Source: Dehalococcoidia bacterium (GTDB lineage: Bacteria > Chloroflexota > Dehalococcoidia > Lucifugimonadales > UBA2962). Taken from it: 64,000 nucleotides of DNA. Under the pieces are notes generated by a model, which saw only the letters and a program-made list of their open reading frames with translations, searched no databases and was not told the origin of the DNA. This document shows positions 1 through 64,000 of this stretch, piece after piece. Location: positions 23,092 through 87,091 of the forward strand of contig DAOUKM010000008.1 of NCBI GenBank assembly GCA_034421295.1, given 5' to 3'. The first letter of the stretch is position 1, and the number at the start of each line of letters is the position of its first letter. A program made the position numbers and the translations under genes.

Positions 1-993
1 GTCGGCTACATCGATTCCACCTACGGTTTCGACTACCAGTCGTGCGGCGTCGCCGTATCCATCAAGGAGCAGTCCCATGACATATCGGGCGGGGTCAGCC
101 GCGCGGTGGAGGTCAGGGACGGTGCGGTGGACGACGGTGAGGACGAGGCCGAGAGTCTGGGCGCCGGAGACCAGGGGATGATGGTCGGCTTCGCATGTTC
201 CGAGACACCCGAACTGATGCCGCTCTCGATCTCTCTGGCGCACCGGCTCTGCCGCAAGATGGCGGAGGTGCGCAAGGAAGGACTGATCCCCTACCTGCGT
301 CCCGACGGAAAATCCCAGGTCACAGTCGAGTACGAGTATGGGATGCCGAGGCGCATAGACACGGTGGTGCTGGCCGCTCAGCACAACCCGGAGGTCAGCC
401 AGTCAGTGATCGAGCGCGACCTGGTCGAAGAGGTTGCAAAGACCGTCATACCCGAGCACTACCGCGACCGCCGGACCAAGTACATCGTCAATCCGTCAGG
501 ACGATTCGTAACCGGCGGGCCGGTCGGTGACGCCGGCCTCACCGGGAGAAAGATCCTGGTCGACACCTACGGGGGCCAGGCGCGGCACGGAGGCGGAGCG
601 TTCTCGGGCAAGGACCCCACCAAGGTGGACCGTTCGGCCCACTACGCAGCGCGCTACGTGGCCAAGAACCTGGTGGCCGCCGGGCTCGCCGACAGGCTCG
701 AGCTGCAGGTCTCGTACGCGATCGGCATGGCCAACCCGGTCTCCATTGCCGTGGAGACGTTCGGAACGAACCACGTGGCGGACGAGAGGATCGTCCGCGC
801 CGTAAACGAGCACTTCGACCTGCGTCCGGGCGCCATAATCCGCGACCTGGACCTCAGGAGGCCGATCTACACGCAGACGGCTGCCTACGGCCACTTCGGC
901 CGTGACGACATCGACCTCCCCTGGGAGCGGACTGACAGGGCCGCCGAGATCAGGCGGGACGTCTTCGTCGTCGACGCCACGGAGGCCGTCTAG
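1..993 (+). CDS. metK: S-adenosylmethionine synthetase, 5'-truncated by the window edge
   Basis: Frame 1 is open from nt 1 ([17 protein letters not shown]...) and continues into listed ORF 106..993. MetK hallmarks are present: [40 protein letters not shown] stop at 991-993. Confidence 0.95.
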
Positions 994-1027
994 CAGTACC
1001 GCGCGGCGGAAGGGACCACCGGTCAGC

Positions 1028-2440
1028 ATGACGATAAGGTTCGGCACCGACGGCTGGCGAGCCATCATCGCCGACGAGTTCACCTTCGAGAACGTGCGCA
1101 TCTGCGCGCAGGCCACCGCCGACCTTCTCAGGGCCGCGGGGATGGCCGACCGGGGCCTTGTGGTCGGCTATGACACGCGCTTTGCCTCCGACCGCTTCGC
1201 CGGGGCGGTCGCCGACGTCGCGGCCGCAAGCGGCGTGCCCGTCGCCATCAGCCAGGGGCCGGTGCCCACGCCGGTGCTCAGCCACGGGGTCGTGGACCGT
1301 CGGGCCGGCGGCGGGGTGGCGATAACCGCCAGCCACAACCCCGGCCGATACAACGGCTACAAGTTCAAACCGGAGACCGGGGGCAGCGCAACGGACGAGA
1401 CGGTGGCGGAGCTGGAGCGGCTGATCGCCCGGCTGCAGGCCGAGGGGGTCACGACCCGCCCCCCGGTGTCGAGGCCTGCGTCCGTTGAGCGTGTCGACCT
1501 TGTGCCGCGCTACCTTGGCCAGATCGCAGGCCTGGTCGACCTGGACGCGCTTCGATCGGCCGGCCTGAAGGTGGTCGTCGATCCGATGTTCGGCGCCGGC
1601 GGAGGCATGTTCCCACGGCTGCTGGGCGGCGGCGCAACCTCCGTCACCGAGATCCACGGCGAGCCGAACCCGGCCTTCCCGGGAATCGAGCACCCCGAGC
1701 CCATCGGACCCAACCTGGGCGAACTTTCCCGGCGGGTGGTGGCGGAAGGGGCGGATGCGGGGATCGCCAACGACGGAGACGCCGACCGCGTGGGCCTGGT
1801 GGACGAGACGGGCCGCTTCGTAACGACCCTGGAGTCGTTCTCCCTGATCTGCCTTCACCAGCTGGATCTGCTCTCCCGGCGAGGGCCGCTCATCAGGTCG
1901 CTCACGCAGAGCTCGATGATCGACAGGCTCGGAGAGATCTACGGTGTACCCGTTACGGAGACGAAGGTCGGTTTCAAGTACATAGCGCCCCTGTTCGAGT
2001 CGCAGGACGCTCTAGCCGCCGGCGAGGAGAGCGGAGGGTACACGATCAGGGGCCATGTCCCCGACCGCGACGGCATCCTCTGCGGGCTGCTGGTCCTGGA
2101 ACTGATGGCGAGGACCGGCAGGCGGCTAAGCGAGCTCGTCGACTGGCTGTTCGAGCTGGTGGGCCCCCACTTCTACGACCGCGTCGACCTTCAGTTCGAC
2201 CCCCGGCTGCGCGATGTGATCGCGGCCCGCATAACGTCCGCGGCCCCGGCCGAACTGGCCGGGCTGAAGGTGGTGGGAACACGTACCGACGACGGATACA
2301 AGTTCAACCTCGCGGGCGGATGCTGGATGCTGGTGCGCTTCTCGGGCACAGAGCCTCTGCTGCGCACGTACGCTGAGGCCGACTCGCCAGAGCGCGTGGC
2401 GCTGCTCCTTGAGGAGACGCGTCACCTGGCAATCCCTTAA
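1028..2440 (+). CDS. phosphoglucomutase/phosphomannomutase family protein (alpha-D-phosphohexomutase)
   Basis: ATG at 1028 gives MTIRFGTDGWRA. Active-site loop TASHNPGRYNGYK and metal loop NDGDADR are present. The ORF-track start at 902 adds 42 low-complexity codons overlapping metK, so I rejected it. Confidence 0.9.
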   Translation: MTIRFGTDGWRAIIADEFTFENVRICAQATADLLRAAGMADRGLVVGYDTRFASDRFAGAVADVAAASGVPVAISQGPVPTPVLSHGVVDRRAGGGVAITASHNPGRYNGYKFKPETGGSATDETVAELERLIARLQAEGVTTRPPVSRPASVERVDLVPRYLGQIAGLVDLDALRSAGLKVVVDPMFGAGGGMFPRLLGGGATSVTEIHGEPNPAFPGIEHPEPIGPNLGELSRRVVAEGADAGIANDGDADRVGLVDETGRFVTTLESFSLICLHQLDLLSRRGPLIRSLTQSSMIDRLGEIYGVPVTETKVGFKYIAPLFESQDALAAGEESGGYTIRGHVPDRDGILCGLLVLELMARTGRRLSELVDWLFELVGPHFYDRVDLQFDPRLRDVIAARITSAAPAELAGLKVVGTRTDDGYKFNLAGGCWMLVRFSGTEPLLRTYAEADSPERVALLLEETRHLAIP

Positions 2441-2450
2441 ACTTGCGGCC

Positions 2451-5255
2451 ATGACGGCCCAGGGTCCCCTGCTGCTGGTCGACGGTCACGCGCTCGTCTT
2501 CGTCGCCTACAACGCTCTCAAAGAACCCATGACGGTGCGCTCGACGGGCGAGCCGATCGGAGCGGTCTACGGATTCGCAAACTCGCTCCTCAAGACCCTC
2601 TCGGACTTTCAACCCACCCACTGCGCCGTGGCATTCGACCCGCCCGGCCCCACGTTCAGGCACGATCACTATCCCGACTACAAGGCTCACAGGCCCCCTA
2701 CTCCCCCGGACCTGCCGCCGCAGGTCGAGAAGGTAAAGCAGCTGGTTGGCGCGTTCGGCATGCCCATCTACGAGCTGGAGGGCTATGAGGCCGACGACGT
2801 GATCGGCACGCTTTCCCGCCAAGCGGACGAGCGCGGGATCGACACGATCATTCTCACCGTGGACACCGATGCGCTGCAGCTGGTGTCGGAGAGGACGCGG
2901 GTCTACGTGTCGACCGCCTTTAACAGGCGGGTCTTTGATGTCGACGCCGTTCGGGACCGGTATGAGGGCCTTGGACCCGATCGGGTGGCCGACATAAAGG
3001 GCCTTGAGGGCGACAAGTCGGACAACGTCCCCGGCGTCCCCGGCGTGGGCAGAAAGACGGCGATCAAGCTGCTGACCGAATTCGGCAGCGTAGAGGGCAT
3101 ATACGAGCGCATCGAGGACGTGAGGCCCGACGGACTTCGAAAGAGGATGAAGGACAACGAGAGCGAGGCCCGGGAGAGCAAGTACCTTACAACCATCGTG
3201 CGGGACGTCCCGGTGGAGCTGGACCTTGCGGCGGCGGACATGTCGGGTTACGACCGGGATGCGGTGGCAGAGTTCATGCGCGGGCTCGAGTTCCGTTCCA
3301 TCATCGACCGCCTGCCCGCCTCCAGCGCGGACCCGGGACCGGAGAGCGGCGAGCCGAGGGCGCCCGAGGACCGGAGCCCCACCGAATACACGATCGTCGA
3401 CACCCGGGAAAAGCTCGCAGAGATGATCGCCGAGCTGGAAGGGTCGGAGGCCTTTGCGTTCGACACGGAGACCACGTCCGAGCACGCGATGGAGGCCGAC
3501 CTCGTGGGCCTGTCGTTCTCCAACGCCGAGGGCAGGGCATGGTATGTGCCCGTCGGCCACAGGGTTCCCCCCAGGCTGGAGCTTGGAGAGGAGCCGAGGC
3601 AGATCGTGCAGGTGCCCGTGGCGGAGGCGCTCGACGCGGTGCGCTCTCTGTTTGAGAGCGAGTCGATCGGGAAGATAGCCCACAACGCCAACTTCGACGT
3701 GACGGTGCTGGCGAACAGCGGCGTTGCGGTGCGCAACCTCAGTTTCGACACGATGCTGGCCGCCCACCTGGTCGGCCGCCGGGGCATCGGCCTCAAGGCC
3801 CTTGCCTCAAACGTGCTCGGCGAGGAGATGACTCCCATCACGGACCTGATAGGCACCGGCAGAAGCCGGATAACCATGGCCGAGGTCCCCGTCGAGAGGG
3901 CGGGCCCGTACGCCGCGGCTGACGCCGACTTCACCTTCCGGCTTAGCGGCGTGTTCGCCGATGACCTTGCGCGGATGTCGCTGACAGAGCCCTTCGAGAC
4001 ACTGGAGATGCCCCTGGTCGACGTGCTCGTCCGCATGGAGCGCGGAGGCGTCGCCCTGGATGCCGCGCTGCTTCGAGATATGTCCGGAGAGCTGGGCGAG
4101 CGCCTGGCCGGGGTCAGGGGATCGATCTACGAGACGGTGGGCCACGAGTTCAACGTCGGCTCCTCCCAGCAGCTGGCCGGCGTGCTCTTCGACGAGCTGC
4201 GTCTCCCTCCCGTAAAGAAGACCAAGAGCGGCTACTCGACCGATGCAGCATCCCTGGACGCTCTCAAGGAGAGGCTAAACCAGGGCGCGCTCGAGAGCGT
4301 CGACCCCCGGGCTTCCGAGGTGATCGACAGGGTCGTCGAGTTCAGAGAGATCTCCAAGCTCAAGTCCACCTACGTGGACGCACTTCCGGAGCTGGTCCAT
4401 CCGGTGACCGGGCGCATCCACACCAGCTACAACCAGACGGGTTCTGCGACCGGCCGCGTCTCGAGCAACGATCCCAACGTGCAGAACATACCCATCCGCA
4501 CCGAGCTCGGGCGCAGGGTGCGAAAGGCTTTCGTCGCCGAGGGGTCCCCCGACTGGATAATGGTGGGGGCGGACTACTCCCAGATAGAGCTGCGCATCCT
4601 GGCGCACATGTCGGAGGACCCCGGACTGCTGGAGGCCTTCCGTGAGGGCATGGACATTCACGCGATCACCTCGTCACTGGTGTACGAGGTCTCCATCGAG
4701 GAGGTCACCGCCGACATGCGCCGGGTGGCCAAGGTGCTCAACTTCGGAGTCCTCTACGGCCTGACGCCCTACGGCATAATGCAGCAGACCGACCTGACCC
4801 CCGAGCAGGGGCGCCGCTTCATAGACGCGTACTTTTCGAGCTACCCGGGCATTAGGGACTACGTCGACAGCACCATAGAGCGGTGCAGGCAGGCAGGCTA
4901 CGTGGCCTCCCTGATGGGCCGGCGCAGATATCTTCCCGAGATCAACTCTTCCAACCGCTCCGCCCGGCAGGCCGCCGAGCGGGCCGCGGTCAACATGCCG
5001 GTCCAGGGCACGGCGGCGGACATCATCAAGCTCGCCATGCTCAGCGTGCAGGCACGGCTGGACGATATGGACATGAAGACCAGGATGATCCTGCAGGTGC
5101 ACGATGAACTGGTGTTCGAGGCGCCGGACGAGGAGGTCGACTCCCTGGCGGCCATGCTCCGGCTGGAGATGCCGGCCGCAATGGACCTACTGGTGCCCCT
5201 CCAGATCGAACTGAAGGCCGGCCCCAACTGGGGTGAGATGGATCCGCTTTCCTGA
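2451..5255 (+). CDS. polA: DNA polymerase I
   Basis: The 5'-nuclease N-terminus (LLLVDGHALVFVAYNAL), a 3'-5' exo-like middle (FAFDTETTS) and the pol domain (RRVAKVLNFGVLYG, QVHDELVFE) are all present. ATG at 2451 is preferred over 2409. Confidence 0.95.
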   Translation: MTAQGPLLLVDGHALVFVAYNALKEPMTVRSTGEPIGAVYGFANSLLKTLSDFQPTHCAVAFDPPGPTFRHDHYPDYKAHRPPTPPDLPPQVEKVKQLVGAFGMPIYELEGYEADDVIGTLSRQADERGIDTIILTVDTDALQLVSERTRVYVSTAFNRRVFDVDAVRDRYEGLGPDRVADIKGLEGDKSDNVPGVPGVGRKTAIKLLTEFGSVEGIYERIEDVRPDGLRKRMKDNESEARESKYLTTIVRDVPVELDLAAADMSGYDRDAVAEFMRGLEFRSIIDRLPASSADPGPESGEPRAPEDRSPTEYTIVDTREKLAEMIAELEGSEAFAFDTETTSEHAMEADLVGLSFSNAEGRAWYVPVGHRVPPRLELGEEPRQIVQVPVAEALDAVRSLFESESIGKIAHNANFDVTVLANSGVAVRNLSFDTMLAAHLVGRRGIGLKALASNVLGEEMTPITDLIGTGRSRITMAEVPVERAGPYAAADADFTFRLSGVFADDLARMSLTEPFETLEMPLVDVLVRMERGGVALDAALLRDMSGELGERLAGVRGSIYETVGHEFNVGSSQQLAGVLFDELRLPPVKKTKSGYSTDAASLDALKERLNQGALESVDPRASEVIDRVVEFREISKLKSTYVDALPELVHPVTGRIHTSYNQTGSATGRVSSNDPNVQNIPIRTELGRRVRKAFVAEGSPDWIMVGADYSQIELRILAHMSEDPGLLEAFREGMDIHAITSSLVYEVSIEEVTADMRRVAKVLNFGVLYGLTPYGIMQQTDLTPEQGRRFIDAYFSSYPGIRDYVDSTIERCRQAGYVASLMGRRRYLPEINSSNRSARQAAERAAVNMPVQGTAADIIKLAMLSVQARLDDMDMKTRMILQVHDELVFEAPDEEVDSLAAMLRLEMPAAMDLLVPLQIELKAGPNWGEMDPLS

Positions 5256-5282
5256 GGGGCGGCTACCCGTTGGCCCGCGTCG

Positions 5283-5311
5283 TTGACACCCTTATACCAC
5301 CCACATAACAT
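5283..5311 (+). promoter_or_regulatory. candidate sigma-70-type promoter for the GreA-like gene
   Basis: Perfect -35 TTGACA (5283-5288), a 17-nt spacer, then -10-like TAACAT (5306-5311). An SD GGGAGG (5341-5346) follows, 7 nt before the TTG start at 5354. Confidence 0.45.
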
Positions 5312-5353
5312 TGGAATGACCACCCCCATCTTCCTACCCCGGGAGGCATCAGC

Positions 5354-6169
5354 TTGAAGGAATCAGGTGGGCCCTCTGTCATCGAGGCCATAAGCCTGTA
5401 TCTGAACAACCCCAAGACCAAGACCGACGGGCCACTCACCGACCGCGAACTGCACAGGTTCGCCCAGTGGTGTGGGGCGGATCGAGTGCTCGGCGAGATA
5501 AACCCCTCCGACGTCGGGGCCTACTCCGACAGGATGGGAGAGGGTGGTGCGGTCCCACAGGCGGCCGAAAGGCTCCAGGTGGTACGCAGCTTCCTGTCCT
5601 ACATGAAAAAGAGCGGGCAGATCAACGTCAATCTCGCCCAGCACGTCCGCATCCGCAAGAGTCGAACACGGGTCCATCAGGGAGGCGACGCCAGCGCGAG
5701 GGACGTAATCGAGCTGACACCGGAAGGACACAAGGCGCTCACCGACACCCTTGCCAAGCTCAAGGATGAGCGCATCTCCCTGGCCGAGGACATCCACAAG
5801 GCGGCAGCGGACAAGGACGTGCGTGAGAACGCCCCGCTGGAGGCCGCCCGCGAGCAGCTCGGACTGGTCGAGTCACGCGTGCGTGACATCGAGCTCCAGC
5901 TCAAGAACGCGGTGGTGATAGACCCCAAGAAGCGCAAGAAAGATGCCATCGTAAGGGTGGGCGCGAAGATCACCATCAAGGATCTCGGCTCCGGCAAAGT
6001 GCACGGCTACACGGTTGTCAGCGCCTCGGAGGCCAACCCCCTCGAGGGCAAGATCTCGGACGTGTCGCCGGTGGGAAAGGCCGTGATGCGCCGAACGGCC
6101 GGCCAGCAGGTAGAGGTGGAAACCCCGCGCGGCAGGCAGGCCTTCGAGATAGTGAAGGTCACCGCCTGA
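5354..6169 (+). CDS. GreA-family transcript cleavage factor with a ~115-aa N-terminal extension
   Basis: The C-terminal ~155 aa form a Gre coiled coil with the acidic tip retained (AAADKDVRENAPLEAAREQ). The GreA C-domain follows (VRVGAKITIKDLGSGKVHGYTVVSASEANPLEGKISDVSPVGKAVMRR). The N-terminal part resembles a tyrosine-recombinase SAM-like/core-binding domain (see findings). TTG start preceded by an SD. Confidence 0.85.
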   Translation: MKESGGPSVIEAISLYLNNPKTKTDGPLTDRELHRFAQWCGADRVLGEINPSDVGAYSDRMGEGGAVPQAAERLQVVRSFLSYMKKSGQINVNLAQHVRIRKSRTRVHQGGDASARDVIELTPEGHKALTDTLAKLKDERISLAEDIHKAAADKDVRENAPLEAAREQLGLVESRVRDIELQLKNAVVIDPKKRKKDAIVRVGAKITIKDLGSGKVHGYTVVSASEANPLEGKISDVSPVGKAVMRRTAGQQVEVETPRGRQAFEIVKVTA

Positions 6170-6174
6170 CCCTC

Positions 6175-6262
6175 GCCCGACGACCCGGCAGCCAGCCCAG
6201 GGCACCGGTTCTGTCCGAAACCCCCGCTTTTCCCCCTTAGCCCGACGACCCGGCAGCCAGCC
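6175..6262. repeat. perfect 23-bp direct repeat, two copies (6175-6197 and 6240-6262)
   Basis: GCCCGACGACCCGGCAGCCAGCC occurs twice, 65 bp apart start-to-start. It fills the gap between the GreA-like stop and the ATG at 6268. Confidence 0.9.
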
Positions 6263-6267
6263 GATCC

Positions 6268-9210
6268 ATGCCCACCAGGTCCTCCGAAGCGACCGAACTC
6301 CCGCGAGTGCAGCCCGGCCCCGACACCATCGACCTGGCCAGGGAGCTGGAGGGCGAGGTAGACGGCGAGGTCCGCTTCGATAAGGTCTCCCGCCTCCTTT
6401 ACAGCACCGACGCTTCCATCTACCAGATCCTGCCTCTGGGCGTAGTCCTTCCCCGCTCCGAGGAGGACGTCGTGGCCACCGTGGAGGTCGCCCGCCGCCG
6501 GGGAGTGCCGGTGTTGCCCAGAGGGGGAGGCACCAGTCTGGCCGGCCAGACCGTGGGACCCGCCGTCGTAATCGACTATTCCAAGTACATGAGGGCGCTG
6601 CTGGAGGTGGACACCGAGCGGATGTCCGCGCGAGTGCAGCCCGGCATCGTTCTAGACGAGCTCAACCGCAGGCTGGCCGTCCAGGGCCTGATGTTCGCGC
6701 CGGACCCGAGCACTTCCAACCGTGGCAACGTCGGCGGGGCGCTGGGCAACAACTCGTGCGGCGCCCACTCGATCGTGTGGGGAAAGACCTCGGAAAACGT
6801 CCTGGGGCTGCGCGCGGTCCTCTCGGACGGCACGACGGCCGATCTGGGCCGGCTCAAGGGGGGCGAGATCACCTCTATGGCCGGCCGCGACGGCCTGCTC
6901 GCATCGATCGTGCGGGAGCTGTCCGCCGTGGGGATCGAGTACCGGCGGGAGGTCGACGCCCGATACCCCAGGGTCTCGCGCCGCGTGTCAGGGTACAACC
7001 TGGACAGGCTGCCGGCGGCCGCCGGGGGCGAGCTCGACCTCGCCGAGTTCGTGGTCGGATCGGAAGGAACCCTGGTCAACGTCACCGAGGCGACGCTCAG
7101 GCTGGTCCCCGTGCCACGCAGAAGGGCCCTGGCAGCCCTGCACTTCTCCGACCTGATCGAGTCGATGGAGGCGACCGTCGCGGCGCTGGAGCTCGGGCCG
7201 GCGGCGATCGAGCACGTCGGGGCGATGATTCTGCGGCAGGCACGGGACAACCTCGAGTACTCACGCATGATGGACTGGGCGCAGGGAGAGCCGGAGGCCG
7301 TCCTCCTCGTCGAGTTCATGGGGGACTCGGAGGCCGAGCTCTGCGACAGGCTGAGCAGGCTCGAGAGCAGGATGAAAAGGGCCGGGCTCGGCTATGCGAC
7401 GACGCGCCTCATGGACGCCGCGGACCAGGCGAGGGTATGGGCGGTGCGCAGGGCTGGCCTCGGGCTGATGATGAACGCCCCGGGCGCCGAAAAGCCGCTG
7501 CCCTTCGTGGAGGACACCGCCGTCGACCCGGAGAGCCTGCCCGAATTCGTAAGGCGCTTTGACGAGATCGTCAGGGAGGCCGGCACCGAGGCCGGCTATT
7601 ACGGGCACGCGAGCGTCGGCTGCCTACACATCCGGCCACTGATCGACCTCAAGCGCCAAGCCGGCGTCGATCGCATGGTCGCGATCGCCGATGCGGTCAG
7701 CGACCTCGTATTGGAGTTCGGCGGCGCACTGAGCGGTGAGCACGGGGACGGCCTCGTGAGAAGCCCGTTCATCGAAAAGATGTTCGGCCCGTCGATCCTG
7801 GAGGCCTTCGGGCGCGTCAAGATGGCATTCGATCCGGATGGCATCATGAATCCGGGGAAGATCGTCGACCCGCCCGACTTCGTCGACAACCTGCGCATAG
7901 ACCCCGACTACCGGACCGTCGACATACAGACCGCCATCTCCTTCAGGGCGGAGGGAGGGCTGGCGGCGGCGATCGAGATGTGCAACGGGCAGGGGGCGTG
8001 CCGTAAGCCGGCGGGGGGGACGATGTGTCCCTCCTTCATGGCCACAAGGGACGAGGAGCACTCGACGCGCGGCAGGGCGAACGCGCTCAGGTCGGCGATA
8101 TCCGGTGCGATTCCCCTCGAGGCGATGACCGGAGAGAGAGTCGGCCAGGTAATGGACCTCTGCCTGGGATGCAAGGCCTGCAAGGCGGAGTGCCCATCGA
8201 ACGTTGACATGGCCAAGCTCAAGTATGAGGTGGCGGCGCGCTGCCGCGGTGAGCGCGGGCCGACCCTGAGGGAGCGCGCCTTCGGGAACATAGACCGCCT
8301 GGGGTCTCTGGGATCGCTGCTGGCGCCGGTATCGAACTGGGTGGTCGGCTCCGAGGCGATCGGGGAACTGCTGGAGAAGGTGGCTGGCATCGACCGCCGC
8401 CGCACGCTCCCTCCGTATGCGGGGCAGACCTTTCGCCAGTGGATGCGCGCGCGAGAACCCCGAGTGGATCGCTCCGCGCCGCTGGGCCGCGTCGTTCTGT
8501 TCGCCGACACCTTCACCAACTACCACCACCCGGAGATCGGCAGGGCCGCTGTCATGGTGCTCGAGGCGCTGGGATACCGGGTCGAGGTGCCCGCGTTCCG
8601 CTGCTGCGGCCGGCCCCAGCTGTCGGTGGGAGACGTCGAGCGTGCCAGGCGCAACGCGGCGGCCAACGTCGAGATGGCCTCGGCCGCCATGGCAGACGGT
8701 GCAAGACTTGTGGGCCTTGAGCCATCGTGCGTGCTCGCATTCGGGGACGAGTATCTCTACCTGCTGGAGGAAGACGAGACCGCGCGGCGCGTTGCCTCGG
8801 GCACCGTCCTGATCGACGAGCTGTTGAGCGAGGCCCTGGGCAGCCGGGAGATCGAGTTTGCGACCGGGCGATCGGCCCGCACGCTCTTTCACGGGCACTG
8901 CCAGCAGAGGGCGCTGGTGGGTACGGGCCACTCCCTTAAGGTCCTGGGCATGCTGCCCGGCGCCGCGCCGGCCGAGATCGCCTCGGGATGCTGCGGCATG
9001 GCGGGCTCCTTCGGCTTCGAGTCCGAGCACTACGACGTGTCGATGGCAATCGGCGAGCTATCGCTGTTCCCCGAGATCAGGGAGCAGACCGGGGAGTTCG
9101 AGGTGGTCAGCCTCGGGTTCTCATGCCGCCAGCAGATCGTGGACGGAACCGGAGCGAGGGCGAGGCACCTTGTCGAGGTGGTCGCCGAATCGCTGCCGTC
9201 AGAGGGGTGA
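6268..9210 (+). CDS. FAD-linked oxidase fused to Fe-S/CCG domains (GlcD-GlcF-like fusion, YdiJ-type 2-hydroxyacid dehydrogenase family)
   Basis: N-terminal FAD-binding region (PRGGGTSLAGQ), ferredoxin-type cluster (CLGCKACKAECPSN) and C-terminal Cys-rich CCG repeats (FRCCGRP, CCGMAGSFGFE). At 980 aa its architecture resembles E. coli YdiJ. Confidence 0.85.
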   Translation: MPTRSSEATELPRVQPGPDTIDLARELEGEVDGEVRFDKVSRLLYSTDASIYQILPLGVVLPRSEEDVVATVEVARRRGVPVLPRGGGTSLAGQTVGPAVVIDYSKYMRALLEVDTERMSARVQPGIVLDELNRRLAVQGLMFAPDPSTSNRGNVGGALGNNSCGAHSIVWGKTSENVLGLRAVLSDGTTADLGRLKGGEITSMAGRDGLLASIVRELSAVGIEYRREVDARYPRVSRRVSGYNLDRLPAAAGGELDLAEFVVGSEGTLVNVTEATLRLVPVPRRRALAALHFSDLIESMEATVAALELGPAAIEHVGAMILRQARDNLEYSRMMDWAQGEPEAVLLVEFMGDSEAELCDRLSRLESRMKRAGLGYATTRLMDAADQARVWAVRRAGLGLMMNAPGAEKPLPFVEDTAVDPESLPEFVRRFDEIVREAGTEAGYYGHASVGCLHIRPLIDLKRQAGVDRMVAIADAVSDLVLEFGGALSGEHGDGLVRSPFIEKMFGPSILEAFGRVKMAFDPDGIMNPGKIVDPPDFVDNLRIDPDYRTVDIQTAISFRAEGGLAAAIEMCNGQGACRKPAGGTMCPSFMATRDEEHSTRGRANALRSAISGAIPLEAMTGERVGQVMDLCLGCKACKAECPSNVDMAKLKYEVAARCRGERGPTLRERAFGNIDRLGSLGSLLAPVSNWVVGSEAIGELLEKVAGIDRRRTLPPYAGQTFRQWMRAREPRVDRSAPLGRVVLFADTFTNYHHPEIGRAAVMVLEALGYRVEVPAFRCCGRPQLSVGDVERARRNAAANVEMASAAMADGARLVGLEPSCVLAFGDEYLYLLEEDETARRVASGTVLIDELLSEALGSREIEFATGRSARTLFHGHCQQRALVGTGHSLKVLGMLPGAAPAEIASGCCGMAGSFGFESEHYDVSMAIGELSLFPEIREQTGEFEVVSLGFSCRQQIVDGTGARARHLVEVVAESLPSEG

Positions 9211-9237
9211 CTAGGCTATGATTTCCTTGGAGAAGCC

Positions 9238-10359
9238 ATGAAGATAGGGGTGCCGACAGAGACAAAGAGCGGGGAGCGCCGCGTTGCGCTGACCCCTGAC
9301 AAGGCCGACATCCTGGTGCGGGCCGGCCACGAGGTGGCCGTCCAGAGCGGCGCCGGTGCGAAGGCGTCGTGCCCGGACGAGGAGTATGTGGCGGCAGGCG
9401 CATCGATCGTCGCCACGGCGGACGAGCTCTGGGGGCGATCGGAGATGGTGGTCAAGGTCAAGGAACCCCAGCCCGAGGAGTTCGAGCGCTTTCGCGACGG
9501 GCTGATCGTGTTCACCTATCTGCACCTGGCCCCCGAGCCGGAGCTGACGAGGCGGCTGTGCACCTCGAAGGTCGCCGGCGTCGCCTATGAGACGGTGCAG
9601 GAACTCGACGGCTCGCTGCCGCTGCTGACGCCGATGAGCGAGATAGCGGGGCGACTCTCGCCGCAGATTGCGGCCAGGCTGCTGCAGACCGACTTCGACG
9701 GTCCCGGTCGGCTGATGGGCGGAGTGCCCGGCGCCGAGTCCTGCAGGATGGTGGTCGTCGGGGGCGGAAACGTCGGCATGGCCGCCGCGCTGATCGGCAC
9801 CGCGCTGGGAGCCCGCGTGGTGGTGTTCGATAACAACCTTGAGCGCCTCAGGTACATCGAGCACATCTCCCGCAGCACGGTCAAGACGATGATGTCCACA
9901 CCCCTCACGCTGGCCGAGTTCCTGGGCAGGGCGGACGTTGCGATCGGCGCGGTGCTGGTGCCCGGGGCGAGGTCCCCCAGGGTGATCACCAGGGACATGC
10001 TCGCCGGCATGAAGGACGGTTCCCTGGTCATGGACGTTGCGATAGACCAGGGAGGCTCAGTCGAGGGAATCCGGCCGACCACGCAGGCCGATCCCACCTA
10101 TATCGACCAGGGGGTGACGCATTTTGCGGTCACCAACATCCCCGGCATGGTCGCGACCACCGCGAGCGTGGCCCTGTCCAATGCAACCTGGCGGTACATT
10201 CTCAAGCTGGCCGATGACGGAATCGAAAAGACGGTGGCTGAGGCCGGCCCCCTGTCGCTGGGGATAAACACCCTCGGTGGACACGTGGTCCATCCGGCCG
10301 TCGCAGAGTCGCTGGACCTGGAGTACGTTCCGGTGGAAGAGGCGGTCAGGCTGGCGTAG
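9238..10359 (+). CDS. ald: alanine dehydrogenase
   Basis: MKIGVPTETKSGERRVALTP N-terminus, NAD fold VVVGGGNVGMAAA, length 373 aa, SD GGAGAAG upstream. Confidence 0.9.
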   Translation: MKIGVPTETKSGERRVALTPDKADILVRAGHEVAVQSGAGAKASCPDEEYVAAGASIVATADELWGRSEMVVKVKEPQPEEFERFRDGLIVFTYLHLAPEPELTRRLCTSKVAGVAYETVQELDGSLPLLTPMSEIAGRLSPQIAARLLQTDFDGPGRLMGGVPGAESCRMVVVGGGNVGMAAALIGTALGARVVVFDNNLERLRYIEHISRSTVKTMMSTPLTLAEFLGRADVAIGAVLVPGARSPRVITRDMLAGMKDGSLVMDVAIDQGGSVEGIRPTTQADPTYIDQGVTHFAVTNIPGMVATTASVALSNATWRYILKLADDGIEKTVAEAGPLSLGINTLGGHVVHPAVAESLDLEYVPVEEAVRLA

Positions 10360-10397
10360 AGGCCGAATCGCGACGGCAACCGGCGAAGCCGTGCCGA

Positions 10398-10715
10398 TCA
10401 CTCATTGGACCAGATGCCCGTCTCGTCCCCTACGAACCGATCCAGATTGATCGCTCGCATGCGCCTGGTATAGCGCACCTTTATCGTCTCGCCGAGCCCC
10501 AGCTGGCGGTAGATGACCCCGTCGACCTCCACCGAGTCCGAGCCGAGCTCCAGGTAGAACTTTCCCGCCTCGCTGCGCTTCCCCCAGTCGTGGCCCTGGT
10601 AGATGTGGTAGGGGGGCAAAAGGTCCGTCTGCTCGTTGAACCAGCGCGAGACCAGCCTGCGCACCTTCCAGAGCGGCTGGAGAACAAAGCTGCCGGATAT
10701 GCCCGATTGACCCAA
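10398..10715 (-). CDS. hypothetical protein (105 aa)
   Basis: The ORF has coding-like composition and sits 45 nt downstream of the thioredoxin-fold gene on the same strand. TTG start. I recognise no family. Confidence 0.5.
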   Translation of the reverse strand: MGQSGISGSFVLQPLWKVRRLVSRWFNEQTDLLPPYHIYQGHDWGKRSEAGKFYLELGSDSVEVDGVIYRQLGLGETIKVRYTRRMRAINLDRFVGDETGIWSNE

Positions 10716-10760
10716 TCGCAGACCCTTGTCAGACCGTCGTCAGGGTTGCCACCCGATCCT

Positions 10761-11729
10761 TCAAAAGAGCCTGGTCAATTCACGTTCGATCTCCGAGAAG
10801 GTGGCGAAGGCCTCAAAGCGCGCCGACACCCTGCCCTCCCCATCTATCACGAACGTCCACTCGTTGCTCGGCAGGTTCCAGTCCCAGACCGCCTGGGAAA
10901 TCACCGCCTGATCAAGGTCGCCCTGAATCTCGTGGGGATTATCGTACAGGTCGACGTGAACGAAGTTGGCCCTTTCGCCGTACGTCTCCTGCAGTTCGCT
11001 GAGCACCTCGACCTGCGGACCGCAGACCGCATTTATACAGAAGGCCGGGCTCGCGAACACTACGACCACGGGCCGATCGTCGTCGATCGCATCGGCCAGC
11101 GAGACCCGGTAAAGGTCCGGGTTGTAAAGCGAGCCCGTGGTCAGCTCGGCCGGGCTTGCCACGTCCGCCGCGATCCTGGTCACACTCCGAACCGCCCTCT
11201 CACCCACCCCGGGCGCGGAGGTGTCCCCGGCCACATCGAAGGTAAGCTCGACGATCTCCACGCCTCCGTCCCCGGCGGGGGCCTCTATCGCCAGTCGATG
11301 GGTTCCCGACGCCTGAAACTCCACGAAGGTCGTATACAGGCCGCGAGACCCCACCGGCCAGGGCTGGTAGGCGGCGTCCAGGGGCCCGGCGACCTCCCGC
11401 TCTGCGCCGGGCCCGCCGGCATACAGCGTCACCCGCACGATGGGCTCACTGACAACCCCGCGCGGAGAGATCAGCACGAATCCCAGCCGATGGCGTCCGG
11501 GACTCAGATCGTCGGTGCCCAGTATGGCCTGAAATCCTCCCTCCGTCGTGGGGCCCTCGATCAGCTGGTGATCGTCGGGACGGGGACGGTCGGCGGCCGG
11601 CGAGCCGCCACCGCAGGAGACGACCAGGCCCACGGCGGCAGCGACGAGCAGCCCCGTTGCGACGGCACGGACCGAGGATATGGAGGTGCCGGCCCCGGAC
11701 CCGGGTGTTCTACAGGTTCTTGAAGACAC
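10761..11729 (-). CDS. thioredoxin-fold lipoprotein with an N-terminal beta-sandwich-like domain
   Basis: Signal peptide and lipobox-like LVVSCGGG. The C-terminal thioredoxin-like region has SPAFCINAVCGPQ. Start is uncertain: GTG at 11729 (20-nt overlap with the upstream gene) or GTG at 11792 (83-nt overlap). There is no ATG option. Confidence 0.75.
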   Translation of the reverse strand: MSSRTCRTPGSGAGTSISSVRAVATGLLVAAAVGLVVSCGGGSPAADRPRPDDHQLIEGPTTEGGFQAILGTDDLSPGRHRLGFVLISPRGVVSEPIVRVTLYAGGPGAEREVAGPLDAAYQPWPVGSRGLYTTFVEFQASGTHRLAIEAPAGDGGVEIVELTFDVAGDTSAPGVGERAVRSVTRIAADVASPAELTTGSLYNPDLYRVSLADAIDDDRPVVVVFASPAFCINAVCGPQVEVLSELQETYGERANFVHVDLYDNPHEIQGDLDQAVISQAVWDWNLPSNEWTFVIDGEGRVSARFEAFATFSEIERELTRLF

Positions 11730-13116
11730 CGAATGTGAACGCGAAGAACTCGAAGTGGTCCGAGTTTGACGCCAGCTTGAGTTCGTATCCACCGTACTCA
11801 GGGGTCCTGGCGACGCGGTACATCCGGTCCTCGTTCACGAGCAGGTAGCTGTTGCCCTCATCGTCCCACATCACGTCCTCGCCGGCGTGGTCTGCGGGTA
11901 TGGGGCCACCATCGATCGTAACGCGTACCTCGTAGAAATCCCCGGACTCCGGCAGGCCCAGGACTATGTTGGCGCTGGTTCCATAGAACTTGATGGCCAC
12001 ATAGTCCTCGTAGGCCTCGGTCGTTCTGGCGTGCCTGAGGCTCTCGGGTCCGTTGAGCCACAGGCCGTTCAGATAGATGAAGTGGTTCTCGTGCACCCCG
12101 GGGTCCGCGTACTCGAGCGCCATATCCTGCCTAGCGTAGTACTGCTCGTGACGCACGTAGGGGGGTTGGCCGCCGAAGCGCAGGGCGCTGTAGTTGCGCT
12201 CGGTGCCGGCGTAAAGCTCCCTTGTGACCGACATCTGGGGATCATCTATGCGAAGCGCCGCCTCCTCGTAGTCCCTGGTCGGCAGGATCTCAGAGTCGTC
12301 CATGCTGACCTGCCCGCCGTTCTCGGCGAGAAGTTCCCTGATCTTCAGCTCCGTCTCCTCGTAGGCCCCCTCCCCGAAGTGCGCGTATCGAATGTAGCCG
12401 TCACGATCGATCAGGTACTTCGCAGGCCAGTAGCGGTTGTTGTAGTTGCGCCATGTCCCGAAGTCGTTGTCCTGGACGATGCGGTACTCAAGGCCGAACT
12501 CTGCGGCCGCCTGCTCGACATTGGCCCGCTCCTTCTCAAAGGCGAACTCGGGCGAGTGCACACCGACTATCGCAAGGCCGTCGGCGGCGTACTTTGCGTG
12601 CCAGTCCTTCAGGTAAGGAAGGGTGCGAATGCAGTTGATGCAGGTGTAGGTCCAAAAGTCGATCAGAATCACCTGGCCGTCCAGGTCTTCCAGCGTGAAC
12701 GGCTCGGCGTTGATGAAGCCGGAAGGATTCTTGATGTCGGGCCGGAACAGCTCGTTCCCCAGCCTGTTGAGGGCTGCCAGATTGTCCGGGTTGGCATCCG
12801 CCGGGGCCAGGGTGTCCTCTGCGGCCTGGTCGTCGCCATCGGCCACCTCGCCCGATCCCGTGGTCCCGTCCCCCAGGGCCTCGTCGATGAATCCCTCCAG
12901 CGTGTTAGTTGCAGTCCTGTCGGCGGGCGGTGATTCGTCTCCGCCGCAGGAGGCCGCCCCCGCGAGCAGGAGGGCCGCCAGCACGGTGACAACGGCCGCA
13001 AGAATCCCGCCTGGCAGGTGCGACCCGCCCAGGCCCTCAGCGCGAACGATCCCCCGAACGATCCTAGGTGACGATTGGTGTGTCCTCACGGTTCCCCCAC
13101 TCTCGGAATGAGCCAT
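11710..13116 (-). CDS. DipZ C-terminal-like thiol:disulfide oxidoreductase (TlpA/ResA-type thioredoxin domain plus C-terminal beta-sandwich), probable lipoprotein
   Basis: [16 protein letters not shown] CxxC motif, AhpC/TSA-like fold ([24 protein letters not shown]), and a C-terminal ...FEFFAFTFG tail typical of DipZ-like proteins. Signal [14 protein letters not shown] at 13116 with AGGA 6 nt upstream; GTG at 13089 is an alternative. Confidence 0.85.
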
Positions 13117-13924
13117 CGTAGTTCCTGACCTTGTCGTAGCCCAGAAGGGTAAGGGTGAACATGCCGTGCGCCGCACGGATGCCGCCCTGTCAGTACGTTG
13201 TGATCCTCTTGTCCGGGGCGGCTCCCACAGCCTCGAGCTTGCTGCGAAGCTCGGAGGCATGCCTGAACTCCTTGACATCGTCGTCGGTAACGAACTCCAG
13301 CCATTCCAGGTGCTTGGCTCCCGGCATGCGGCCGGCGCGGGCGTTGCCTCTGTCGTTCTCCCCGGTGTACTCCCCTACTGACCTTACGTCCAGCAGGACT
13401 TCGCCGGATTCGCCGCCGGCACCCGTGCCCTCCCCTATGCACTCGCGCATGATCTGATCGGCGGTGGCTATGAGTGATGGATTCGGATCAGGGCTGAACT
13501 CTGCGGGCGTGATCTCGGGCCTGGCGTCGGCGATCGGCCGCCTCTCTCGCAGCCACTTGCGCCAGCCGCCGTCCAGCACCTTCACCCGATCATGGCCGTA
13601 GTAGGTCAGCGCCCACCAGAGCCTGGTCGCCCACAGGCTTCCGAAGTCGTCGTAGGCCACGACAAGCGTGTCATTGCCGATCCCCAGCTCGCTCATCTCC
13701 TTAGCGAACTGCTCGGGCGTATCGATGAAGGTACGGTCGCTCGTCGGGTCCTTGAAGTAGTGGTCGCGCCGGACGCCGACGGCGCCCGGGATGTGTGCAC
13801 GCGTGTAAGACTCCCAGAACCCCGTGTCGACTATGCGTATGCCCGGCTCCAGCAGGTGGCGCTCGAGCCAGTCGGTGTCGGCCAACAGCTCGGGCCTGGA
13901 GTATCCCTTTTCTGTGACGCCCAT
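13064..13924 (-). CDS. two-domain rhodanese (thiosulfate/3-mercaptopyruvate sulfurtransferase family) with in-frame TGA at the catalytic Cys position; candidate selenoprotein
   Basis: ORF 13190..13948 ends ...DKRITTY-TGA. The same frame continues [41 protein letters not shown] to TAG at 13066-13064. That completes the C-x-x-G-x-R active-site loop and the conserved NYDGSxxEWG end. ATG at 13924 has GGGGGG 8 nt upstream. A hairpin follows the TGA (next feature). Confidence 0.75.
13158..13183 (-). promoter_or_regulatory. SECIS-like stem-loop downstream of the in-frame UGA
   Basis: mRNA sense: UGA CAGGGCG-GCAU-CCGUGC-GGC-GCACGG-C-AUGU. The upper stem is 6 perfect bp (13178-13173 with 13169-13164) and the loop is G-rich. 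The lower stem is 4-5 bp with one bulged C. The upper stem starts 11 nt after UGA and the loop about 17 nt after it. Confidence 0.55.
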
Positions 13925-14016
13925 GTTTGCATCCCCCCGTGCCGTCATTTTCTGCTAACGGGCGCTCTGCGCCAGCTCTGAGCGACGGCCCTACAGTGGA
14001 TGTTAGCACCGGTATA

Positions 14017-14838
14017 ATGGCCGTCGTCATGGGCGGAGAACTGGCCGGCCGCGTCGCCATCGTCACGGGAGCCAGCCGTGGCATAGGCCGTGCCATCGCC
14101 CTGTCTTACGCCGAGAGGGGAGCCGACGTCGCGCTCGCGGCCCGCGCATCATCCGATCTGGAATCCGCCGCCGAGGCCGTGCGTGCAGCCGGTCGCCGGC
14201 CCCTTGCGGTGCCTACCGACGTGGCCGACTCCGCGCAGGTCGACGAGATGGTCTCCCGGACGATCGCCGATCTGGGCGGCGCCGACATACTCGTCAACAA
14301 CGCCGGCTCCTTCAAGGAGCTTGCCACCGTCCCTTTCCCCGACAGGGTTCTTAAGCCGCCGTCGGTCATGCGCGATAGCTCGGTGCGCATGACCGATGAG
14401 GAGTTCAGGCAGATCATCGACACCAACATCGGAGGGGTCTTCTACGGCTGCAGGGCGGTGGCGCCCCACATGATGGAGCGGGGGTACGGCAAGATCATCA
14501 ACATCAGCTCGGTGGCCGCAACCAGGGCGTTTAGGCTCGAGGCCGTTTACGATGCCTCCAAGGCGGCGGTGAGCATGCTCACGCGCTGCCTGGCCCTTGA
14601 GTGGGCCCCGTACGGCATCCGCGTAAACGCCCTGGCCCCCGGCGACTACAACACCGCGATGACCGCTGAGGCGTGGGCAGACCCGGTGCGCAGGCAGGCC
14701 TACCTAGAGACCATACCCCTCGGCGCAGAGGGAGACATGGACGGCCTGACCGCCCTGGCCACGTTCCTGGCGAGTTCGGACTCCGACTACATCACGGGCC
14801 AGACCATAAACATCGACGGCGGCCTGTCGGCCCAGTAA
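14017..14838 (+). CDS. SDR-family oxidoreductase (FabG-like)
   Basis: VAIVTGASRGIGRAIAL cofactor motif, NNAG, and catalytic YxxxK (YDASKAAV). ATG at 14017 or 14029; the ORF-track start at 13927 is rejected as a non-homologous extension. Confidence 0.9.
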   Translation: MAVVMGGELAGRVAIVTGASRGIGRAIALSYAERGADVALAARASSDLESAAEAVRAAGRRPLAVPTDVADSAQVDEMVSRTIADLGGADILVNNAGSFKELATVPFPDRVLKPPSVMRDSSVRMTDEEFRQIIDTNIGGVFYGCRAVAPHMMERGYGKIINISSVAATRAFRLEAVYDASKAAVSMLTRCLALEWAPYGIRVNALAPGDYNTAMTAEAWADPVRRQAYLETIPLGAEGDMDGLTALATFLASSDSDYITGQTINIDGGLSAQ

Positions 14839-15142
14839 CGAGCCGGTCACCCCGATCCGGGACCACGATCGGCGATCCCCGGCCACCGGGCCCGGCTGAC
14901 CCTCCCGGGAGCCATGTAGTACCATTCCGCGCCAGTACCTACACCGGAGGGGCTGCTTGGGACCGGGCACACGCCCTTCACCGCACGGGCATCCCGACTA
15001 TTGAGGCTCCAGGGTGAGGCACGTTCCACGGAATGGTCGCAACAGCAGGCCTGAAGCGGCATCAGTGCAGCGGGGCTGAAGGGGCTGAATTGACGGCGGC
15101 GGAGCAACAGCTCGAAACGGTCGCCTTTATGGGAGGGGCAAG

Positions 15143-15529
15143 ATGGAATCCGACAGTCTAGACGGCCAGGCTAATGCTGAGGTGAAGGGGCTGGCCATTC
15201 AGGCTGAGCAGGCGGACGGTGTATTGATTGCAAGGCTCGACGGGCGCATTGACGGCCAGAACGCCCAGGATTTTCAGAGAGCCCTGGAAGGCTTGCTGGC
15301 CGACAAGGAGGTCAATCTGCTGCTGGACCTGGCGCAGGTTTCCTTCCTGAGTAGCGCCGGCCTGGGGGTTCTCCTGTCCATTGCGCGACAGCTGCACAAA
15401 AGGGCCGGGAAGATTGCCGTGTGCTCACTGTCAGACTCGATCCGCGGGGTCTTCCTCATCAGCGGCTTTCACAAGATCATTCCCACCCACGCCGACCAGC
15501 GCGACGCTATCGCAGCGATCAGCCAGTAG
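15143..15529 (+). CDS. STAS-domain protein (anti-sigma-factor antagonist, SpoIIAA-like)
   Basis: LDLAQVSFLSSAGLGVLLSIARQL core with the conserved Ser, 128 aa, SD GGGAGGGG upstream. No partner kinase or phosphatase lies adjacent. Confidence 0.8.
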   Translation: MESDSLDGQANAEVKGLAIQAEQADGVLIARLDGRIDGQNAQDFQRALEGLLADKEVNLLLDLAQVSFLSSAGLGVLLSIARQLHKRAGKIAVCSLSDSIRGVFLISGFHKIIPTHADQRDAIAAISQ

Positions 15530-15762
15530 GCATATCTGTCACAGTTGGCCCGGCCTCAAGTTCCTACGGCGCGGCTGAATATCCACCGCGGGCTCAAGCC
15601 CAGAGCCGGCCCGGGAGACGCACGCTCCGGACCGGACTGAGTGCAGCGGGTTCCGGCTGCAGCGCATTTCGGCGAGACGACTACATTGAATGCAGGGCCA
15701 GCACATCGCCTGAACCGCGTGAGTCCTGAAGGTGTGCCGGGCCACCCTGCTGAGCTGCTTCC

Positions 15763-17163
15763 ATGGTGAGAAACAAGGGCGGGATCGCCGGCCAGGGCGG
15801 GGTTATTCCCAGGCGAATCGCCATAGTTGGCGGAGGAATTTCAGGTCTGGGCGCCGCGTGGGCGCTGCATCATCACCCGGACCGTTTTGACTTTCGCCTC
15901 TTCGAGGCACACGAACAGGTCGGCGGCAATGCGATCACAGCCGACATGCCTCAGGATGACGGGAGCTCGATTCCCTTCGACATCTCCGTAACGGCCTGCA
16001 TCCCGTCCGTTTACCATCACATCCTGCTGCTGATGAACAGATTCGGCATCGAACTGGTCGACACCAGATTCAGCTACAGCGTCAAGTACGGCGGACAGGT
16101 CTACGCCCACGATTTCGATTCCGAAATCGCCGACCAGCTGCAATCTGAGATCGCCAGGTTCCAGCGGATCCTGAGGCGGCTGCGCCGGTTTGGCTGGCTC
16201 ACGCGCTCACGCTCCAGGCTCCTTAACGCCCTCAACCCCTTCAACTACATCAGCATGGGGACGGTCCTGAATGCAGGTGGGTTCTCCGGGGAGTTCAGGT
16301 ACAAGGTCCTTAAGCCGATGTTCGTCAATTTCCTGATGGCAACGAACGTTTTCGACATGCCCGCAGCTCTCTTCGCCAGGTATCTGGAGTTCTTCGATAT
16401 CGAGACCGCCACCCCCATGCAGACGTGGGACCAGGGAACGCGGCGCATCTACGAGAACCTGACGGCCAACTTTCGGGACAGGATCTACCTCAACCGGCCC
16501 GTCCGAAAGGTGTACAGGAGGGCGTCCTGCGTTGTGGTCGAGGATGAGGAGGGCGTACAGGAGACGTTCGACGACGTCATCTTCGCATGCAATGCGAACC
16601 AGACCCTGATGATCCTCGATAGGCCGACGCTCCTTGAGAGATATATCCTCTCATCGATCCGCTACGAGAGCGAACTCCACAGCCACACGGTCGTCCACTC
16701 CGACTCGTCCGTCCTTCCGGACAACGAGGCAAAGCCCCTTGCAACGCGGAGCAATCATATCGAGCAGTACGGTCCGAGGCCGGACAACTACGAGATCACG
16801 TACATCATGCACAACCAGCAGCCATGGGTTAACCGGTCCGACAAGCCGTGCCTTGTGACCTACAACCCGAACAGTCCCATCGACGAACAGAAGATAGTCA
16901 AAAGGTGGTGGTTTCAGCACATCGTCCATGACGTGCGCCACGTCACCTTGCTCGTCAGCCTGTTTCGCTTCATCCAGGGCAAGAGAAGAACGTGGCACTG
17001 CGGCGCCCACACGCTGATCAACAGCCAGGAGACCTGCTTTGTTACCGGGCTCGCCGCAGCAAGGCAGCTGGGCGCAGACTATCCCTTCGACGATCAGGCG
17101 GCCAGAAGGTGGTTCAACTACTACGGGAGCATCTTGTACGGCCTGAGATTCAGGAAGGCGTAA
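15763..17163 (+). CDS. NAD(P)/FAD-dependent oxidoreductase (COG2907-like flavin amine-oxidase fold)
   Basis: RIAIVGGGISGLGAAWAL dinucleotide fold followed by FEAHEQVGGN. Length is about 466 aa. Its codons are visibly more A/T-rich than those of neighbouring genes. Confidence 0.75.
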   Translation: MVRNKGGIAGQGGVIPRRIAIVGGGISGLGAAWALHHHPDRFDFRLFEAHEQVGGNAITADMPQDDGSSIPFDISVTACIPSVYHHILLLMNRFGIELVDTRFSYSVKYGGQVYAHDFDSEIADQLQSEIARFQRILRRLRRFGWLTRSRSRLLNALNPFNYISMGTVLNAGGFSGEFRYKVLKPMFVNFLMATNVFDMPAALFARYLEFFDIETATPMQTWDQGTRRIYENLTANFRDRIYLNRPVRKVYRRASCVVVEDEEGVQETFDDVIFACNANQTLMILDRPTLLERYILSSIRYESELHSHTVVHSDSSVLPDNEAKPLATRSNHIEQYGPRPDNYEITYIMHNQQPWVNRSDKPCLVTYNPNSPIDEQKIVKRWWFQHIVHDVRHVTLLVSLFRFIQGKRRTWHCGAHTLINSQETCFVTGLAAARQLGADYPFDDQAARRWFNYYGSILYGLRFRKA

Positions 17164-17307
17164 TCCCGGCTGAGATCGGGGCTCCCTGCGGACCGGCCTT
17201 CGCAGGTCCACTCCGCTTGCGGGAGCCAGCGCCGACGCGGCCCGACCGCTCCCACCACGATGGCCTGACGGCAGTGCGGGCCCTCGCCCTGCGGCCGGGT
17301 CCCCCAG

Positions 17308-18840
17308 CTAGTCGAGCCCTGCTGCGATCTTCTCGGCCACCATGAGGGTCGGCAGGTTGGTGTTGGCCCTGGGTACCGCCGGCATGATCGATGCGTCCGC
17401 AACGTAGAGTCCCTCTGCTCCATAGACCCTGCCTGACGAATCGACGACGGCGCCGGCATCGGAGCCGGGACCCATCTTGCAGGTGCCGACAGGGTGGTAG
17501 TAGTGGAGACCGAAGCGACCGACTTCCTCCGCCGACACGATGCCGGCCGTATCGTCCAGCTCCTCCCCTATCAGCCCGGCAAGGGCCGGTTGCCTTGCGA
17601 TCTCCCTGCCGATCGCCACCCCGTCCATGAGCTCGGCGAGGTCGTCGCCGTCCGCATCGGTAAAGTAGCCGGTGTCGATCACGGGGCTGCTCGACGGATC
17701 GATGTCGCGCAGGGCCAGACGGCCCCGGGACCGCGGAGCCATGTGCGCAACGAACATCGTGCACTCCCACCTTCCCGACCCGTCAGGAGCTACCGTTGAG
17801 ACGGGCGCTATGTGAAGGTCGAAAGCCTCGCTGCACCGGCTACTGCGAACCTTGGCCAGGCTCTGCTCGGCGAAGACGGTCCTGCCGGCGGCGACGAAAT
17901 CCTCCATCAGGGAGTCAAATGACTGCGTGCCGTAGTACCTCATGCTGAAGCTGGGATGATCATGGAGATTGCGCCCGACGCCGGGGAGATCGATTCGGGT
18001 TGAGATCCCCAGGGGTGAGAGCTCCTCAGGCGGGCCGATGCCGGAGCGGAGCAGGACGGCGGGTGACCCGTATGCGCCGGCGCACAGCACTATCCGCCCC
18101 GCCTCGACCGTGGCCGTCTCGCCCGCCCGGACAAAGTCGACCGAGACCGCTCTGGAGCGGCGCAGATTGATCCTGTCCACCAGGGCGTCCCCGACCACGG
18201 TCACATGCCCCCGATCACGCACCGGATCGAGATATGCAAAGTGTGTGCCCCACCGCATGCCCTTCCATATGTTGACCGGGGAAGGAGCCGCTCCGACATC
18301 TTCGTCCATGTCATTCAGGTCCGCCGTCGGACCGATCCCGGCAGCGATCATCGCCTCAAGACATGCCCTGTGGTACGGAGTTATCTCCTCCGGCTCAAAG
18401 CTGCGGACCCGCAACCGCCTAGCCGCACTTCGGAAGTGGGGAAGAACCTCCTCCGTCGACCATCCATCGCTGCCCGCCGCCGCCCAGCCGTCGTAATCGA
18501 CGCGGCTGCCCCACAGAGCGATGCAGCCGTTATGCGCTGAGCATCCGCCGATCACCCTGGCCCGCTGAAGGCCGTGGCCGGGCTGGCCCCTTGACGCCGC
18601 GCTCGTGTATGACCAGTCATGGGTATCACCTATGACATTGCCCCTGAGCAGCTCGGTCGGCCAGCGCCCCTCCGAGAGGTGGCCGTAATCCGGCCCGGCC
18701 TCCAGCAGCAGGACCGACCCGCGACCACGCTCGGCCACGAGGCCCGCCACGGCGGCGCCCCCGGTCCCGCCGCCAATTACCACCGTATCCGCGTAACGGG
18801 GAAGCTGCGAGTTGGTCATATCTTCAGTCCATCCTTGCAC
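17308..18840 (-). CDS. GMC-family oxidoreductase (choline dehydrogenase-like)
   Basis: TVVIGGGTGGAAVAG ADP-binding motif and C-terminal HPVGTCKMG...VVDSSGRVYGAEGLYVADASIMP signature. GTG at 18840, or ATG at 18819. Confidence 0.9.
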   Translation of the reverse strand: MQGWTEDMTNSQLPRYADTVVIGGGTGGAAVAGLVAERGRGSVLLLEAGPDYGHLSEGRWPTELLRGNVIGDTHDWSYTSAASRGQPGHGLQRARVIGGCSAHNGCIALWGSRVDYDGWAAAGSDGWSTEEVLPHFRSAARRLRVRSFEPEEITPYHRACLEAMIAAGIGPTADLNDMDEDVGAAPSPVNIWKGMRWGTHFAYLDPVRDRGHVTVVGDALVDRINLRRSRAVSVDFVRAGETATVEAGRIVLCAGAYGSPAVLLRSGIGPPEELSPLGISTRIDLPGVGRNLHDHPSFSMRYYGTQSFDSLMEDFVAAGRTVFAEQSLAKVRSSRCSEAFDLHIAPVSTVAPDGSGRWECTMFVAHMAPRSRGRLALRDIDPSSSPVIDTGYFTDADGDDLAELMDGVAIGREIARQPALAGLIGEELDDTAGIVSAEEVGRFGLHYYHPVGTCKMGPGSDAGAVVDSSGRVYGAEGLYVADASIMPAVPRANTNLPTLMVAEKIAAGLD

Positions 18841-18981
18841 TTGTCACCCGGCCCGCAGAGCCGCGGACAGGGAATTGCCGAATTCTTAAAGGGGAGCTTC
18901 CGCTCCGGTCATCGCACCTGTCGAACTTCACTGGCCGCCATCTCTTCCCGGCCCACCTATCAGCCACGTCATCCGGGTCCC

Positions 18982-20691
18982 CTAGTAACCCTCCGCATGG
19001 GCCGCGTGGAAGGTGTCGACCCCAGCTGTGATATCGCCGGTCGCCGGCCTGATGACGGCCACCGGGCTGCCGAAGCTGGCGAATCCGGTTACGGCGTACT
19101 CGGGGCCCATCACGGTCAGCCGGTGGCCGCGTTCCTCAAGGCGGTTGCGCACGTTCTCATCCAGTTCGGCCGGCACGCTTGTGCGCGGCGTTGAGCAGTC
19201 GACCCTGGGTGCATCGATCGCCTGCTGGGGGCCCATTCCGAAGTCGACCATGTTAGAGATCAGCTGGCTGACCGCATTGGTTATTCGCCGCCCACCGGTG
19301 ACACCCGCTGCGATGCATGTCCCGTCCCTTCCGAGCACCAGGGCGGGCGCTGCGTTGTTGAGAGGCCAGCGACCCGGGAGGATCGAGTTGACCCTGCCGG
19401 GAATCGGATCGAACCACATCATCCCGTTGTTCATGAGCACGCCGGTGCCGCGAGGCACCACCCCTGATCCGAAGCCTCCGCCCACCGTGTTCGTAAAGGA
19501 GACGGCGTTGCCCTCTTCGTCGATCACACACAGGTGGGTCGTTCCGTCGTCCAGCGCCGGTGCCGAGGGCGCAAACACCCGCTCAGGCCTCCTCCCCTCC
19601 TCCACCCAGGGATCGCCCGCCGACCAGACCTGCGGAGCCACCGCCCCGATCTCGGCGCGGCGCCGGTCCGAATACGCGTCCGACAGCAGCCCTTTCCAGG
19701 GAACGTCCACCGTCGCGGGATCAGCCAGATACACGTAGCGGTCCGCGTAGGCCATGCGCGCCGAGCTTATGAAGGCGTGAAGGGACTCGACGGAGTTGTG
19801 CCCCATGGCAGGCAGGTCGAAGCCTGCCAGGAGCTTGAGGGTCATCGCCGTGGTGACGCCTGCCGTCGCGTGCGGGGGCACACGCACCGTCAGGCCGCGA
19901 TAGTCGATCTCCATGCCTCTGTTCCACACGAACGGCCGATATGCGGCGAGATCCTCCGCGGTCAGGATCCCACCCTCTGCACGAATGCCCTCGACGATCG
20001 CCTTTGCCAGATCTCCCCTGTAGAACGCGTCGGCACCCTCCCGGCCAATGGCCTCCATCGTGTCCGCAAGGTCCGGCTGGCACAGGTTCCCGGGGCGGAA
20101 GTTGTCGCCGGCGGGCATCTTTCCGCCGGGCATGAAGATGCGGGAGAGCTCTGCGTGGCGAAATAGCATGTCCGAGAGCAGCCCGAACGCGTAAAGGTTG
20201 TGCCAGCCCGGGGTGAATCCGTCGCGTGCAAGTCGCACGGCCGGGGCCACGACCTCAGGAAGAGGAACCCTCCCGAAGAGCCGGTGTGCCTCGCACATCG
20301 CGGCCACAACGCCCGGGACGCCGATTGACATGGCGCCCTGCAGATTGGCATCTCCCTCCACCTCGGCCCACCCGAACGGTCCGGTCGCGGACCCGCCGGT
20401 GAGGGTGAACATGGTGGGCTCGGCCGATAACGGCGCGGGCATGTGCCCGCCCACTACACCGCCCTCGTCCCCCATCTGGTAGACGATGTAACCGCCGCCG
20501 CCTATGGTCGCCGAGTTGGGCTCTACCACCCCGCTCGCAAAGCAGGCGGCGACCGCGGCATCGACGGCGTTCCCGCCCGCCCGCAGCAGCTCCAGCCCCG
20601 CCCTGGTCGCGTGGGGATCCTTCGTGGCAACCATGGCGCGCTCCGCCCGGGCCTCTAACTTGCTGATCGTGGTGACGGTGGGCTGGCTCAT
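18982..20691 (-). CDS. ggt: gamma-glutamyltransferase
   Basis: MVATKDPHATRAGLELLRAGGNAVDAAVA N-terminus, autoprocessing/nucleophile region DDGTTHLCVIDEEGNAVSFTNTV, and GSGVVP. ATG at 20691 has GGAGGA 4 nt upstream. The ORF-track extension to 20955 is rejected. Confidence 0.9.
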   Translation of the reverse strand: MSQPTVTTISKLEARAERAMVATKDPHATRAGLELLRAGGNAVDAAVAACFASGVVEPNSATIGGGGYIVYQMGDEGGVVGGHMPAPLSAEPTMFTLTGGSATGPFGWAEVEGDANLQGAMSIGVPGVVAAMCEAHRLFGRVPLPEVVAPAVRLARDGFTPGWHNLYAFGLLSDMLFRHAELSRIFMPGGKMPAGDNFRPGNLCQPDLADTMEAIGREGADAFYRGDLAKAIVEGIRAEGGILTAEDLAAYRPFVWNRGMEIDYRGLTVRVPPHATAGVTTAMTLKLLAGFDLPAMGHNSVESLHAFISSARMAYADRYVYLADPATVDVPWKGLLSDAYSDRRRAEIGAVAPQVWSAGDPWVEEGRRPERVFAPSAPALDDGTTHLCVIDEEGNAVSFTNTVGGGFGSGVVPRGTGVLMNNGMMWFDPIPGRVNSILPGRWPLNNAAPALVLGRDGTCIAAGVTGGRRITNAVSQLISNMVDFGMGPQQAIDAPRVDCSTPRTSVPAELDENVRNRLEERGHRLTVMGPEYAVTGFASFGSPVAVIRPATGDITAGVDTFHAAHAEGY

Positions 20692-20706
20692 TTCGTCCTC
20701 CATGCG

Positions 20707-20733
20707 GCGGCCCCGGTGCCTGCCCGGGGCCGC
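20707..20733 (-). other. 10-bp all-GC perfect hairpin in the ggt 5' region
   Basis: GCGGCCCCGG (20707-20716), a 7-nt loop, then CCGGGGCCGC (20724-20733). On the minus strand it ends 15 nt upstream of the preferred ggt ATG (20691). Confidence 0.5.
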
Positions 20734-20888
20734 TATATGGATGGTGGTCTGTTTCAGCAGACCCGTCAACGCCGCAACCGGCACGCAGCCATTAGCCTGA
20801 GGGGCGGCGGGGCCTGCCCCGTCAGGCCCACGCGAGAGCGCGTCCATCGAATCGTCCGCTGTATACTCCCGACGGTGAGGTGGACGAC

Positions 20889-21938
20889 ATGACCTGCATG
20901 AAGGGCAAGGTGCAAACGGTACTGGGACCGATAGATCCATCCGAGCTGGGTCCAACGGTTACGCATGAGCACCTGCTGATCGACCTTCGGCCCTATTTCC
21001 AGATGCCAGAGGAGGCGACCGCCCGCGGGGACGTGGAGAGGGAACTCACGTTCGACATGGTCGGCCGCAGCCGCATCGTGTTCATGTACAACTTCGACCA
21101 GATGACCCTGCTCGATGAGCAGGTCGCCCTGCGGGAGATCACCCGCTACAGGCTGTGGGGCGGAGGCTCGCTGGTCGACGCCACATCCATCGGCATAGCC
21201 AGGGACCCACTTGCCCTTGCACGCATCTCAAGGGCCACGGGCCTGAACATAGTCATGGGGTCCAGCTACTACGTGCCCCTTTCTCACCCGCCCGACATGG
21301 ACGAGCGGACGGAGGACGAGATCGCCTCCGAGATAGTTCGGGACCTGACCGTGGGCGTCGGCGAAACGGGGATAAGGAGCGGCATCATCGGGGAGATAGG
21401 CTGCTGGAACCCGATGTCCGACAACGTCGAAAAGGTGCTCAGGGCGTCGGTGGCCGCCCAGCAGGAGACCGGCGCGGCCATCCTCATACACCCGCCCTTC
21501 CTTTCCGACGGGCCCGGATGGATCGTCGAGATCCTGCAGCAGGCCGGAGCAGACCTCGGGCGGGTGATAGTGGGCCACCTCGACTACATCCTCACGGAGC
21601 CCGAGCAGCTGCTCAGGCTTGCCGCCTCAGGCTGCTACATGGAGTGGGACCTGCTCGGGAACGAGGACACCTCGGGCAATCCTATCGCGCCGCTGGACCG
21701 CGTAAATGACGACAGGCGGCTGGACAACATCCGGGCGATGATCGACGCCGGTTACGGCGAACGCATCGTCGTCGCGCACGACGTGTGCACCAAGGGACAG
21801 CTGATCGAGCGCGGCGGCAAGGGCTATGCCCATCTACTGGAGAACGTCGTCCCGCGAATGAGGCTCAAGGGCTTTACCGACGTTGAGATCGACGACATAG
21901 TCACCAACAACCCGGCCCGAATCCTCGCCTGGGCCTGA
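20889..21938 (+). CDS. phosphotriesterase-related protein (PTER/Php family amidohydrolase), paralogue 1
   Basis: VQTVLGPIDPSELGPTVTHEHLLIDL metal-binding HxH start, GIRSGIIGEIGC, VAHDVC. Possible starts are ATG 20889, ATG 20898 or GTG 20880. Confidence 0.88.
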   Translation: MTCMKGKVQTVLGPIDPSELGPTVTHEHLLIDLRPYFQMPEEATARGDVERELTFDMVGRSRIVFMYNFDQMTLLDEQVALREITRYRLWGGGSLVDATSIGIARDPLALARISRATGLNIVMGSSYYVPLSHPPDMDERTEDEIASEIVRDLTVGVGETGIRSGIIGEIGCWNPMSDNVEKVLRASVAAQQETGAAILIHPPFLSDGPGWIVEILQQAGADLGRVIVGHLDYILTEPEQLLRLAASGCYMEWDLLGNEDTSGNPIAPLDRVNDDRRLDNIRAMIDAGYGERIVVAHDVCTKGQLIERGGKGYAHLLENVVPRMRLKGFTDVEIDDIVTNNPARILAWA

Positions 21939-21969
21939 CCCCCCTCCCGGCGGGTCCGTGCCCCCGGTG

Positions 21970-23610
21970 CTAGGCGAACTCTTCCGGGGCGCGGCTGTTC
22001 TCGAACCTGGTCTTGGCGTCGATGAGCACCGTTCTGCCCTCGGCGTTCAGCCGGCGCGCCCTGACCAGCGCCGGGCCCAGCTCGCCAGGCCCTGTCACGC
22101 GAATCCCCTCCGCGCCCATCGCGGTCGCCAGACCCGCGTAGTCGCCCTGCATGATCGACACCCCAAAGTTCTCACGCGCGGTCGGAAAGCCGCCCGGGTA
22201 GGTGGCCATGCCACCGTTGTTCAGTACAACCGTGGTGATCGGTATGCCGGCCCTCGCGGACGTCTCAATGTCGAGGCCGGACATGCCGAAGGCGGCATCG
22301 CCCATCAGGTTCAGACAGAACCTGTTCGGCATCGCCTGCTTGGCTCCTATCATCAGCGGGATGCTAAATCCCAGGTGCGTCGTCTTTCCCCAGCCGACGT
22401 AACTGTGGGGGCTGGTCGCAGTAAAGAACGGGACCATCTGGTCGCGCGGCGCCCCGGCGTCATGCGTGACTATGCTGCCCGCAAGGTCCAGGTTCCTGTT
22501 GAGCTCGTGGATCACCCGGTATGGGTTGATGGGCTCGTCATCGTCCTCAAGGTAGCGGTGCCACCGGGCAAGCCACTCGCCCCTCACCGCAGCGATCCGA
22601 TCACGGACGCCGGTTTCCCTGGGCTCTTCGGCGACCTCGCCCTTTGCCGCGTCGATCAGGTCGAGCAGCGTCAGCTTCGTATCGCCGATCAGCCCGATCG
22701 AAGAGGCGACGTCCTTGTTTATCTCCTCGGGGTTGAGCACGTTGTGAATCACGGTCTTGCCCGCGGGTATGGCCTGGCCGTAGGGCGTTTCGGTCAGCGA
22801 GGTGCCGAGCGCCAGCAGCACGTCGCAATCGTCGAGCCACCGCCGCGCGGCCAGGGTGGTGTTCATACTCCCGGCGCCGACCGAAAGGGGATGACGCTCG
22901 TCGAAGGCCGACTTTCCCGGCATGGTCGTATAGACCGGCACATCCAGAAGTTCGGCGAACTCCCTGAGCTCGTCGGTGGCACCTGCCGAGAGCACGCCGG
23001 CCCCGGCCCAGATAAGGGGGCTCCTCCCGGAGGCGACCGCCCTTACCGCATCCCGCACATCGGAGCTCGACGGCCTGCATGTCGAGACCGGCGGGGAGGT
23101 GTAGGTAGCCGACGACTCCGGGACGGCCCCATCGCAGACGTCAAGCGGCATCTCCACCACGACCGGGGCTCCCCGTCCGTTGCGAAGGGCGTGGAACGCC
23201 CGGCGCATGACATCGGCTATCTGGTCCGTCCTTGTGACCAGCTGTGCGCTCTTTACCACCGTCTCCCAGCTGCGGGCGGCCACGAAGTTCGGCCGCACTA
23301 GGATGCGGTCCAGTGGATTGCCGCCGGGCAGCACCAGGATCGGAACATTGTCGGCGTTGGCCTGGGCCAGCCCGCCGACGGAGTTCTCCGCGCCTGCCTG
23401 GGCCTGCACGGCCACCACTCCGAACCTGCGCCTGTCGCTGACCCGCGAATATCCGTCGGCCGCCATCACCGCCCCCCGTTCGTGCCTGAAGGCCACGGGA
23501 CGGATGCCCTCCTTAGCCACCTCCTCGATGATCGGGTTCGAAAGGTAGCAGGGTAGCCAGTCGGTGCCCTCCCGCCTGAGTATTCGGGCTATGTACTCAA
23601 AGCCGTTCAA
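21970..23610 (-). CDS. thiamine-diphosphate-dependent enzyme (acetolactate synthase/sulfoacetaldehyde acetyltransferase-like)
   Basis: Three-domain TPP-enzyme layout with the TPP motif GDAAFGMSGLDIETSARAGIPITTVVLNNGG. TTG start with GGAAGGA 7 nt upstream. Confidence 0.85.
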   Translation of the reverse strand: MNGFEYIARILRREGTDWLPCYLSNPIIEEVAKEGIRPVAFRHERGAVMAADGYSRVSDRRRFGVVAVQAQAGAENSVGGLAQANADNVPILVLPGGNPLDRILVRPNFVAARSWETVVKSAQLVTRTDQIADVMRRAFHALRNGRGAPVVVEMPLDVCDGAVPESSATYTSPPVSTCRPSSSDVRDAVRAVASGRSPLIWAGAGVLSAGATDELREFAELLDVPVYTTMPGKSAFDERHPLSVGAGSMNTTLAARRWLDDCDVLLALGTSLTETPYGQAIPAGKTVIHNVLNPEEINKDVASSIGLIGDTKLTLLDLIDAAKGEVAEEPRETGVRDRIAAVRGEWLARWHRYLEDDDEPINPYRVIHELNRNLDLAGSIVTHDAGAPRDQMVPFFTATSPHSYVGWGKTTHLGFSIPLMIGAKQAMPNRFCLNLMGDAAFGMSGLDIETSARAGIPITTVVLNNGGMATYPGGFPTARENFGVSIMQGDYAGLATAMGAEGIRVTGPGELGPALVRARRLNAEGRTVLIDAKTRFENSRAPEEFA

Positions 23611-23662
23611 TAGGATTTCCTTCCAAGCGCGGCCGATCGCCGGGCCATAGTCGATTTGTAGT

Positions 23663-23681
23663 CCCCGGACCGCGTCCGGGG
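23663..23681 (-). terminator. 8-bp GC hairpin downstream of the ketopantoate-reductase-like gene
   Basis: CCCCGGAC-CGC-GTCCGGGG, 53 nt after the stop at 23734. There is no U-tract, so a terminator role is tentative. Confidence 0.3.
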
Positions 23682-23733
23682 CAGAGAATGATACCGATTT
23701 CCCTCCCCAGGGCCGATCACCCGCCGGCCGGGG

Positions 23734-24771
23734 TCAGGGGACCTGCGCCAGGTTCTCGACCGAGGGCGTCAGCTCTCCTGACTCGACTCGATTTGCGAGA
23801 GACCGGATGGCATCGTTAACGGGAGTGGCGATGCCGACCTCGGCGCCCATGCGGGACACGTATCCGTTGAGGTGGTCGACCTCGATGCGGCGGCCCTTCA
23901 TCAGATCCTGCGCCAGTGAGGGGCGACCGACGCCCACCTCGCGGGCACCGGAAACCAGGACCCCCTCAATCTCCTCCATGACCGCCCCGTCGACAAGGGC
24001 GCGCGGGTAGAGTTCCGCCCTGACGCCGGTGATCGGCTCAATCGACACCCCGTGAGCCGTGCCGACGGTAACCACCTCGGCCGCTATGCGGATCGAGACA
24101 CGGCGGCTCGCCTCGACCTCCCGCAGCTCCGCAGACTTCAGCCCCGTGGCCCCGGCCACCGCATTGGCCATGGAGTTGACGCACAGCTTCGACCAGCGCT
24201 CGCCCCACAGGTTGGTCGTGGTTGAAACGTTCCCTCCGGAAACACTGTCCAGTATGTCCACCACCTCGCGCACCCGCGGCGTCACAAGGCCGCTGGGCTC
24301 ACCGACCGTAAAGGGCTTGCGCTCGGCGGGGCTGGTGTAGGTTATGTGGCCGGGGTCGTACATGCCGGCCCCGAAGGTGACCACCGCGCCGACCACCCGG
24401 GTCCAACCGACGACCGAAGCGATGGTCCCGTCGTTGATCGAGTTCTGCGCCGAGACGATGTAGCCGCCGGGCGCAAGGTGCGGCCTGATGAAATGGCACG
24501 CCCACTCGGTGTCGTAGGACTTGAGCGCGAGGAAGACGACGTCGAACAGTCCGCCCGAGATCGACACGTCAGCCAGGTGCAGCGCGGCCGCCGGGCGTGC
24601 GACAAACTCATCCTCCAGGGTCGTGACCCTGATCCCATCGGCCCGGATCGCCTCGACGTTGTCGGGCCAGATGTCGATCACCGTAACCTCCACCCCGGCC
24701 CTGGCCAGGAAGGCGGCAATGCTCCCGCCGATCGCTCCCGCCCCCAATACGGCGATTCGCTTTTCCGTCAT
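23734..24771 (-). CDS. 2-dehydropantoate 2-reductase family protein (PanE/ApbA-like)
   Basis: IAVLGAGAIGGSIAAFLARAG Rossmann start, 345 aa. Its ATG (24771-24769) overlaps the upstream stop in an ATGA arrangement. Confidence 0.8.
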   Translation of the reverse strand: MTEKRIAVLGAGAIGGSIAAFLARAGVEVTVIDIWPDNVEAIRADGIRVTTLEDEFVARPAAALHLADVSISGGLFDVVFLALKSYDTEWACHFIRPHLAPGGYIVSAQNSINDGTIASVVGWTRVVGAVVTFGAGMYDPGHITYTSPAERKPFTVGEPSGLVTPRVREVVDILDSVSGGNVSTTTNLWGERWSKLCVNSMANAVAGATGLKSAELREVEASRRVSIRIAAEVVTVGTAHGVSIEPITGVRAELYPRALVDGAVMEEIEGVLVSGAREVGVGRPSLAQDLMKGRRIEVDHLNGYVSRMGAEVGIATPVNDAIRSLANRVESGELTPSVENLAQVP

Positions 24772-27038
24772 GCTCTGTCTCCTGGTTCAGTAGGTATCGG
24801 CGGCAAGGGCTCGTCCGAGACGAACCTCCTCATGACGTTGCCGGTGATGCGCGACACGTTGTTGTCGTAGTCGTTGTACGACAGAACGCCGCACCAGTCT
24901 ATGGAGCCGACCGAGAAGACCCCGCCGCCCCTGGGTCCCTCAAAGTAGGTCATGTCCGACCGCACGAACGGGTTGACCTCCCCATGCTGCAGCGAGTCGG
25001 TGATCGCGACCTCCTCTATCACATGATGGTAGACCTTCGAGTGGCGTCCCGCCGAGGTCGCAAGGAGCAGGGTGTGCCGGGGCGTTCCAAGCTCGAAGTC
25101 CAGGCGGTCGATCTCGTCTCCGGCAGCCCCGTGCGCCAGCATGAGCGAAGGGTAATCGCCGATCAATTCATCCTCGCCGATCCCCTCGAAGATGAACGCA
25201 GCCCGCGGATCGAACGAGCCCGGCAAGCGCTCGTAGGGGGAGTTAAAGTCGAATCCCTGGGCGGTGAAACCCACCCCGAACATCTTCTGCGGCGGTCGGG
25301 CGCGCTTTCGCCATATCCCCCCGAGTTCGCCTGTGGTCGAGTGGTAGTACTCACCGGGCTCCGCCTCCCAGACGTCGGTGCCGCCCCAGCGACGGATCTC
25401 GATCACGTGCGGTCTTTCAGGATCGAACGAGGTCACCCAGTAAAAGCCGTTGCCTCCGAGATACATCGCCCGGCCGCCGCCGGCAAGGTAGGTCTCAACC
25501 GCCTCCAGCATCTGGCGAGACCAGTACTCCGGGTGACTGCCTATCACCAGCACCCTGTAGGGTGCCAGCAGCGCCGCCCCGTCGAAGTGAAGGTCCTCTG
25601 AACAGAACACGTCGAAGGCAAAGCCCTGCTGCTCCATCCAGTCGGCGATGATCAGGTCCGCCCCCATCGCGTGGGGACCCCCACGGGCCGGGTATATGAA
25701 GTCGGGGCGCATGTTCAGTATGGGTACCCTGCGGGTCTGGTAGGGCACCCCGCTGCCGTCCCTCTTGTGGTCGTACATCGAGTGCAGGCCGTTCTGCAGG
25801 ATGTAGTCGATCTCCTCCAGGTGGATGTCCTTTCTCCAGTTCGGCAGCAGCTCGGCAGGGATCACATCCTCTCCCTCCGGGTTGAGCACGTGCTCGTTGC
25901 CGTAGGCCAGGTAGGTGTTGGTCTCCAGCAGGAAGGCGATCTTGGACTGGGGCACACCGACGTGCGGGCGTATGAAGAAGGGTATGTGGTCGGTCGCATC
26001 GCCGGCCGATGTCCGCAGGGCGTAGATCCCGCTGCGCGCATCCTCGGGCACCGGGTACTCTACGCTGACATCCCAGCCGGCATCGTCTATGTCCTCTTCA
26101 TGGAAGTGGATCGCCCCGTATTCGCCCGGTCTGAGCGCGGGGTTGTACTCCTCGCCGCTCCAGTTTCGGCCGATGACCGCCCGGTGCGGCAGGTTGACAA
26201 CAGTCCCGTGAAGCCCGTTGGACGACGTATCGGTGGCGACCTGCGTGGACATGCCGATCGAAAAGTCCCATGCGGCGACGAGGGAGGAGCCGGCGACGTC
26301 GACCGGATCGGCCCCTCCGCACAGGGCGTCGATCTCATCGGCAGCGAGCGGGCGGTCGAAGATGCGTGGAGAATCGATCTTCCCGTTGAATACCTTGTGG
26401 TGACGGCCGTCCCCGCCGGGCGAAGCGGCGATCATCAGTGGCCCGCCCGATGGCGCGACGGCGCCTACCGGTACGCGCTTTTCCACCGTGGCGACCTCGC
26501 CCCCCGAGGTCCAGCCAAGCGGCCTCTGGCTCATGCGGACGATCCCCGCACCGCCCTCGAAGCTGACGGCGACGAAGTACCACTCGGGACTTTGCAGCCT
26601 GCGGCCGGTGACGACGCACTCGCTCGCCGATCCATCTCCGACCCACAGGGCCAGATCGCCGTTTCTCGAGACGAACAGGCCGTAGCCGCTGTCACCGTCC
26701 CGAGAGAGCTTGGTCACCAGGGCCTGCGGGCTCTTTTTTTCCGGCCAGGTGGGCCATATCCAGGCGGTGATGGTAAAGCCGCCTGAAAGATCCAGGAGCG
26801 GGCTGTCCGGGACGGTCACGTGAGATCCACCGTGAAGGAACTGCTCGTTGCCCTCGTATTCGCCCTCGATGGAGGATTCGACCGGTTCGGTCTTGAGGCC
26901 CGGTCCACGCGGGTTGGGGTCGCCGTGGACGAGCCGGACGACCTGCGCCCGATATCTGGGCGCCCTTGAAGAAATGTGAAAGCCGACGGTCTCGCCAGGG
27001 CGGACGCTGAACCTGTCGGGGTAGCCGGTTAGCTGCAT
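24768..27038 (-). CDS. N,N-dimethylformamidase large (beta) subunit-like protein with an N-terminal LamG/concanavalin-like region
   Basis: The length class (~756-762 aa) and overall sequence recall DMFase large-subunit family proteins. ATG at 27038 has GGGGG 5 nt upstream; TTG at 27056 is an alternative. Family assignment is from memory and unverified. Confidence 0.65.
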   Translation of the reverse strand: MQLTGYPDRFSVRPGETVGFHISSRAPRYRAQVVRLVHGDPNPRGPGLKTEPVESSIEGEYEGNEQFLHGGSHVTVPDSPLLDLSGGFTITAWIWPTWPEKKSPQALVTKLSRDGDSGYGLFVSRNGDLALWVGDGSASECVVTGRRLQSPEWYFVAVSFEGGAGIVRMSQRPLGWTSGGEVATVEKRVPVGAVAPSGGPLMIAASPGGDGRHHKVFNGKIDSPRIFDRPLAADEIDALCGGADPVDVAGSSLVAAWDFSIGMSTQVATDTSSNGLHGTVVNLPHRAVIGRNWSGEEYNPALRPGEYGAIHFHEEDIDDAGWDVSVEYPVPEDARSGIYALRTSAGDATDHIPFFIRPHVGVPQSKIAFLLETNTYLAYGNEHVLNPEGEDVIPAELLPNWRKDIHLEEIDYILQNGLHSMYDHKRDGSGVPYQTRRVPILNMRPDFIYPARGGPHAMGADLIIADWMEQQGFAFDVFCSEDLHFDGAALLAPYRVLVIGSHPEYWSRQMLEAVETYLAGGGRAMYLGGNGFYWVTSFDPERPHVIEIRRWGGTDVWEAEPGEYYHSTTGELGGIWRKRARPPQKMFGVGFTAQGFDFNSPYERLPGSFDPRAAFIFEGIGEDELIGDYPSLMLAHGAAGDEIDRLDFELGTPRHTLLLATSAGRHSKVYHHVIEEVAITDSLQHGEVNPFVRSDMTYFEGPRGGGVFSVGSIDWCGVLSYNDYDNNVSRITGNVMRRFVSDEPLPPIPTEPGDRA

Positions 27039-27224
27039 TGTGCCCCCTGATACCAAGTGTTGTGAAAGCTGCCGGAATTATAGGCGCGGCAGCAGGGCGC
27101 GTCGACCGAGCATCCCCGGCCACGCGCCGGGCGTCCAGCCGACCGTTGACCGGCCCATCGGCCGCTGATACTCTGGCCGCCAATAGTGCGGCGTCGCCGT
27201 GCAGCACAGCAACGGAGGAAAGCC

Positions 27225-28334
27225 TTGCCCGAGCGCGGAAGAGCGGCAGTACTCGTCGACGACTACACATTCGAGATCCGGGAGCTACCCACACCGGAGG
27301 TGGAGCCGGAGGGCATCCTCGTGAGGGTGACCGGCTGCGGGGTCTGCGGCTCCGACCTTCACATCTGGCGCGGGGACATCAAGCTGCACGGCTTCATCAA
27401 CGGCCACGAGCTGGTGGGCCGGGTCCACTCGATGGGATCGAACGTGTCAACCGACTACCTGCAGCAGCCGCTGAAGGAGGGAGATCGGGTGATCTTCACG
27501 TACTTCACACCGTGCCACCGCTGCTACATCTGCATAAGGGGCGAATACACCGATTGCGCCTTCAACTTTCAGATGTTCAAGTCAGTCGAGGAATACCCCT
27601 TCTGCCACGGCGGCTTCGCCGACTACTACTACCTGAGGCCCGGGACCTTCGTATTCAGGGTCGACTCCGATCTTTCCGACGAGGCGCTGACCTCCGTTAA
27701 CTGCGCGGCGGGCACGGTCATGGAGGGCATCGAGCGCTCGAACCTGCAGGCGGGCCACGCGATCGTGTTCCAGGGAGCGGGCGGCCTGGGCCTCTACGGG
27801 ATTGCGTACGCCCGCGAGCGGGGCGCCGGACCGATCATAGCGATAGACGGCCAGGAGCCGCGCCTTGAGCTAGCCAGGCAGTGCGGGGCCGACTACACCA
27901 TAGACATCAACGAGATCACCGACCCGCAGGACCGGATAGAACGCGTCAAGGAGCTGGTCGGCGGAGGCCGGTTAGGCGCCGACACCGTGGTCGAGGTTGT
28001 GGGCTTTCCCGGCGTCGTGCCCGAGGGCCTGGAGATGCTGAGGCCGGGAGGTCGCTACATAGAGATCGGGAACATATCGGCAAAGTCCATGGTCGAGGTA
28101 GACATAAACAGGGTGCTGCACGGCATAAAGTACATAGTCCCGGTCTCCTTCTACAGCCCCCGGCTGCTCCCGGCCGCCCTGGAGATGCTGGAGCGGACCA
28201 AGGATCGATACCCGCTCGTCAACCTGATGTCCCATTCGTTTGGACTGGAGGATATCAACGAGGCCTTTGAGACCGCCGAGTGGTTCGGCAAGGACCGAAA
28301 GACCCCGGTGACCAGGGCGGTGGTAAAGCCATAG
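27225..28334 (+). CDS. zinc-binding medium-chain alcohol dehydrogenase family protein
   Basis: GCGVCGSDLHIW zinc signature and FQGAGGLGLYG NAD fold. TTG at 27225 has GGAGGA (27215-27220) upstream. GTG at 27186 would add an Arg-rich leader. Confidence 0.88.
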   Translation: MPERGRAAVLVDDYTFEIRELPTPEVEPEGILVRVTGCGVCGSDLHIWRGDIKLHGFINGHELVGRVHSMGSNVSTDYLQQPLKEGDRVIFTYFTPCHRCYICIRGEYTDCAFNFQMFKSVEEYPFCHGGFADYYYLRPGTFVFRVDSDLSDEALTSVNCAAGTVMEGIERSNLQAGHAIVFQGAGGLGLYGIAYARERGAGPIIAIDGQEPRLELARQCGADYTIDINEITDPQDRIERVKELVGGGRLGADTVVEVVGFPGVVPEGLEMLRPGGRYIEIGNISAKSMVEVDINRVLHGIKYIVPVSFYSPRLLPAALEMLERTKDRYPLVNLMSHSFGLEDINEAFETAEWFGKDRKTPVTRAVVKP

Positions 28335-28357
28335 AAGACGCAGAGCCAAAACGGAAT

Positions 28358-28392
28358 GGGCCTGTGTCGACCCGGCACAGGCCCTTTTTCTT
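28358..28392 (+). terminator. intrinsic terminator after the ADH gene
   Basis: GGGCCUGUG (28358-28366), a 9-nt loop, CACAGGCCC (28376-28384), then UUUUUCUU. Confidence 0.8.
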
Positions 28393-28398
28393 ACACCG

Positions 28399-29331
28399 GT
28401 GAAAGTGCCCAGCGATTCACAGCCAATAGTCAGGGGATCCGCACTCGTAAAGAACTACGGGGATCTCGTGGCGGTAGACGGCATCGACTTCAGGGTGGAG
28501 AAGGGGGAGTGCTTTGGCTTCCTCGGCCCCAACGGTGCCGGCAAGACCACGACCCTGAGGATGGTGACGTGCGTGTCGCCGGTAACCTCCGGGGCACTGA
28601 CCGTCGCCGGCCTAGACGTGCGCACCTCTTCCCGCGCCATAAAGGCGAGGCTCGGCGTCGTCTCGCAGGCCGACAGCCTCGATCCGGACCTGAGCGTGAT
28701 CCAGAACCTGATCGCCTTCTCGCGCTACTTTGACCTTCCCGGAGATGTCGCCCGCAGGCGTTCCCTAGAGGCACTGGACCTGTTCCAGCTGCGCGAGAAG
28801 GCCGACCGCAAGCCGGACGAACTTTCGGGCGGCATGAGACGGCGCCTGCTGATCGCCCGCGCACTCCTGCACGAGCCCGAGGTGCTGGTGCTCGACGAGC
28901 CAACCACCGGTCTGGATCCTCAAACGCGGCTGCTGGTGTGGGACAAGCTGACCAGCCTGAAGTCCGAGGGCATAACGATGCTGCTGACCACCCACTACAT
29001 GGAGGAGGCGGCATATCTGTGCGACCGGCTCGTAGTGATCGACCACGGCCGCATACTGGTCGAGGGGACCCCGGCTGACCTGATCAGGCAACAGGTGGGC
29101 GGCGAGGTCCTCGAGGTGCGCGTCAGCTTTGGCGATAAGCCGTCCATCCTCGAGCGGCTGAGCGGCTGCGGCGCCAGGGTCGAGGACCGCGGCGAGTCGC
29201 TGGTGGTATACGGCTCGGCCAACGGGGCGCTCGAGGCCGGGGCCCTCGACGGCCTCGAGGTCACCTCCCGGCCCGCCAACCTGGAGGACGTGTTCCTTCG
29301 ACTCACCGGCAGGGGGCTGAGGGACGAATGA
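28399..29331 (+). CDS. ABC transporter ATP-binding protein (DrrA/NodI-like, ABC-2 subfamily)
   Basis: Walker A GPNGAGKTT, signature LSGGMRRRL, Walker B LVLDEPTTGLD. GTG start. Confidence 0.92.
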   Translation: MKVPSDSQPIVRGSALVKNYGDLVAVDGIDFRVEKGECFGFLGPNGAGKTTTLRMVTCVSPVTSGALTVAGLDVRTSSRAIKARLGVVSQADSLDPDLSVIQNLIAFSRYFDLPGDVARRRSLEALDLFQLREKADRKPDELSGGMRRRLLIARALLHEPEVLVLDEPTTGLDPQTRLLVWDKLTSLKSEGITMLLTTHYMEEAAYLCDRLVVIDHGRILVEGTPADLIRQQVGGEVLEVRVSFGDKPSILERLSGCGARVEDRGESLVVYGSANGALEAGALDGLEVTSRPANLEDVFLRLTGRGLRDE

Positions 29332-30116
29332 CAACCGCCGCCCTCGCCCTGAGGCGGACCGTGATGTGGGGCGGGTTTCGGGTCTGGCAGCGCAACCGCG
29401 ACGTATTCCTCCGCGCGTGGATGCTCGACACCGGCGGCCTGGTCGTAGAGCCTTTCTTCATAGTCCTGGCCATGGGTTTCGGCCTTGGACTCTATATCGA
29501 CAACATACACGGCCTCCCGTACGGAGACTTCGTCGCACCGGGCATCCTCGCGGGCTATGCGATGTACCACGCCTCCTTCGACCAGACCTTCGGCGCCTAC
29601 CTGCGGCTGGAAACGCACCACATCTATGACGCCATCCTGTACACGCCGCTCGGGCCGTCCGACATCGTCCTCGGTGAGGTGATGTGGGGTAGCACACGGT
29701 CCTTGATGACCGGGACCGCCGTGCTCTGTGTGGCCGCAATCTTCGGTCTGGTGAACTCGCCGTTCGCCGTCCTCGCCCTGCCGGCGGCCTGGCTGGTCGG
29801 GGTCGCGTTCGCATGCATAGGCATGACCATCACCGCATCGGTGAGGTCGCTTGGCGCGATCGAGAACTATTTCACCGTCATCCTCACCCCGATGTTCATG
29901 TTCAGCGGCATATTCTTTCCGCTCGACGACCTGCCGGCAGGTGTGCAGGTGTTCTCCTGGCTGATGCCCCTGACGCCGGGCGTAGAGCTGATCCGGGGCC
30001 TGTTCACGGGCGAACTGTCCGGATGGATGGCGCTGTGGACCCTGGAGCTGGTGGGATTCTCGGCCGTGTTCTACCTGCTGGCGACCCGGCTGATGACCAG
30101 GCGCCTCATAAAATAG
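29328..30116 (+). CDS. ABC-2 type transporter permease
   Basis: ATGA overlap with the ATPase gene. The 262-aa protein is hydrophobic and multi-span, as in the DrrB/NodJ class. Confidence 0.88.
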   Translation: MTTAALALRRTVMWGGFRVWQRNRDVFLRAWMLDTGGLVVEPFFIVLAMGFGLGLYIDNIHGLPYGDFVAPGILAGYAMYHASFDQTFGAYLRLETHHIYDAILYTPLGPSDIVLGEVMWGSTRSLMTGTAVLCVAAIFGLVNSPFAVLALPAAWLVGVAFACIGMTITASVRSLGAIENYFTVILTPMFMFSGIFFPLDDLPAGVQVFSWLMPLTPGVELIRGLFTGELSGWMALWTLELVGFSAVFYLLATRLMTRRLIK

Positions 30117-30118
30117 GT

Positions 30119-31168
30119 CTATTCAAAGCTGAGCGCCCGGGCCGGATTGTCCACGAAGATGCGGCGCAGATCCTCATCGCCGAAGCCGAGCCGCCTCATG
30201 CGGGGCACGATGCTCTCCAGGTGGTGCGCATACCCCTTGCCCCCCCTGCCCACGTACTGCCAGGGCTGGCAGACGTCCTGGGCGACCAGAACATGGTCGA
30301 TGAATCCCATGTCGGCTATGTTGGCGATGCTCCGGAGGCGCTCTGCGTCATTGGTGAACCGGAAGCCGGGCAGGATGCTCTCTACCGAGGTGTCCTCCCA
30401 GCCGAACACGTCGAGCTGTATATAGCATCCGGCTTCGGCAAGCGCCCGCAGGTCGTCGGGGTCAAGGTACCCGTCTGAGTGGCCGAAGATCACCTTGCGG
30501 GGGTTTGCGCCGCCTTCGAGCAGGGCGTCCAGGATCTCATCCTTGGCCTCCCTGGGTCCGCCGGTGTGAAGCGTAAGGGGCGCCCCGGTCTCTCTCTGCG
30601 CCATGCCGGAGGCGACCACGGACTTGCGCTCATCGGGATGCAGGGGAACCGAGCACCCTACCTCGCCGATTATGCCGCTCCTTATCCCCGTTTCGCCGAC
30701 GCCGACCGTCAGGTCGCGGACGATCTCCTCTGCGATCGAGTCCACGGTCCGCTCCCCCATATCAGGCGGATGGGAGACGGAGACGTAGTAGCCGGAGCCC
30801 ATGACAACGTTAAGGCCGGTGGCCCTAGATATGCGGGCGTAGGCCAGCGGGTCGCGCCCGATCGTTGCGCTGGTGGTCTCGACGACGGAGTCACCACCCG
30901 CGTGGCGAAAGCGAAGCACCTCCTGCGTGGCCGTCCGCTCGTCGAGCAGCCTCATGTTCTCGAGGCTGTGGAGAAAACGTGAGGGCAGGTCGCCGAGCAG
31001 GTCGATCGTGACCGGGGCATCGCGCAGGGCGCGCCCGGTCGCGTGCTCTGCCTCCACCGTGTAGCAGGTTATGTCAAGCAGCAGGTGCTCGTGGGCGACT
31101 GTGACGCCCAGCTCCGACGGCTCTATGGGCCCGAGCACGGTCTGCACCCTGCCGGATATCTCGGTCAT
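30119..31168 (-). CDS. phosphotriesterase-related protein (PTER/Php family), paralogue 2
   Basis: RVQTVLGPIEPSELGVTVAHEHLLLDI, GIRSGIIGEVGC, VAQDVC. It is colinear with the 20889..21938 product but on the opposite strand. Confidence 0.88.
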   Translation of the reverse strand: MTEISGRVQTVLGPIEPSELGVTVAHEHLLLDITCYTVEAEHATGRALRDAPVTIDLLGDLPSRFLHSLENMRLLDERTATQEVLRFRHAGGDSVVETTSATIGRDPLAYARISRATGLNVVMGSGYYVSVSHPPDMGERTVDSIAEEIVRDLTVGVGETGIRSGIIGEVGCSVPLHPDERKSVVASGMAQRETGAPLTLHTGGPREAKDEILDALLEGGANPRKVIFGHSDGYLDPDDLRALAEAGCYIQLDVFGWEDTSVESILPGFRFTNDAERLRSIANIADMGFIDHVLVAQDVCQPWQYVGRGGKGYAHHLESIVPRMRRLGFGDEDLRRIFVDNPARALSFE

Positions 31169-31229
31169 GCGGCTGTGTGGTCAGGTGTCAGAGCTGGCCG
31201 ACTCTTTCGCTCCCGGGCGGCGGGGGCGG

Positions 31230-32066
31230 CTACCGTAGTGCCAGATCGCCGCCCGTGGTGACCTTCGTTCGGCTGTCGAGGAGTATGCTTCCGTCCTCGT
31301 CCAGGTCGAGGTTGCCCTTAGTGTCCTCGTACTGGTCCTCGCCCCGGTACGGGGTGCCGCGTATCTCCCTGGTCACCGCCTGGGTGACCTTGCGGATCTG
31401 GTCGAACGGCTCGAACTCGCCTCCGAGCCAGGCCTTCCAGCTACCCTCGGTCAGGTCGAACTCCCAGTAGAAGTAGACCGCGGCCTTCCAGGGCTGTGCC
31501 GGCGCGTAGCGCTCGTCCACGCCTTCCGTGAACCTCACCCATGGCCGCTCGTCGGAGTCATACCACTCCGTGGTCTCCACTATTCGCCTGAAGGGGATCT
31601 CCATCTCGGTGAACGCCGCTGAGAACTCAGGCGCCAGCTCACCCAGCTGGGCCACCGCGTACTTGTTGATCGTTCCGGAGTCGCCTTCATACAGGGTGCC
31701 GTAGTCCTTCGCACCTGAGGCCGACCAGCCCGCAGGAGCCGCGACAAGGTGGACGGAGCAGTCGGCAATGCCCGAGGCGGCGTCGGCGAGAGACATGGAC
31801 CTGACCCGCGTCGGATAGCTGAAGCCGAACTCGGCCAGGTACTCGATCACGTGAGCGGTCGTCGACCCGTGCTCGGCCTCCTCCGTTATCTGGGCAACCA
31901 CCACGGTACCGCCGCCCTGGTTGGCGCAGGCACCGGTTTCCAGCGCGGCCAGCCCATCCCTGGCTCCACCGCCGTCACCACCACCCCCGCACGCAACCGC
32001 GGCCAGTCCGATGAGTAGTAGAAAGGTCAGTGCCACCCATCGCAGGCGCGCGCTAAGCCTCGTCAT
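31230..32066 (-). CDS. secreted lipoprotein, possibly substrate-binding (function uncertain)
   Basis: Signal peptide with lipobox LAAVACGGG. The mature part is Trp/Tyr- and acid-rich. A resemblance to OpuAC/ProX-type binding proteins is only an impression. Confidence 0.6.
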   Translation of the reverse strand: MTRLSARLRWVALTFLLLIGLAAVACGGGGDGGGARDGLAALETGACANQGGGTVVVAQITEEAEHGSTTAHVIEYLAEFGFSYPTRVRSMSLADAASGIADCSVHLVAAPAGWSASGAKDYGTLYEGDSGTINKYAVAQLGELAPEFSAAFTEMEIPFRRIVETTEWYDSDERPWVRFTEGVDERYAPAQPWKAAVYFYWEFDLTEGSWKAWLGGEFEPFDQIRKVTQAVTREIRGTPYRGEDQYEDTKGNLDLDEDGSILLDSRTKVTTGGDLALR

Positions 32067-32151
32067 TGTGCCAAGGTCCCCCGTCCGAAGATGGCGCTAA
32101 TGATAACACCACGCCGCCGCATATCGGCGGCTCTACCCGGCCGGACCGCGC

Positions 32152-33504
32152 CTATGGAATGGGAACCCTGGCGGCCGGACTCAGGGCGGTCCGGCCGCGG
32201 TCTGCCGAATACGATTCCAGGAGCGTTTCTGCCGTCCGGACAGCGGTCGACAGGTTGGTCGCCATGTAATCGCCAAGCATGATTTCCGCCTCCCGGCCGC
32301 GCTGACTGGAGAGCAGGCGGGCCGCCTCGGCGGCGAGCGGGTAAGCCGTCTCAAGGAGCTGCGACTGGAGCCCCGCCCAGCGCGCCCTGACCTCGGCCGC
32401 GCGGCGCCCGGGATCCTCGGACACCGCGCCGGCCAGGCGCCGAAAGGTCCACCAGACGCTGTCCGAGGTGGGCTCTGCGCCCCCCAGAGACAGGGAGGCG
32501 GGTAGCTCGCCCTGCAGGAAGACCGGGAGGAAGACGCCCAGACAGGGCGAGTACATGCTGGTCCAGAATATCGGGAGACGGCTGCCGTCGTCGCACAGGT
32601 CGGCCACCAAGCTGGCGGCAGTGTTGCCACCGGCTCCATCGCCCCCGACCGAGTGCATGCAGATGCCGCGCCCCGGGTCGATGTCGGTGACGAAGCCTCC
32701 CGGTTCGGAGTCTCCGTCCGCATGATCCGAGAGCAGGGCCATCATCACCCCGACGTCGATGCGTCCCTCATGCCGGGCGAGCACCCCGCACGACCGCGTG
32801 CGCCTGAGGAATCCGCTGCCGGAAAGGTGATCGCCCTCCGCGAAGGCCTGCGCGAAAGACAGCCGCCCGCCGCTCCGCCCGGTCTCGGCGGCGGTCTCTT
32901 CGGCGCCCGGTGAGATCCGGTCCCAGTCACCGGTGATCGAGTAAACGTTGCTGATCGCCGCGTGCGTCGCGACGCTGCGCACCGCCCACTCGTGTCCCGC
33001 CGTCTCGATCACATAGGCCTCGCCGGGGTCGGCGACGATAAAGCCGTTGTCGTAGGTGCGGTGACCACCCGGATGCTCGAATTCCCCCTGCCCGTGCTCG
33101 GCGACCGCAGCGGTGATGACCTCCACCGCCTCTGCGGCCGTGGCTCCACGCTCAAGTCCCAGACGCACCAGGTCCATCCCCACCAGGGTCGGTCCCGACG
33201 GCCGCAGCCTGGACCGGAGGGCCTCGTTGCCGACCACGACCTGGTGCTCGTTAAAACCGTGCTCATAGCCCCAGCACCAGTACGGGCGTGACCCGACGTG
33301 CCGATGGGTCACCTCAGCCTGCGGCATGTCGACGAAGGGGGTTCTAAGCCTCGCCCCCGCAGGATGCTCCGCGCGTCCGTGCGGCTCAAGCGGCTGGCAC
33401 TCATCGGCCGGCCGGTCGGAGTTCTTGGCGAAGATGGCGTGTCCGTCCCGCGTCGCCGGGCCGAGCGCCACGAAGGTGTCGCAGCCGGTCGGCGCTCTAG
33501 TCAC
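32152..33504 (-). CDS. peptidase C69/secernin-like Ntn hydrolase
   Basis: N-terminal nucleophile context CDTFVALGPATRDGHAIFAKNSDRPADECQ resembles secernin/C69 dipeptidases. 450 aa. Confidence 0.7.
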   Translation of the reverse strand: MTRAPTGCDTFVALGPATRDGHAIFAKNSDRPADECQPLEPHGRAEHPAGARLRTPFVDMPQAEVTHRHVGSRPYWCWGYEHGFNEHQVVVGNEALRSRLRPSGPTLVGMDLVRLGLERGATAAEAVEVITAAVAEHGQGEFEHPGGHRTYDNGFIVADPGEAYVIETAGHEWAVRSVATHAAISNVYSITGDWDRISPGAEETAAETGRSGGRLSFAQAFAEGDHLSGSGFLRRTRSCGVLARHEGRIDVGVMMALLSDHADGDSEPGGFVTDIDPGRGICMHSVGGDGAGGNTAASLVADLCDDGSRLPIFWTSMYSPCLGVFLPVFLQGELPASLSLGGAEPTSDSVWWTFRRLAGAVSEDPGRRAAEVRARWAGLQSQLLETAYPLAAEAARLLSSQRGREAEIMLGDYMATNLSTAVRTAETLLESYSADRGRTALSPAARVPIP

Positions 33505-34519
33505 CGTTCACCTCTCCACGCACGATCCTAGCGCCGGCCGCCAGTGCACGGAGCTTGCCGACGGCCATGTACCGGGGCGACCAGCCGAACCCGCAGTCGG
33601 GGTTTACGTAGAGTCGTTCCGCCGGAACGTGCTCGAGTACGGTGCGGATCCGATCCGCCACGTCCCCCGGGCTCTCGGGGTGGAAGGACTTTACATCAAC
33701 CACGCCGGCGCCCAGCTCACGCCCGTCGGTCCAATCGCCGAATTTCTCCACCTCATACATGCCACGGGCCGCGAATTCGACCACGAACTGGTCCGCCCTG
33801 GCATCCAGGACGCCGGGGAAGTAATCGGAGTAGTGAGGCTTGAATCGCCCCCGTCCGAAACGGTTGCCAAAGCAGATGTGGTAGGCGACCTTGGCGTCTA
33901 CTCCGTCGGTCGCCATGTTGAACAATCGGGCCATCTCCTGACCGGTAACGTTTCCACGGGCCGGCTCGTCGATCTGCAGAAACGTTGCGCCAGCGCTGAC
34001 CAGCGCCTTGAGCTCGGCGTTGATCACGTGGGCAAAGCGCTCGGCCACCGCGACGGGGCTCTCATACACTGTTCCCGGGCGAATGCGGGAACCGAAGGTG
34101 AGCGGCCCGGCGCAGGTCACCTTGGTCGGCAGCGCCGTGTGGTCGCGAAGGTACTCGAATTCCGAGACGATGCCGAGACCCTCCGGCGCGACGATACTCG
34201 AGACCGCCTCATATCGAGTCTGCTGATCGTAGCCCCACGGCCCTCCCCTGCGTCCTGCGGGCAGTGCGCGAATGCCGTCGATGATCGCGTAGTACCCGTC
34301 GACATAGCCGTCGAGACGTCGCGACTCTCCGTCGGTGATTATGTCAAGGCCGGCCCGCTCCTGATCCAGGATGGCTACGTCCACCGCGTCGGTCAACATC
34401 TCTTCCAGGTCCGACGGGCCCCACCGTCCCGACTCGGTGAGCTCCTTGCATTCGTGCCACCAGGCCGGCTTTGCGTGAGAGCCTACAACGGTGGTCGGTA
34501 TGATCGGCAGGTCGGTCAT
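33497..34519 (-). CDS. cobalamin-independent methionine synthase (MetE C-terminal domain-like) family methyltransferase
   Basis: PTTVVGSHAKPAWW start, a 340-aa single UROD/MetE-like barrel. The 8-nt overlap with the downstream C69 gene suggests an operon. Confidence 0.75.
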   Translation of the reverse strand: MTDLPIIPTTVVGSHAKPAWWHECKELTESGRWGPSDLEEMLTDAVDVAILDQERAGLDIITDGESRRLDGYVDGYYAIIDGIRALPAGRRGGPWGYDQQTRYEAVSSIVAPEGLGIVSEFEYLRDHTALPTKVTCAGPLTFGSRIRPGTVYESPVAVAERFAHVINAELKALVSAGATFLQIDEPARGNVTGQEMARLFNMATDGVDAKVAYHICFGNRFGRGRFKPHYSDYFPGVLDARADQFVVEFAARGMYEVEKFGDWTDGRELGAGVVDVKSFHPESPGDVADRIRTVLEHVPAERLYVNPDCGFGWSPRYMAVGKLRALAAGARIVRGEVNGD

Positions 34520-34716
34520 ATGGCTGCCGAACCCATGGGTCGAGGATGGGCACCGGGGAGACGGGGCAAGTCAATCGCCAGTTTCAATGCTCTCGGCTCA
34601 AGGATCGTTGATGCTTCATTCGATTCTCCGCTACCGGACTGAATGTTAACCTGCGGACAGAGCCCCTGCCCGGTCGGCCTTCTTACCTCTGGATATGAGC
34701 CGTCCTGCGGGTCCAC

Positions 34717-36672
34717 TCAGTTGGTGCGCCCCCCGGCACTGTATCCTCCGACGTACCTGAGCAGGCCTCCGGCCAGCAAGATCTGGCGCTGCCGGTCGCT
34801 CAGCGTGACGGTCGCGCGTATGGTCAGGCCCATGGCTGCTTCCGCAATAGTGACCGAGGTCGCGCCCGTTTCCACCGCCGACCTTGCATCCTCCAGGACG
34901 AGCCTCTGGCCCTGCTCGAGCGATGCGAAGTCGGACTCGTCCGCAAAGGTCAGCGGCATTATCCCGTAGTTGACCAGATTGTCCCGGTGTATGCGGGCGA
35001 ACGACTTTGCGAGTATGAATCCCACGCCAAGGTATGCGGGCGAGAGCGCGGCGTGTTCCCTGGAGCTGCCCTGTCCGTAGTTCTCGCCGGCAACTATGAC
35101 CCCTCCTCCGGCGGACCTGGCCCTCTGTGCAAATCCCTTATCCAGGTAGGCGAACACGTGCTCCGAAATGGCAGGCACGTTCGAGCGCAGAGCAAGTGTC
35201 GTCGCTCCCGCGGGGAGGATGTGATCGGTGGAGATGTTGTCCCCGAGCTTGATCAGGACCTGCCCGCCGATCGACTCGGGCATGGGCCTGCCGGCCGGTA
35301 TGGGCTTTATGTTGGGGCCGCGCCGGATAGCGACCGATTCGGGATCATCGGCCGGTGGGATGATGCCGGAATCGTCCGTCGTGAACCGCTGCGGCATCTC
35401 CATGGACCCGGAGCCGCGGGCGTAGTCCCGCGGATCCGCTATGCAGCCCGCCACCGCGGTAGCGGCGCACACGGCGGGAGAGGCCAGGTACACGCTGTTC
35501 TCCAGGCCGCCGGAGCGACCCGGGAAATTGCGGTTGAAGGAACGTACCGAGACCGCCCCGTGGCGCGGCACCTGACCGATGCCCGCACACGGCCCGCAGG
35601 CGGACTCAAGGAGACGCACTCCCGCCTGGACGATATCGGCCAGCGCTCCGTCCTGTGCTATCAGCTGCAGGACCTGGCGCGACCCCGGGCTCATCACCAT
35701 GGTCACCCCGGGGTGGACGGTGCGCCCCCTGAGCATCGAGGCGACCTCCGAAAGATCGGCAAACGACGAGTTGGTGCAGCTTCCCACCGCAACCTGGTCT
35801 ACCGGCGTGCCCTTGAGCTCGGCCACGGGGACCACGGCGTCCGGGCTATCCGGGCAGGCTATGAGCGGCTCGAGGGCCGCAAGGTCTATGGACATCGACT
35901 CGTCGTAAGCGGCATTTTCGTCTGCTGAGAGCTCCCTGTAGGCTTCGCCCCTTCCCTGCCTGGTCAGGTAGTCAAGGGACATCGGGTCACTCGGAAAAAG
36001 GGAGGTCGTCGCCCCCAGCTCGGCCCCCATGTTGGCAATGGTCGCCCTCTGAGGGACGGTCAGGGTCGCCACGCCCGGCCCGTGGTACTCGAGGATGCGT
36101 CCGATTCCGCCCCTGACAGATAACCTTCGCAGGAGCTCAAGGATCACGTCCTTGGCCGACACCCCGGGTGCAAGGGCACCGGTCAGCTCGACCCCCACCA
36201 CGAGCGGCATGCTCATGTAGTAGGGGCCGCCTGCCATCGCCGTTGCAACATCCAGTCCGCCGCAGCCTATTGCCAGCGAGCCCATGCCTCCGCAGGTCGG
36301 CGTATGCGAGTCGGTTCCGATCAGGCTGGCTCCGGGGACCGCGAACCGCTCAAGGTGCACCTGGTGGCAGATGCCGTTGCCCGGCCTCGAGAAGTAGACC
36401 CCGTACCTGGCCGCCACGTCCTGCAGATAGGCATGGTCATCGGCGTTGCGATAGTCGGCCTGCAGCATGTTGTGATCGACATAGCTGACGGAAAGGTCCG
36501 TCTTTACGCGATCGACCCCGGTGGCCTCCAGCTGCAGGTAGGCCAGCGTGCCGGTGGCATCCTGCGAGAGCGTCTGGTCGACGCGGATCGCGATCTCCTC
36601 ACCCGGTGTCATGTGCCCGGATACCAGGTGGTCGCCCAGAAGCTTGTGCGTCAGGTTCCGCGGTTCAGACAT
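34717..36672 (-). CDS. aconitase-family hydratase (short ~650-aa type)
   Basis: IGTDSHTPTCGG, VGSCTNSSFADL, ACGPCAGIGQ cluster ligands, and a C-terminal swivel domain ENYGQGSSREHAALSP. Confidence 0.9.
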   Translation of the reverse strand: MSEPRNLTHKLLGDHLVSGHMTPGEEIAIRVDQTLSQDATGTLAYLQLEATGVDRVKTDLSVSYVDHNMLQADYRNADDHAYLQDVAARYGVYFSRPGNGICHQVHLERFAVPGASLIGTDSHTPTCGGMGSLAIGCGGLDVATAMAGGPYYMSMPLVVGVELTGALAPGVSAKDVILELLRRLSVRGGIGRILEYHGPGVATLTVPQRATIANMGAELGATTSLFPSDPMSLDYLTRQGRGEAYRELSADENAAYDESMSIDLAALEPLIACPDSPDAVVPVAELKGTPVDQVAVGSCTNSSFADLSEVASMLRGRTVHPGVTMVMSPGSRQVLQLIAQDGALADIVQAGVRLLESACGPCAGIGQVPRHGAVSVRSFNRNFPGRSGGLENSVYLASPAVCAATAVAGCIADPRDYARGSGSMEMPQRFTTDDSGIIPPADDPESVAIRRGPNIKPIPAGRPMPESIGGQVLIKLGDNISTDHILPAGATTLALRSNVPAISEHVFAYLDKGFAQRARSAGGGVIVAGENYGQGSSREHAALSPAYLGVGFILAKSFARIHRDNLVNYGIMPLTFADESDFASLEQGQRLVLEDARSAVETGATSVTIAEAAMGLTIRATVTLSDRQRQILLAGGLLRYVGGYSAGGRTN

Positions 36673-37864
36673 CGGGGGATCCAGAGGCCCTGAGCTGCGA
36701 TGGTTGCCTCAGCCTTGACTGCGGGATCAGGACGTTTCCCTCCATGATGCGCCGGGCCGTGCGGTAGGTCGTTACCGTTGGAACTCGCCACCGCTCACCG
36801 TCGGGCTCGACCGTGCAGTCGATCTGCATGACCCCCGCGGGGTGGCCGATCCGCAGCGGCCCCGAGGCTGCTCCCATCGCCGCCTCCGAGACCAGTGTAC
36901 CGTCGATTCTCGCCGCCACGGCTGTCGCCATCGATACGCTCGCCGGGTAGGTCCGATGAAAACGCTCCATTGACACTGCGCGGGCGAGAATATCCATGTC
37001 GGCGGCCGTCACGCGCCTTCCGTCGGAGGTCTCATAGCCCGCGGGCGGCGCGATCAGGGCGACCTTGGGCACCGCCCGCAGCCGCGCGTGGGCCTCCTCA
37101 GGCGTCTCGCACAATCCCATCCGCACGGCGCCCATGCAGCGGACCTCCTCCAGGCACCTCCCCAGGCCGGTCTCGTCGTCGAGTTCGGCAGCGGTTGCCC
37201 GCGGGTCCGCCCCGACGTCGGAGGCGCGAACGAACACCGAGGGGATGGCGACGTCAACGATGGAGATCGCCAGGCTCCTCCCGGACGGCAGATCCACGCA
37301 TTCGCGGGAGGCACCCGTCGGTAGCGCCCCCCCGCCCTGGGATCCGGCGGGGTCGATATATTCGAGGTCGATTCGGGCGCCGGTGCCCGGCACCCCGTCT
37401 ATGGCGAACTCGCCCTCCGAGACCGACCGACCGCTCCTCACCGGCACGCGGGTGATAAAGCGCCTGTCCGAGTTGACCGCCAGTACACGCACCTCCGTCA
37501 CCGGCTCCATTGCGCTGACCAGTCCCTCGTCAATCGCGAACGGTCCGACGGCGGACGAAATGTTGCCGCAGGTTCCCGACCAGTCTACGAACGGGCGCTC
37601 TACATCGACCTGCGCGAATTCGAACTCTACATCAACGTCCGGCAGGTTCGAGGGCGATATGATCGCCGCCTTGCTGAGCGAAGAGGTGCCGCCACCGAGT
37701 CCGTCGACCTCGCGCCCGTTCGGGTCGGGACTGCCGAGGGCCGTCAGGATGACGGCATCTCGCTCGGCAGCGCCGAATCCGGCCAGGTCGCGGCCGTGGA
37801 ATAGCACCGCGCGGCTGGTGCCGCCACGAACGAAGACGGCGGGGATCCTCAGGTCCGCAGTCAA
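36665..37864 (-). CDS. prpF: PrpF-family protein (2-methylaconitate cis-trans isomerase-like)
   Basis: LRIPAVFVRGGTSRAVLF N-terminus typical of PrpF, 399 aa. Overlaps the aconitase start by 8 nt and the citrate-synthase stop by 4 nt. Confidence 0.8.
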   Translation of the reverse strand: MTADLRIPAVFVRGGTSRAVLFHGRDLAGFGAAERDAVILTALGSPDPNGREVDGLGGGTSSLSKAAIISPSNLPDVDVEFEFAQVDVERPFVDWSGTCGNISSAVGPFAIDEGLVSAMEPVTEVRVLAVNSDRRFITRVPVRSGRSVSEGEFAIDGVPGTGARIDLEYIDPAGSQGGGALPTGASRECVDLPSGRSLAISIVDVAIPSVFVRASDVGADPRATAAELDDETGLGRCLEEVRCMGAVRMGLCETPEEAHARLRAVPKVALIAPPAGYETSDGRRVTAADMDILARAVSMERFHRTYPASVSMATAVAARIDGTLVSEAAMGAASGPLRIGHPAGVMQIDCTVEPDGERWRVPTVTTYRTARRIMEGNVLIPQSRLRQPSQLRASGSPDV

Positions 37865-39006
37865 TCGCCACCATCTAGTCTTCTATCCCGATCACCTACG
37901 TAGAGGGCCCTCGGGCGTATCAGGCGGTTGTTGGCGTACTGCTCGGCGATGTGCGCCGACCAGCCGGCCACCCTTGCAGAGGCCACCACATTGGTCATCA
38001 GGTTCATCGGGAAGCCCAGCTGGAACAGCACCGGCGCGGCAAAGTAGTCCACATTCGGGATGATCCCCTTGGTCTCGGCCATCCGTCTCTCCGTCGCGAT
38101 CGCTATATCGAACCATCTGCGGTCGTCAACCGCGCCCGCCATCTGCAGTGCCATCTCGCGAAGCTCCGCGGCCCTGGGGTCTCCGGTCCTGTACACGCGG
38201 TGGCCAAAGCCGGGCAGTTTGCGCCTGGCCGCCAGTGCCTCGTCTACGTAGGCGGCGGCAAGGTCGGGTTGACCGATATCCACCAGCATGTTCATCGCAT
38301 CGTCGATGGCGCCGCCGTGCAGGGCGCCCTTGATCGCGCCTATCCCCGCGACGACGGCCGAATAGTAGTCGGACATGGTCCCCACCACCACCCGGCAGGC
38401 GAACGTGGAGGCATTTGTCTCATGCTCGGCATAGAGCACCAGGGCCGCATCAAACGCCCGCCTGAACGGCTCTGCCGGAGCCTTGCCCGAGACCATGTAC
38501 AGGTAGTTCTCTGCATGCCCGAGCTCCGGCCCGCGGGGAGCGATGGGCTCGTGGCCGGCCTGGATGCGCACCTGGGCCGCAACGATCGCAGGGAGCTTTG
38601 CGATCAGCGCCTTTGAAGTGGCGAGCAGGTGTTCCTGATCCACCATCTCTGCGTCGGGTTCCAGCACGCCCATAAGTGAGACGGCCGTGCGTAGCACCGC
38701 CATTGGATGGGCGGTCGGGGGCGCGGAGCGAAGCACGTCCAGAACGGGGCCGGGCAGCTCACGCTCGGCGGCCAGTTCGGCACTGAAGGCTGATAGCTGC
38801 CCGGGCGTCGGCACGGTTCCGCTCATGAGCAGGTAGGCCATCTGCTCATAGCCAAGGTTGTGGGCAAGATCGGCGATGTCGTAGCCGCGGACGCTGAACT
38901 CTGGAGCGTGTCCGTCTATGTAGGCAACCCTGGACTCGAACGCCAGCACGTCCTCCAGGCCGTAAGAGACCGCCGGGCGTTCGCTAGACTCGCTGCCCGC
39001 CAACAC
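37861..39006 (-). CDS. prpC: citrate synthase/2-methylcitrate synthase
   Basis: Signature GFGHRVYRTGDPRA, 381 aa (short type). GTG start. The prpC assignment rests on the operon context with prpF. Confidence 0.8.
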   Translation of the reverse strand: MLAGSESSERPAVSYGLEDVLAFESRVAYIDGHAPEFSVRGYDIADLAHNLGYEQMAYLLMSGTVPTPGQLSAFSAELAAERELPGPVLDVLRSAPPTAHPMAVLRTAVSLMGVLEPDAEMVDQEHLLATSKALIAKLPAIVAAQVRIQAGHEPIAPRGPELGHAENYLYMVSGKAPAEPFRRAFDAALVLYAEHETNASTFACRVVVGTMSDYYSAVVAGIGAIKGALHGGAIDDAMNMLVDIGQPDLAAAYVDEALAARRKLPGFGHRVYRTGDPRAAELREMALQMAGAVDDRRWFDIAIATERRMAETKGIIPNVDYFAAPVLFQLGFPMNLMTNVVASARVAGWSAHIAEQYANNRLIRPRALYVGDRDRRLDGGD

Positions 39007-39012
39007 TCCCCC

Positions 39013-39978
39013 CTAGCCTGCCAGCGGCCCCGCCGCGGTCGCCCCCACCTGCGGCCCAGGGCTGGTGCCTCGGACGGTCAGGGCTCCGAAGCGGGCACCG
39101 TACATATCAGAAAGCACACCCAGAAGGGCCATTACCTGGGGCGGATACGAGTCGGCGAGCTTGAGCAGGAGACTGGTCTGCAGGACGACGCGATTCTCAG
39201 GGCCCAGCGAGATCGTTCGCAGCCCGCCGCGCGCCACCTCCCTCCGGATCGCGCTCCTGGGCAGAAAGGAGATTCCGATTCCCAGCTCCACCATGTGCTT
39301 GGTGGCATCGATGCTGTCGAGCCTCATCTCGACCCTGGGCTGAATGCCCTCGCGGCGGCAGTAGGTCTGTATGAGGCGAAAGTAGGCCGAGCCGGGATCG
39401 TACAGGATGAAGGGCTCCTGGGCGACCTCTGCCAGACTGGCTGCGCCCAGGGTTGCAAACCGGTGGCCGGGGTGGGTGACCAGGACGACCTCCTCGTCGT
39501 AGAGGTGCGTTGTCACCACGTCCTCATGCCTGAGCTCACGCGCAAATCCCAGCTGGACCTGCTCGCCGACCACCATGTGGAGGACGTCCCTCGATCGGCC
39601 TACGGTTATGTGCGCCTTTATATCCGAGTGCCGCCGCCGGAGGCGCTCAAGGATCGCCGGGAGCGTGTAGGTGCCTATGTTCCGCGCAGCGGCTATCGTC
39701 AGCAGGCCGCCCGAAGCGCCGCGGCCTGTAGCCAGGACTTCGCGGCCCTCGCGCAGGGACTGAAGGGCGCTCTGGGCGTAGGGCAGGAAAGCCTTGCCCA
39801 TCTCGGTGAGCCGGACGCCCCGACCGGCGCGGTGAAAAAGGGGCACGCCCAGCTCTTCCTCAAGCGTGCGGATCCTCGTGCTCACCGATGGCTGGGAAAG
39901 ATGAAGCGAGATGGCGGTCTGACGAAAGCTGCCCTTGTCGGCGGCAACCAGGAATGACTCTAGCTGATGCAGTTCCAT
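39013..39978 (-). CDS. LysR-family transcriptional regulator
   Basis: MELHQLESFLVAADKGSFRQTAISLHLSQPSVSTRIRTLEEELGVPLF HTH domain. ATG at 39978 is preferred over 40056. It is divergent from the isocitrate lyase gene. Confidence 0.9.
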   Translation of the reverse strand: MELHQLESFLVAADKGSFRQTAISLHLSQPSVSTRIRTLEEELGVPLFHRAGRGVRLTEMGKAFLPYAQSALQSLREGREVLATGRGASGGLLTIAAARNIGTYTLPAILERLRRRHSDIKAHITVGRSRDVLHMVVGEQVQLGFARELRHEDVVTTHLYDEEVVLVTHPGHRFATLGAASLAEVAQEPFILYDPGSAYFRLIQTYCRREGIQPRVEMRLDSIDATKHMVELGIGISFLPRSAIRREVARGGLRTISLGPENRVVLQTSLLLKLADSYPPQVMALLGVLSDMYGARFGALTVRGTSPGPQVGATAAGPLAG

Positions 39979-40027
39979 CTCGTAGTCACCTCGCGCTCGA
40001 CCATGAGCGAGATATAGAGAACTCTTA

Positions 40028-40066
40028 TATATCCGATAACCTATTGGGCCTGTCAATTATATCCGA
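40028..40066. promoter_or_regulatory. candidate LysR operator repeats in the divergent intergenic region
   Basis: TATATCCGA occurs at 40028-40036 and 40058-40066 (30-bp period). The first copy is embedded in TTATATATCCGATAA, an imperfect dyad of the kind LysR-type regulators bind. The region is locally AT-rich. Confidence 0.35.
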
Positions 40067-40116
40067 CGGCGGCTTAACTATGAGCATCGGACACTACTAG
40101 GGGCTGGAGTCGGTAC

Positions 40117-41457
40117 ATGGAGAACGGACAACGCAACGGGCACGGCAGGGTTTCGTCGGGCCGGCCGATCGGGCAGGCCGAGGAGCTAGAACTGCGGTGG
40201 GCCACAGATCCCAGGTACAACGGGATCAGGCGAGACTACATGGCCGGCGACGTGGTGTCGCTGCGCAATTCGCTGAAGGTAGAGCATACCCTGGCGACGC
40301 ATGGCGCAAGTCGCCTCTGGGAAGCGCTGAACTCCGAAGATTACGTTCACACCTTCGGGGCCCTCACCGGCACCCAGGCGGTTCAGATGGTTGCCGCAGG
40401 CCTCCGGGCGATATATGTCAGCGGGTGGCAGGTGGCGGCCGACGCCAACAATGCCGGGCACACCTACCCGGACCAGAGCCTGTACCCGTCCTCCAGCGCG
40501 CCCGACCTGGTCAGGCGAATCAACAACGCGCTGCTGCGCCGCGAGCAGGTCGACCTGTTGCAGGGGAAAGCAGGCAAAGAGTGGATCGCACCGATCGTCG
40601 CCGATGCAGAGGCCGGTTTTGGCGGGCCTATCCACGCCTTCGAACTGATGAGGTCGATGATCGAGGCCGGCGCGGCCGGCGTCCACTTCGAGGACCAGCT
40701 GGCCGCCGAGAAAAAGTGCGGCCACATGGGCGGCAAGGTTGTGGTGCCGACCTCCACATTCGTTCGCACCCTGAAGGCGGCCCGCCTGGCCGCGGACGTT
40801 CTGGACGTTCCAACCGTGCTGCTGGCGAGAACCGACGCCCTGGCCGCGAGGTTGCTCACAAGTGACATAGACGAGCGTGACCGCCAGTTCCTGACCGGCG
40901 AGCGCACCGAAGAGGGCTATTTCGTAGTGACCGGAGGCATCGAGTCGGCGATAGCGCGCGGTCTCGCCTACGCTCCCTACGCGGATGTGATCTGGTGCGA
41001 AACGTCCCTTCCGGATATTGAAGAGGCAAGGGAATTCGCCAGGGGGATCCACGCCAGATACCCGGGGAAGCTCCTGGCCTATAACTGCTCGCCGTCCTTT
41101 AACTGGACCAAGGCGATGAGCGGATCCGAAATCGCGAGCTTTCAGCAGGAGCTGGGAGAGATGGGATACCGCTTTCAGTTCATCACCCTGGCCGGGTGGC
41201 ACTCGCTGAACCTGAACACCTTCGAACTCGCCTCCGCCTACAGGGACGAGGGAATGAGCGCCTACGTTAGGTTGCAGGAGCGCGAGTTCGCCCAGCAGGC
41301 CGCTGGCTACACGGCCGTCCGTCACCAGCAGGAAGTGGGTGCCGGTTTCTTCGACCGGGTACTGGCCACCGTGTCCGGCGGAGAGGCCGCGACCGCCGCC
41401 CTGGCCGGCTCTACCGAGGCCGCGCAGTTCGAGAGTCGGGTCGCCGTAGCGGACTAG
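40117..41457 (+). CDS. aceA: isocitrate lyase
   Basis: ICL signature [12 protein letters not shown], 446 aa, GGAG 7 nt upstream of the ATG. Confidence 0.93.
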
Positions 41458-41675
41458 ATCCCGGTCGCCCATACCCGGACCCGATCCGCTCGAACTGGCC
41501 GGCGCTCGGGCCGAACCGTAGGCCAGTCGGCCTCACACTCCGTGCACCGGTCTTGAGGCCCGCCGCCGTCTCTCGACGGACCTTCCGCCCCACCAGAGCG
41601 GACCCCGGCGACGCGGCGACCCCGGGAGGGAGGCAATCTGTCCTCATCGAGATGCACGGCGACGGCGGAACCTGC

Positions 41676-41781
41676 ATGGGCAGGGGCGGACCGCACCAGG
41701 TCTCCCTGATCCCGAGAACGGTCACCTCCGGCCGCCCTGGCAGGCGGTAGCGACGCGCCCGCAGGCAGCGCCCCTGCCCAT
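41676..41781. other. 13-bp perfect inverted repeat enclosing two internal hairpins (candidate structured RNA)
   Basis: ATGGGCAGGGGCG (41676-41688) pairs with CGCCCCTGCCCAT (41769-41781). Inside it, GACCG (41689-41693) pairs with CGGTC (41719-41723), and GCCGCC-CTGGCA-GGCGGT forms a hairpin at 41731-41748. Confidence 0.4.
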
Positions 41782-42138
41782 CAACCTTCGTTCCCAGTCT
41801 CCCGGCCACGGGCAGGCGGGACCACATCCCGGGTCGCCGGGGGAAGATGCCGACCCGTGCTCAGGAGGCGCGAGTTCCGGCTGAACTGTCCTGTTCGGAG
41901 AACATGGGTTAGTGTTACGGGCAAAGCAACCTGGGCGAGTCTTGCGATCAGGCGTCGGGCCGATTTTCAGGGCATAAGACGATTCGCCCATGGTTTCAAA
42001 CTCATGCGCTCGTCCCACGGTTAGCGCACACGCAAGCTCGTGTCGGGCTAAGATAGCGACCGGCAATCGTCGGGGGCAGGTCATCTACCAACCAACATCC
42101 TGCAAAAGTGAAGGCGGGCACCACCGCCGGATTCTCAC

Positions 42139-43779
42139 TTGCTGAGACTGCTAACGCCTTCAATCCGGCAGTATGACCTGCGAACTTTCCGGGGGGACGT
42201 CCTCGGCGGCATTACCGCGGCGGTGGTGGCGCTGCCGGTGGCGCTGGCCTTCGGCCTGGCGGCCGGCCTGGGTCCGGCGGCCGGTATCTACGGGGCCATA
42301 TCAGTAGGCTTCTTCGCCGCCGTTTTCGGCGGCACCCGCTCCCTCATATCCGGTCCCACCGGCTCGATGACCGTGGCCATGGCGGTCATAGTTGCCGCCC
42401 ACGCCGACAACATCGCCGAGGCCTTCACGATAGTGATCATGGCGGGGCTGATTCAGATAATGCTGGGCCTCCTGAGAATCGGCCGCTTCGTCACATATAC
42501 CCCGTACTCGGTCATATCCGGCTTCATGACCGGCGTCGGGGTGATCATCATTCTGGTGCAGACCCTGCCATTTCTGGGGGCGCCTGTCGCTGCGGGCGGG
42601 ACGATCGCAACGCTCCGCAACTTTTCCGGGGTGGTCGATCATTTCGAGGGCAATGCCCTTTCCATAGCCGCGGCCACCCTCGCAGTTGCCATGCTATGGC
42701 CCAGGAAGTTCGACAGGTACCTGCCGTCAACCCTGGTGGCGCTTGCGGTCGGGACGCTCATCGGCGTGCTGTGGCTCACGGATGCACCAGTCATCGGAGC
42801 GGTGCCCACGGCCCTGCCGTCGTTCCAGCTGCCGGACGTGTCCCCGGGCGTGGTGGTGCGTTCAATTGAGCCGGCGATGGTCATAGCGCTCGTAGGTTCC
42901 GTGGACACGCTGCTGACCGCACTCGTCGGCGATTCGATGACGCGAACACGTCACAACCCCAACAAGGAACTGCTGGCCCAGGGGATAGGCAATGTGTTCA
43001 CCGGATTCATCAGGGGATTGCCCGGGTCCGGCGCCACCCCCAGCACCGTGGCGAATATCCGGGCGGGCGGGGCTACGTTCGGCTCCGGAGTGATCTCCGT
43101 GGCGATACTGGTGGTCATGGTGCTGGCGCTGGGCCGTTACGTGGCGGAGATACCCAACGCCGTGCTTGCCGGAATCCTGGTCAAGGTCGCGTTCGACACC
43201 GTGGACTGGCGCTTTGTGACCCGAATTCACCGCGTTCAGCGCGAGCACATGGTCGTGATGCTGCTCACCCTTGGACTGACGGTCTTTCTGGATCTGGTTA
43301 CCGCCGTGGCCGTGGGCATGATAGCCGCCGCGGTGACCAGCGCGCGGCAGTTCGAGCGCCTAGAGCTGGACAGCGTCGTGTCGGTGCCCCTGCTGGACCA
43401 GAGCTTCCTGGGCACCGGGCAGGACGAGGAGGACGGAGACGAGTTTTCAGCCAGGGTGGGCCTGGTGGCGCTCAAGGGCAGTTTCACCGTCGCCTCTTCA
43501 AGCAAGCTGATCGACACCATAGGGGCGGACATCAGGGACCATGAGGTGGTCATCATAGATTTTTCCGACACGGTGTACGTGGACGATAGCGCCGCGCTGG
43601 TGGTCGAGCAGCTGATCGAGACCGCCGAACTGCAGGATACCCATTGTGTCGTGATGGGCCTTTCCGGGATGCCCGCCCGCAACCTTCGAGCTCTTGACGT
43701 CCTAAACCGGGTGCCCCGCGAACAGATAGTGGAGGACTGGGAACAGGCGAAACAGACCGCAGCCAGGCTCCTGGCGTAG
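42139..43779 (+). CDS. SulP-family inorganic anion transporter with C-terminal STAS domain
   Basis: GDVLGGITAAVVALPVALAFG N-terminal SulP motif, multiple TM segments, and a STAS-like C-terminus (VIIDFSDTVYVDDSAALVVEQL). TTG start. Confidence 0.88.
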   Translation: MLRLLTPSIRQYDLRTFRGDVLGGITAAVVALPVALAFGLAAGLGPAAGIYGAISVGFFAAVFGGTRSLISGPTGSMTVAMAVIVAAHADNIAEAFTIVIMAGLIQIMLGLLRIGRFVTYTPYSVISGFMTGVGVIIILVQTLPFLGAPVAAGGTIATLRNFSGVVDHFEGNALSIAAATLAVAMLWPRKFDRYLPSTLVALAVGTLIGVLWLTDAPVIGAVPTALPSFQLPDVSPGVVVRSIEPAMVIALVGSVDTLLTALVGDSMTRTRHNPNKELLAQGIGNVFTGFIRGLPGSGATPSTVANIRAGGATFGSGVISVAILVVMVLALGRYVAEIPNAVLAGILVKVAFDTVDWRFVTRIHRVQREHMVVMLLTLGLTVFLDLVTAVAVGMIAAAVTSARQFERLELDSVVSVPLLDQSFLGTGQDEEDGDEFSARVGLVALKGSFTVASSSKLIDTIGADIRDHEVVIIDFSDTVYVDDSAALVVEQLIETAELQDTHCVVMGLSGMPARNLRALDVLNRVPREQIVEDWEQAKQTAARLLA

Positions 43780-43848
43780 TAGGCAGGTCCCCGCATCCAT
43801 CGCGCCATGGGCGGCCAGGGAGTAGAAGACCGGGTGGGAGAGTAGGAG

Positions 43849-43922
43849 CGACCCCGACCGGATTCGAACCGGCGATCTCCGGCTTGACAGGCCGGTATGT
43901 TAAACCGCTACACCACGGGGCC
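43849..43922 (-). tRNA. tRNA-Asp (anticodon GUC)
   Basis: Hand-folded cloverleaf: acceptor GGCCCCG/CGGGGUC, anticodon arm CCGGC-CUGUCAA-GCCGG, T-loop UUCGAAU, discriminator G. CCA is not encoded. Confidence 0.9.
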
Positions 43923-44001
43923 GCGCAAGAGCGCAGTTTATGTCAGTTATTCCGCGCTTCGCCATACATTTAAAGGCCCGGCGCGTTCGGATCCGGGTCG
44001 G

Positions 44002-44078
44002 TGGTGGGCGGTACTGGATTTGAACCAGTGACCTCTGCGATGTCAACGCAGCGCTCTGGGCCTCTGAGCTAACCGCCC
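44002..44078 (-). tRNA. tRNA-Val (anticodon GAC)
   Basis: Acceptor GGGCGGU/ACCGCCC, D arm GCUC/GAGC, anticodon arm CUGCG-UUGACAU-CGCAG, T-loop UUCAAAU. The 3' ACCA is encoded. Confidence 0.92.
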
Positions 44079-44106
44079 TCCTGCTCACCAACGCCCGAGT
44101 CTAGCA

Positions 44107-44124
44107 ACCGTCCTCCGGGACGGT
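44107..44124 (-). terminator. 7-bp hairpin between rpoC and tRNA-Val (terminator or processing site)
   Basis: ACCGTCC-TCCG-GGACGGT, 29 nt downstream of the rpoC stop. No clear U-tract. Confidence 0.3.
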
Positions 44125-44152
44125 CAAGGTGTCCGGGCCTATGTAGACTAGT

Positions 44153-47100
44153 CTATAGCTGAGGCAGATCCTCCTTGGGAGACTCCGACTCGAAGGGGTT
44201 TTCCATCGCATCATCGGAGCCTACGAGAACTCCGACGGGAACCTCGGCACCGAAGTACTCGGGCTCCTCGGCAACATCGCTCAGCTCCGGAAGGCCCAGC
44301 TTTTGGCGGCCGTCCTGTGACTGATCCAGGCGGGCCGGTATCAGCCGCCCGATGATCACGTTCTCCTTGAGGCCCCGCAGCTGGTCGACCTCGCCGTTGA
44401 TGGACGCTTCCGTCAGCACCCGCGTCGTCTCCTGGAAGGATGCCGCAGCAAGGAAGCTCTCCATGTTGAGCGACGCCCGGGTGATGCCCAGGAGTGCCGG
44501 ACTGGCAACTGCCGGCTCGCCACCCTCGGCCAGCACCGCGGCGTTGATCTCCTCGTAGCTTCTGCGATCGACCAGCTCTCCGGGCAGCAGCTCGGTGTCA
44601 CCGGGAGAGACGATCCTGACCTTGCGCAACATCTGCGCCGTAATCAGCTCGATGTGCTTGTCATGGATCTTGACGCCCTGGGACCTGTATACGGCCTGCA
44701 CCTCGTCTATCAGGTACTTCTGGACCGCTTCCCTGCCCTGGACGCGCAGAATCTGCTGCGGATTCTTCGGGCCCTGGGTCAGAGCCTGCCCGGCCGTCAC
44801 CTGATCGCCTGAACTCACTATTATGTGGGCGGCAGCCGGGATGATGTACTCGCGCTGCTCCTCATCGACCCACGTGATCGTGACAGCGTCGGGGCTCCTC
44901 TTGCGTCCGACCAACTTGACCTTGCCCGACACCCGGGCGATCAGATCACTGGGCCTGAGCGCGGCCTCGCTTTCGTCCCCATCGGGCTCGGACACGTTCA
45001 GGCGCGAGCCTATCGCCACCTCGTCGCCGTCTTCGACCTGCAGCTTCTGGCCCTTGGCGAGCGGATATTCGTCGACGTACTCCTCCAGGCTGGTCACCCG
45101 GATCGTCCTGCCTTCGACGTCCTCGATCACCTCGACCTCGCCGTCGATCTCCGAGAGTACCGCCTCACCCTTTGGCGCCCGTGCCTCGAACAGCTCCTCC
45201 ACCCTCGGCAGGCCGCTGGTTATGTCGGCCCCGGCTATTCCGCCGGTGTGGAAGGTGCGCATGGTGAGCTGGGTTCCCGGTTCTCCGATGCTCTGGGCGG
45301 CAATTATGCCGACCGCCTCGCCGAGCATTGCCTTCTCACCGGTGCCCAGCTGTATGCCGTAGCACATCAGGCACACTCCCCTGGGTGCCTCGCAGGACAG
45401 GGGCGAGCGAACCAGGACGCCCGTGACGCCGCACATCCTTATGCGGGAGATGGCCTCGTCATCCAGTTCCTCCCCTGTGTCCAGCAGGATCTCGCCCGTA
45501 GCCGGGTCGGCCACGGGCTGGGCGGTAAACCGGCTGCGCAGGCTATCTGCGAAGGCGCTTGCAAGGGCGGCCTCCGGATCTTCCTCGATCCAGACGCCGG
45601 ACTCGACCCCACATTCTTCGACCGAGATGGTTATCTCCTGCGCCACGTCTATCAGGCGTCGCGTCAGGTAGCCCGAGTCGGCCGTGCGCAGGGCGGTGTC
45701 GGCCAGTCCCTTACGTGCACCGTGGGTGGATATGAAGTACTCAAGGACCGACAGTCCCTCCCGGAAGTTGGACTTGATCGGGCGATCGATGATGCGTCCC
45801 TTCGGATCCGACATCAATCCGCGCATCCCGGCCATCTGCTTGATCTGGGCTATGTTGCCCTTGGCCCCGGAGGTGGCCATCAGGTAGATGCCGCCATAGT
45901 TGCCCAGGTTGGTCTCTATGACCCTGGTAAGCTCGTCGTTGGCCGCCGTCCAGATCTGAACGGTGTTCTGGTACCTCTCCTCCTCGGTCACCAGCCCGTC
46001 CATGTACTGCTGGTCCAGAAGGTTAACCTTCTGCTCGGCGGCCGTTATGATGTCCGATTTCTCCTCGGACACCTCGATGTCGTTGATCGCTATCGTCGTC
46101 CCCGAACGGGAGGCGTAGTGGAAGCCGAGATCCTTGATGGAATCCAGAACGACCGCCGCACCCTCGTTGCCCAGGTTCTTGTAGGCTGCGGCCGCCAGGT
46201 CCCTCAGACCTCCCTTGTCGAGCTCAAAGTTCCAGAAACCGAGCTCCTCCGGTATCACGTCGTTGATGATTATTCTTCCCGGCGTCGTCTCTATGACCCG
46301 GCCCGATCCATTCGCGCTCCCGACCGCGACCGCTCCGTCCTCGCCACCGACGACCCGGCCGAATACCCTGACCTTGATGCGGGAACGCAGGCCGATCAGG
46401 CCGAGCTCAAGGGCCAGCCGGGCCTCTTCCACGCTGCCGTATACGGTGTTAGAAACCCCGCTATCCTTGCTGGCCATCGTCAGGTAGTAGCAGCCGAGCA
46501 CCATGTCCAGAGTCGGGGCAACCATGGGCTCACCCGAGCTGGGAGACATCATGTTGAGCGTGCTGAGCATGAGCTTTTTGGCCTCCAGCACGGCCTCCCT
46601 CGAGAGGGGAACGTGCACGGCCATCTGGTCTCCGTCAAAGTCCGCGTTAAAGGCCGTACACACCAGCGGATGGACCCGGATGGCACTGCCCTCTATCAGC
46701 CTTGGCTGGAAGGCCTGTATCCCCAGGCGGTGAAGTGTCGGGGCCCGGTTCAGGAGCACGGGCCGATCCTTGATCACCTCCTCGAGAATGTCCCAGACCT
46801 CGGGGCGGACCCTCTCGGCCATGCGCTTGGCGCTCTTTATGTTGTGGGCGTAGCCCTTGACGACGAGCTTGTTCATCACGAACGGCTTGAACAGCTCCAG
46901 GGCCATGCGCCTGGGGAGGCCGCATTCATGCAGCTTCAGGCCGGGGCCGACGATGATGACGGATCGACCGCTGTAGTCGACCCGCTTGCCGAGCAGGTTC
47001 TGCCTGAACCTGCCCTGCTTGCCACGGAGAAGGTCCGAAAGGCTCTTGAGCTTGTGGTTGTGACTGCCGGAGACGGCCCGTCCCCGCCGGCCGTTGTCCA

Positions 47101-48256
47101 CCAGAGCGTCTACGGCCTCCTGGAGCATTCTCTTCTCGTTGCGCACGATGATCTCGGGCGCCTGCAGCTCGATGAGGCGCTTTAGCCTGTTATTTCGGTT
47201 GATCACCCTGCGGTAAAGGTCGTTGAGGTCACTGGTGGCGAACCTGCCGCCGTCAAGCTGCACCATCGGCCGAAGCTCCGGAGGCAGCACCGGAAGGACG
47301 GACCAGACCATCCACTCGGGCCTGTTTCCGCTCTTGCGGAAGGCCTCAACGACCCTGAGGGTCTTGATGGTCTTTTTGCGCCGCTGGCCCGAGGTCCCGC
47401 GGATCTCTTCCTGGAGCCGCGCCCGAAGCTCATCAAGGTCGAGCCCCTTGAGCACGCTGAGCACCGCTTCGGCCCCCATGCCGGCCTTGAAGATCTCGGA
47501 ATGGCGGTCCCTGAGCTCGCGGAACCGCGACTCGGTGAACAGCAGACCGATCCGCAGATCGTCAAGTTCGTCTATCTGTCCCTCTAGTTCGTTTTCGAGA
47601 TCATCCTTGTCGCGCTGCAGCTGGGCCTTTATCTTGTCGATCTCCGAGGGATCCGGGCCCGACGGGGAATCGGACGACTCCTCGGACTCCGCACCGTCTT
47701 CGGCGTCCTTCCCATCTTCCTGGGCGGCCATTTCCAGCTGCTCGATCTTGGCCTGCGCGGTCTCATCAAGCTGGGCCAGGCCCTCGTCGAGTTGACCCTG
47801 CAGGGCATCGACCTTCTCTGCCCTCAGCTCCTCGTCCACATCCGTGACCAGGTACTGCGCGAAATAGAGCACCCGCTCAAGGTTCCTCGGCGATAGATCG
47901 AGAAGCAGTCCGAGGCGACTCGGGGTCCCCTTCGAGAACCAGATATGGGCAACCGGGGCCGCCAGCGAGATGTGCCCCATTCGCTCTCGCCGGACCTTGG
48001 AACGCGCGACCTCGACCCCACAGCGGTCGCAGATGACGCCCTTGTACCTGATCTTCTTGTATTTGCCGCAGTAGCACTCCCAGTCCTTGGTCGGACCGAA
48101 GATCCTCTCGCAGAACAGGCCGTCCTTCTCCGGTCTGAGAGTCCGGTAGTTGATCGTCTCCGGCTTGGTCACCTCGCCGTAAGACCAGGTCCTGACCTGC
48201 TCCGGTGAGGCTAGTGAGATGCGGATCGCGTTGAACTCGTTACCCGCTTGGGCCAT
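44153..48256 (-). CDS. rpoC: DNA-directed RNA polymerase subunit beta'
   Basis: Zn-ribbon [23 protein letters not shown] and catalytic [12 protein letters not shown]. 1367 aa. Confidence 0.98.
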
Positions 48257-48320
48257 GCGTAAGAACTCCTAACCGCTCAGCATCGGGTCCGGCTCCCAGG
48301 GGAGGAGGACCGTCCGATAC

Positions 48321-52283
<3,963 letters not shown>

Positions 52284-52466
52284 GCGATACCACACTCCTC
52301 GGAGCGAGAACGTTTAGGCCGGGTGCCGAAAAAAGCGCATAGGTCGCCTAGGGCGACGGAGCAAACGGCACAGTTACAGTCGTGAAGTGTCCAGGTGAAG
52401 AAAACGCAAAGCGGCTAAGGACATAATCGACCAATCACGTATTCTATTGCCCACACCCGCCGGACG

Positions 52467-53021
52467 TCAACCCTCCGGTGCATCCCCCGCGCCCTGGCCG
52501 TCACAGCCGTAGGACGTGCCGGACGCAGAGGTCCCGTATCGGACCCCGTCACCGACCTCTATTCCCAGCTCCGCCGTCCTGCCGGCGGCGACCTCAACAA
52601 CCGAGGCCGCCTCTGCGCCGGGGCGGTAGATGGGCAGTGATTCGTCCGGACCTCCCGGGGCCGGAACGTCCCGGTGCAGGTCCACGACCGTGCAGTCCGA
52701 GCCGACCCAGACGAAGTCGAGGCCGAACTGCATGCCCTTCATCCACAGACTGGTCGCCCTGCCCGACTCGAAGTGAAATAGCATGCCGTCGGTTTCCGTA
52801 AGGCCCTCCCTACCCGACAGGCCCCTCTGACGCTCGGCCTGGTCATCCGCCACCTCCACCACCAGCTCGGTCTCCCCCACCACTATCGTGATAACGTCCA
52901 GTCCGCGCTCGGACACGGGCCGTTCCTGTTCCGGCGGCGGCGTCAGTGCGTCAAGGAAAATCGACGGCGTGCCGGCGGCCTCGCCGCATGCCAGGGCGAA
53001 CAGGGCCAGCGTTGCGGCCAA
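52467..53021 (-). CDS. DUF192-domain protein, probable lipoprotein
   Basis: DGMLFHF...LWMKGMQFGLDFVW core typical of DUF192/COG1430. N-terminal ALFALACGE lipobox-like. TTG start. Confidence 0.75.
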   Translation of the reverse strand: MAATLALFALACGEAAGTPSIFLDALTPPPEQERPVSERGLDVITIVVGETELVVEVADDQAERQRGLSGREGLTETDGMLFHFESGRATSLWMKGMQFGLDFVWVGSDCTVVDLHRDVPAPGGPDESLPIYRPGAEAASVVEVAAGRTAELGIEVGDGVRYGTSASGTSYGCDGQGAGDAPEG

Positions 53022-53059
53022 CGCGGTCGCGAAACGGCGCCATCCGAATTCGCCGACGA

Positions 53060-55558
53060 CTAAACCAGATCTACTCGTGTCGAACCATCCCCGCCGCGCT
53101 CGGGTGCCTCGGCCGCAAAGGACCTGACGAGCGGATGTCGGTCGAGCCGCTCGCGGACCACGCGTCTGAGAGCCCCGGTGGCGCGGCCATGCACTATGCG
53201 GACCGACGATAGCCCGTCCCTGACGGCCCTGTCCAGAAACAGGTCGACCTCCGCCTCCGCTCCCTCGGCTCGCATCCCCCGCAGATCCAGTTCCCCCGAC
53301 TCCAGGGCCGGGCCGAGGGCGGCGGCGACGCTGGGCGGGTCGACCTGACGCTGAACCCCCGTCGGAACCAGGCGGGAAGCGTCGATACGCAGCCTCACAC
53401 TCCCGATCAGCACCTCTGCCTGCCCCGTGTCAGGATAGACGGTCTGCACCGTCCCGGTCGCGCCCAGGCCTCTGACCTCAACCACCGCGCCCTCCGTGAC
53501 CTGTCGATCTTCGTCCGGGTCGGCCGCAGGCCTGACCTGACCTTCCAGGGCCGACAGGCCCTCCTCTGCAACCGACAGGTCCTCTTTCACGGACTCGATC
53601 AAGGACCGGTCGATCGGGACGGACGCCGAGTGGCCGATATTCCACGACAACGCAGCCTCGGCCCTCCTGAGTCGCTTGGTCAGTTCGCCATGTGCGGCGG
53701 CCAGTTCTGCATGCATCGCCTCGGCCAACTCGTTCTTCCTTGCGACCATGGCGGCTCGTTCTGCCTCGAGCTCGATTCGGGCCCGCTCCGCCGACACCGC
53801 CGAGGCCTCCGCATCGGCCTGCGCCCTTTCTACCGCAGCCCTCGCTCGCCTCAGTTCCTCCATCGACTGCTCGTAACGCGCCGACCTCGGATCAAGGTAC
53901 GTCTCGGCCGCCCCCAGCACATCGCCGGGCATGCCGAGGCGGGCGGCAACGGCCATCGCGTAGCTGCGGCCGGGCACACCCATGGTCAACCGGTAGGTAG
54001 GCGCCAGGGTTTCGGGGTCAAGCTCGACGCTGGCGTTCTCCATGCCAGGGGCGGTCTCGGCGTGAGCCGCCACGGAGCGGTGGTGAGTTGTGGCAACGGC
54101 AGGAATGCATCGGCCAGCAAGTCTGTCCAGAACCGCTCGGGCGAGTGCCGCGCCCTCCTCCGGGTCAGTGCTGGACCCTAGCTCGTCCAGCAAGACGAGC
54201 GACCTCGGGGACGCCCGTTCCAGGATCCCGATCACCCTCCCCATGTGTGAGCTGAAGGTGGACACGCTTCGCTCGATACTCTGGCGATCGCCCAGGTCCA
54301 CGTGCAGCGAATCGTACACGGAGAGCACGGACCCTTCCGCGGCGGGAACCTGAAGGCCCGACTGGTTCATCGCCACTAGCAGGCCAACCGTCTTCATCGC
54401 CACTGTCTTGCCCCCGGTGTTGGGCCCGGTCACGACCAGCACGGACCATTCCCGCTCGTCGGCCGATCCTGCGCCGAGCTGGATGGAGACCGGTATCGCC
54501 CCTTCACCCAGCAGGGGGTGGCGTGCTGCGACCAGTCTCATTCCGGGTCGCCCGCCCGGCTGACCGTCCCCTGCCGACGGGGGCGTGATGCCCGCGGTCC
54601 TTTCCCCGTGCCTTGCACGGGCCAGTATCAGGTCGATCTGCGCCGCCAGCTCCGAGCCCAGCGCGAACGCGGCGGCGGAACGGCCAACCATCTCGGAGAG
54701 CCGGGACAGAATCCTTGCGACCTCCCGCTCCTCTTCCAGCACCATCTCGCGCCACAGGTTTCCGAGCTCGACTGTGGCCAGCGGCTCGACGAACACGGTC
54801 GAGCCGGTCTTTGAGGCATCATGCACGATGCCCGGGATCCGGTGCCTCATCTCCGAACGCACCTGAAGGACAAAGCGCTCCGCTCGAAGCGAGATCACCC
54901 GGTCCTGGAGTGCCGACTGAAGATTGGAGTCAATCATCGTCGAAAGTGCGGCGGTGACGCCCTCGTACGCGCTCTTTACCCGCGAGCGTAGACTTCTCAG
55001 CTCGGGTGTAGCTCCGTCCCTGACATCCCCCCTGTCGGAAATGGCGCGGCCTATCGCCTCCTCTACATCCGACAGATCGGGAATGCGTCCGGCAATCGAC
55101 GCCAGGGCAGGGGCCACCGCCGCTGCGCGACCCGCAAGGGCGGCAGCCCTGGAATGAACGGTCATCGCCTCGGCGATGGCGACCAGCTCTTCGCCGGTCG
55201 CAACGCCGCCCAGGGCGGCCCTGCCAACCGCGTCGGAAGCATCGACCTCCAGGGTCAGGTCCAGGTCCCCAACTGCCGCCAGGAACCGGCGTCCCTGCAC
55301 GGTCTCAGCCTGCAGCTCGGCGACCTCATGCGGGTCGAAGGACGGCGTGATCGACGCGGCCCTCGCCCTGGCCGGGCCGAAGCGCACGTGGGTCGCCAGA
55401 GCCCTCCTGACGACCGGAAAGTCCAGCATGCCCAGCGCGTCCTCGGCGTCTGCGGGGTACGCGAATCCGTCCGAGCCAGGGGGCGCGGCCCTGGACTTTC
55501 CACGGGGCGGCGGGGATGATCGCTGTGGGTCGTTCACAGGCGGGAACGTGGTGCTCAT
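53060..55558 (-). CDS. mutS2: endonuclease MutS2 (MutS ATPase plus C-terminal Smr domain)
   Basis: Walker A GPNTGGKTV, and C-terminal Smr LDLRGMRAEGAEAEVDLFLDRAV...VRIVHGRATGALR. ATG at 55558 is preferred over 55591. Confidence 0.9.
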   Translation of the reverse strand: MSTTFPPVNDPQRSSPPPRGKSRAAPPGSDGFAYPADAEDALGMLDFPVVRRALATHVRFGPARARAASITPSFDPHEVAELQAETVQGRRFLAAVGDLDLTLEVDASDAVGRAALGGVATGEELVAIAEAMTVHSRAAALAGRAAAVAPALASIAGRIPDLSDVEEAIGRAISDRGDVRDGATPELRSLRSRVKSAYEGVTAALSTMIDSNLQSALQDRVISLRAERFVLQVRSEMRHRIPGIVHDASKTGSTVFVEPLATVELGNLWREMVLEEEREVARILSRLSEMVGRSAAAFALGSELAAQIDLILARARHGERTAGITPPSAGDGQPGGRPGMRLVAARHPLLGEGAIPVSIQLGAGSADEREWSVLVVTGPNTGGKTVAMKTVGLLVAMNQSGLQVPAAEGSVLSVYDSLHVDLGDRQSIERSVSTFSSHMGRVIGILERASPRSLVLLDELGSSTDPEEGAALARAVLDRLAGRCIPAVATTHHRSVAAHAETAPGMENASVELDPETLAPTYRLTMGVPGRSYAMAVAARLGMPGDVLGAAETYLDPRSARYEQSMEELRRARAAVERAQADAEASAVSAERARIELEAERAAMVARKNELAEAMHAELAAAHGELTKRLRRAEAALSWNIGHSASVPIDRSLIESVKEDLSVAEEGLSALEGQVRPAADPDEDRQVTEGAVVEVRGLGATGTVQTVYPDTGQAEVLIGSVRLRIDASRLVPTGVQRQVDPPSVAAALGPALESGELDLRGMRAEGAEAEVDLFLDRAVRDGLSSVRIVHGRATGALRRVVRERLDRHPLVRSFAAEAPERGGDGSTRVDLV

Positions 55559-55657
55559 GGCCTCGACGCACCGTCGAGATGGGAAGGCCATGTTATCATA
55601 GCCGCCTCAACCTGCTGGCAATTTGGCCGGCCTGCCCAGCCCGCTACGCTCGGATGG

Positions 55658-56620
55658 ATGCCACCGGTTACGCGGGCCGCGAGACCCTTGGAATTGGACA
55701 AGATCACCGTAAAGACCGCGGCGACTGCCGCCAACATGGGACCAGGCTTTGACTGCATGGCGATGGCTCTGGACATCTGGAACACCACTACGGTCGAGGT
55801 TGTTCCGGAAGGACATCAGCGGCCCATGTATGAAGTGCACGGACACGGCTCCGAGTACCCGGACGACATGTATGCAAGGCTGGTGCACCGCTGCATAGGG
55901 TTGCCCTTTGCCAGGGCCGGCATGGAGCCTCCCCCCGTCAGAATCGTCTGCCACAACGAGGTTCCGGCGGGGAAGGGGCTCGGAAGCAGTGCGGCCGCGA
56001 TCATGGCAGGCCTTGTCGCCGGGGACGCCCTGTCGGGGGCCGGACTCGGGGAACAGGAGCTATTGGACCTGGCCGTGGAGGTCGAGGGCCATCCGGACAA
56101 CGTCGTTGCGGCCATGTACGGTGGGTGCAGGATCGTGGTGCCGTCCGGAGGGCACTTCGCGACCGCCTCGGTACCGGTGCCCGACGACCTGAGGGCGGTG
56201 CTGTACGTGCCCGAGCGGCCGATGCCGACAAAGCAGGCTCGGCAGATACTGCCCGGTCTGGTGGACCGCCAGGACGCCGTCTTCAATCTGGGCCGCGTCG
56301 GCCTGCTTGTTCGCGCCCTGACCACCGGGGATCTTTCGATGCTCAGCATCGCCACCGAGGACAGGCTGCACCAACCCTACCGGGTCGATCAGTTCTTCGG
56401 ACTGAGGAACCTGTTCTCTGCGGCGCTCGCGGCCGGGGCACTGGGAGTCTTTCTTTCCGGGTCCGGGTCAAGCGTCCTCGCCCTTACCTCCGGTCGGGAG
56501 CTGACCATCGGATATGAGATGGCCGACGCCGCCGACAAGTCGGGGATCACAGGAGACGTCCGCATCTCTCGCCCCACCTCACAGGCCTACCAGACATCGG
56601 CCGGGCCCGCGCGAGCCTGA
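55658..56620 (+). CDS. thrB: homoserine kinase
   Basis: TAANMGPGFDCMAMAL and GHMP motif PAGKGLGSSAAA. The start may instead be the in-frame TTG at 55694. Confidence 0.9.
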   Translation: MPPVTRAARPLELDKITVKTAATAANMGPGFDCMAMALDIWNTTTVEVVPEGHQRPMYEVHGHGSEYPDDMYARLVHRCIGLPFARAGMEPPPVRIVCHNEVPAGKGLGSSAAAIMAGLVAGDALSGAGLGEQELLDLAVEVEGHPDNVVAAMYGGCRIVVPSGGHFATASVPVPDDLRAVLYVPERPMPTKQARQILPGLVDRQDAVFNLGRVGLLVRALTTGDLSMLSIATEDRLHQPYRVDQFFGLRNLFSAALAAGALGVFLSGSGSSVLALTSGRELTIGYEMADAADKSGITGDVRISRPTSQAYQTSAGPARA

Positions 56621-56641
56621 TCTGGTTCGGGAAGCGCTTCG

Positions 56642-57874
56642 ATGGCCGGCTTCGTTGTGCAAAAGTACGGGGGCAGTTCGCTCGTCGACGCCCGCGCCAT
56701 CAAGGCGGTCGCCGGGCGAATAGCAGCCCGCAGGCGCACCGGGGACAACGTTGTTGCCGTGGTATCGGCAATGGGAGACCACACCGACGAGCTGACCTCC
56801 CTGGCCCTGGAGGTCAACGACAGGCCGGACCGGCGGGAACTGGACGTGCTGCTGTCGACCGGCGAGCTGGTCTCCTGCACGCTTACGACAATGGCCCTGA
56901 ACGCGCTGGGGGAGCCGGCAAAGAGCCTGGCGGGCTGGCAGGCCGGCATCCAGACCACCAGCCGCTTCGGCCGGGCTCAGATCTCCGGCATAGATGTCTC
57001 CTCCATCCACCGTGAGCTGGGCAAGGGCAACATAGTGATCATAGCGGGCTTCCAGGGGATCGCACCCGGGCAGGAGATCACCACGCTCGGCCGGGGCGGC
57101 TCGGATACGACCGCGGTCGCCGTTGCCGCAGCGCTGGGTGCTGACAGGTGCGAGATATACACCGACGTGGACGGCATCTACACTGCCGACCCGAGGTTCG
57201 TGCCGGCCGCAAGCAAGCTTGAGGAGATCGGATTTGAAGAGATGCTGGAGATGGCCAGCCACGGTGCAAAGATGCAGCCGCGGGCCGTGGAGCTGGCCAT
57301 GGTGTACAACGTCCCCACCTACGTGGCCTCCAGTTTCACCGACGCTCCGGGTACCCTAATACACGAAGGTGCGGACATGACTGACGAGAATCGTGTAGGA
57401 GAGGTGCGCAAGCGGGTCCGCGGCATCGTGACGGACACGGGCTTTGCCAAGATAACGATCCTGGGCGTGCCCGACAGGCCGGGGCTGGCGGCCCGGATAT
57501 TCGAGCCTCTGTCCGCCGCTGATGTCAGCGTCGACGAAATAGTCATGAATGCAGGCCAGGACGCGTTCACCGACTTTACCTTCACCGTGAGGAACTCCGA
57601 CCTTGAAAGGGCGCTCGAGGTGGTCGAGCCGCTGACCGAGGAGATGAGGGGCCGGGGCACCGTCAGCGCAGGTGGACTGGGAAAGGTGAGCATAGTCGGC
57701 ACGGGTATGCGCGACGAGCCGGGCTACGCATCCCGGATGTTCGGGGCCCTGGCCGAACATGGCATAAACATCGAGCTGGTAACGACCTCAGAGATCCGCA
57801 TCACGTGCATCGTCGCCGAGCACCATCTGGGCGACGCGGCCCAGGCGCTCCACGCCGTCTTTGAACTCGGATAG
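56642..57874 (+). CDS. lysC: aspartate kinase
   Basis: VVQKYGGSSL N-terminus, GRGGSDTTAVAVAAAL, and two C-terminal ACT domains. 410 aa. Confidence 0.95.
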   Translation: MAGFVVQKYGGSSLVDARAIKAVAGRIAARRRTGDNVVAVVSAMGDHTDELTSLALEVNDRPDRRELDVLLSTGELVSCTLTTMALNALGEPAKSLAGWQAGIQTTSRFGRAQISGIDVSSIHRELGKGNIVIIAGFQGIAPGQEITTLGRGGSDTTAVAVAAALGADRCEIYTDVDGIYTADPRFVPAASKLEEIGFEEMLEMASHGAKMQPRAVELAMVYNVPTYVASSFTDAPGTLIHEGADMTDENRVGEVRKRVRGIVTDTGFAKITILGVPDRPGLAARIFEPLSAADVSVDEIVMNAGQDAFTDFTFTVRNSDLERALEVVEPLTEEMRGRGTVSAGGLGKVSIVGTGMRDEPGYASRMFGALAEHGINIELVTTSEIRITCIVAEHHLGDAAQALHAVFELG

Positions 57875-58592
57875 AGCGCCGGACCCGTACCTGTCCATCG
57901 TAGTCCCGGCCTACAACGAGCAGGCCAGGATCGAACATTCGCTGGACAGCCTCGTTGCATACCTGGCCCGCCAGGACTATCCCTGGGAGGTGCTGATAGC
58001 GGACGACGGCAGCGATGACGACACCGCCTCTCTGATCGGCCCGCATGCTGACGGAGAGAGCGTGAGACTGCTCAAACTCGCTCACCGGGGAAAGGGAGCG
58101 GCCGTCCGAGCCGGCATGCTCCAGGCCCGGGGCCGTTACCGCATGATGTGCGACGCCGACCTCGCCATGCCGGTGGAGTGGATCTCCGAGTTCGTGGCGG
58201 CCATGGAGCGCGGCCACGACATCGTCATCGGATCTCGTCAGATCAAAGGGGCTCGCCGGTTCGACGAGCCGACCGTGCGCCATCTCATGGGCCGCCTGTT
58301 CAACTGGTGCGTCCGAGCGGTGACCGTGCGCGGCTTTGAGGACACCCAGTGCGGGTTCAAGTGCTTTACGGACCTGGCCGCCGAGACACTGTTCCCTCTC
58401 CAGCGTTCAAATGGATTCGGCTTCGACGTAGAGTTGCTCTACCTGGCCGCCAGAGCGAAGATGAACGTGGTCGAGATACCCATAGACTGGCACCATCAAC
58501 CCGTGAGCAAGGTCAGACCATTTCTGGACCCGGTACTGATGCTCCGCGACGCCCTGGCCGTGAGACTGAACTCGGCGCTGCGCAGATACTGA
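57861..58592 (+). CDS. family 2 glycosyltransferase (polyprenyl-phosphate glycosyltransferase-like)
   Basis: LSIVVPAYNE, IADDGSDDDT, and DAD in MMCDADL. The TTG start overlaps the lysC end by 14 nt. Confidence 0.85.
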   Translation: MNSDRAPDPYLSIVVPAYNEQARIEHSLDSLVAYLARQDYPWEVLIADDGSDDDTASLIGPHADGESVRLLKLAHRGKGAAVRAGMLQARGRYRMMCDADLAMPVEWISEFVAAMERGHDIVIGSRQIKGARRFDEPTVRHLMGRLFNWCVRAVTVRGFEDTQCGFKCFTDLAAETLFPLQRSNGFGFDVELLYLAARAKMNVVEIPIDWHHQPVSKVRPFLDPVLMLRDALAVRLNSALRRY

Positions 58593-58625
58593 CGGCGTGA
58601 TCGAATCGCCCCCGACGCCCTGATT

Positions 58626-59462
58626 TTGCCGAACGAACCGAGACCACATCCACACGATCAAGGCCCGGCTACTTCCCCCGGGCAACCCGGGCGGCCCAGG
58701 GTTACGGTGGTCGTGCCCACCTACAACGAGGCGGGCAACATCCGCGAGCTGGCTCGCCGCCTCTTCGCACTGGACATGATCGATCTGCGCGTCCTGATCG
58801 TCGACGACGGTTCGCCGGACGGCACGGCCGGTCTCGCACGCGGACTGTCCGGCGAATACGACGGGCGGATCGACGTTCTGGAACGCCCGGCAAAGCTGGG
58901 TCTCGGCACCGCTTACAGGGCCGGCTTCGCCTCCGCCCTTGAGGACGGTCCGGACTTCGTATTTCAGATGGATGCAGACCTGTCGCATCCGGTCGACCAG
59001 ATACCGAGTATGCTCGCCGCGCTGTCGAATGCCGACGTTGTGGTCGGCTCCCGTTACACGAAGGGGGTCGGCAAGGTGGACGCTGAACGGGGCTGGGGCA
59101 TTCACAGGCTGCTGATCAGCTCGCTTGGCAACCTGGCCATCCGCACCGTCGCCGGCCTGCGCGTTCGAGATGCCACCTCCGGCTTCAAGGGCTACAGGGC
59201 GGAGGCTCTTGCGGGTCTGAGCCTCGAGGATTTTCGCTGCACCGGGTTCGGGTTTCAGTCCGAGGTGGCCTTCGCCTGCCAGAGGAGCGGGTACGTCGTG
59301 GTAGAGCATCCCTTCGTATTCTCGAACCGTGCACACGGCAAGTCCAAGATGAGCCTGGCGATCGTGGTGGAGGCGATGTGGAGGCTCACTCTCATGCGCC
59401 TCAGAGCCCTGCTGCGACGGCCGGGGCAGCCCTCCCCGAGCGAGGCCGATCAGCCCCGCTAG
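58626..59462 (+). CDS. family 2 glycosyltransferase, dolichol/polyprenol-phosphate mannosyltransferase-like
   Basis: VTVVVPTYNEAGNI, IVDDGSPDGT, QMDADLSHP. The start is uncertain: TTG at 58626, or an internal GTG just before VVPTYNE. Confidence 0.85.
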   Translation: MPNEPRPHPHDQGPATSPGQPGRPRVTVVVPTYNEAGNIRELARRLFALDMIDLRVLIVDDGSPDGTAGLARGLSGEYDGRIDVLERPAKLGLGTAYRAGFASALEDGPDFVFQMDADLSHPVDQIPSMLAALSNADVVVGSRYTKGVGKVDAERGWGIHRLLISSLGNLAIRTVAGLRVRDATSGFKGYRAEALAGLSLEDFRCTGFGFQSEVAFACQRSGYVVVEHPFVFSNRAHGKSKMSLAIVVEAMWRLTLMRLRALLRRPGQPSPSEADQPR

Positions 59463-59498
59463 CCGAATTTTTTTCGTTCCAGGCGAGCGAAAATTTCA

Positions 59499-59527
59499 TT
59501 GCGGGGCAAAATCCGATGCGCTAGAAT
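59499..59527 (+). promoter_or_regulatory. candidate sigma-70-type promoter
   Basis: TTGCGG (59499-59504), a 17-nt spacer, then TAGAAT (59522-59527). An A/T-rich stretch (GAAAATTTCA) lies just upstream. It sits 9 nt before the TTG at 59537 and 30 nt before the ATG at 59558. Confidence 0.45.
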
Positions 59528-59536
59528 TCGCCGACT

Positions 59537-60439
59537 TTGGCGGATGCCGAAGGTCCAATGATCTCGATGACGAGGGCTGAACAGGCCATGACTGCGGTCA
59601 AGAGCGCACAGAAAGACAAGGGTAAATTGGCGGTCGAACTGGCACTGGCCGGAAGCTGGAACGAGGCCGTCGACATGAACCGCCAGGTCCTGCTGGAACG
59701 CCCGGGCGATGCCGAAGCGTACAACCGACTGGGCAAGGCCCTGACGGAACTGGGCTCAATAGAGGAGGCGATCAGCGCCTTTGAGGGCGCATTGCTGTTC
59801 TCACCCCACAACGCCATAGCCAGGAGAAACCTCGAGCGGCTGACGAGCCACCGTAACAGCCGCAGCGACGGGTCTCCCGACACCGAGGTGCGCAGGGGAC
59901 AGGGCGGCAGGAGGCGAGCTCACCTCACAGAGGAGACCGGAAAGTCGGCGGTCGTTCCCCTGGTGAACGTCGCCGATCCGGCAGCCCTGCCGGGGCTTAT
60001 GCCCGGGGATGCGGTCGAGCTGGTCTGCTCGGGCAACATGATCAGGGTGATCGCAGATGGCGCGCGCATAGGTCAGGTTGAACCCCGCCATGGTGCCCGA
60101 ATCTCAAAGCTGATGTCGGGGGGCAACAGGTATGAGGCTTCGGTAAAGGAGATCGAGGGAAGCGGCGTGAGCCTGCTGATCAGGGAGGTCTACAAGCACC
60201 CGTCCCAGATCGGGATGGTGTCCTTTCCCAGCCAGGAGACCGTGGGACCCAGAAGTCACGGGCCCTCACGATACGCCAACTCGGCCTCACCGGCGTGGGG
60301 CGGTCGTGACAAGGGGGCCGCCTTGAGCACGTTCAAGGACTGGTCGAGTGACGACACCGAGCCGGGGGACGACGAGGAGTTCACACCGGAAGTTCACAGG
60401 GTCATCAACTCCTCTGACGACCGGGACGAGATCTTCTAG
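59537..60439 (+). CDS. TPR-repeat protein with an uncharacterised C-terminal domain
   Basis: TPR-like GSWNEAVDMNRQVLLERPGDAEAYNRLGKALTELGSIEEAISAFEGALLFSPHN. The C-terminal half is unassigned and the tail is acidic. The start may be the ATG at 59558. Confidence 0.7.
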   Translation: MADAEGPMISMTRAEQAMTAVKSAQKDKGKLAVELALAGSWNEAVDMNRQVLLERPGDAEAYNRLGKALTELGSIEEAISAFEGALLFSPHNAIARRNLERLTSHRNSRSDGSPDTEVRRGQGGRRRAHLTEETGKSAVVPLVNVADPAALPGLMPGDAVELVCSGNMIRVIADGARIGQVEPRHGARISKLMSGGNRYEASVKEIEGSGVSLLIREVYKHPSQIGMVSFPSQETVGPRSHGPSRYANSASPAWGGRDKGAALSTFKDWSSDDTEPGDDEEFTPEVHRVINSSDDRDEIF

Positions 60440-60452
60440 CCGATAGCTCCGC

Positions 60453-60722
60453 TCAGCCCGGACCCTCGGCCGCGTCTTCCGCCAGGGGCCTGGGCCGGAA
60501 ATAGATCCCCCACCGCTGCATCGCATCCTTCACGCGTTCGTCGTCCAACTCGGCGAGTTGCTTAAAGAACCCGGCGAGAGCGTGCACGTGTCGAAGTTCG
60601 TCCGTGCAGACCCAGCTGGCCTCCGAAGGCACGACGTACAGCAGCCCGTTCTGGTGCTTGCACTCGACCTCGATGCGGTGACCGCCTGAGTCACCCTTGA
60701 TAGTCAATCCGTACTGGCTCAT
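60453..60722 (-). CDS. hypothetical protein (89 aa)
   Basis: ATG-initiated ORF with coding-like codon usage, convergent with the TPR gene. I recognise no family. Confidence 0.5.
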   Translation of the reverse strand: MSQYGLTIKGDSGGHRIEVECKHQNGLLYVVPSEASWVCTDELRHVHALAGFFKQLAELDDERVKDAMQRWGIYFRPRPLAEDAAEGPG

Positions 60723-60856
60723 CGAACGCTCGCGTCCTTGCAGGAGATGCGCGGGGCGCAGTCATGATTATACCAGCGGGCGGCTATCCAATTTTCCTCT
60801 AGAATTGGGTGCGCAGCCGCCGGCCGGCAGAGCCGGAAGGGCGTTTAGGAGGGCAA

Positions 60857-61516
60857 ATGACAGTCACAACCGAAGGTCCACCGCATTACTCCGACGGCGA
60901 GCTACAGATATACAAGTTCCCCAGCGGTCCCCTGGACAACAACTCCTACCTGATCGTCTGCCCGGACACCAACCGAAGCATCGTCATAGACACGCCGGCG
61001 GACGCATCACGGATGGTGGAGGCGGCAAGGCGCACCGATGTGCAGATGGTCCTCATCACCCACGGCCACTTCGATCACATCCTGGGGTACGAGGAGATAC
61101 TCGCCGAGCTGGATGTCGAAGCCGGCATCGGCAGGCCGGATGCGGGGGATCTGCCGTCCCCACCACAATTCCTGATCGACGACGGAGACGAGTTCACCGC
61201 CGGAGGGGTCACGCTCAGGGCTATCGCCACTCCGGGACACACCCCGGGCTCTACCTCGTTCGTCACGGGACGGCACCTGTTCGCGGGAGACACCCTGTTT
61301 CCCGGCGGCCCGGGCAAGTCGGATTCGCCCCGGGCCTTCACACAACTGGTCGACAGCATCTCAACGAGGCTTCTCACCCTGGACGGGCGCACAACCATCT
61401 ACCCGGGCCACGGCGCCGACGGCTCGCTGCAGGACGCAATCGACGAGTACGAGGCCTTCGCGTCCAGACCACACCCAGAAGGCCTGTATGGAGACGTAGT
61501 CTGGCTGGAGAACTGA
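60857..61516 (+). CDS. MBL-fold metallo-hydrolase (glyoxalase II-like)
   Basis: THGHFDHILG metal motif and TPGHTPGS. ATG at 60857 has AGGAGG upstream. Confidence 0.88.
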   Translation: MTVTTEGPPHYSDGELQIYKFPSGPLDNNSYLIVCPDTNRSIVIDTPADASRMVEAARRTDVQMVLITHGHFDHILGYEEILAELDVEAGIGRPDAGDLPSPPQFLIDDGDEFTAGGVTLRAIATPGHTPGSTSFVTGRHLFAGDTLFPGGPGKSDSPRAFTQLVDSISTRLLTLDGRTTIYPGHGADGSLQDAIDEYEAFASRPHPEGLYGDVVWLEN

Positions 61517-62772
61517 AGGACGTCGACGTCCTGGTAATCGGCGCGGGGATCATCGGGATCTGCAGCGCCTATTACCTCCTGCAACGCGGGCGGCAGGTGA
61601 CCGTCATCGATCGTACGGGCGTGGCGGCGGGCAGTTCGGCCGGCAACTCCGGGCTCATCGTGCCAAGCCATTCGATACCGCTGGCGGCTCCCGGCGTGAT
61701 CACCAGGAGCCTGCGATGGCTGCTCGACCCATCAAGTCCATTCTTCGTAAAGCCACGCCCGAGCCGCGAGCTGGCGTCCTGGCTGTGGCGGTTCCTTTCT
61801 GCGGCCCGCCACGGGCCGATGGAAAGGTCGGCCGGCATACTCTCCGCCCTGACACTGGCAAGCGCGCGGGAATACGAGGAGCTCATCCCCGGAGAGCAGA
61901 TCGAATGCCACTACGTGCGGCGGGGACTGCTGGGCCTTTACACAACCCGGGAAGGACTGGCGGAGGGCGCGGCCGAGGCCGAGCTCATGCGCGGGCACGG
62001 GATCCGTTCCACCGGTCTTGAGCCGCACGAGATCCTCGAGATAGAGCCCTCCGTTGCGCCGCAGGTAAAGGGAGGCGTGCTCTATGAGACGGACTCGAAC
62101 CTCGAGCCGACCGAGTTGATGCGCGGGCTCGCCGCAAGGGTCGTGGCCATGGGCGGCGTGATCGAGTCGGGGCGGGAGGTAACTTCGATTTCCACGCGCG
62201 GGGGCATGGTTACGGGCGTAACGACGGCCGGGTCGCTGTATCAGCCGAACGAGGTAGTTCTGGCGGCCGGCTCCTGGTCCCCACAGTTAGGCCGATATCT
62301 GGGCCTTCGTTTGCCGGTGCAGCCGGCCAAGGGCTACAGCATCACCGTCACCGCCGGCGATTCGGGCTGGCGACCCGAAATTCCCATCATGGCGCACGAG
62401 GCCAGGGCCGCACTGGCTCCCATGGGAGCCCGCATTCGCATGGCCGGCACGCTGGAACTCGGGGGGATGAATACGCGCATCGACCGTCGCAGGGTCGGGG
62501 CGATCGTCGCCGGCGTCGGCCGTTTTCTGGCTTTGCCGGATGGAATGCGATTCGACCACGGGCAGGTGTGGTGCGGTCTGCGACCTTGCACGCCGGACGG
62601 CCTGCCAATCGTCGGAAGACCCGGCTCGCACGAGAACCTGATCATAGCCACCGGCCACGCGATGATCGGCATGACGCTCGGTCCGATCACGGGGCGCCTG
62701 GTGTCCCAACTGGCCGCCGGTGATGAGCCCGAGATGGATGTCGCGCCGCTCGCTCCAGACCGGTTCTCCTAG
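61501..62772 (+). CDS. FAD-dependent oxidoreductase (D-amino-acid dehydrogenase DadA-like)
   Basis: DVLVIGAGIIGICSAYYLLQRGRQVTVIDR dinucleotide fold and a DAO-family body. There is no ATG/GTG/TTG near the fold, so the start is provisionally CTG at 61501, with GGAGA 6 nt upstream. Confidence 0.75.
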   Translation: MAGELKDVDVLVIGAGIIGICSAYYLLQRGRQVTVIDRTGVAAGSSAGNSGLIVPSHSIPLAAPGVITRSLRWLLDPSSPFFVKPRPSRELASWLWRFLSAARHGPMERSAGILSALTLASAREYEELIPGEQIECHYVRRGLLGLYTTREGLAEGAAEAELMRGHGIRSTGLEPHEILEIEPSVAPQVKGGVLYETDSNLEPTELMRGLAARVVAMGGVIESGREVTSISTRGGMVTGVTTAGSLYQPNEVVLAAGSWSPQLGRYLGLRLPVQPAKGYSITVTAGDSGWRPEIPIMAHEARAALAPMGARIRMAGTLELGGMNTRIDRRRVGAIVAGVGRFLALPDGMRFDHGQVWCGLRPCTPDGLPIVGRPGSHENLIIATGHAMIGMTLGPITGRLVSQLAAGDEPEMDVAPLAPDRFS

Positions 62773-62944
62773 TGGACCCGCCCGTCCCCACCAAGAGGAC
62801 AGCCACACTCCTGGGCGCTGACGCAGCGCAGGCTGGTCCAGAGCCGTCACAGCTCTGTCGACTCCATCCCGGGAGCCGCTATCAACGGCGGGCCAACGAG
62901 ATCCCGCGCTGGCTCGCCGAATCTCCTGAAAGTAGAATCGTCCC

Positions 62945-63754
62945 GTGCAAAACCGTCTAGATCGCACGCTATCCCTGCTGAGGGAGTCAGGCACCGCAGC
63001 CCTGGCGCCCTTCGTTACGATCGGCTACCCCGACTTTGATACCTCGCTGCGGCTGGCGAAGGCGACGCTCGCCGAGGGCGGCGACCTCCTCGAGCTGGGG
63101 GTGCCGTTCAGCGACCCGCTGGCCGACGGGCCGACGGTGCAGATGACCAGCTCCCGCGCACTCGCCAACGGGGTGAACGTCGCCAGGTGCGTCGAGGCGG
63201 TGCGGCTCTTGCGCGGGGATGGAGTGGAGGCTCCCCTGGTGCTGATGGGATACGTCAACCCCTTCCTGCGCTACGGACTGGAGGATTTCGTAGAGCAGGC
63301 CGCCGGAGCCGGAACGGACGGACTGATAGTTCCCGACCTGCCTCCGGAAGAGTCCGGACACATGCGGGACCTGTGCTCGGCGGCAGGTTTGCATCTCATC
63401 CCGATGCTGGCCCCAACGAGCACCGAGGAGCGCATCGCATCGGCTTGCGCGGGTGCCGGTGGCTTCATATACTGTGTAAGCTTGACCGGTGTTACAGGCG
63501 CCCGCGGTCAGATGGCCGCCGGCGTCAGGAGGCTTGTCGAGCGGATCAGGGCTCACTCCGACCTTCCCGTACTAGTCGGCTTTGGCGTCTCCAAGAAAGA
63601 GCACGTGGCCGAGATCTCAGAATTCGCCGATGGAGCGGTGTTCGCCAGCGCCATGCTTGACGCGATCGAAAAATCGCGCCCGCGCGACGCCTTAAAGGTG
63701 GCGGGGGAGTTCGTTCGCTCGCTGAGGGGCGGGACTGGGGTCACGGCAGCTTGA
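62945..63754 (+). CDS. trpA: tryptophan synthase alpha chain
   Basis: LELGVPFSDPLADGPTVQ signature, 269 aa, GTG start. Confidence 0.93.
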   Translation: MQNRLDRTLSLLRESGTAALAPFVTIGYPDFDTSLRLAKATLAEGGDLLELGVPFSDPLADGPTVQMTSSRALANGVNVARCVEAVRLLRGDGVEAPLVLMGYVNPFLRYGLEDFVEQAAGAGTDGLIVPDLPPEESGHMRDLCSAAGLHLIPMLAPTSTEERIASACAGAGGFIYCVSLTGVTGARGQMAAGVRRLVERIRAHSDLPVLVGFGVSKKEHVAEISEFADGAVFASAMLDAIEKSRPRDALKVAGEFVRSLRGGTGVTAA

Positions 63755-64000
63755 AGGTCAGAGGCATAAGGGGGGCCACCACCGCCGACTCAAACACGAA
63801 AGAGGCGATCGTTGAGGCCACCACAGAGCTCCTGACCGAGCTGGTGGGCCGCAATGACATCGACGCCGACGACGTCGCAGCCGTTACGTTTACGGCCACG
63901 ACGGACCTGGACGCCGAGTTCCCGGCCGTGGCGGCACGTCTGGGGCTGGGCTGGACCAACGTGGCGCTGATGTGCGCCCAGGAGGTGCAGGTCCCGGACG
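63751..64000 (+). CDS. aroH: AroH-type chorismate mutase, 3'-truncated by the window edge
   Basis: This frame is not in the ORF track because it has no stop. TTG at 63751 gives LKVRGIRGATTADSNTKEAIVEATTELL...FTATTDLDAEFPAVAAR...CAQEVQVP, matching the monofunctional AroH pattern. The TTG overlaps the trpA TGA (TTGA). Confidence 0.8.
   Translation, partial: MKVRGIRGATTADSNTKEAIVEATTELLTELVGRNDIDADDVAAVTFTATTDLDAEFPAVAARLGLGWTNVALMCAQEVQVPD

Follow-up and report, generated by a model that had tools for sequence, protein, structure and literature searches.

Predicted selenocysteine forms of rhodanese-type sulfurtransferases

In the classical rhodaneses, the active-site loop reads CRKGVT in TST and CGSGVT in MST. 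The two-domain rhodaneses with a catalytic Cys, among them 1UAR of T. thermophilus, SseA of M. tuberculosis (3HZU) and of E. coli (1URH), and the bovine enzyme (1RHD), contain two PF00581 domains, and the catalytic residue opens a six-residue loop of the C-terminal domain, CRIAER in 1UAR and CRIGER in 3HZU. A selenocysteine (Sec) form has been known as a prediction since 2005, when the Sargasso Sea selenoproteome of Zhang, Fomenko & Gladyshev listed a 'Rhodanese-related sulfurtransferase, COG2897' (PMC1088965). The family is also included in the GOS metagenome paper of 2008 (PMC2398784) and is entered as COG2897 (SseA) in a 2022 review (PMC9312934), and a 2026 review places the rhodanese forms under 'predicted' rather than 'experimentally verified' (PMC13188914). 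This placement agrees with our failure to find any biochemical characterisation of the Sec rhodaneses in the literature, and with the initial annotation, which knew of none. Sec also occurs in or beside the rhodanese loop of COG0607 forms 1-3 (UxxS, UxxG, and CxU; NF041203, rhodanese_LYCAU) and of the rhodanese/DsbD fusion TsoB (PMC13188914). These were predicted by the same comparative logic, but they are single-domain or fusion architectures with other motifs, unlike the two-domain Sec rhodanese.

The gene described here lies within a 64-kb stretch of Dehalococcoidia DNA, the whole of which is referred to as the window. It encodes a protein that shares the two PF00581 domains of the Cys-type enzymes but in which UGA takes the place of the catalytic Cys, giving a loop that would read U-QGGIR. 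By its sequence it belongs to the published family of predicted selenoproteins, and its recognition as such is correct but not new. The likeness to the Sargasso/GOS family (cd01449) includes a ten-residue active-site motif of the UxxG type, a C-terminal tail of the form YDGSxxEWAN, a hairpin core (CGUGC-GGC-GCACG) at an equal distance from the UGA, and marine or uncultured hosts; nothing of substance differs. The exemplars of the 2005 supplement (AACY01016424, AACY01314374, and AACY01110644) carry the shared Sec motif, an 11-residue stretch, and identity to AACY01110644 is 41% over the catalytic domain (E = 7e-45). Those exemplars are short, AT-rich fragments without host assignment or gene context, whereas the present copy comes from a GC-rich member of the Dehalococcoidia and has a short, Gly-rich insert of 12 residues between its domains. 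The listing of such sulfurtransferases among marine metagenomic selenoproteins, which the initial annotation had mentioned, was traced to the 2005 and 2008 papers, with matching motif and hairpin core in the supplement of the former. Within the 2026 scheme, the protein is most likely 'form 4, UxxG' (exemplar MCY3690685.1), as judged by its motif and the source that is cited for that form (PMC13188914).

The coding sequence and its in-frame TGA

The gene was first recorded as an open reading frame of 252 codons (13190..13948, minus strand) closed by a TGA at 13192-13190 after ...DKRITTY, and both the ORF listing and the sequence bear this out. The same frame then continues, as had been reported, for 41 codons to the TAG, completing the active-site loop and the C-terminus (Table 1). 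Translation likely starts at the second ATG (MGVTEKGY...), a choice that is preferred because homologues begin MAVKDKGY and because a G-rich stretch resembling a Shine-Dalgarno sequence lies upstream. It is this start that yields the length of about 286 residues previously estimated and that sets the number of the predicted Sec residue.

Table 1. Coordinates of the rhodanese gene, its RNA elements, and its downstream neighbours, as positions in the window
Feature	Position	Strand	Description or basis
Selenocysteine rhodanese (predicted), full coding sequence	13064..13924	-	286 aa, predicted Sec at residue 245
Ends of the same coding sequence	ATG 13924-13922, TAG 13066-13064	-	Start picked by comparison with homologues
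In-frame UGA, predicted Sec codon	13190..13192	-	Site of the persulfide-forming catalytic Cys; loop U-Q-G-G-I-R
41 codons 3' of the UGA	13067..13189	-	Remainder of the active-site loop (QGGIR) and conserved C-terminus (NYDGSxxEWGN)
Predicted bacterial SECIS, apical hairpin	13164..13178	-	6-bp stem CCGUGC/GCACGG, loop GGC (folding)
Extended lower stem (AGGG.../...CCCU)	13152..13188	-	RNAfold MFE -19.2 kcal/mol, z = -2.2
TlpA/ResA-like thiol:disulfide oxidoreductase, downstream	11710..13040, start codon uncertain	-	Pfam, NCBIfam
Conserved downstream ORF, 320-343 aa	10761..11792	-	Synteny (L001, L003, JGI contig)

The description of the product as a two-domain rhodanese is upheld by Pfam, in which PF00581 matches two stretches of the coding sequence (6.8e-33, 113.6 bits), and by an alignment with PDB 1UAR that spans residues 7-284 and hence the full length (1.5e-53). 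The N-terminal rhodanese domain is inactive and the C-terminal one is the predicted catalytic domain, with its catalytic position opening the six-residue loop as in the other two-domain rhodaneses. In the alignments, the TGA column is occupied by the catalytic Cys of the solved rhodaneses 1UAR and 3HZU and by the Cys of full-length homologues (P0010, P0013, P0024, and P0107), which lies in a 12-residue motif. No NCBIfam model attains its cutoff on the full-length form: the 3-MST equivalog reaches 125.7 bits against a cutoff of 250, and NF041203 (rhodanese_LYCAU) reaches 22.6 bits against 115.

TGA is elsewhere an ordinary stop codon, as originally noted for polA (2409-5255), prpF (36665-37864), and an ABC ATPase gene (28399-29331). 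It closes 13 of the approximately 42 other genes in the window, taken as ORFs of high GC3, and the codon has therefore not been reassigned. A read-through scan of the window for a second selenoprotein gene gave 195 raw candidates. Every candidate in which GC3 was high both before and after the stop proved to be either the antisense shadow of a real gene or a pair of neighbouring genes that share a frame.

Related loci show that the TGA is widely shared. Among 157 close relatives retrieved, 130 have TGA at the catalytic codon and, 3' of it, QGGIRAA at the head of an extension that always runs some 41 codons to a stop, and only 27 have Cys, making the Sec form much the commoner. In the homologue alignment that had been proposed as a check, Cys or TGA stands in this column. 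The hosts of the TGA type include Dehalococcoidia/SAR202, Binatia, Gemmatimonadota, Thermodesulfobacteriota, and Entotheonella. Homologues that are 46-92% identical retain the TGA, the 41-codon extension, and a hairpin of the bacterial SECIS type, and the 92% identical orthologue lies in a complete Dehalococcoidia genome (OZ244723.1). The nearest database proteins (57-89% identity) all stop at ...(T/S)TY, and more distant database homologues are full length with Cys at the TGA position. A change from TGA to TGC has taken place about seven times in the tree, and Sec and Cys have been swapped repeatedly within the family.

Conservation of the 41 codons, whose lack had been put forward as a refutation, is also evident. 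Over 129 Sec loci, the extension has a pN/pS of around 0.25, a sign of purifying selection, and all but one of the 130 Sec loci lack a stop in the 38 codons past the TGA. In codons 10-38 of the extension, pS is 0.74 and pN is 0.19, and pS falls to 0.28 within the nine codons that form the hairpin. The joint occurrence of TGA and extension in 130 independent loci places the pattern far above chance. It bears directly on whether the gene is a normal Cys rhodanese that has suffered a nonsense mutation, or in which TGC or TGT was miscalled. TGA is a single base away from either Cys codon, and the databases keep such genes as truncated ORFs, some of them tagged 'partial'. However, the identical TGA recurs across varied assemblies, sequencing technologies, and phyla, the downstream codons are selected and free of stops and frameshifts, and a Sec-specific RNA hairpin is kept. 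A pseudogene or sequencing error is effectively refuted by these observations and can be given almost no weight.

As these genes are stored in truncated form and no NCBIfam model attains its cutoff, the records of probably active enzymes lack the catalytic residue. In the databases searched, the Sec rhodaneses are held as 'sulfurtransferases' of 234-245 aa, a misannotation that reaches many genomes of Dehalococcoidia, SAR202, Binatia, and other uncultured groups. The selenoprotein itself has been predicted since 2005, and the practical value of the present analysis is chiefly in annotation.

The hairpin downstream of the UGA

In E. coli fdhF, a gap of 11 nt separates the UGA from the minimal upper hairpin, and the same gap is present here, where the hairpin stem starts 11 nt 3' of the UGA. 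As in fdhF and other bacterial SECIS elements, the stem-loop lies within the coding sequence directly 3' of the UGA and presents a small apical loop that contains G (PMC1088965, PMC9312934). It differs from the bacterial prototype in having a 3-nt GGC loop without an obvious bulged U. The hairpin core occurs once in the window and is identical in 119 of the 130 Sec loci, and the predicted SECIS is almost unchanged between phyla.

The constraint on this element is specific to the Sec genes. Once duplicates are removed, 104 of the 112 Sec sequences keep all six pairs intact, whereas just 2 of the 25 sequences of the Cys type do so. The contrast extends to synonymous sites: positions +17, +20, and +23 are U, G, and G in 106-112 of the 112 Sec sequences, the loop G20 being present in 109, whereas the Cys sequences, which encode the same IRAAH, have these bases in only 3, 11, and 14 of 25 (Fisher p = 5e-17, 5e-10, and 8e-10, respectively). 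The U17-A25 pair requires the codon CGU, which makes up 5% of the Arg codons in the window. Together, these patterns argue that the hairpin is selected specifically in UGA-containing genes. Since the hairpin hardly varies and its sequence is in part set by the conserved peptide, covariation is scarce, but the closing pair shows a compensatory change from C-G to A-U among the Sec loci and from C-G to G-C in the Sargasso contig AACY01016424. One subclade has a different, shifted hairpin of 7 bp, in which G is again first in the loop.

Folding energies are less informative. The energy of the hairpin is only modestly below that of shuffled sequences (z of about -2), and the mean for Sec forms, -17.7 kcal/mol, is poorly separated from the -15.1 kcal/mol of the Cys forms, for which reason folding energy alone was not relied upon. 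RNAalifold, run on 53 Sec sequences, did not recover the hairpin and returned a meaningless consensus of two pairs. The named structure was therefore compared with controls in which the register was slid, and 94% of its cells were paired, against 15-67% in the controls. The extended lower stem, which RNAalifold likewise failed to recover, is weakly supported, as its sequence differs between homologues.

A hairpin at this position could alternatively be an attenuator or an mRNA stability element, with the truncated protein of 244 aa as the real product, devoid of a catalytic residue. Inactive rhodanese domains are known, and the GC-rich hairpin does sit upstream of a co-oriented thioredoxin-like gene. 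Yet no U run follows the hairpin, which is also kept in clades with a wholly different downstream gene. Moreover, the retention of the QGGIR loop and of NYDGSxxEWGN at a pN/pS of about 0.25 would be senseless if they were untranslated, and the truncated product would, as judged by 1UAR, be left without the active-site loop and without the final part of its catalytic domain. We regard such a product as extremely improbable.

Decoding, catalysis, and neighbouring genes

The protein is very probably a cytoplasmic two-domain sulfurtransferase of the rhodanese type (COG2897/SseA type) in which the catalytic Cys is replaced by a Sec encoded by UGA. The proposal of Sec at the catalytic position, made when the gene was first annotated, gains strong support from the TGA, extension, and hairpin of the homologues, and we hold it with high confidence. 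During translation, the UGA would not be taken as a stop; instead, the mRNA hairpin downstream would serve as a bacterial SECIS that recruits SelB carrying Sec-tRNA(Sec), and insertion of Sec would be followed by translation of the remaining codons up to the TAG. Sec245, as the first residue of the loop, would accept sulfane sulfur from a donor, giving an enzyme-Se-S(-) intermediate from which an acceptor would then receive the sulfur, in the manner of the rhodanese ping-pong cycle. In comparison with Cys, Sec would provide a catalytic atom that is more nucleophilic and also a better leaving group. We infer decoding by SelB and tRNA-Sec in the source organism, and likewise the selenium content of the protein and its substrates.

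Within the window, ARAGORN and Rfam detected tRNA-Asp and tRNA-Val only and no tRNA-Sec, and a Pfam search of 30 further window proteins found no SelA, SelB, or SelD. Nor did tblastn with approximate E. coli SelA, SelB, and SelD queries find a match in 165 sequences (0.9 Mb), although with such short flanks and approximate queries this result is uninformative. The lack of Sec machinery in the window bears on the identity of the inserted residue, since the conserved extension and hairpin establish translation of the codon without specifying the residue. The UGA could be read as Cys, should SelB deliver to the same hairpin a tRNA with a UCA anticodon that is mis-acylated or accepts Cys, or it could be read through as Trp or Cys by near-cognate tRNAs, and Cys does function at the same position in relatives. 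However, a single change from TGA to TGC would supply Cys, as has happened repeatedly in the tree, and the maintenance of TGA with a costly hairpin over at least five phyla hence implies an advantage that only Sec confers. Trp or Gly would abolish the rhodanese active site, and Mukai et al. 2017 describes no UGA-to-Cys system in Dehalococcoidia. In a Binatia MAG (L012), a true tRNA-Sec (RF01852, 73.8 bits) and the Sec rhodanese are 1.2 kb apart, and BSepDB lists Dehalococcoidia MAGs with 46-49 selenoproteins, which places them among the most selenoprotein-rich bacteria. Insertion of a residue other than Sec consequently appears very unlikely. The excess of Sec forms, the near-invariant SECIS, and the repeated exchange of Sec and Cys together offer a clean natural setting in which to study the benefit of Sec in sulfur transfer, and an assay that compares Sec and Cys enzymes would be new, given that no characterisation of a Sec rhodanese was found.

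The Sec rhodanese has no universal operon partner, and its neighbours vary by clade. Downstream in the window lies a TlpA/ResA-like gene of the lipoprotein type, with a signal and lipobox (...LLLAGAASC), a thioredoxin fold with a CxxC motif (C-I-N-C, within FWTYTCINC), and a C-terminal Thioredoxin_10 domain. It is followed by an ORF that has no Pfam or NCBIfam match. It is conceivable, though we consider it unlikely, that in this Dehalococcoidia/SAR202 lineage the Sec rhodanese is no generic sulfurtransferase but serves in the cytoplasm as the way into a dedicated module for chalcogen trafficking, which would also comprise the CxxC lipoprotein and the 343-aa protein. In such a module, an Se-S or Se-Se adduct would form, and sulfane sulfur or selenium would be passed to partners, for instance toward selenophosphate synthesis. 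The TlpA/ResA-like gene is syntenic with the rhodanese in L001, L003, and a JGI contig, and it is found as a neighbour in 13 loci in total, four of which are of the Cys type.

The reading frame across the TGA codon

The rhodanese gene lies on the minus strand, where the listed ORF runs from an ATG at 13948 to a TGA at 13192-13190 and the frame then stays open for a further 41 codons, ending with a TAG at 13066-13064. The second ATG, at 13924, is the likely start because homologues begin MAVKDKGY..., and this would give a product of 286 aa in which the TGA-encoded residue is position 245. Translated with Cys at the TGA, the gene yields a product with two rhodanese domains (Pfam PF00581, 6.8e-33) that aligns end to end with the solved two-domain rhodaneses of Thermus (1UAR, 1.5e-53) and M. 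tuberculosis (SseA, 3HZU), both of which carry their catalytic Cys in the TGA column. In the C-terminal, catalytic domain the UGA opens the active-site loop of six residues (U-Q-G-G-I-R), a loop unlike that of either of these two closest structures. The N-terminal domain is the inactive repeat that is usual in rhodaneses. The protein lacks a signal peptide and scores 125.7 bits against the NCBIfam 3-MST equivalog, under the cutoff of 250. Within the window, TGA terminates 13 of about 42 well-supported genes, among them polA, prpF and an ABC ATPase gene, so the codon has not been reassigned throughout the genome. The initial annotation had said as much, and its other factual statements, on the ORF, the position of the TGA and the 41-codon continuation, are also borne out.

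The closest matches in a protein search (57-89% identity) are all 234-245 aa in length and have as their last residues exactly ...(T/S)TY, and more distant matches of about 277 aa are full length, with Cys at the next position and the catalytic-loop segment intact. DNA was fetched for the truncated matches, and then for 160 related loci from species-representative genomes and metagenomes. Among the 157 loci with a QGGIRAA motif, the catalytic codon is TGA in 130 (Sec-type) and TGC or TGT in 27 (Cys-type). The hosts of the TGA form, many of them MAGs, are Dehalococcoidia and SAR202, including several closed chromosomes, together with MAGs of Candidatus Binatia, Gemmatimonadota, Thermodesulfobacteriota and Deltaproteobacteria, and Entotheonella; the nearest relatives of the window gene are from Dehalococcoidia MAGs, one of which (L005, OZ244723.1) is 92% identical. 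The 38 codons after the TGA are open in 129 of the 130 TGA loci. Randomly paired sequences are almost saturated with changes at synonymous sites but differ little at non-synonymous ones (pS 0.74 and pN 0.19 over codons 10-38; overall pN/pS after the TGA around 0.25), which shows that the stretch beyond the TGA is translated and subject to purifying selection. This selection, along with the recurrence of the TGA across the loci, effectively rules out a pseudogene or a sequence error.

The hairpin downstream of the UGA

A hairpin representing a predicted bacterial SECIS, the mRNA element that directs Sec insertion, follows the UGA (see the table). It occurs once in the window, and its exact 15-nt core is found in 119 of the 130 Sec loci. 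The Cys-type genes act as a control for protein-only demand, as the peptide I-R-A-A-H is invariant there too. Counting over unique sequences (112 Sec and 25 Cys; Fisher test), with the U of UGA numbered 0, U is found at +17 in 106/112 Sec and 3/25 Cys sequences (p 5e-17), G at +20 in 109/112 and 11/25 (p 5e-10), and G at +23 in 112/112 and 14/25 (p 8e-10). All six pairs are formed in 104/112 Sec sequences but in only 2/25 Cys sequences. CGU, the Arg codon required for the U17-A25 pair, accounts for just 5% of the Arg codons in genes of the window. After His, Sec forms have Gly (GGN) where most Cys forms have Ala (GCN), and the Gly codon provides G27 and G28, the partners of C15 and C14. Synonymous divergence is 0.28 in the nine hairpin codons against 0.74 further downstream, and 94% of cells pair in the named structure compared with 15-67% when the register is slid. 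Double changes occur at two pairs; the closing pair is C-G in the window, A-U in three loci including Entotheonella, and G-C in the Sargasso contig AACY01016424. These features fit the bacterial SECIS as it has been described in print, a stem-loop that directly follows the UGA on its 3' side and has a G in its small apical loop (PMC1088965, PMC9312934). The folding-energy z-score of the region is only about -2, mean MFE differs little between the Sec and Cys sets, and RNAalifold did not recover the helix; what supports the hairpin is its register, its conservation and the difference between Sec and Cys forms rather than thermodynamics.

The usual hairpin is absent from a small subclade of metagenome contigs with the peptide RAAQSALTLK (L096, L097, L117, L132, L150 and L153). 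In its place is a 7-bp stem, C(A/G)GCGCA-GUC-UGCGCUG, 19-35 nt after the TGA and shifted 5 nt downstream, again with a G-first 3-nt loop and with one pair alternating between A-U and G-U.

Features and their coordinates (window positions unless a locus is named)
Feature	Position	Strand	Remark
Hairpin CCGUGC-GGC-GCACGG	13178..13164	minus	starts 11 nt after UGA
CxxC thioredoxin-fold lipoprotein-type gene (TlpA/ResA-like, Thioredoxin_10 domain)	11710..~13040	minus	next downstream of rhodanese
Uncharacterised ORF, 343 aa	10761-11792	minus	after TlpA/ResA-like gene
tRNA-Sec	L012:1728-1823		Candidatus Binatia MAG CBDCRK010000012.1
TGA-type rhodanese	L012:3001-3807		same contig

A published family of predicted selenoproteins and its proposed decoding

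The Sargasso Sea selenoproteome paper counts 'Rhodanese-related sulfurtransferase, COG2897' among its new selenoprotein families and predicts a SECIS for it (PMC1088965), and the paper's supplement contains three sequences reading ...TY-u-QGGIRAAH... or ...TY-u-QAGVRAAH.... The supplementary DNA has a CGUGC-GGC-GCACG core identical to that of the window and at an equal offset, and the longest sequence and the window protein share 41% identity over the catalytic domain (E = 7e-45). The GOS paper has 8 such sequences (cd01449), which, with the Sargasso set, bears out the initial annotation where it places rhodanese-related sulfurtransferases in marine metagenomic lists. A 2022 review enters the family as COG2897 (SseA), and a 2026 review, drawing on the same source, has a rhodanese 'form 4, UxxG' that is most likely this family, classed as predicted and not experimentally verified. 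Judged by its sequence, the window gene is thus an ordinary member of an already known family of selenoproteins, whose prediction dates back 20 years. The proposal that UGA encodes Sec at the catalytic position is well supported by the conserved TGA, the selected extension, the Sec-specific hairpin and the published family with the same motif.

The family is systematically mis-annotated in protein databases. Sec-type members (P0001-P0012, P0043, P0074 and clusters) are stored only as truncated ORFs of 234-245 aa, named 'thiosulfate/3-mercaptopyruvate sulfurtransferase' or 'rhodanese-like... partial'. NCBIfam holds no model that reaches its cutoff for the full-length Sec-rhodanese, which explains this form of storage in the databases searched.

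By analogy with the established rhodanese mechanism, the selenolate would attack a sulfane-sulfur donor to form an enzyme-Se-S(-) intermediate, from which sulfur would be handed to an acceptor. Compared with Cys, Sec would have a lower pKa, be more nucleophilic and make a better leaving group.

The annotated proteins of the 64-kb window include no SelA, SelB or SelD, its tRNAs are tRNA-Asp and tRNA-Val only, and it has no second TGA-interrupted gene. The evidence for Sec decoding from other genomes is indirect. The Binatia MAG has a bona fide tRNA-Sec (anticodon UCA; 73.8 bits against Rfam RF01852) at a distance of 1.2 kb upstream of its TGA-type rhodanese; the genes next to this tRNA, for a MaoC dehydratase and a SPOR-domain protein, are not sel genes. 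Dehalococcoidia MAGs are among the most selenoprotein-rich bacteria in BSepDB, with 46-49 selenoproteins each (PMC13326102), and selenoproteins of Chloroflexi were already documented in 2006 (PMC1794560).

Gene neighbourhood and evolution

Neighbours vary by clade, and no partner gene is common to all clades. In the window's clade the CxxC thioredoxin-fold gene and then the 343-aa ORF come after the rhodanese, the former on its strand, and an adh_short gene lies divergently upstream. The thioredoxin-like downstream neighbour is also present in the SAR202 Cys-type sister clade, and so is not Sec-specific. In 27 Sec loci, including L028, the downstream gene differs from that of the window and is a sulfur-related, arylsulfotransferase-like (ASST) gene (PF05935 1.7e-19, PF14269); these belong to another Dehalococcoidia clade, with the gene on the same strand at a median of 45 nt from the rhodanese. 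When parsimony is applied to a rough NJ tree, Sec is the root state of the sampled subfamily and about seven changes between Sec and Cys are needed. One Cys-type locus (L099; TGC; metagenome contig Ga0101943_1000111) retains an intact Sec-type hairpin core, CCGTGCGGCGCACGG, and Gly after His. This has the look of a relic SECIS left behind when Sec was recently exchanged for Cys, and resembles the remnant SECIS elements of PMC1794560.

No in-frame ATG, GTG or TTG is found in the TlpA/ResA-like gene (11710-13063) between the rhodanese stop and the signal peptide, and in relatives gene callers place its start within the rhodanese extension. The 343-aa ORF and a 105-aa ORF at 10398-10715 (minus) have no Pfam or NCBIfam match, and both are conserved and syntenic even in relatives whose rhodanese is just 57% identical. 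Elsewhere in the window, two adjacent high-GC3 ORFs of 278 and 450 aa (31233-33504, minus) match no Pfam family at E <= 1e-5. A methylcitrate-cycle-like cluster at 34717-41457 has minus-strand genes for PrpF and for proteins of the aconitase and citrate-synthase families, along with a LysR regulator and, in divergent orientation, a gene of the isocitrate-lyase family. In one relative of the window (L003:7271-8985, ENA contig ctg495339), gamma-glutamyltranspeptidase is called as two ORFs of 390 and 181 aa with a 4-nt overlap; in relatives it is one gene of 550-569 aa, and the split may reflect a frameshift or faulty assembly of that contig.

Follow-up and report, generated by a model that had tools for sequence, protein, structure and literature searches.

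The question raised by this locus is whether a TGA that interrupts a sulfurtransferase gene of a Dehalococcoidia bacterium is read as selenocysteine (Sec), and whether the short hairpin just 3' of it is a bacterial SECIS element. The window, meaning the whole 64,000-nt stretch of contig DAOUKM010000008.1 that was analysed, contains one such gene. Comparison with related sequences indicates that the hairpin is very probably a bacterial SECIS and that the UGA is probably read as Sec in a two-domain rhodanese sulfurtransferase, with a probability of roughly 0.93.

The predicted selenoprotein gene, a tandem-rhodanese sulfurtransferase, lies on the minus strand at 13064..13924, as delimited by translation, Pfam matches and the extent of homology. 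With the Sec codon counted, it has 286 codons, and it terminates with TAG at 13066-13064. The start was placed by homology extent at the ATG at 13924, with orthologues aligning from MGVTEKG; an in-frame upstream ATG at 13948 is possible too. Between ATG and TAG the open reading frame is broken solely by the TGA at 13192-13190. Pfam PF00581 (Rhodanese) matches two stretches of the protein (E 6.8e-33), indicating tandem domains, and the nearest NCBIfam model is 3-mercaptopyruvate sulfurtransferase, which aligns with residues 16-285 at a score under the model's cut-off. The predicted Sec is residue 245, at the position of the catalytic Cys of the C-terminal rhodanese domain, where it forms the motif U-Q-G-G (UxxG). 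Residues encoded 3' of the TGA are conserved, with G+17, D+25 and S+27 each present in 125/125 sequences among the matches listed. Their codons, in contrast, vary, so this part of the reading frame appears to be translated.

Other TGA codons in the window were also considered. TGA as a sense codon under an alternative genetic code was rejected, as TGA ends neighbouring genes and a single convincing in-frame TGA occurs in the 64 kb. Four further pairs of open reading frames joined by a TGA were assessed as selenoprotein candidates and rejected, since they look like adjacent genes. Two of the four are clearly separate, their downstream members beginning with the N-termini of an alanine dehydrogenase/PNT protein and an aspartate-kinase-like protein. 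At 23736 (minus strand) and 58590 (plus strand), long coding-like open reading frames continue in frame over one TGA, with flanking residues that resemble gene ends or linkers, and these pairs look like adjacent genes as well.

In the minus-strand RNA the in-frame UGA (13190..13192), assigned to Sec from the translation and from its coincidence with the catalytic Cys of the second rhodanese domain, is preceded by UAC and followed, 5' to 3', by CAGGGCG, GCAU, CCGUGC, GGC, GCACGG, C, AUGU and UC. The preliminary description had drawn a hairpin here, and RNAfold returns the same structure at -12.9 kcal/mol (38 nt) and -23.4 kcal/mol (66 nt). Its coordinates on the minus strand were confirmed, the upper stem of 6 bp and the GGC loop match the sequence and the RNAfold output exactly, and the spacing holds, with the helix beginning 11 nt past the UGA and the loop 17 nt from it. 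The 11-nt spacer between UGA and helix, CAGGGCGGCAU (13179..13189, minus strand), varies at its wobble positions across the family, with CAG or CAA in the first codon and all four GGN codons in each of the next two. It is followed by a conserved SECIS core of 15 nt (13164..13178, minus strand), defined by RNAfold, RNAalifold and a codon entropy of ~0 at codons +4 to +8. The core consists of the 5' arm CCGUGC (13178-13173), the loop GGC (13172-13170) and the 3' arm GCACGG (13169-13164), and is encoded by the I-R-A-A-H-G codons that specify the active-site loop. Beneath it, the 3' side of a lower stem (13159..13163, minus strand) is made up of a bulged C at 13163 and AUGU at 13162-13159, which pairs with GCAU at 13182-13179.

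By itself the window sequence folds just modestly better than chance. Against dinucleotide shuffles the 38-nt element has a z-score of -0.65, with 50/200 shuffles equally good, and the 66-nt element has a z-score of -1.96, with 8/200 equally good. When synonymous codons were resampled according to the codon usage of the window, the 15-nt core reached -8.0 kcal/mol versus a mean of -1.97, a value attained by 1.1% of resamples, and the stretch of UGA plus 42 nt gave a z-score of -1.67. Under the same codon usage, the five synonymous choices made in the core have a joint probability of 0.004. The dinucleotide-shuffle test is uninformative in DNA of 65% GC, and the significance of the hairpin comes from comparison with orthologues and not from the energy of a single sequence.

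Orthologues were collected in three ways. A protein-guided scan of species-representative genomes listed 80 loci. Among these matches the ten nearest homologues (50-94% identity), which come from Dehalococcoidia, Binatia and some mislabelled metagenome-assembled genomes (MAGs), carry TGA in 10/10 cases. In the remaining seventy (≤43% identity) the codon is TGC or TGT, and the active-site loop differs, reading CNGGVAAT or CRIGERSSH. Orthologues of 90-92% identity sit on the complete MAG chromosomes OZ244723.1, OZ220697.1 and OZ242262.1. Genome contigs were then searched with a DNA pattern that fixed just the peptide [U/C]Q[G/A]GIRA[A/G]HG and left all synonymous positions free. This returned 119 TGA forms and 1 TGC form among the 120 matches listed, of which one TGA form (L151; related loci are numbered with an L) lies outside any rhodanese gene and is due to chance. 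The same pattern with codon +4 also freed and codon +9 dropped was applied in one metagenome scan, which yielded at least 111 distinct Sec-rhodanese fragments. The orthologue sets thus require a near-identical peptide, their members are phylogenetically related, and all counts from them apply among the matches listed.

Four of the TGA-bearing loci (L008, L010, L131, L158) are labelled as "uncultured Enterobacteriaceae" MAGs from binchicken co-assemblies and carry a Sec-rhodanese of Chloroflexota/Binatia type with ~50% identity to the window protein. Their taxonomic labels look wrong.

Synonymous positions within the core are frozen in the TGA forms. In 125 distinct Sec-type fragments among the matches listed, the I-R-A-A-H codons are ATC in 124/125, CGT in 124/125, GCG in 125/125, GCG in 122/122 and CAC in 125/125. 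In contrast, arginine elsewhere in the same genes is CGT in 3-14 of 52-109, and the invariant Gly+17 uses all four of its codons. Every frozen wobble base either pairs with a stem base that the protein sequence dictates or is itself the first G of the loop. This first loop base is unpaired and fourfold-degenerate, yet it is G in 125/125 and 111/111 sequences among the matches listed. An intact 6-bp stem is present in 123/125 TGA orthologues among the matches listed, and the RNAalifold consensus of the Sec-type sequences contains the 6-bp stem with its GGC loop and nothing else. In the metagenome fragments, which have flanks of 22-67% GC, the inner 13-mer CGUGC-GGC-GCACG is identical in 110/111 among the matches listed, the lone exception carrying a G-U wobble. 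In each pair the protein dictates one arm and the RNA the other, and this dual coding explains why the sequence of the element hardly varies.

Among the matches listed, the 6-bp stem is mismatched in just two Sec-type members of the genome set, L136 and L150. L136 has CGC in place of CGT, giving a C·A mismatch in mid-stem, and L150 has ATA together with GGA, giving an A·G outer pair. Errors in sequencing, gene decay or tolerance of the variants could each account for them.

The preliminary description had proposed that Cys-containing orthologues with an equally good hairpin would make the structure a by-product of the amino-acid sequence. A control scan for the same peptide with TGY in place of TGA returned eight loci, five of which are genuine rhodanese orthologues (L120, L201, L202, L204, L207). 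These share an identical decapeptide, and their R-A-A-H codons vary (CGG/CGT/CGC, GCC/GCA/GCT/GCG, GCT/GCC/GCG/GCA and CAT/CAC, respectively). The 15-mers of the Cys forms fold at 0 to -5.0 kcal/mol versus -8.0 kcal/mol for the Sec form. None of the five keeps the intact 6-bp stem, an outcome that favours the SECIS reading. The difference between 123/125 Sec forms, among the matches listed, and 0/5 Cys forms has a hypergeometric probability of ~7e-8 and ties the hairpin to the UGA, not to the peptide. One Cys form, L202, is 90% identical in protein sequence to the Sec form L169 over 62 compared residues, which identifies the Cys forms as close relatives of the Sec forms. The two groups together constitute a natural experiment on one peptide, with 125 Sec forms (among the matches listed) set against five Cys forms.

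Covariation, also raised earlier as a check on TGA-containing orthologues, is present at the outermost pair of the helix (C-G, G-C, A-U) and at a seventh pair beneath it. Pairs were counted in an alignment of 105 distinct 45-nt metagenome fragments with the window sequence. Among the matches listed, the outermost pair is C-G in 79, G-C in 12, A-U in 7, U-G in 2 and unpaired in 5; the seventh is U-A in 74, G-C in 5, U-G in 2 and unpaired in 24 (of 105). Overall 96.1% of cells are paired and 24 cells are changed on both sides, again among the matches listed. The observed percentage paired, number of double-change cells and covariation score were reached by 0/500 shuffles, and the pair-type counts were not exceeded. 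When the 3' partners were slid by 1-3 columns, 16-72% of cells could pair. The compensatory changes alter the protein in step, with the combinations Ile/Gly, Ile/Val, Val/Ala, Met/Ala and Gly/Ala.

The lower stem behaves differently from the upper one. The pairing of GCAU with AUGU around a bulged C, as originally drawn, is found in the window and its near relatives, but it is not conserved family-wide, as over half of the sequences cannot form two of the four pairs: pairs 12:33 and 14:31 are unpaired in 57 and 55 of 105, respectively, among the matches listed. The pairing tendency of the 3' flank is weak (mean z -0.62). The family more often uses GGA at codon +9, in 87/125 among the matches listed versus 15% GGA elsewhere, and this codon is what makes the seventh U-A pair possible. 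In the window, codon +9 is GGC and the bulged-C lower stem takes the place of that pair. The lower stem first described is therefore lineage-specific and lies outside the conserved element.

The Sec machinery was sought by tblastn with the SelA, SelB and SelD proteins of E. coli and by ARAGORN. No selA, selB, selD or tRNA-Sec was found in the 64-kb window, in which the tRNAs are tRNA-Asp and tRNA-Val only. The same three queries detected no sel genes in ~2.4 Mb of related loci. Apparent selB matches in two loci (L190, L285) were rejected, as their translations, read without a family search, are those of LepA-like and TypA/BipA-like GTPases. ARAGORN identified a tRNA-Sec in one related locus (L145, 2018-2113), ~5 kb from its Sec-rhodanese gene. 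A pattern built from this tRNA led to ten tRNA-Sec genes with a UCA anticodon (ARAGORN), in nine Chloroflexota assemblies and one Acidobacteriota assembly (L145; L210-L218). Sec-rhodanese and tRNA-Sec occur together in 4/10 of these assemblies (OY282371.1, JAPULR01, CBDCOF01 and JACQUK01). Within the 8-kb stretch around each of the ten tRNA-Sec genes, no selA, selB or selD was detected with the E. coli queries. Of the open reading frames beside the tRNA-Sec of L145, one is without a Pfam match and one is LutB-like.

Three alternatives to Sec insertion under a SECIS need to be weighed. It is very unlikely that the UGA is recoded with the help of the hairpin while the residue inserted is not Sec but Cys brought in by a tRNA that resembles tRNA-Sec, or a residue added by near-cognate read-through. 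In its favour, no sequence result points to the identity of the inserted residue, and neither the window nor the surroundings of the tRNA-Sec genes contained Sec-synthesis genes. Against this, a canonical tRNA-Sec (UCA) is present in ten assemblies, four of them with Sec-rhodanese, the hairpin fits the SelB-type bSECIS model, and the literature lists the family as a selenoprotein. The conserved hairpin might alternatively act at the RNA level independently of SelB, for example by stabilizing the mRNA or by pausing ribosomes while the active-site loop folds. Its extreme sequence invariance could hint at another sequence-specific partner; however, dual coding explains this invariance, and both the placement of the hairpin and the make-up of its loop agree with the SECIS model. 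The hairpin is also strictly tied to TGA and decays once the codon is TGC, which makes such a role highly improbable.

A hairpin that is merely a by-product of a GC-rich conserved peptide, with the TGA a true stop and the gene a pseudogene, misassembled or coding for a truncated protein, is barely credible. The weak dinucleotide-shuffle z-scores and the overlap with a highly conserved peptide would agree with it, but Cys forms with the same peptide lack the hairpin and the synonymous sites are frozen in TGA forms only. Furthermore, the same TGA recurs in >230 independent assemblies with the downstream frame conserved, and the GC-rich core is kept even where the flanks have just 22% GC. The preferred reading remains that of a SECIS acting on a Sec codon.

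Under the SECIS reading, the product would be a cytoplasmic two-domain rhodanese in which the catalytic Cys is replaced by Sec encoded at UGA 13192-13190. A ribosome nearing this UGA would have the CCGUGC/GCACGG helix with its GGC loop positioned 11 nt downstream. The hairpin would be bound by SelB, and after the presumed insertion of Sec translation would run on to the TAG at 13066-13064, a stretch counted as 33 codons, or as 41 from codon 245. The practical consequence is that gene callers will cut the gene at codon 245, so that the final 41 codons are lost along with the catalytic residue. The annotation should read selenoprotein, which would imply that the organism uses selenium. No new question about recoding is raised by the locus; it illustrates a bacterial SECIS that is frozen by its overlap with an active-site loop and released from this constraint once UGA becomes UGC.

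The core CGUGC-GGC-GCACG (13-15 nt) recurs letter for letter in >230 Sec-rhodanese genes with flanks of 22-67% GC, and the taxon labels of these genes include Chloroflexota, Binatia, Methylomirabilota, Entotheonella and other lineages. A speculative extension, which we consider rather unlikely, is that the core is a sequence-specific, portable mini-SECIS accepted by the SelB of many phyla. It would have spread horizontally and locked the RAAH residues by dual coding, so that the loop could evolve only via a switch from Sec to Cys. If true, it would represent a natural minimal SECIS with practical use for recombinant selenoproteins.

The genes around the Sec-rhodanese were also surveyed. Directly 3' of it, at 11710-13041 (minus strand), is a predicted lipoprotein gene with a lipobox and AhpC-TSA/Redoxin and Thioredoxin_10 domains. 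A second predicted lipoprotein gene at 10761-~11680 (minus strand) has the lipobox VVSCGGGS and a C-terminal FCINAVCG, and no Pfam match at 1e-5. In 21-23 related loci, among them the Cys-form locus L202, both genes likewise come after the rhodanese, at identities as low as 40-50%, which suggests that the rhodanese and the two lipoprotein genes form a conserved three-gene module. Further along, at 6268-9210 (plus strand), a gene encodes a 980-aa fusion of FAD_binding_4, FAD-oxidase_C, 4Fe-4S dicluster and CCG domains that is glycolate oxidase / D-lactate dehydrogenase-like. The next gene, at 9238-10359, belongs to the alanine dehydrogenase/PNT family.

Both the SECIS element and the enzyme family are already known, having been described in 2005. 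The Sargasso Sea study of that year presents the "rhodanese-related sulfurtransferase" (COG2897) as a new selenoprotein family, and the legend of its Fig. 3 refers to a predicted SECIS for AACY01016424. Its supplement gives three members with the motif TYuQ[G/A]G[I/V]RAAH and DNA that includes CGT GCG GCG CAC/T. The family is also part of the GOS analysis, and the table of a 2026 review places two UxxG rhodanese forms among selenoproteins. The window protein belongs to the COG2897/cd01449 UxxG rhodaneses by its tandem domains, its Sec at the C-terminal catalytic Cys and its homology to published members, with 41% identity to Sargasso AACY01110644 over 168 aa (E 7e-45). It shares with the Sargasso members, as given in that supplement, the Sec position, the motif TY-U-Q[G/A]G[I/V]RAAH, the core CGUGC-GGC-GCACG and the same distance from the UGA. 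At +9 the window gene encodes Gly, and its outer pair is C-G; that of the three Sargasso sequences is A-U in two and G-C in one. Unlike those members, the window gene comes from a high-GC Dehalococcoidia and has a lineage-specific lower stem. The present analysis adds the frozen synonymous sites, the covariation of the outer pair and the decay of the hairpin in Cys revertants, and corrects the lower stem.

The element also agrees with the general model of bacterial SECIS elements. Rfam at gathering thresholds reports two tRNAs in the window and no SECIS match. The bSECIS consensus (bSECISearch; PMC13188914) calls for a loop of 3-9 nt, an upper stem of 4-16 bp and a G among the first two nucleotides of the loop. 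The same source (PMC13188914) places the loop 16-37 nt from the UGA and sets an MFE of at most -7.5 kcal/mol. The window element has a loop of 3 nt (G-G-C), a stem of 6 bp, a distance of 17 nt and an MFE of -8.0 kcal/mol for the 15-nt core or -12.9 kcal/mol for 38 nt, so all numerical values fall within these ranges. As the model also expects, the in-frame UGA is followed by a continuing open reading frame and aligns with Cys, homologues of ≤43% identity having TGC or TGT, and the structure is kept in Sec orthologues and dispensable in Cys orthologues. Compared with the consensus, the element stands at the minimal end for loop size and spacing and is unusually invariant in primary sequence.

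Among the elements closest to it are those of E. coli fdhF and fdnG, which are SelB-dependent and consist of a 17-nt hairpin with a bulged U17 and a loop G23-U24, the minimal element being located 11 nt from the UGA. The window element has in common with them a site in the coding region just 3' of the UGA, the 11-nt spacing, a G in the apical loop and a lower stem that is dispensable or variable. In contrast to fdhF, its stem is a perfect 6 bp without the bulged U17, its GGC triloop is without the G23-U24, and it measures 15 rather than 17 nt. The fdhF-like spacing and G-containing loop originally claimed for the hairpin are borne out. By analogy, the window element would work like the fdhF element while belonging to a different sequence class.
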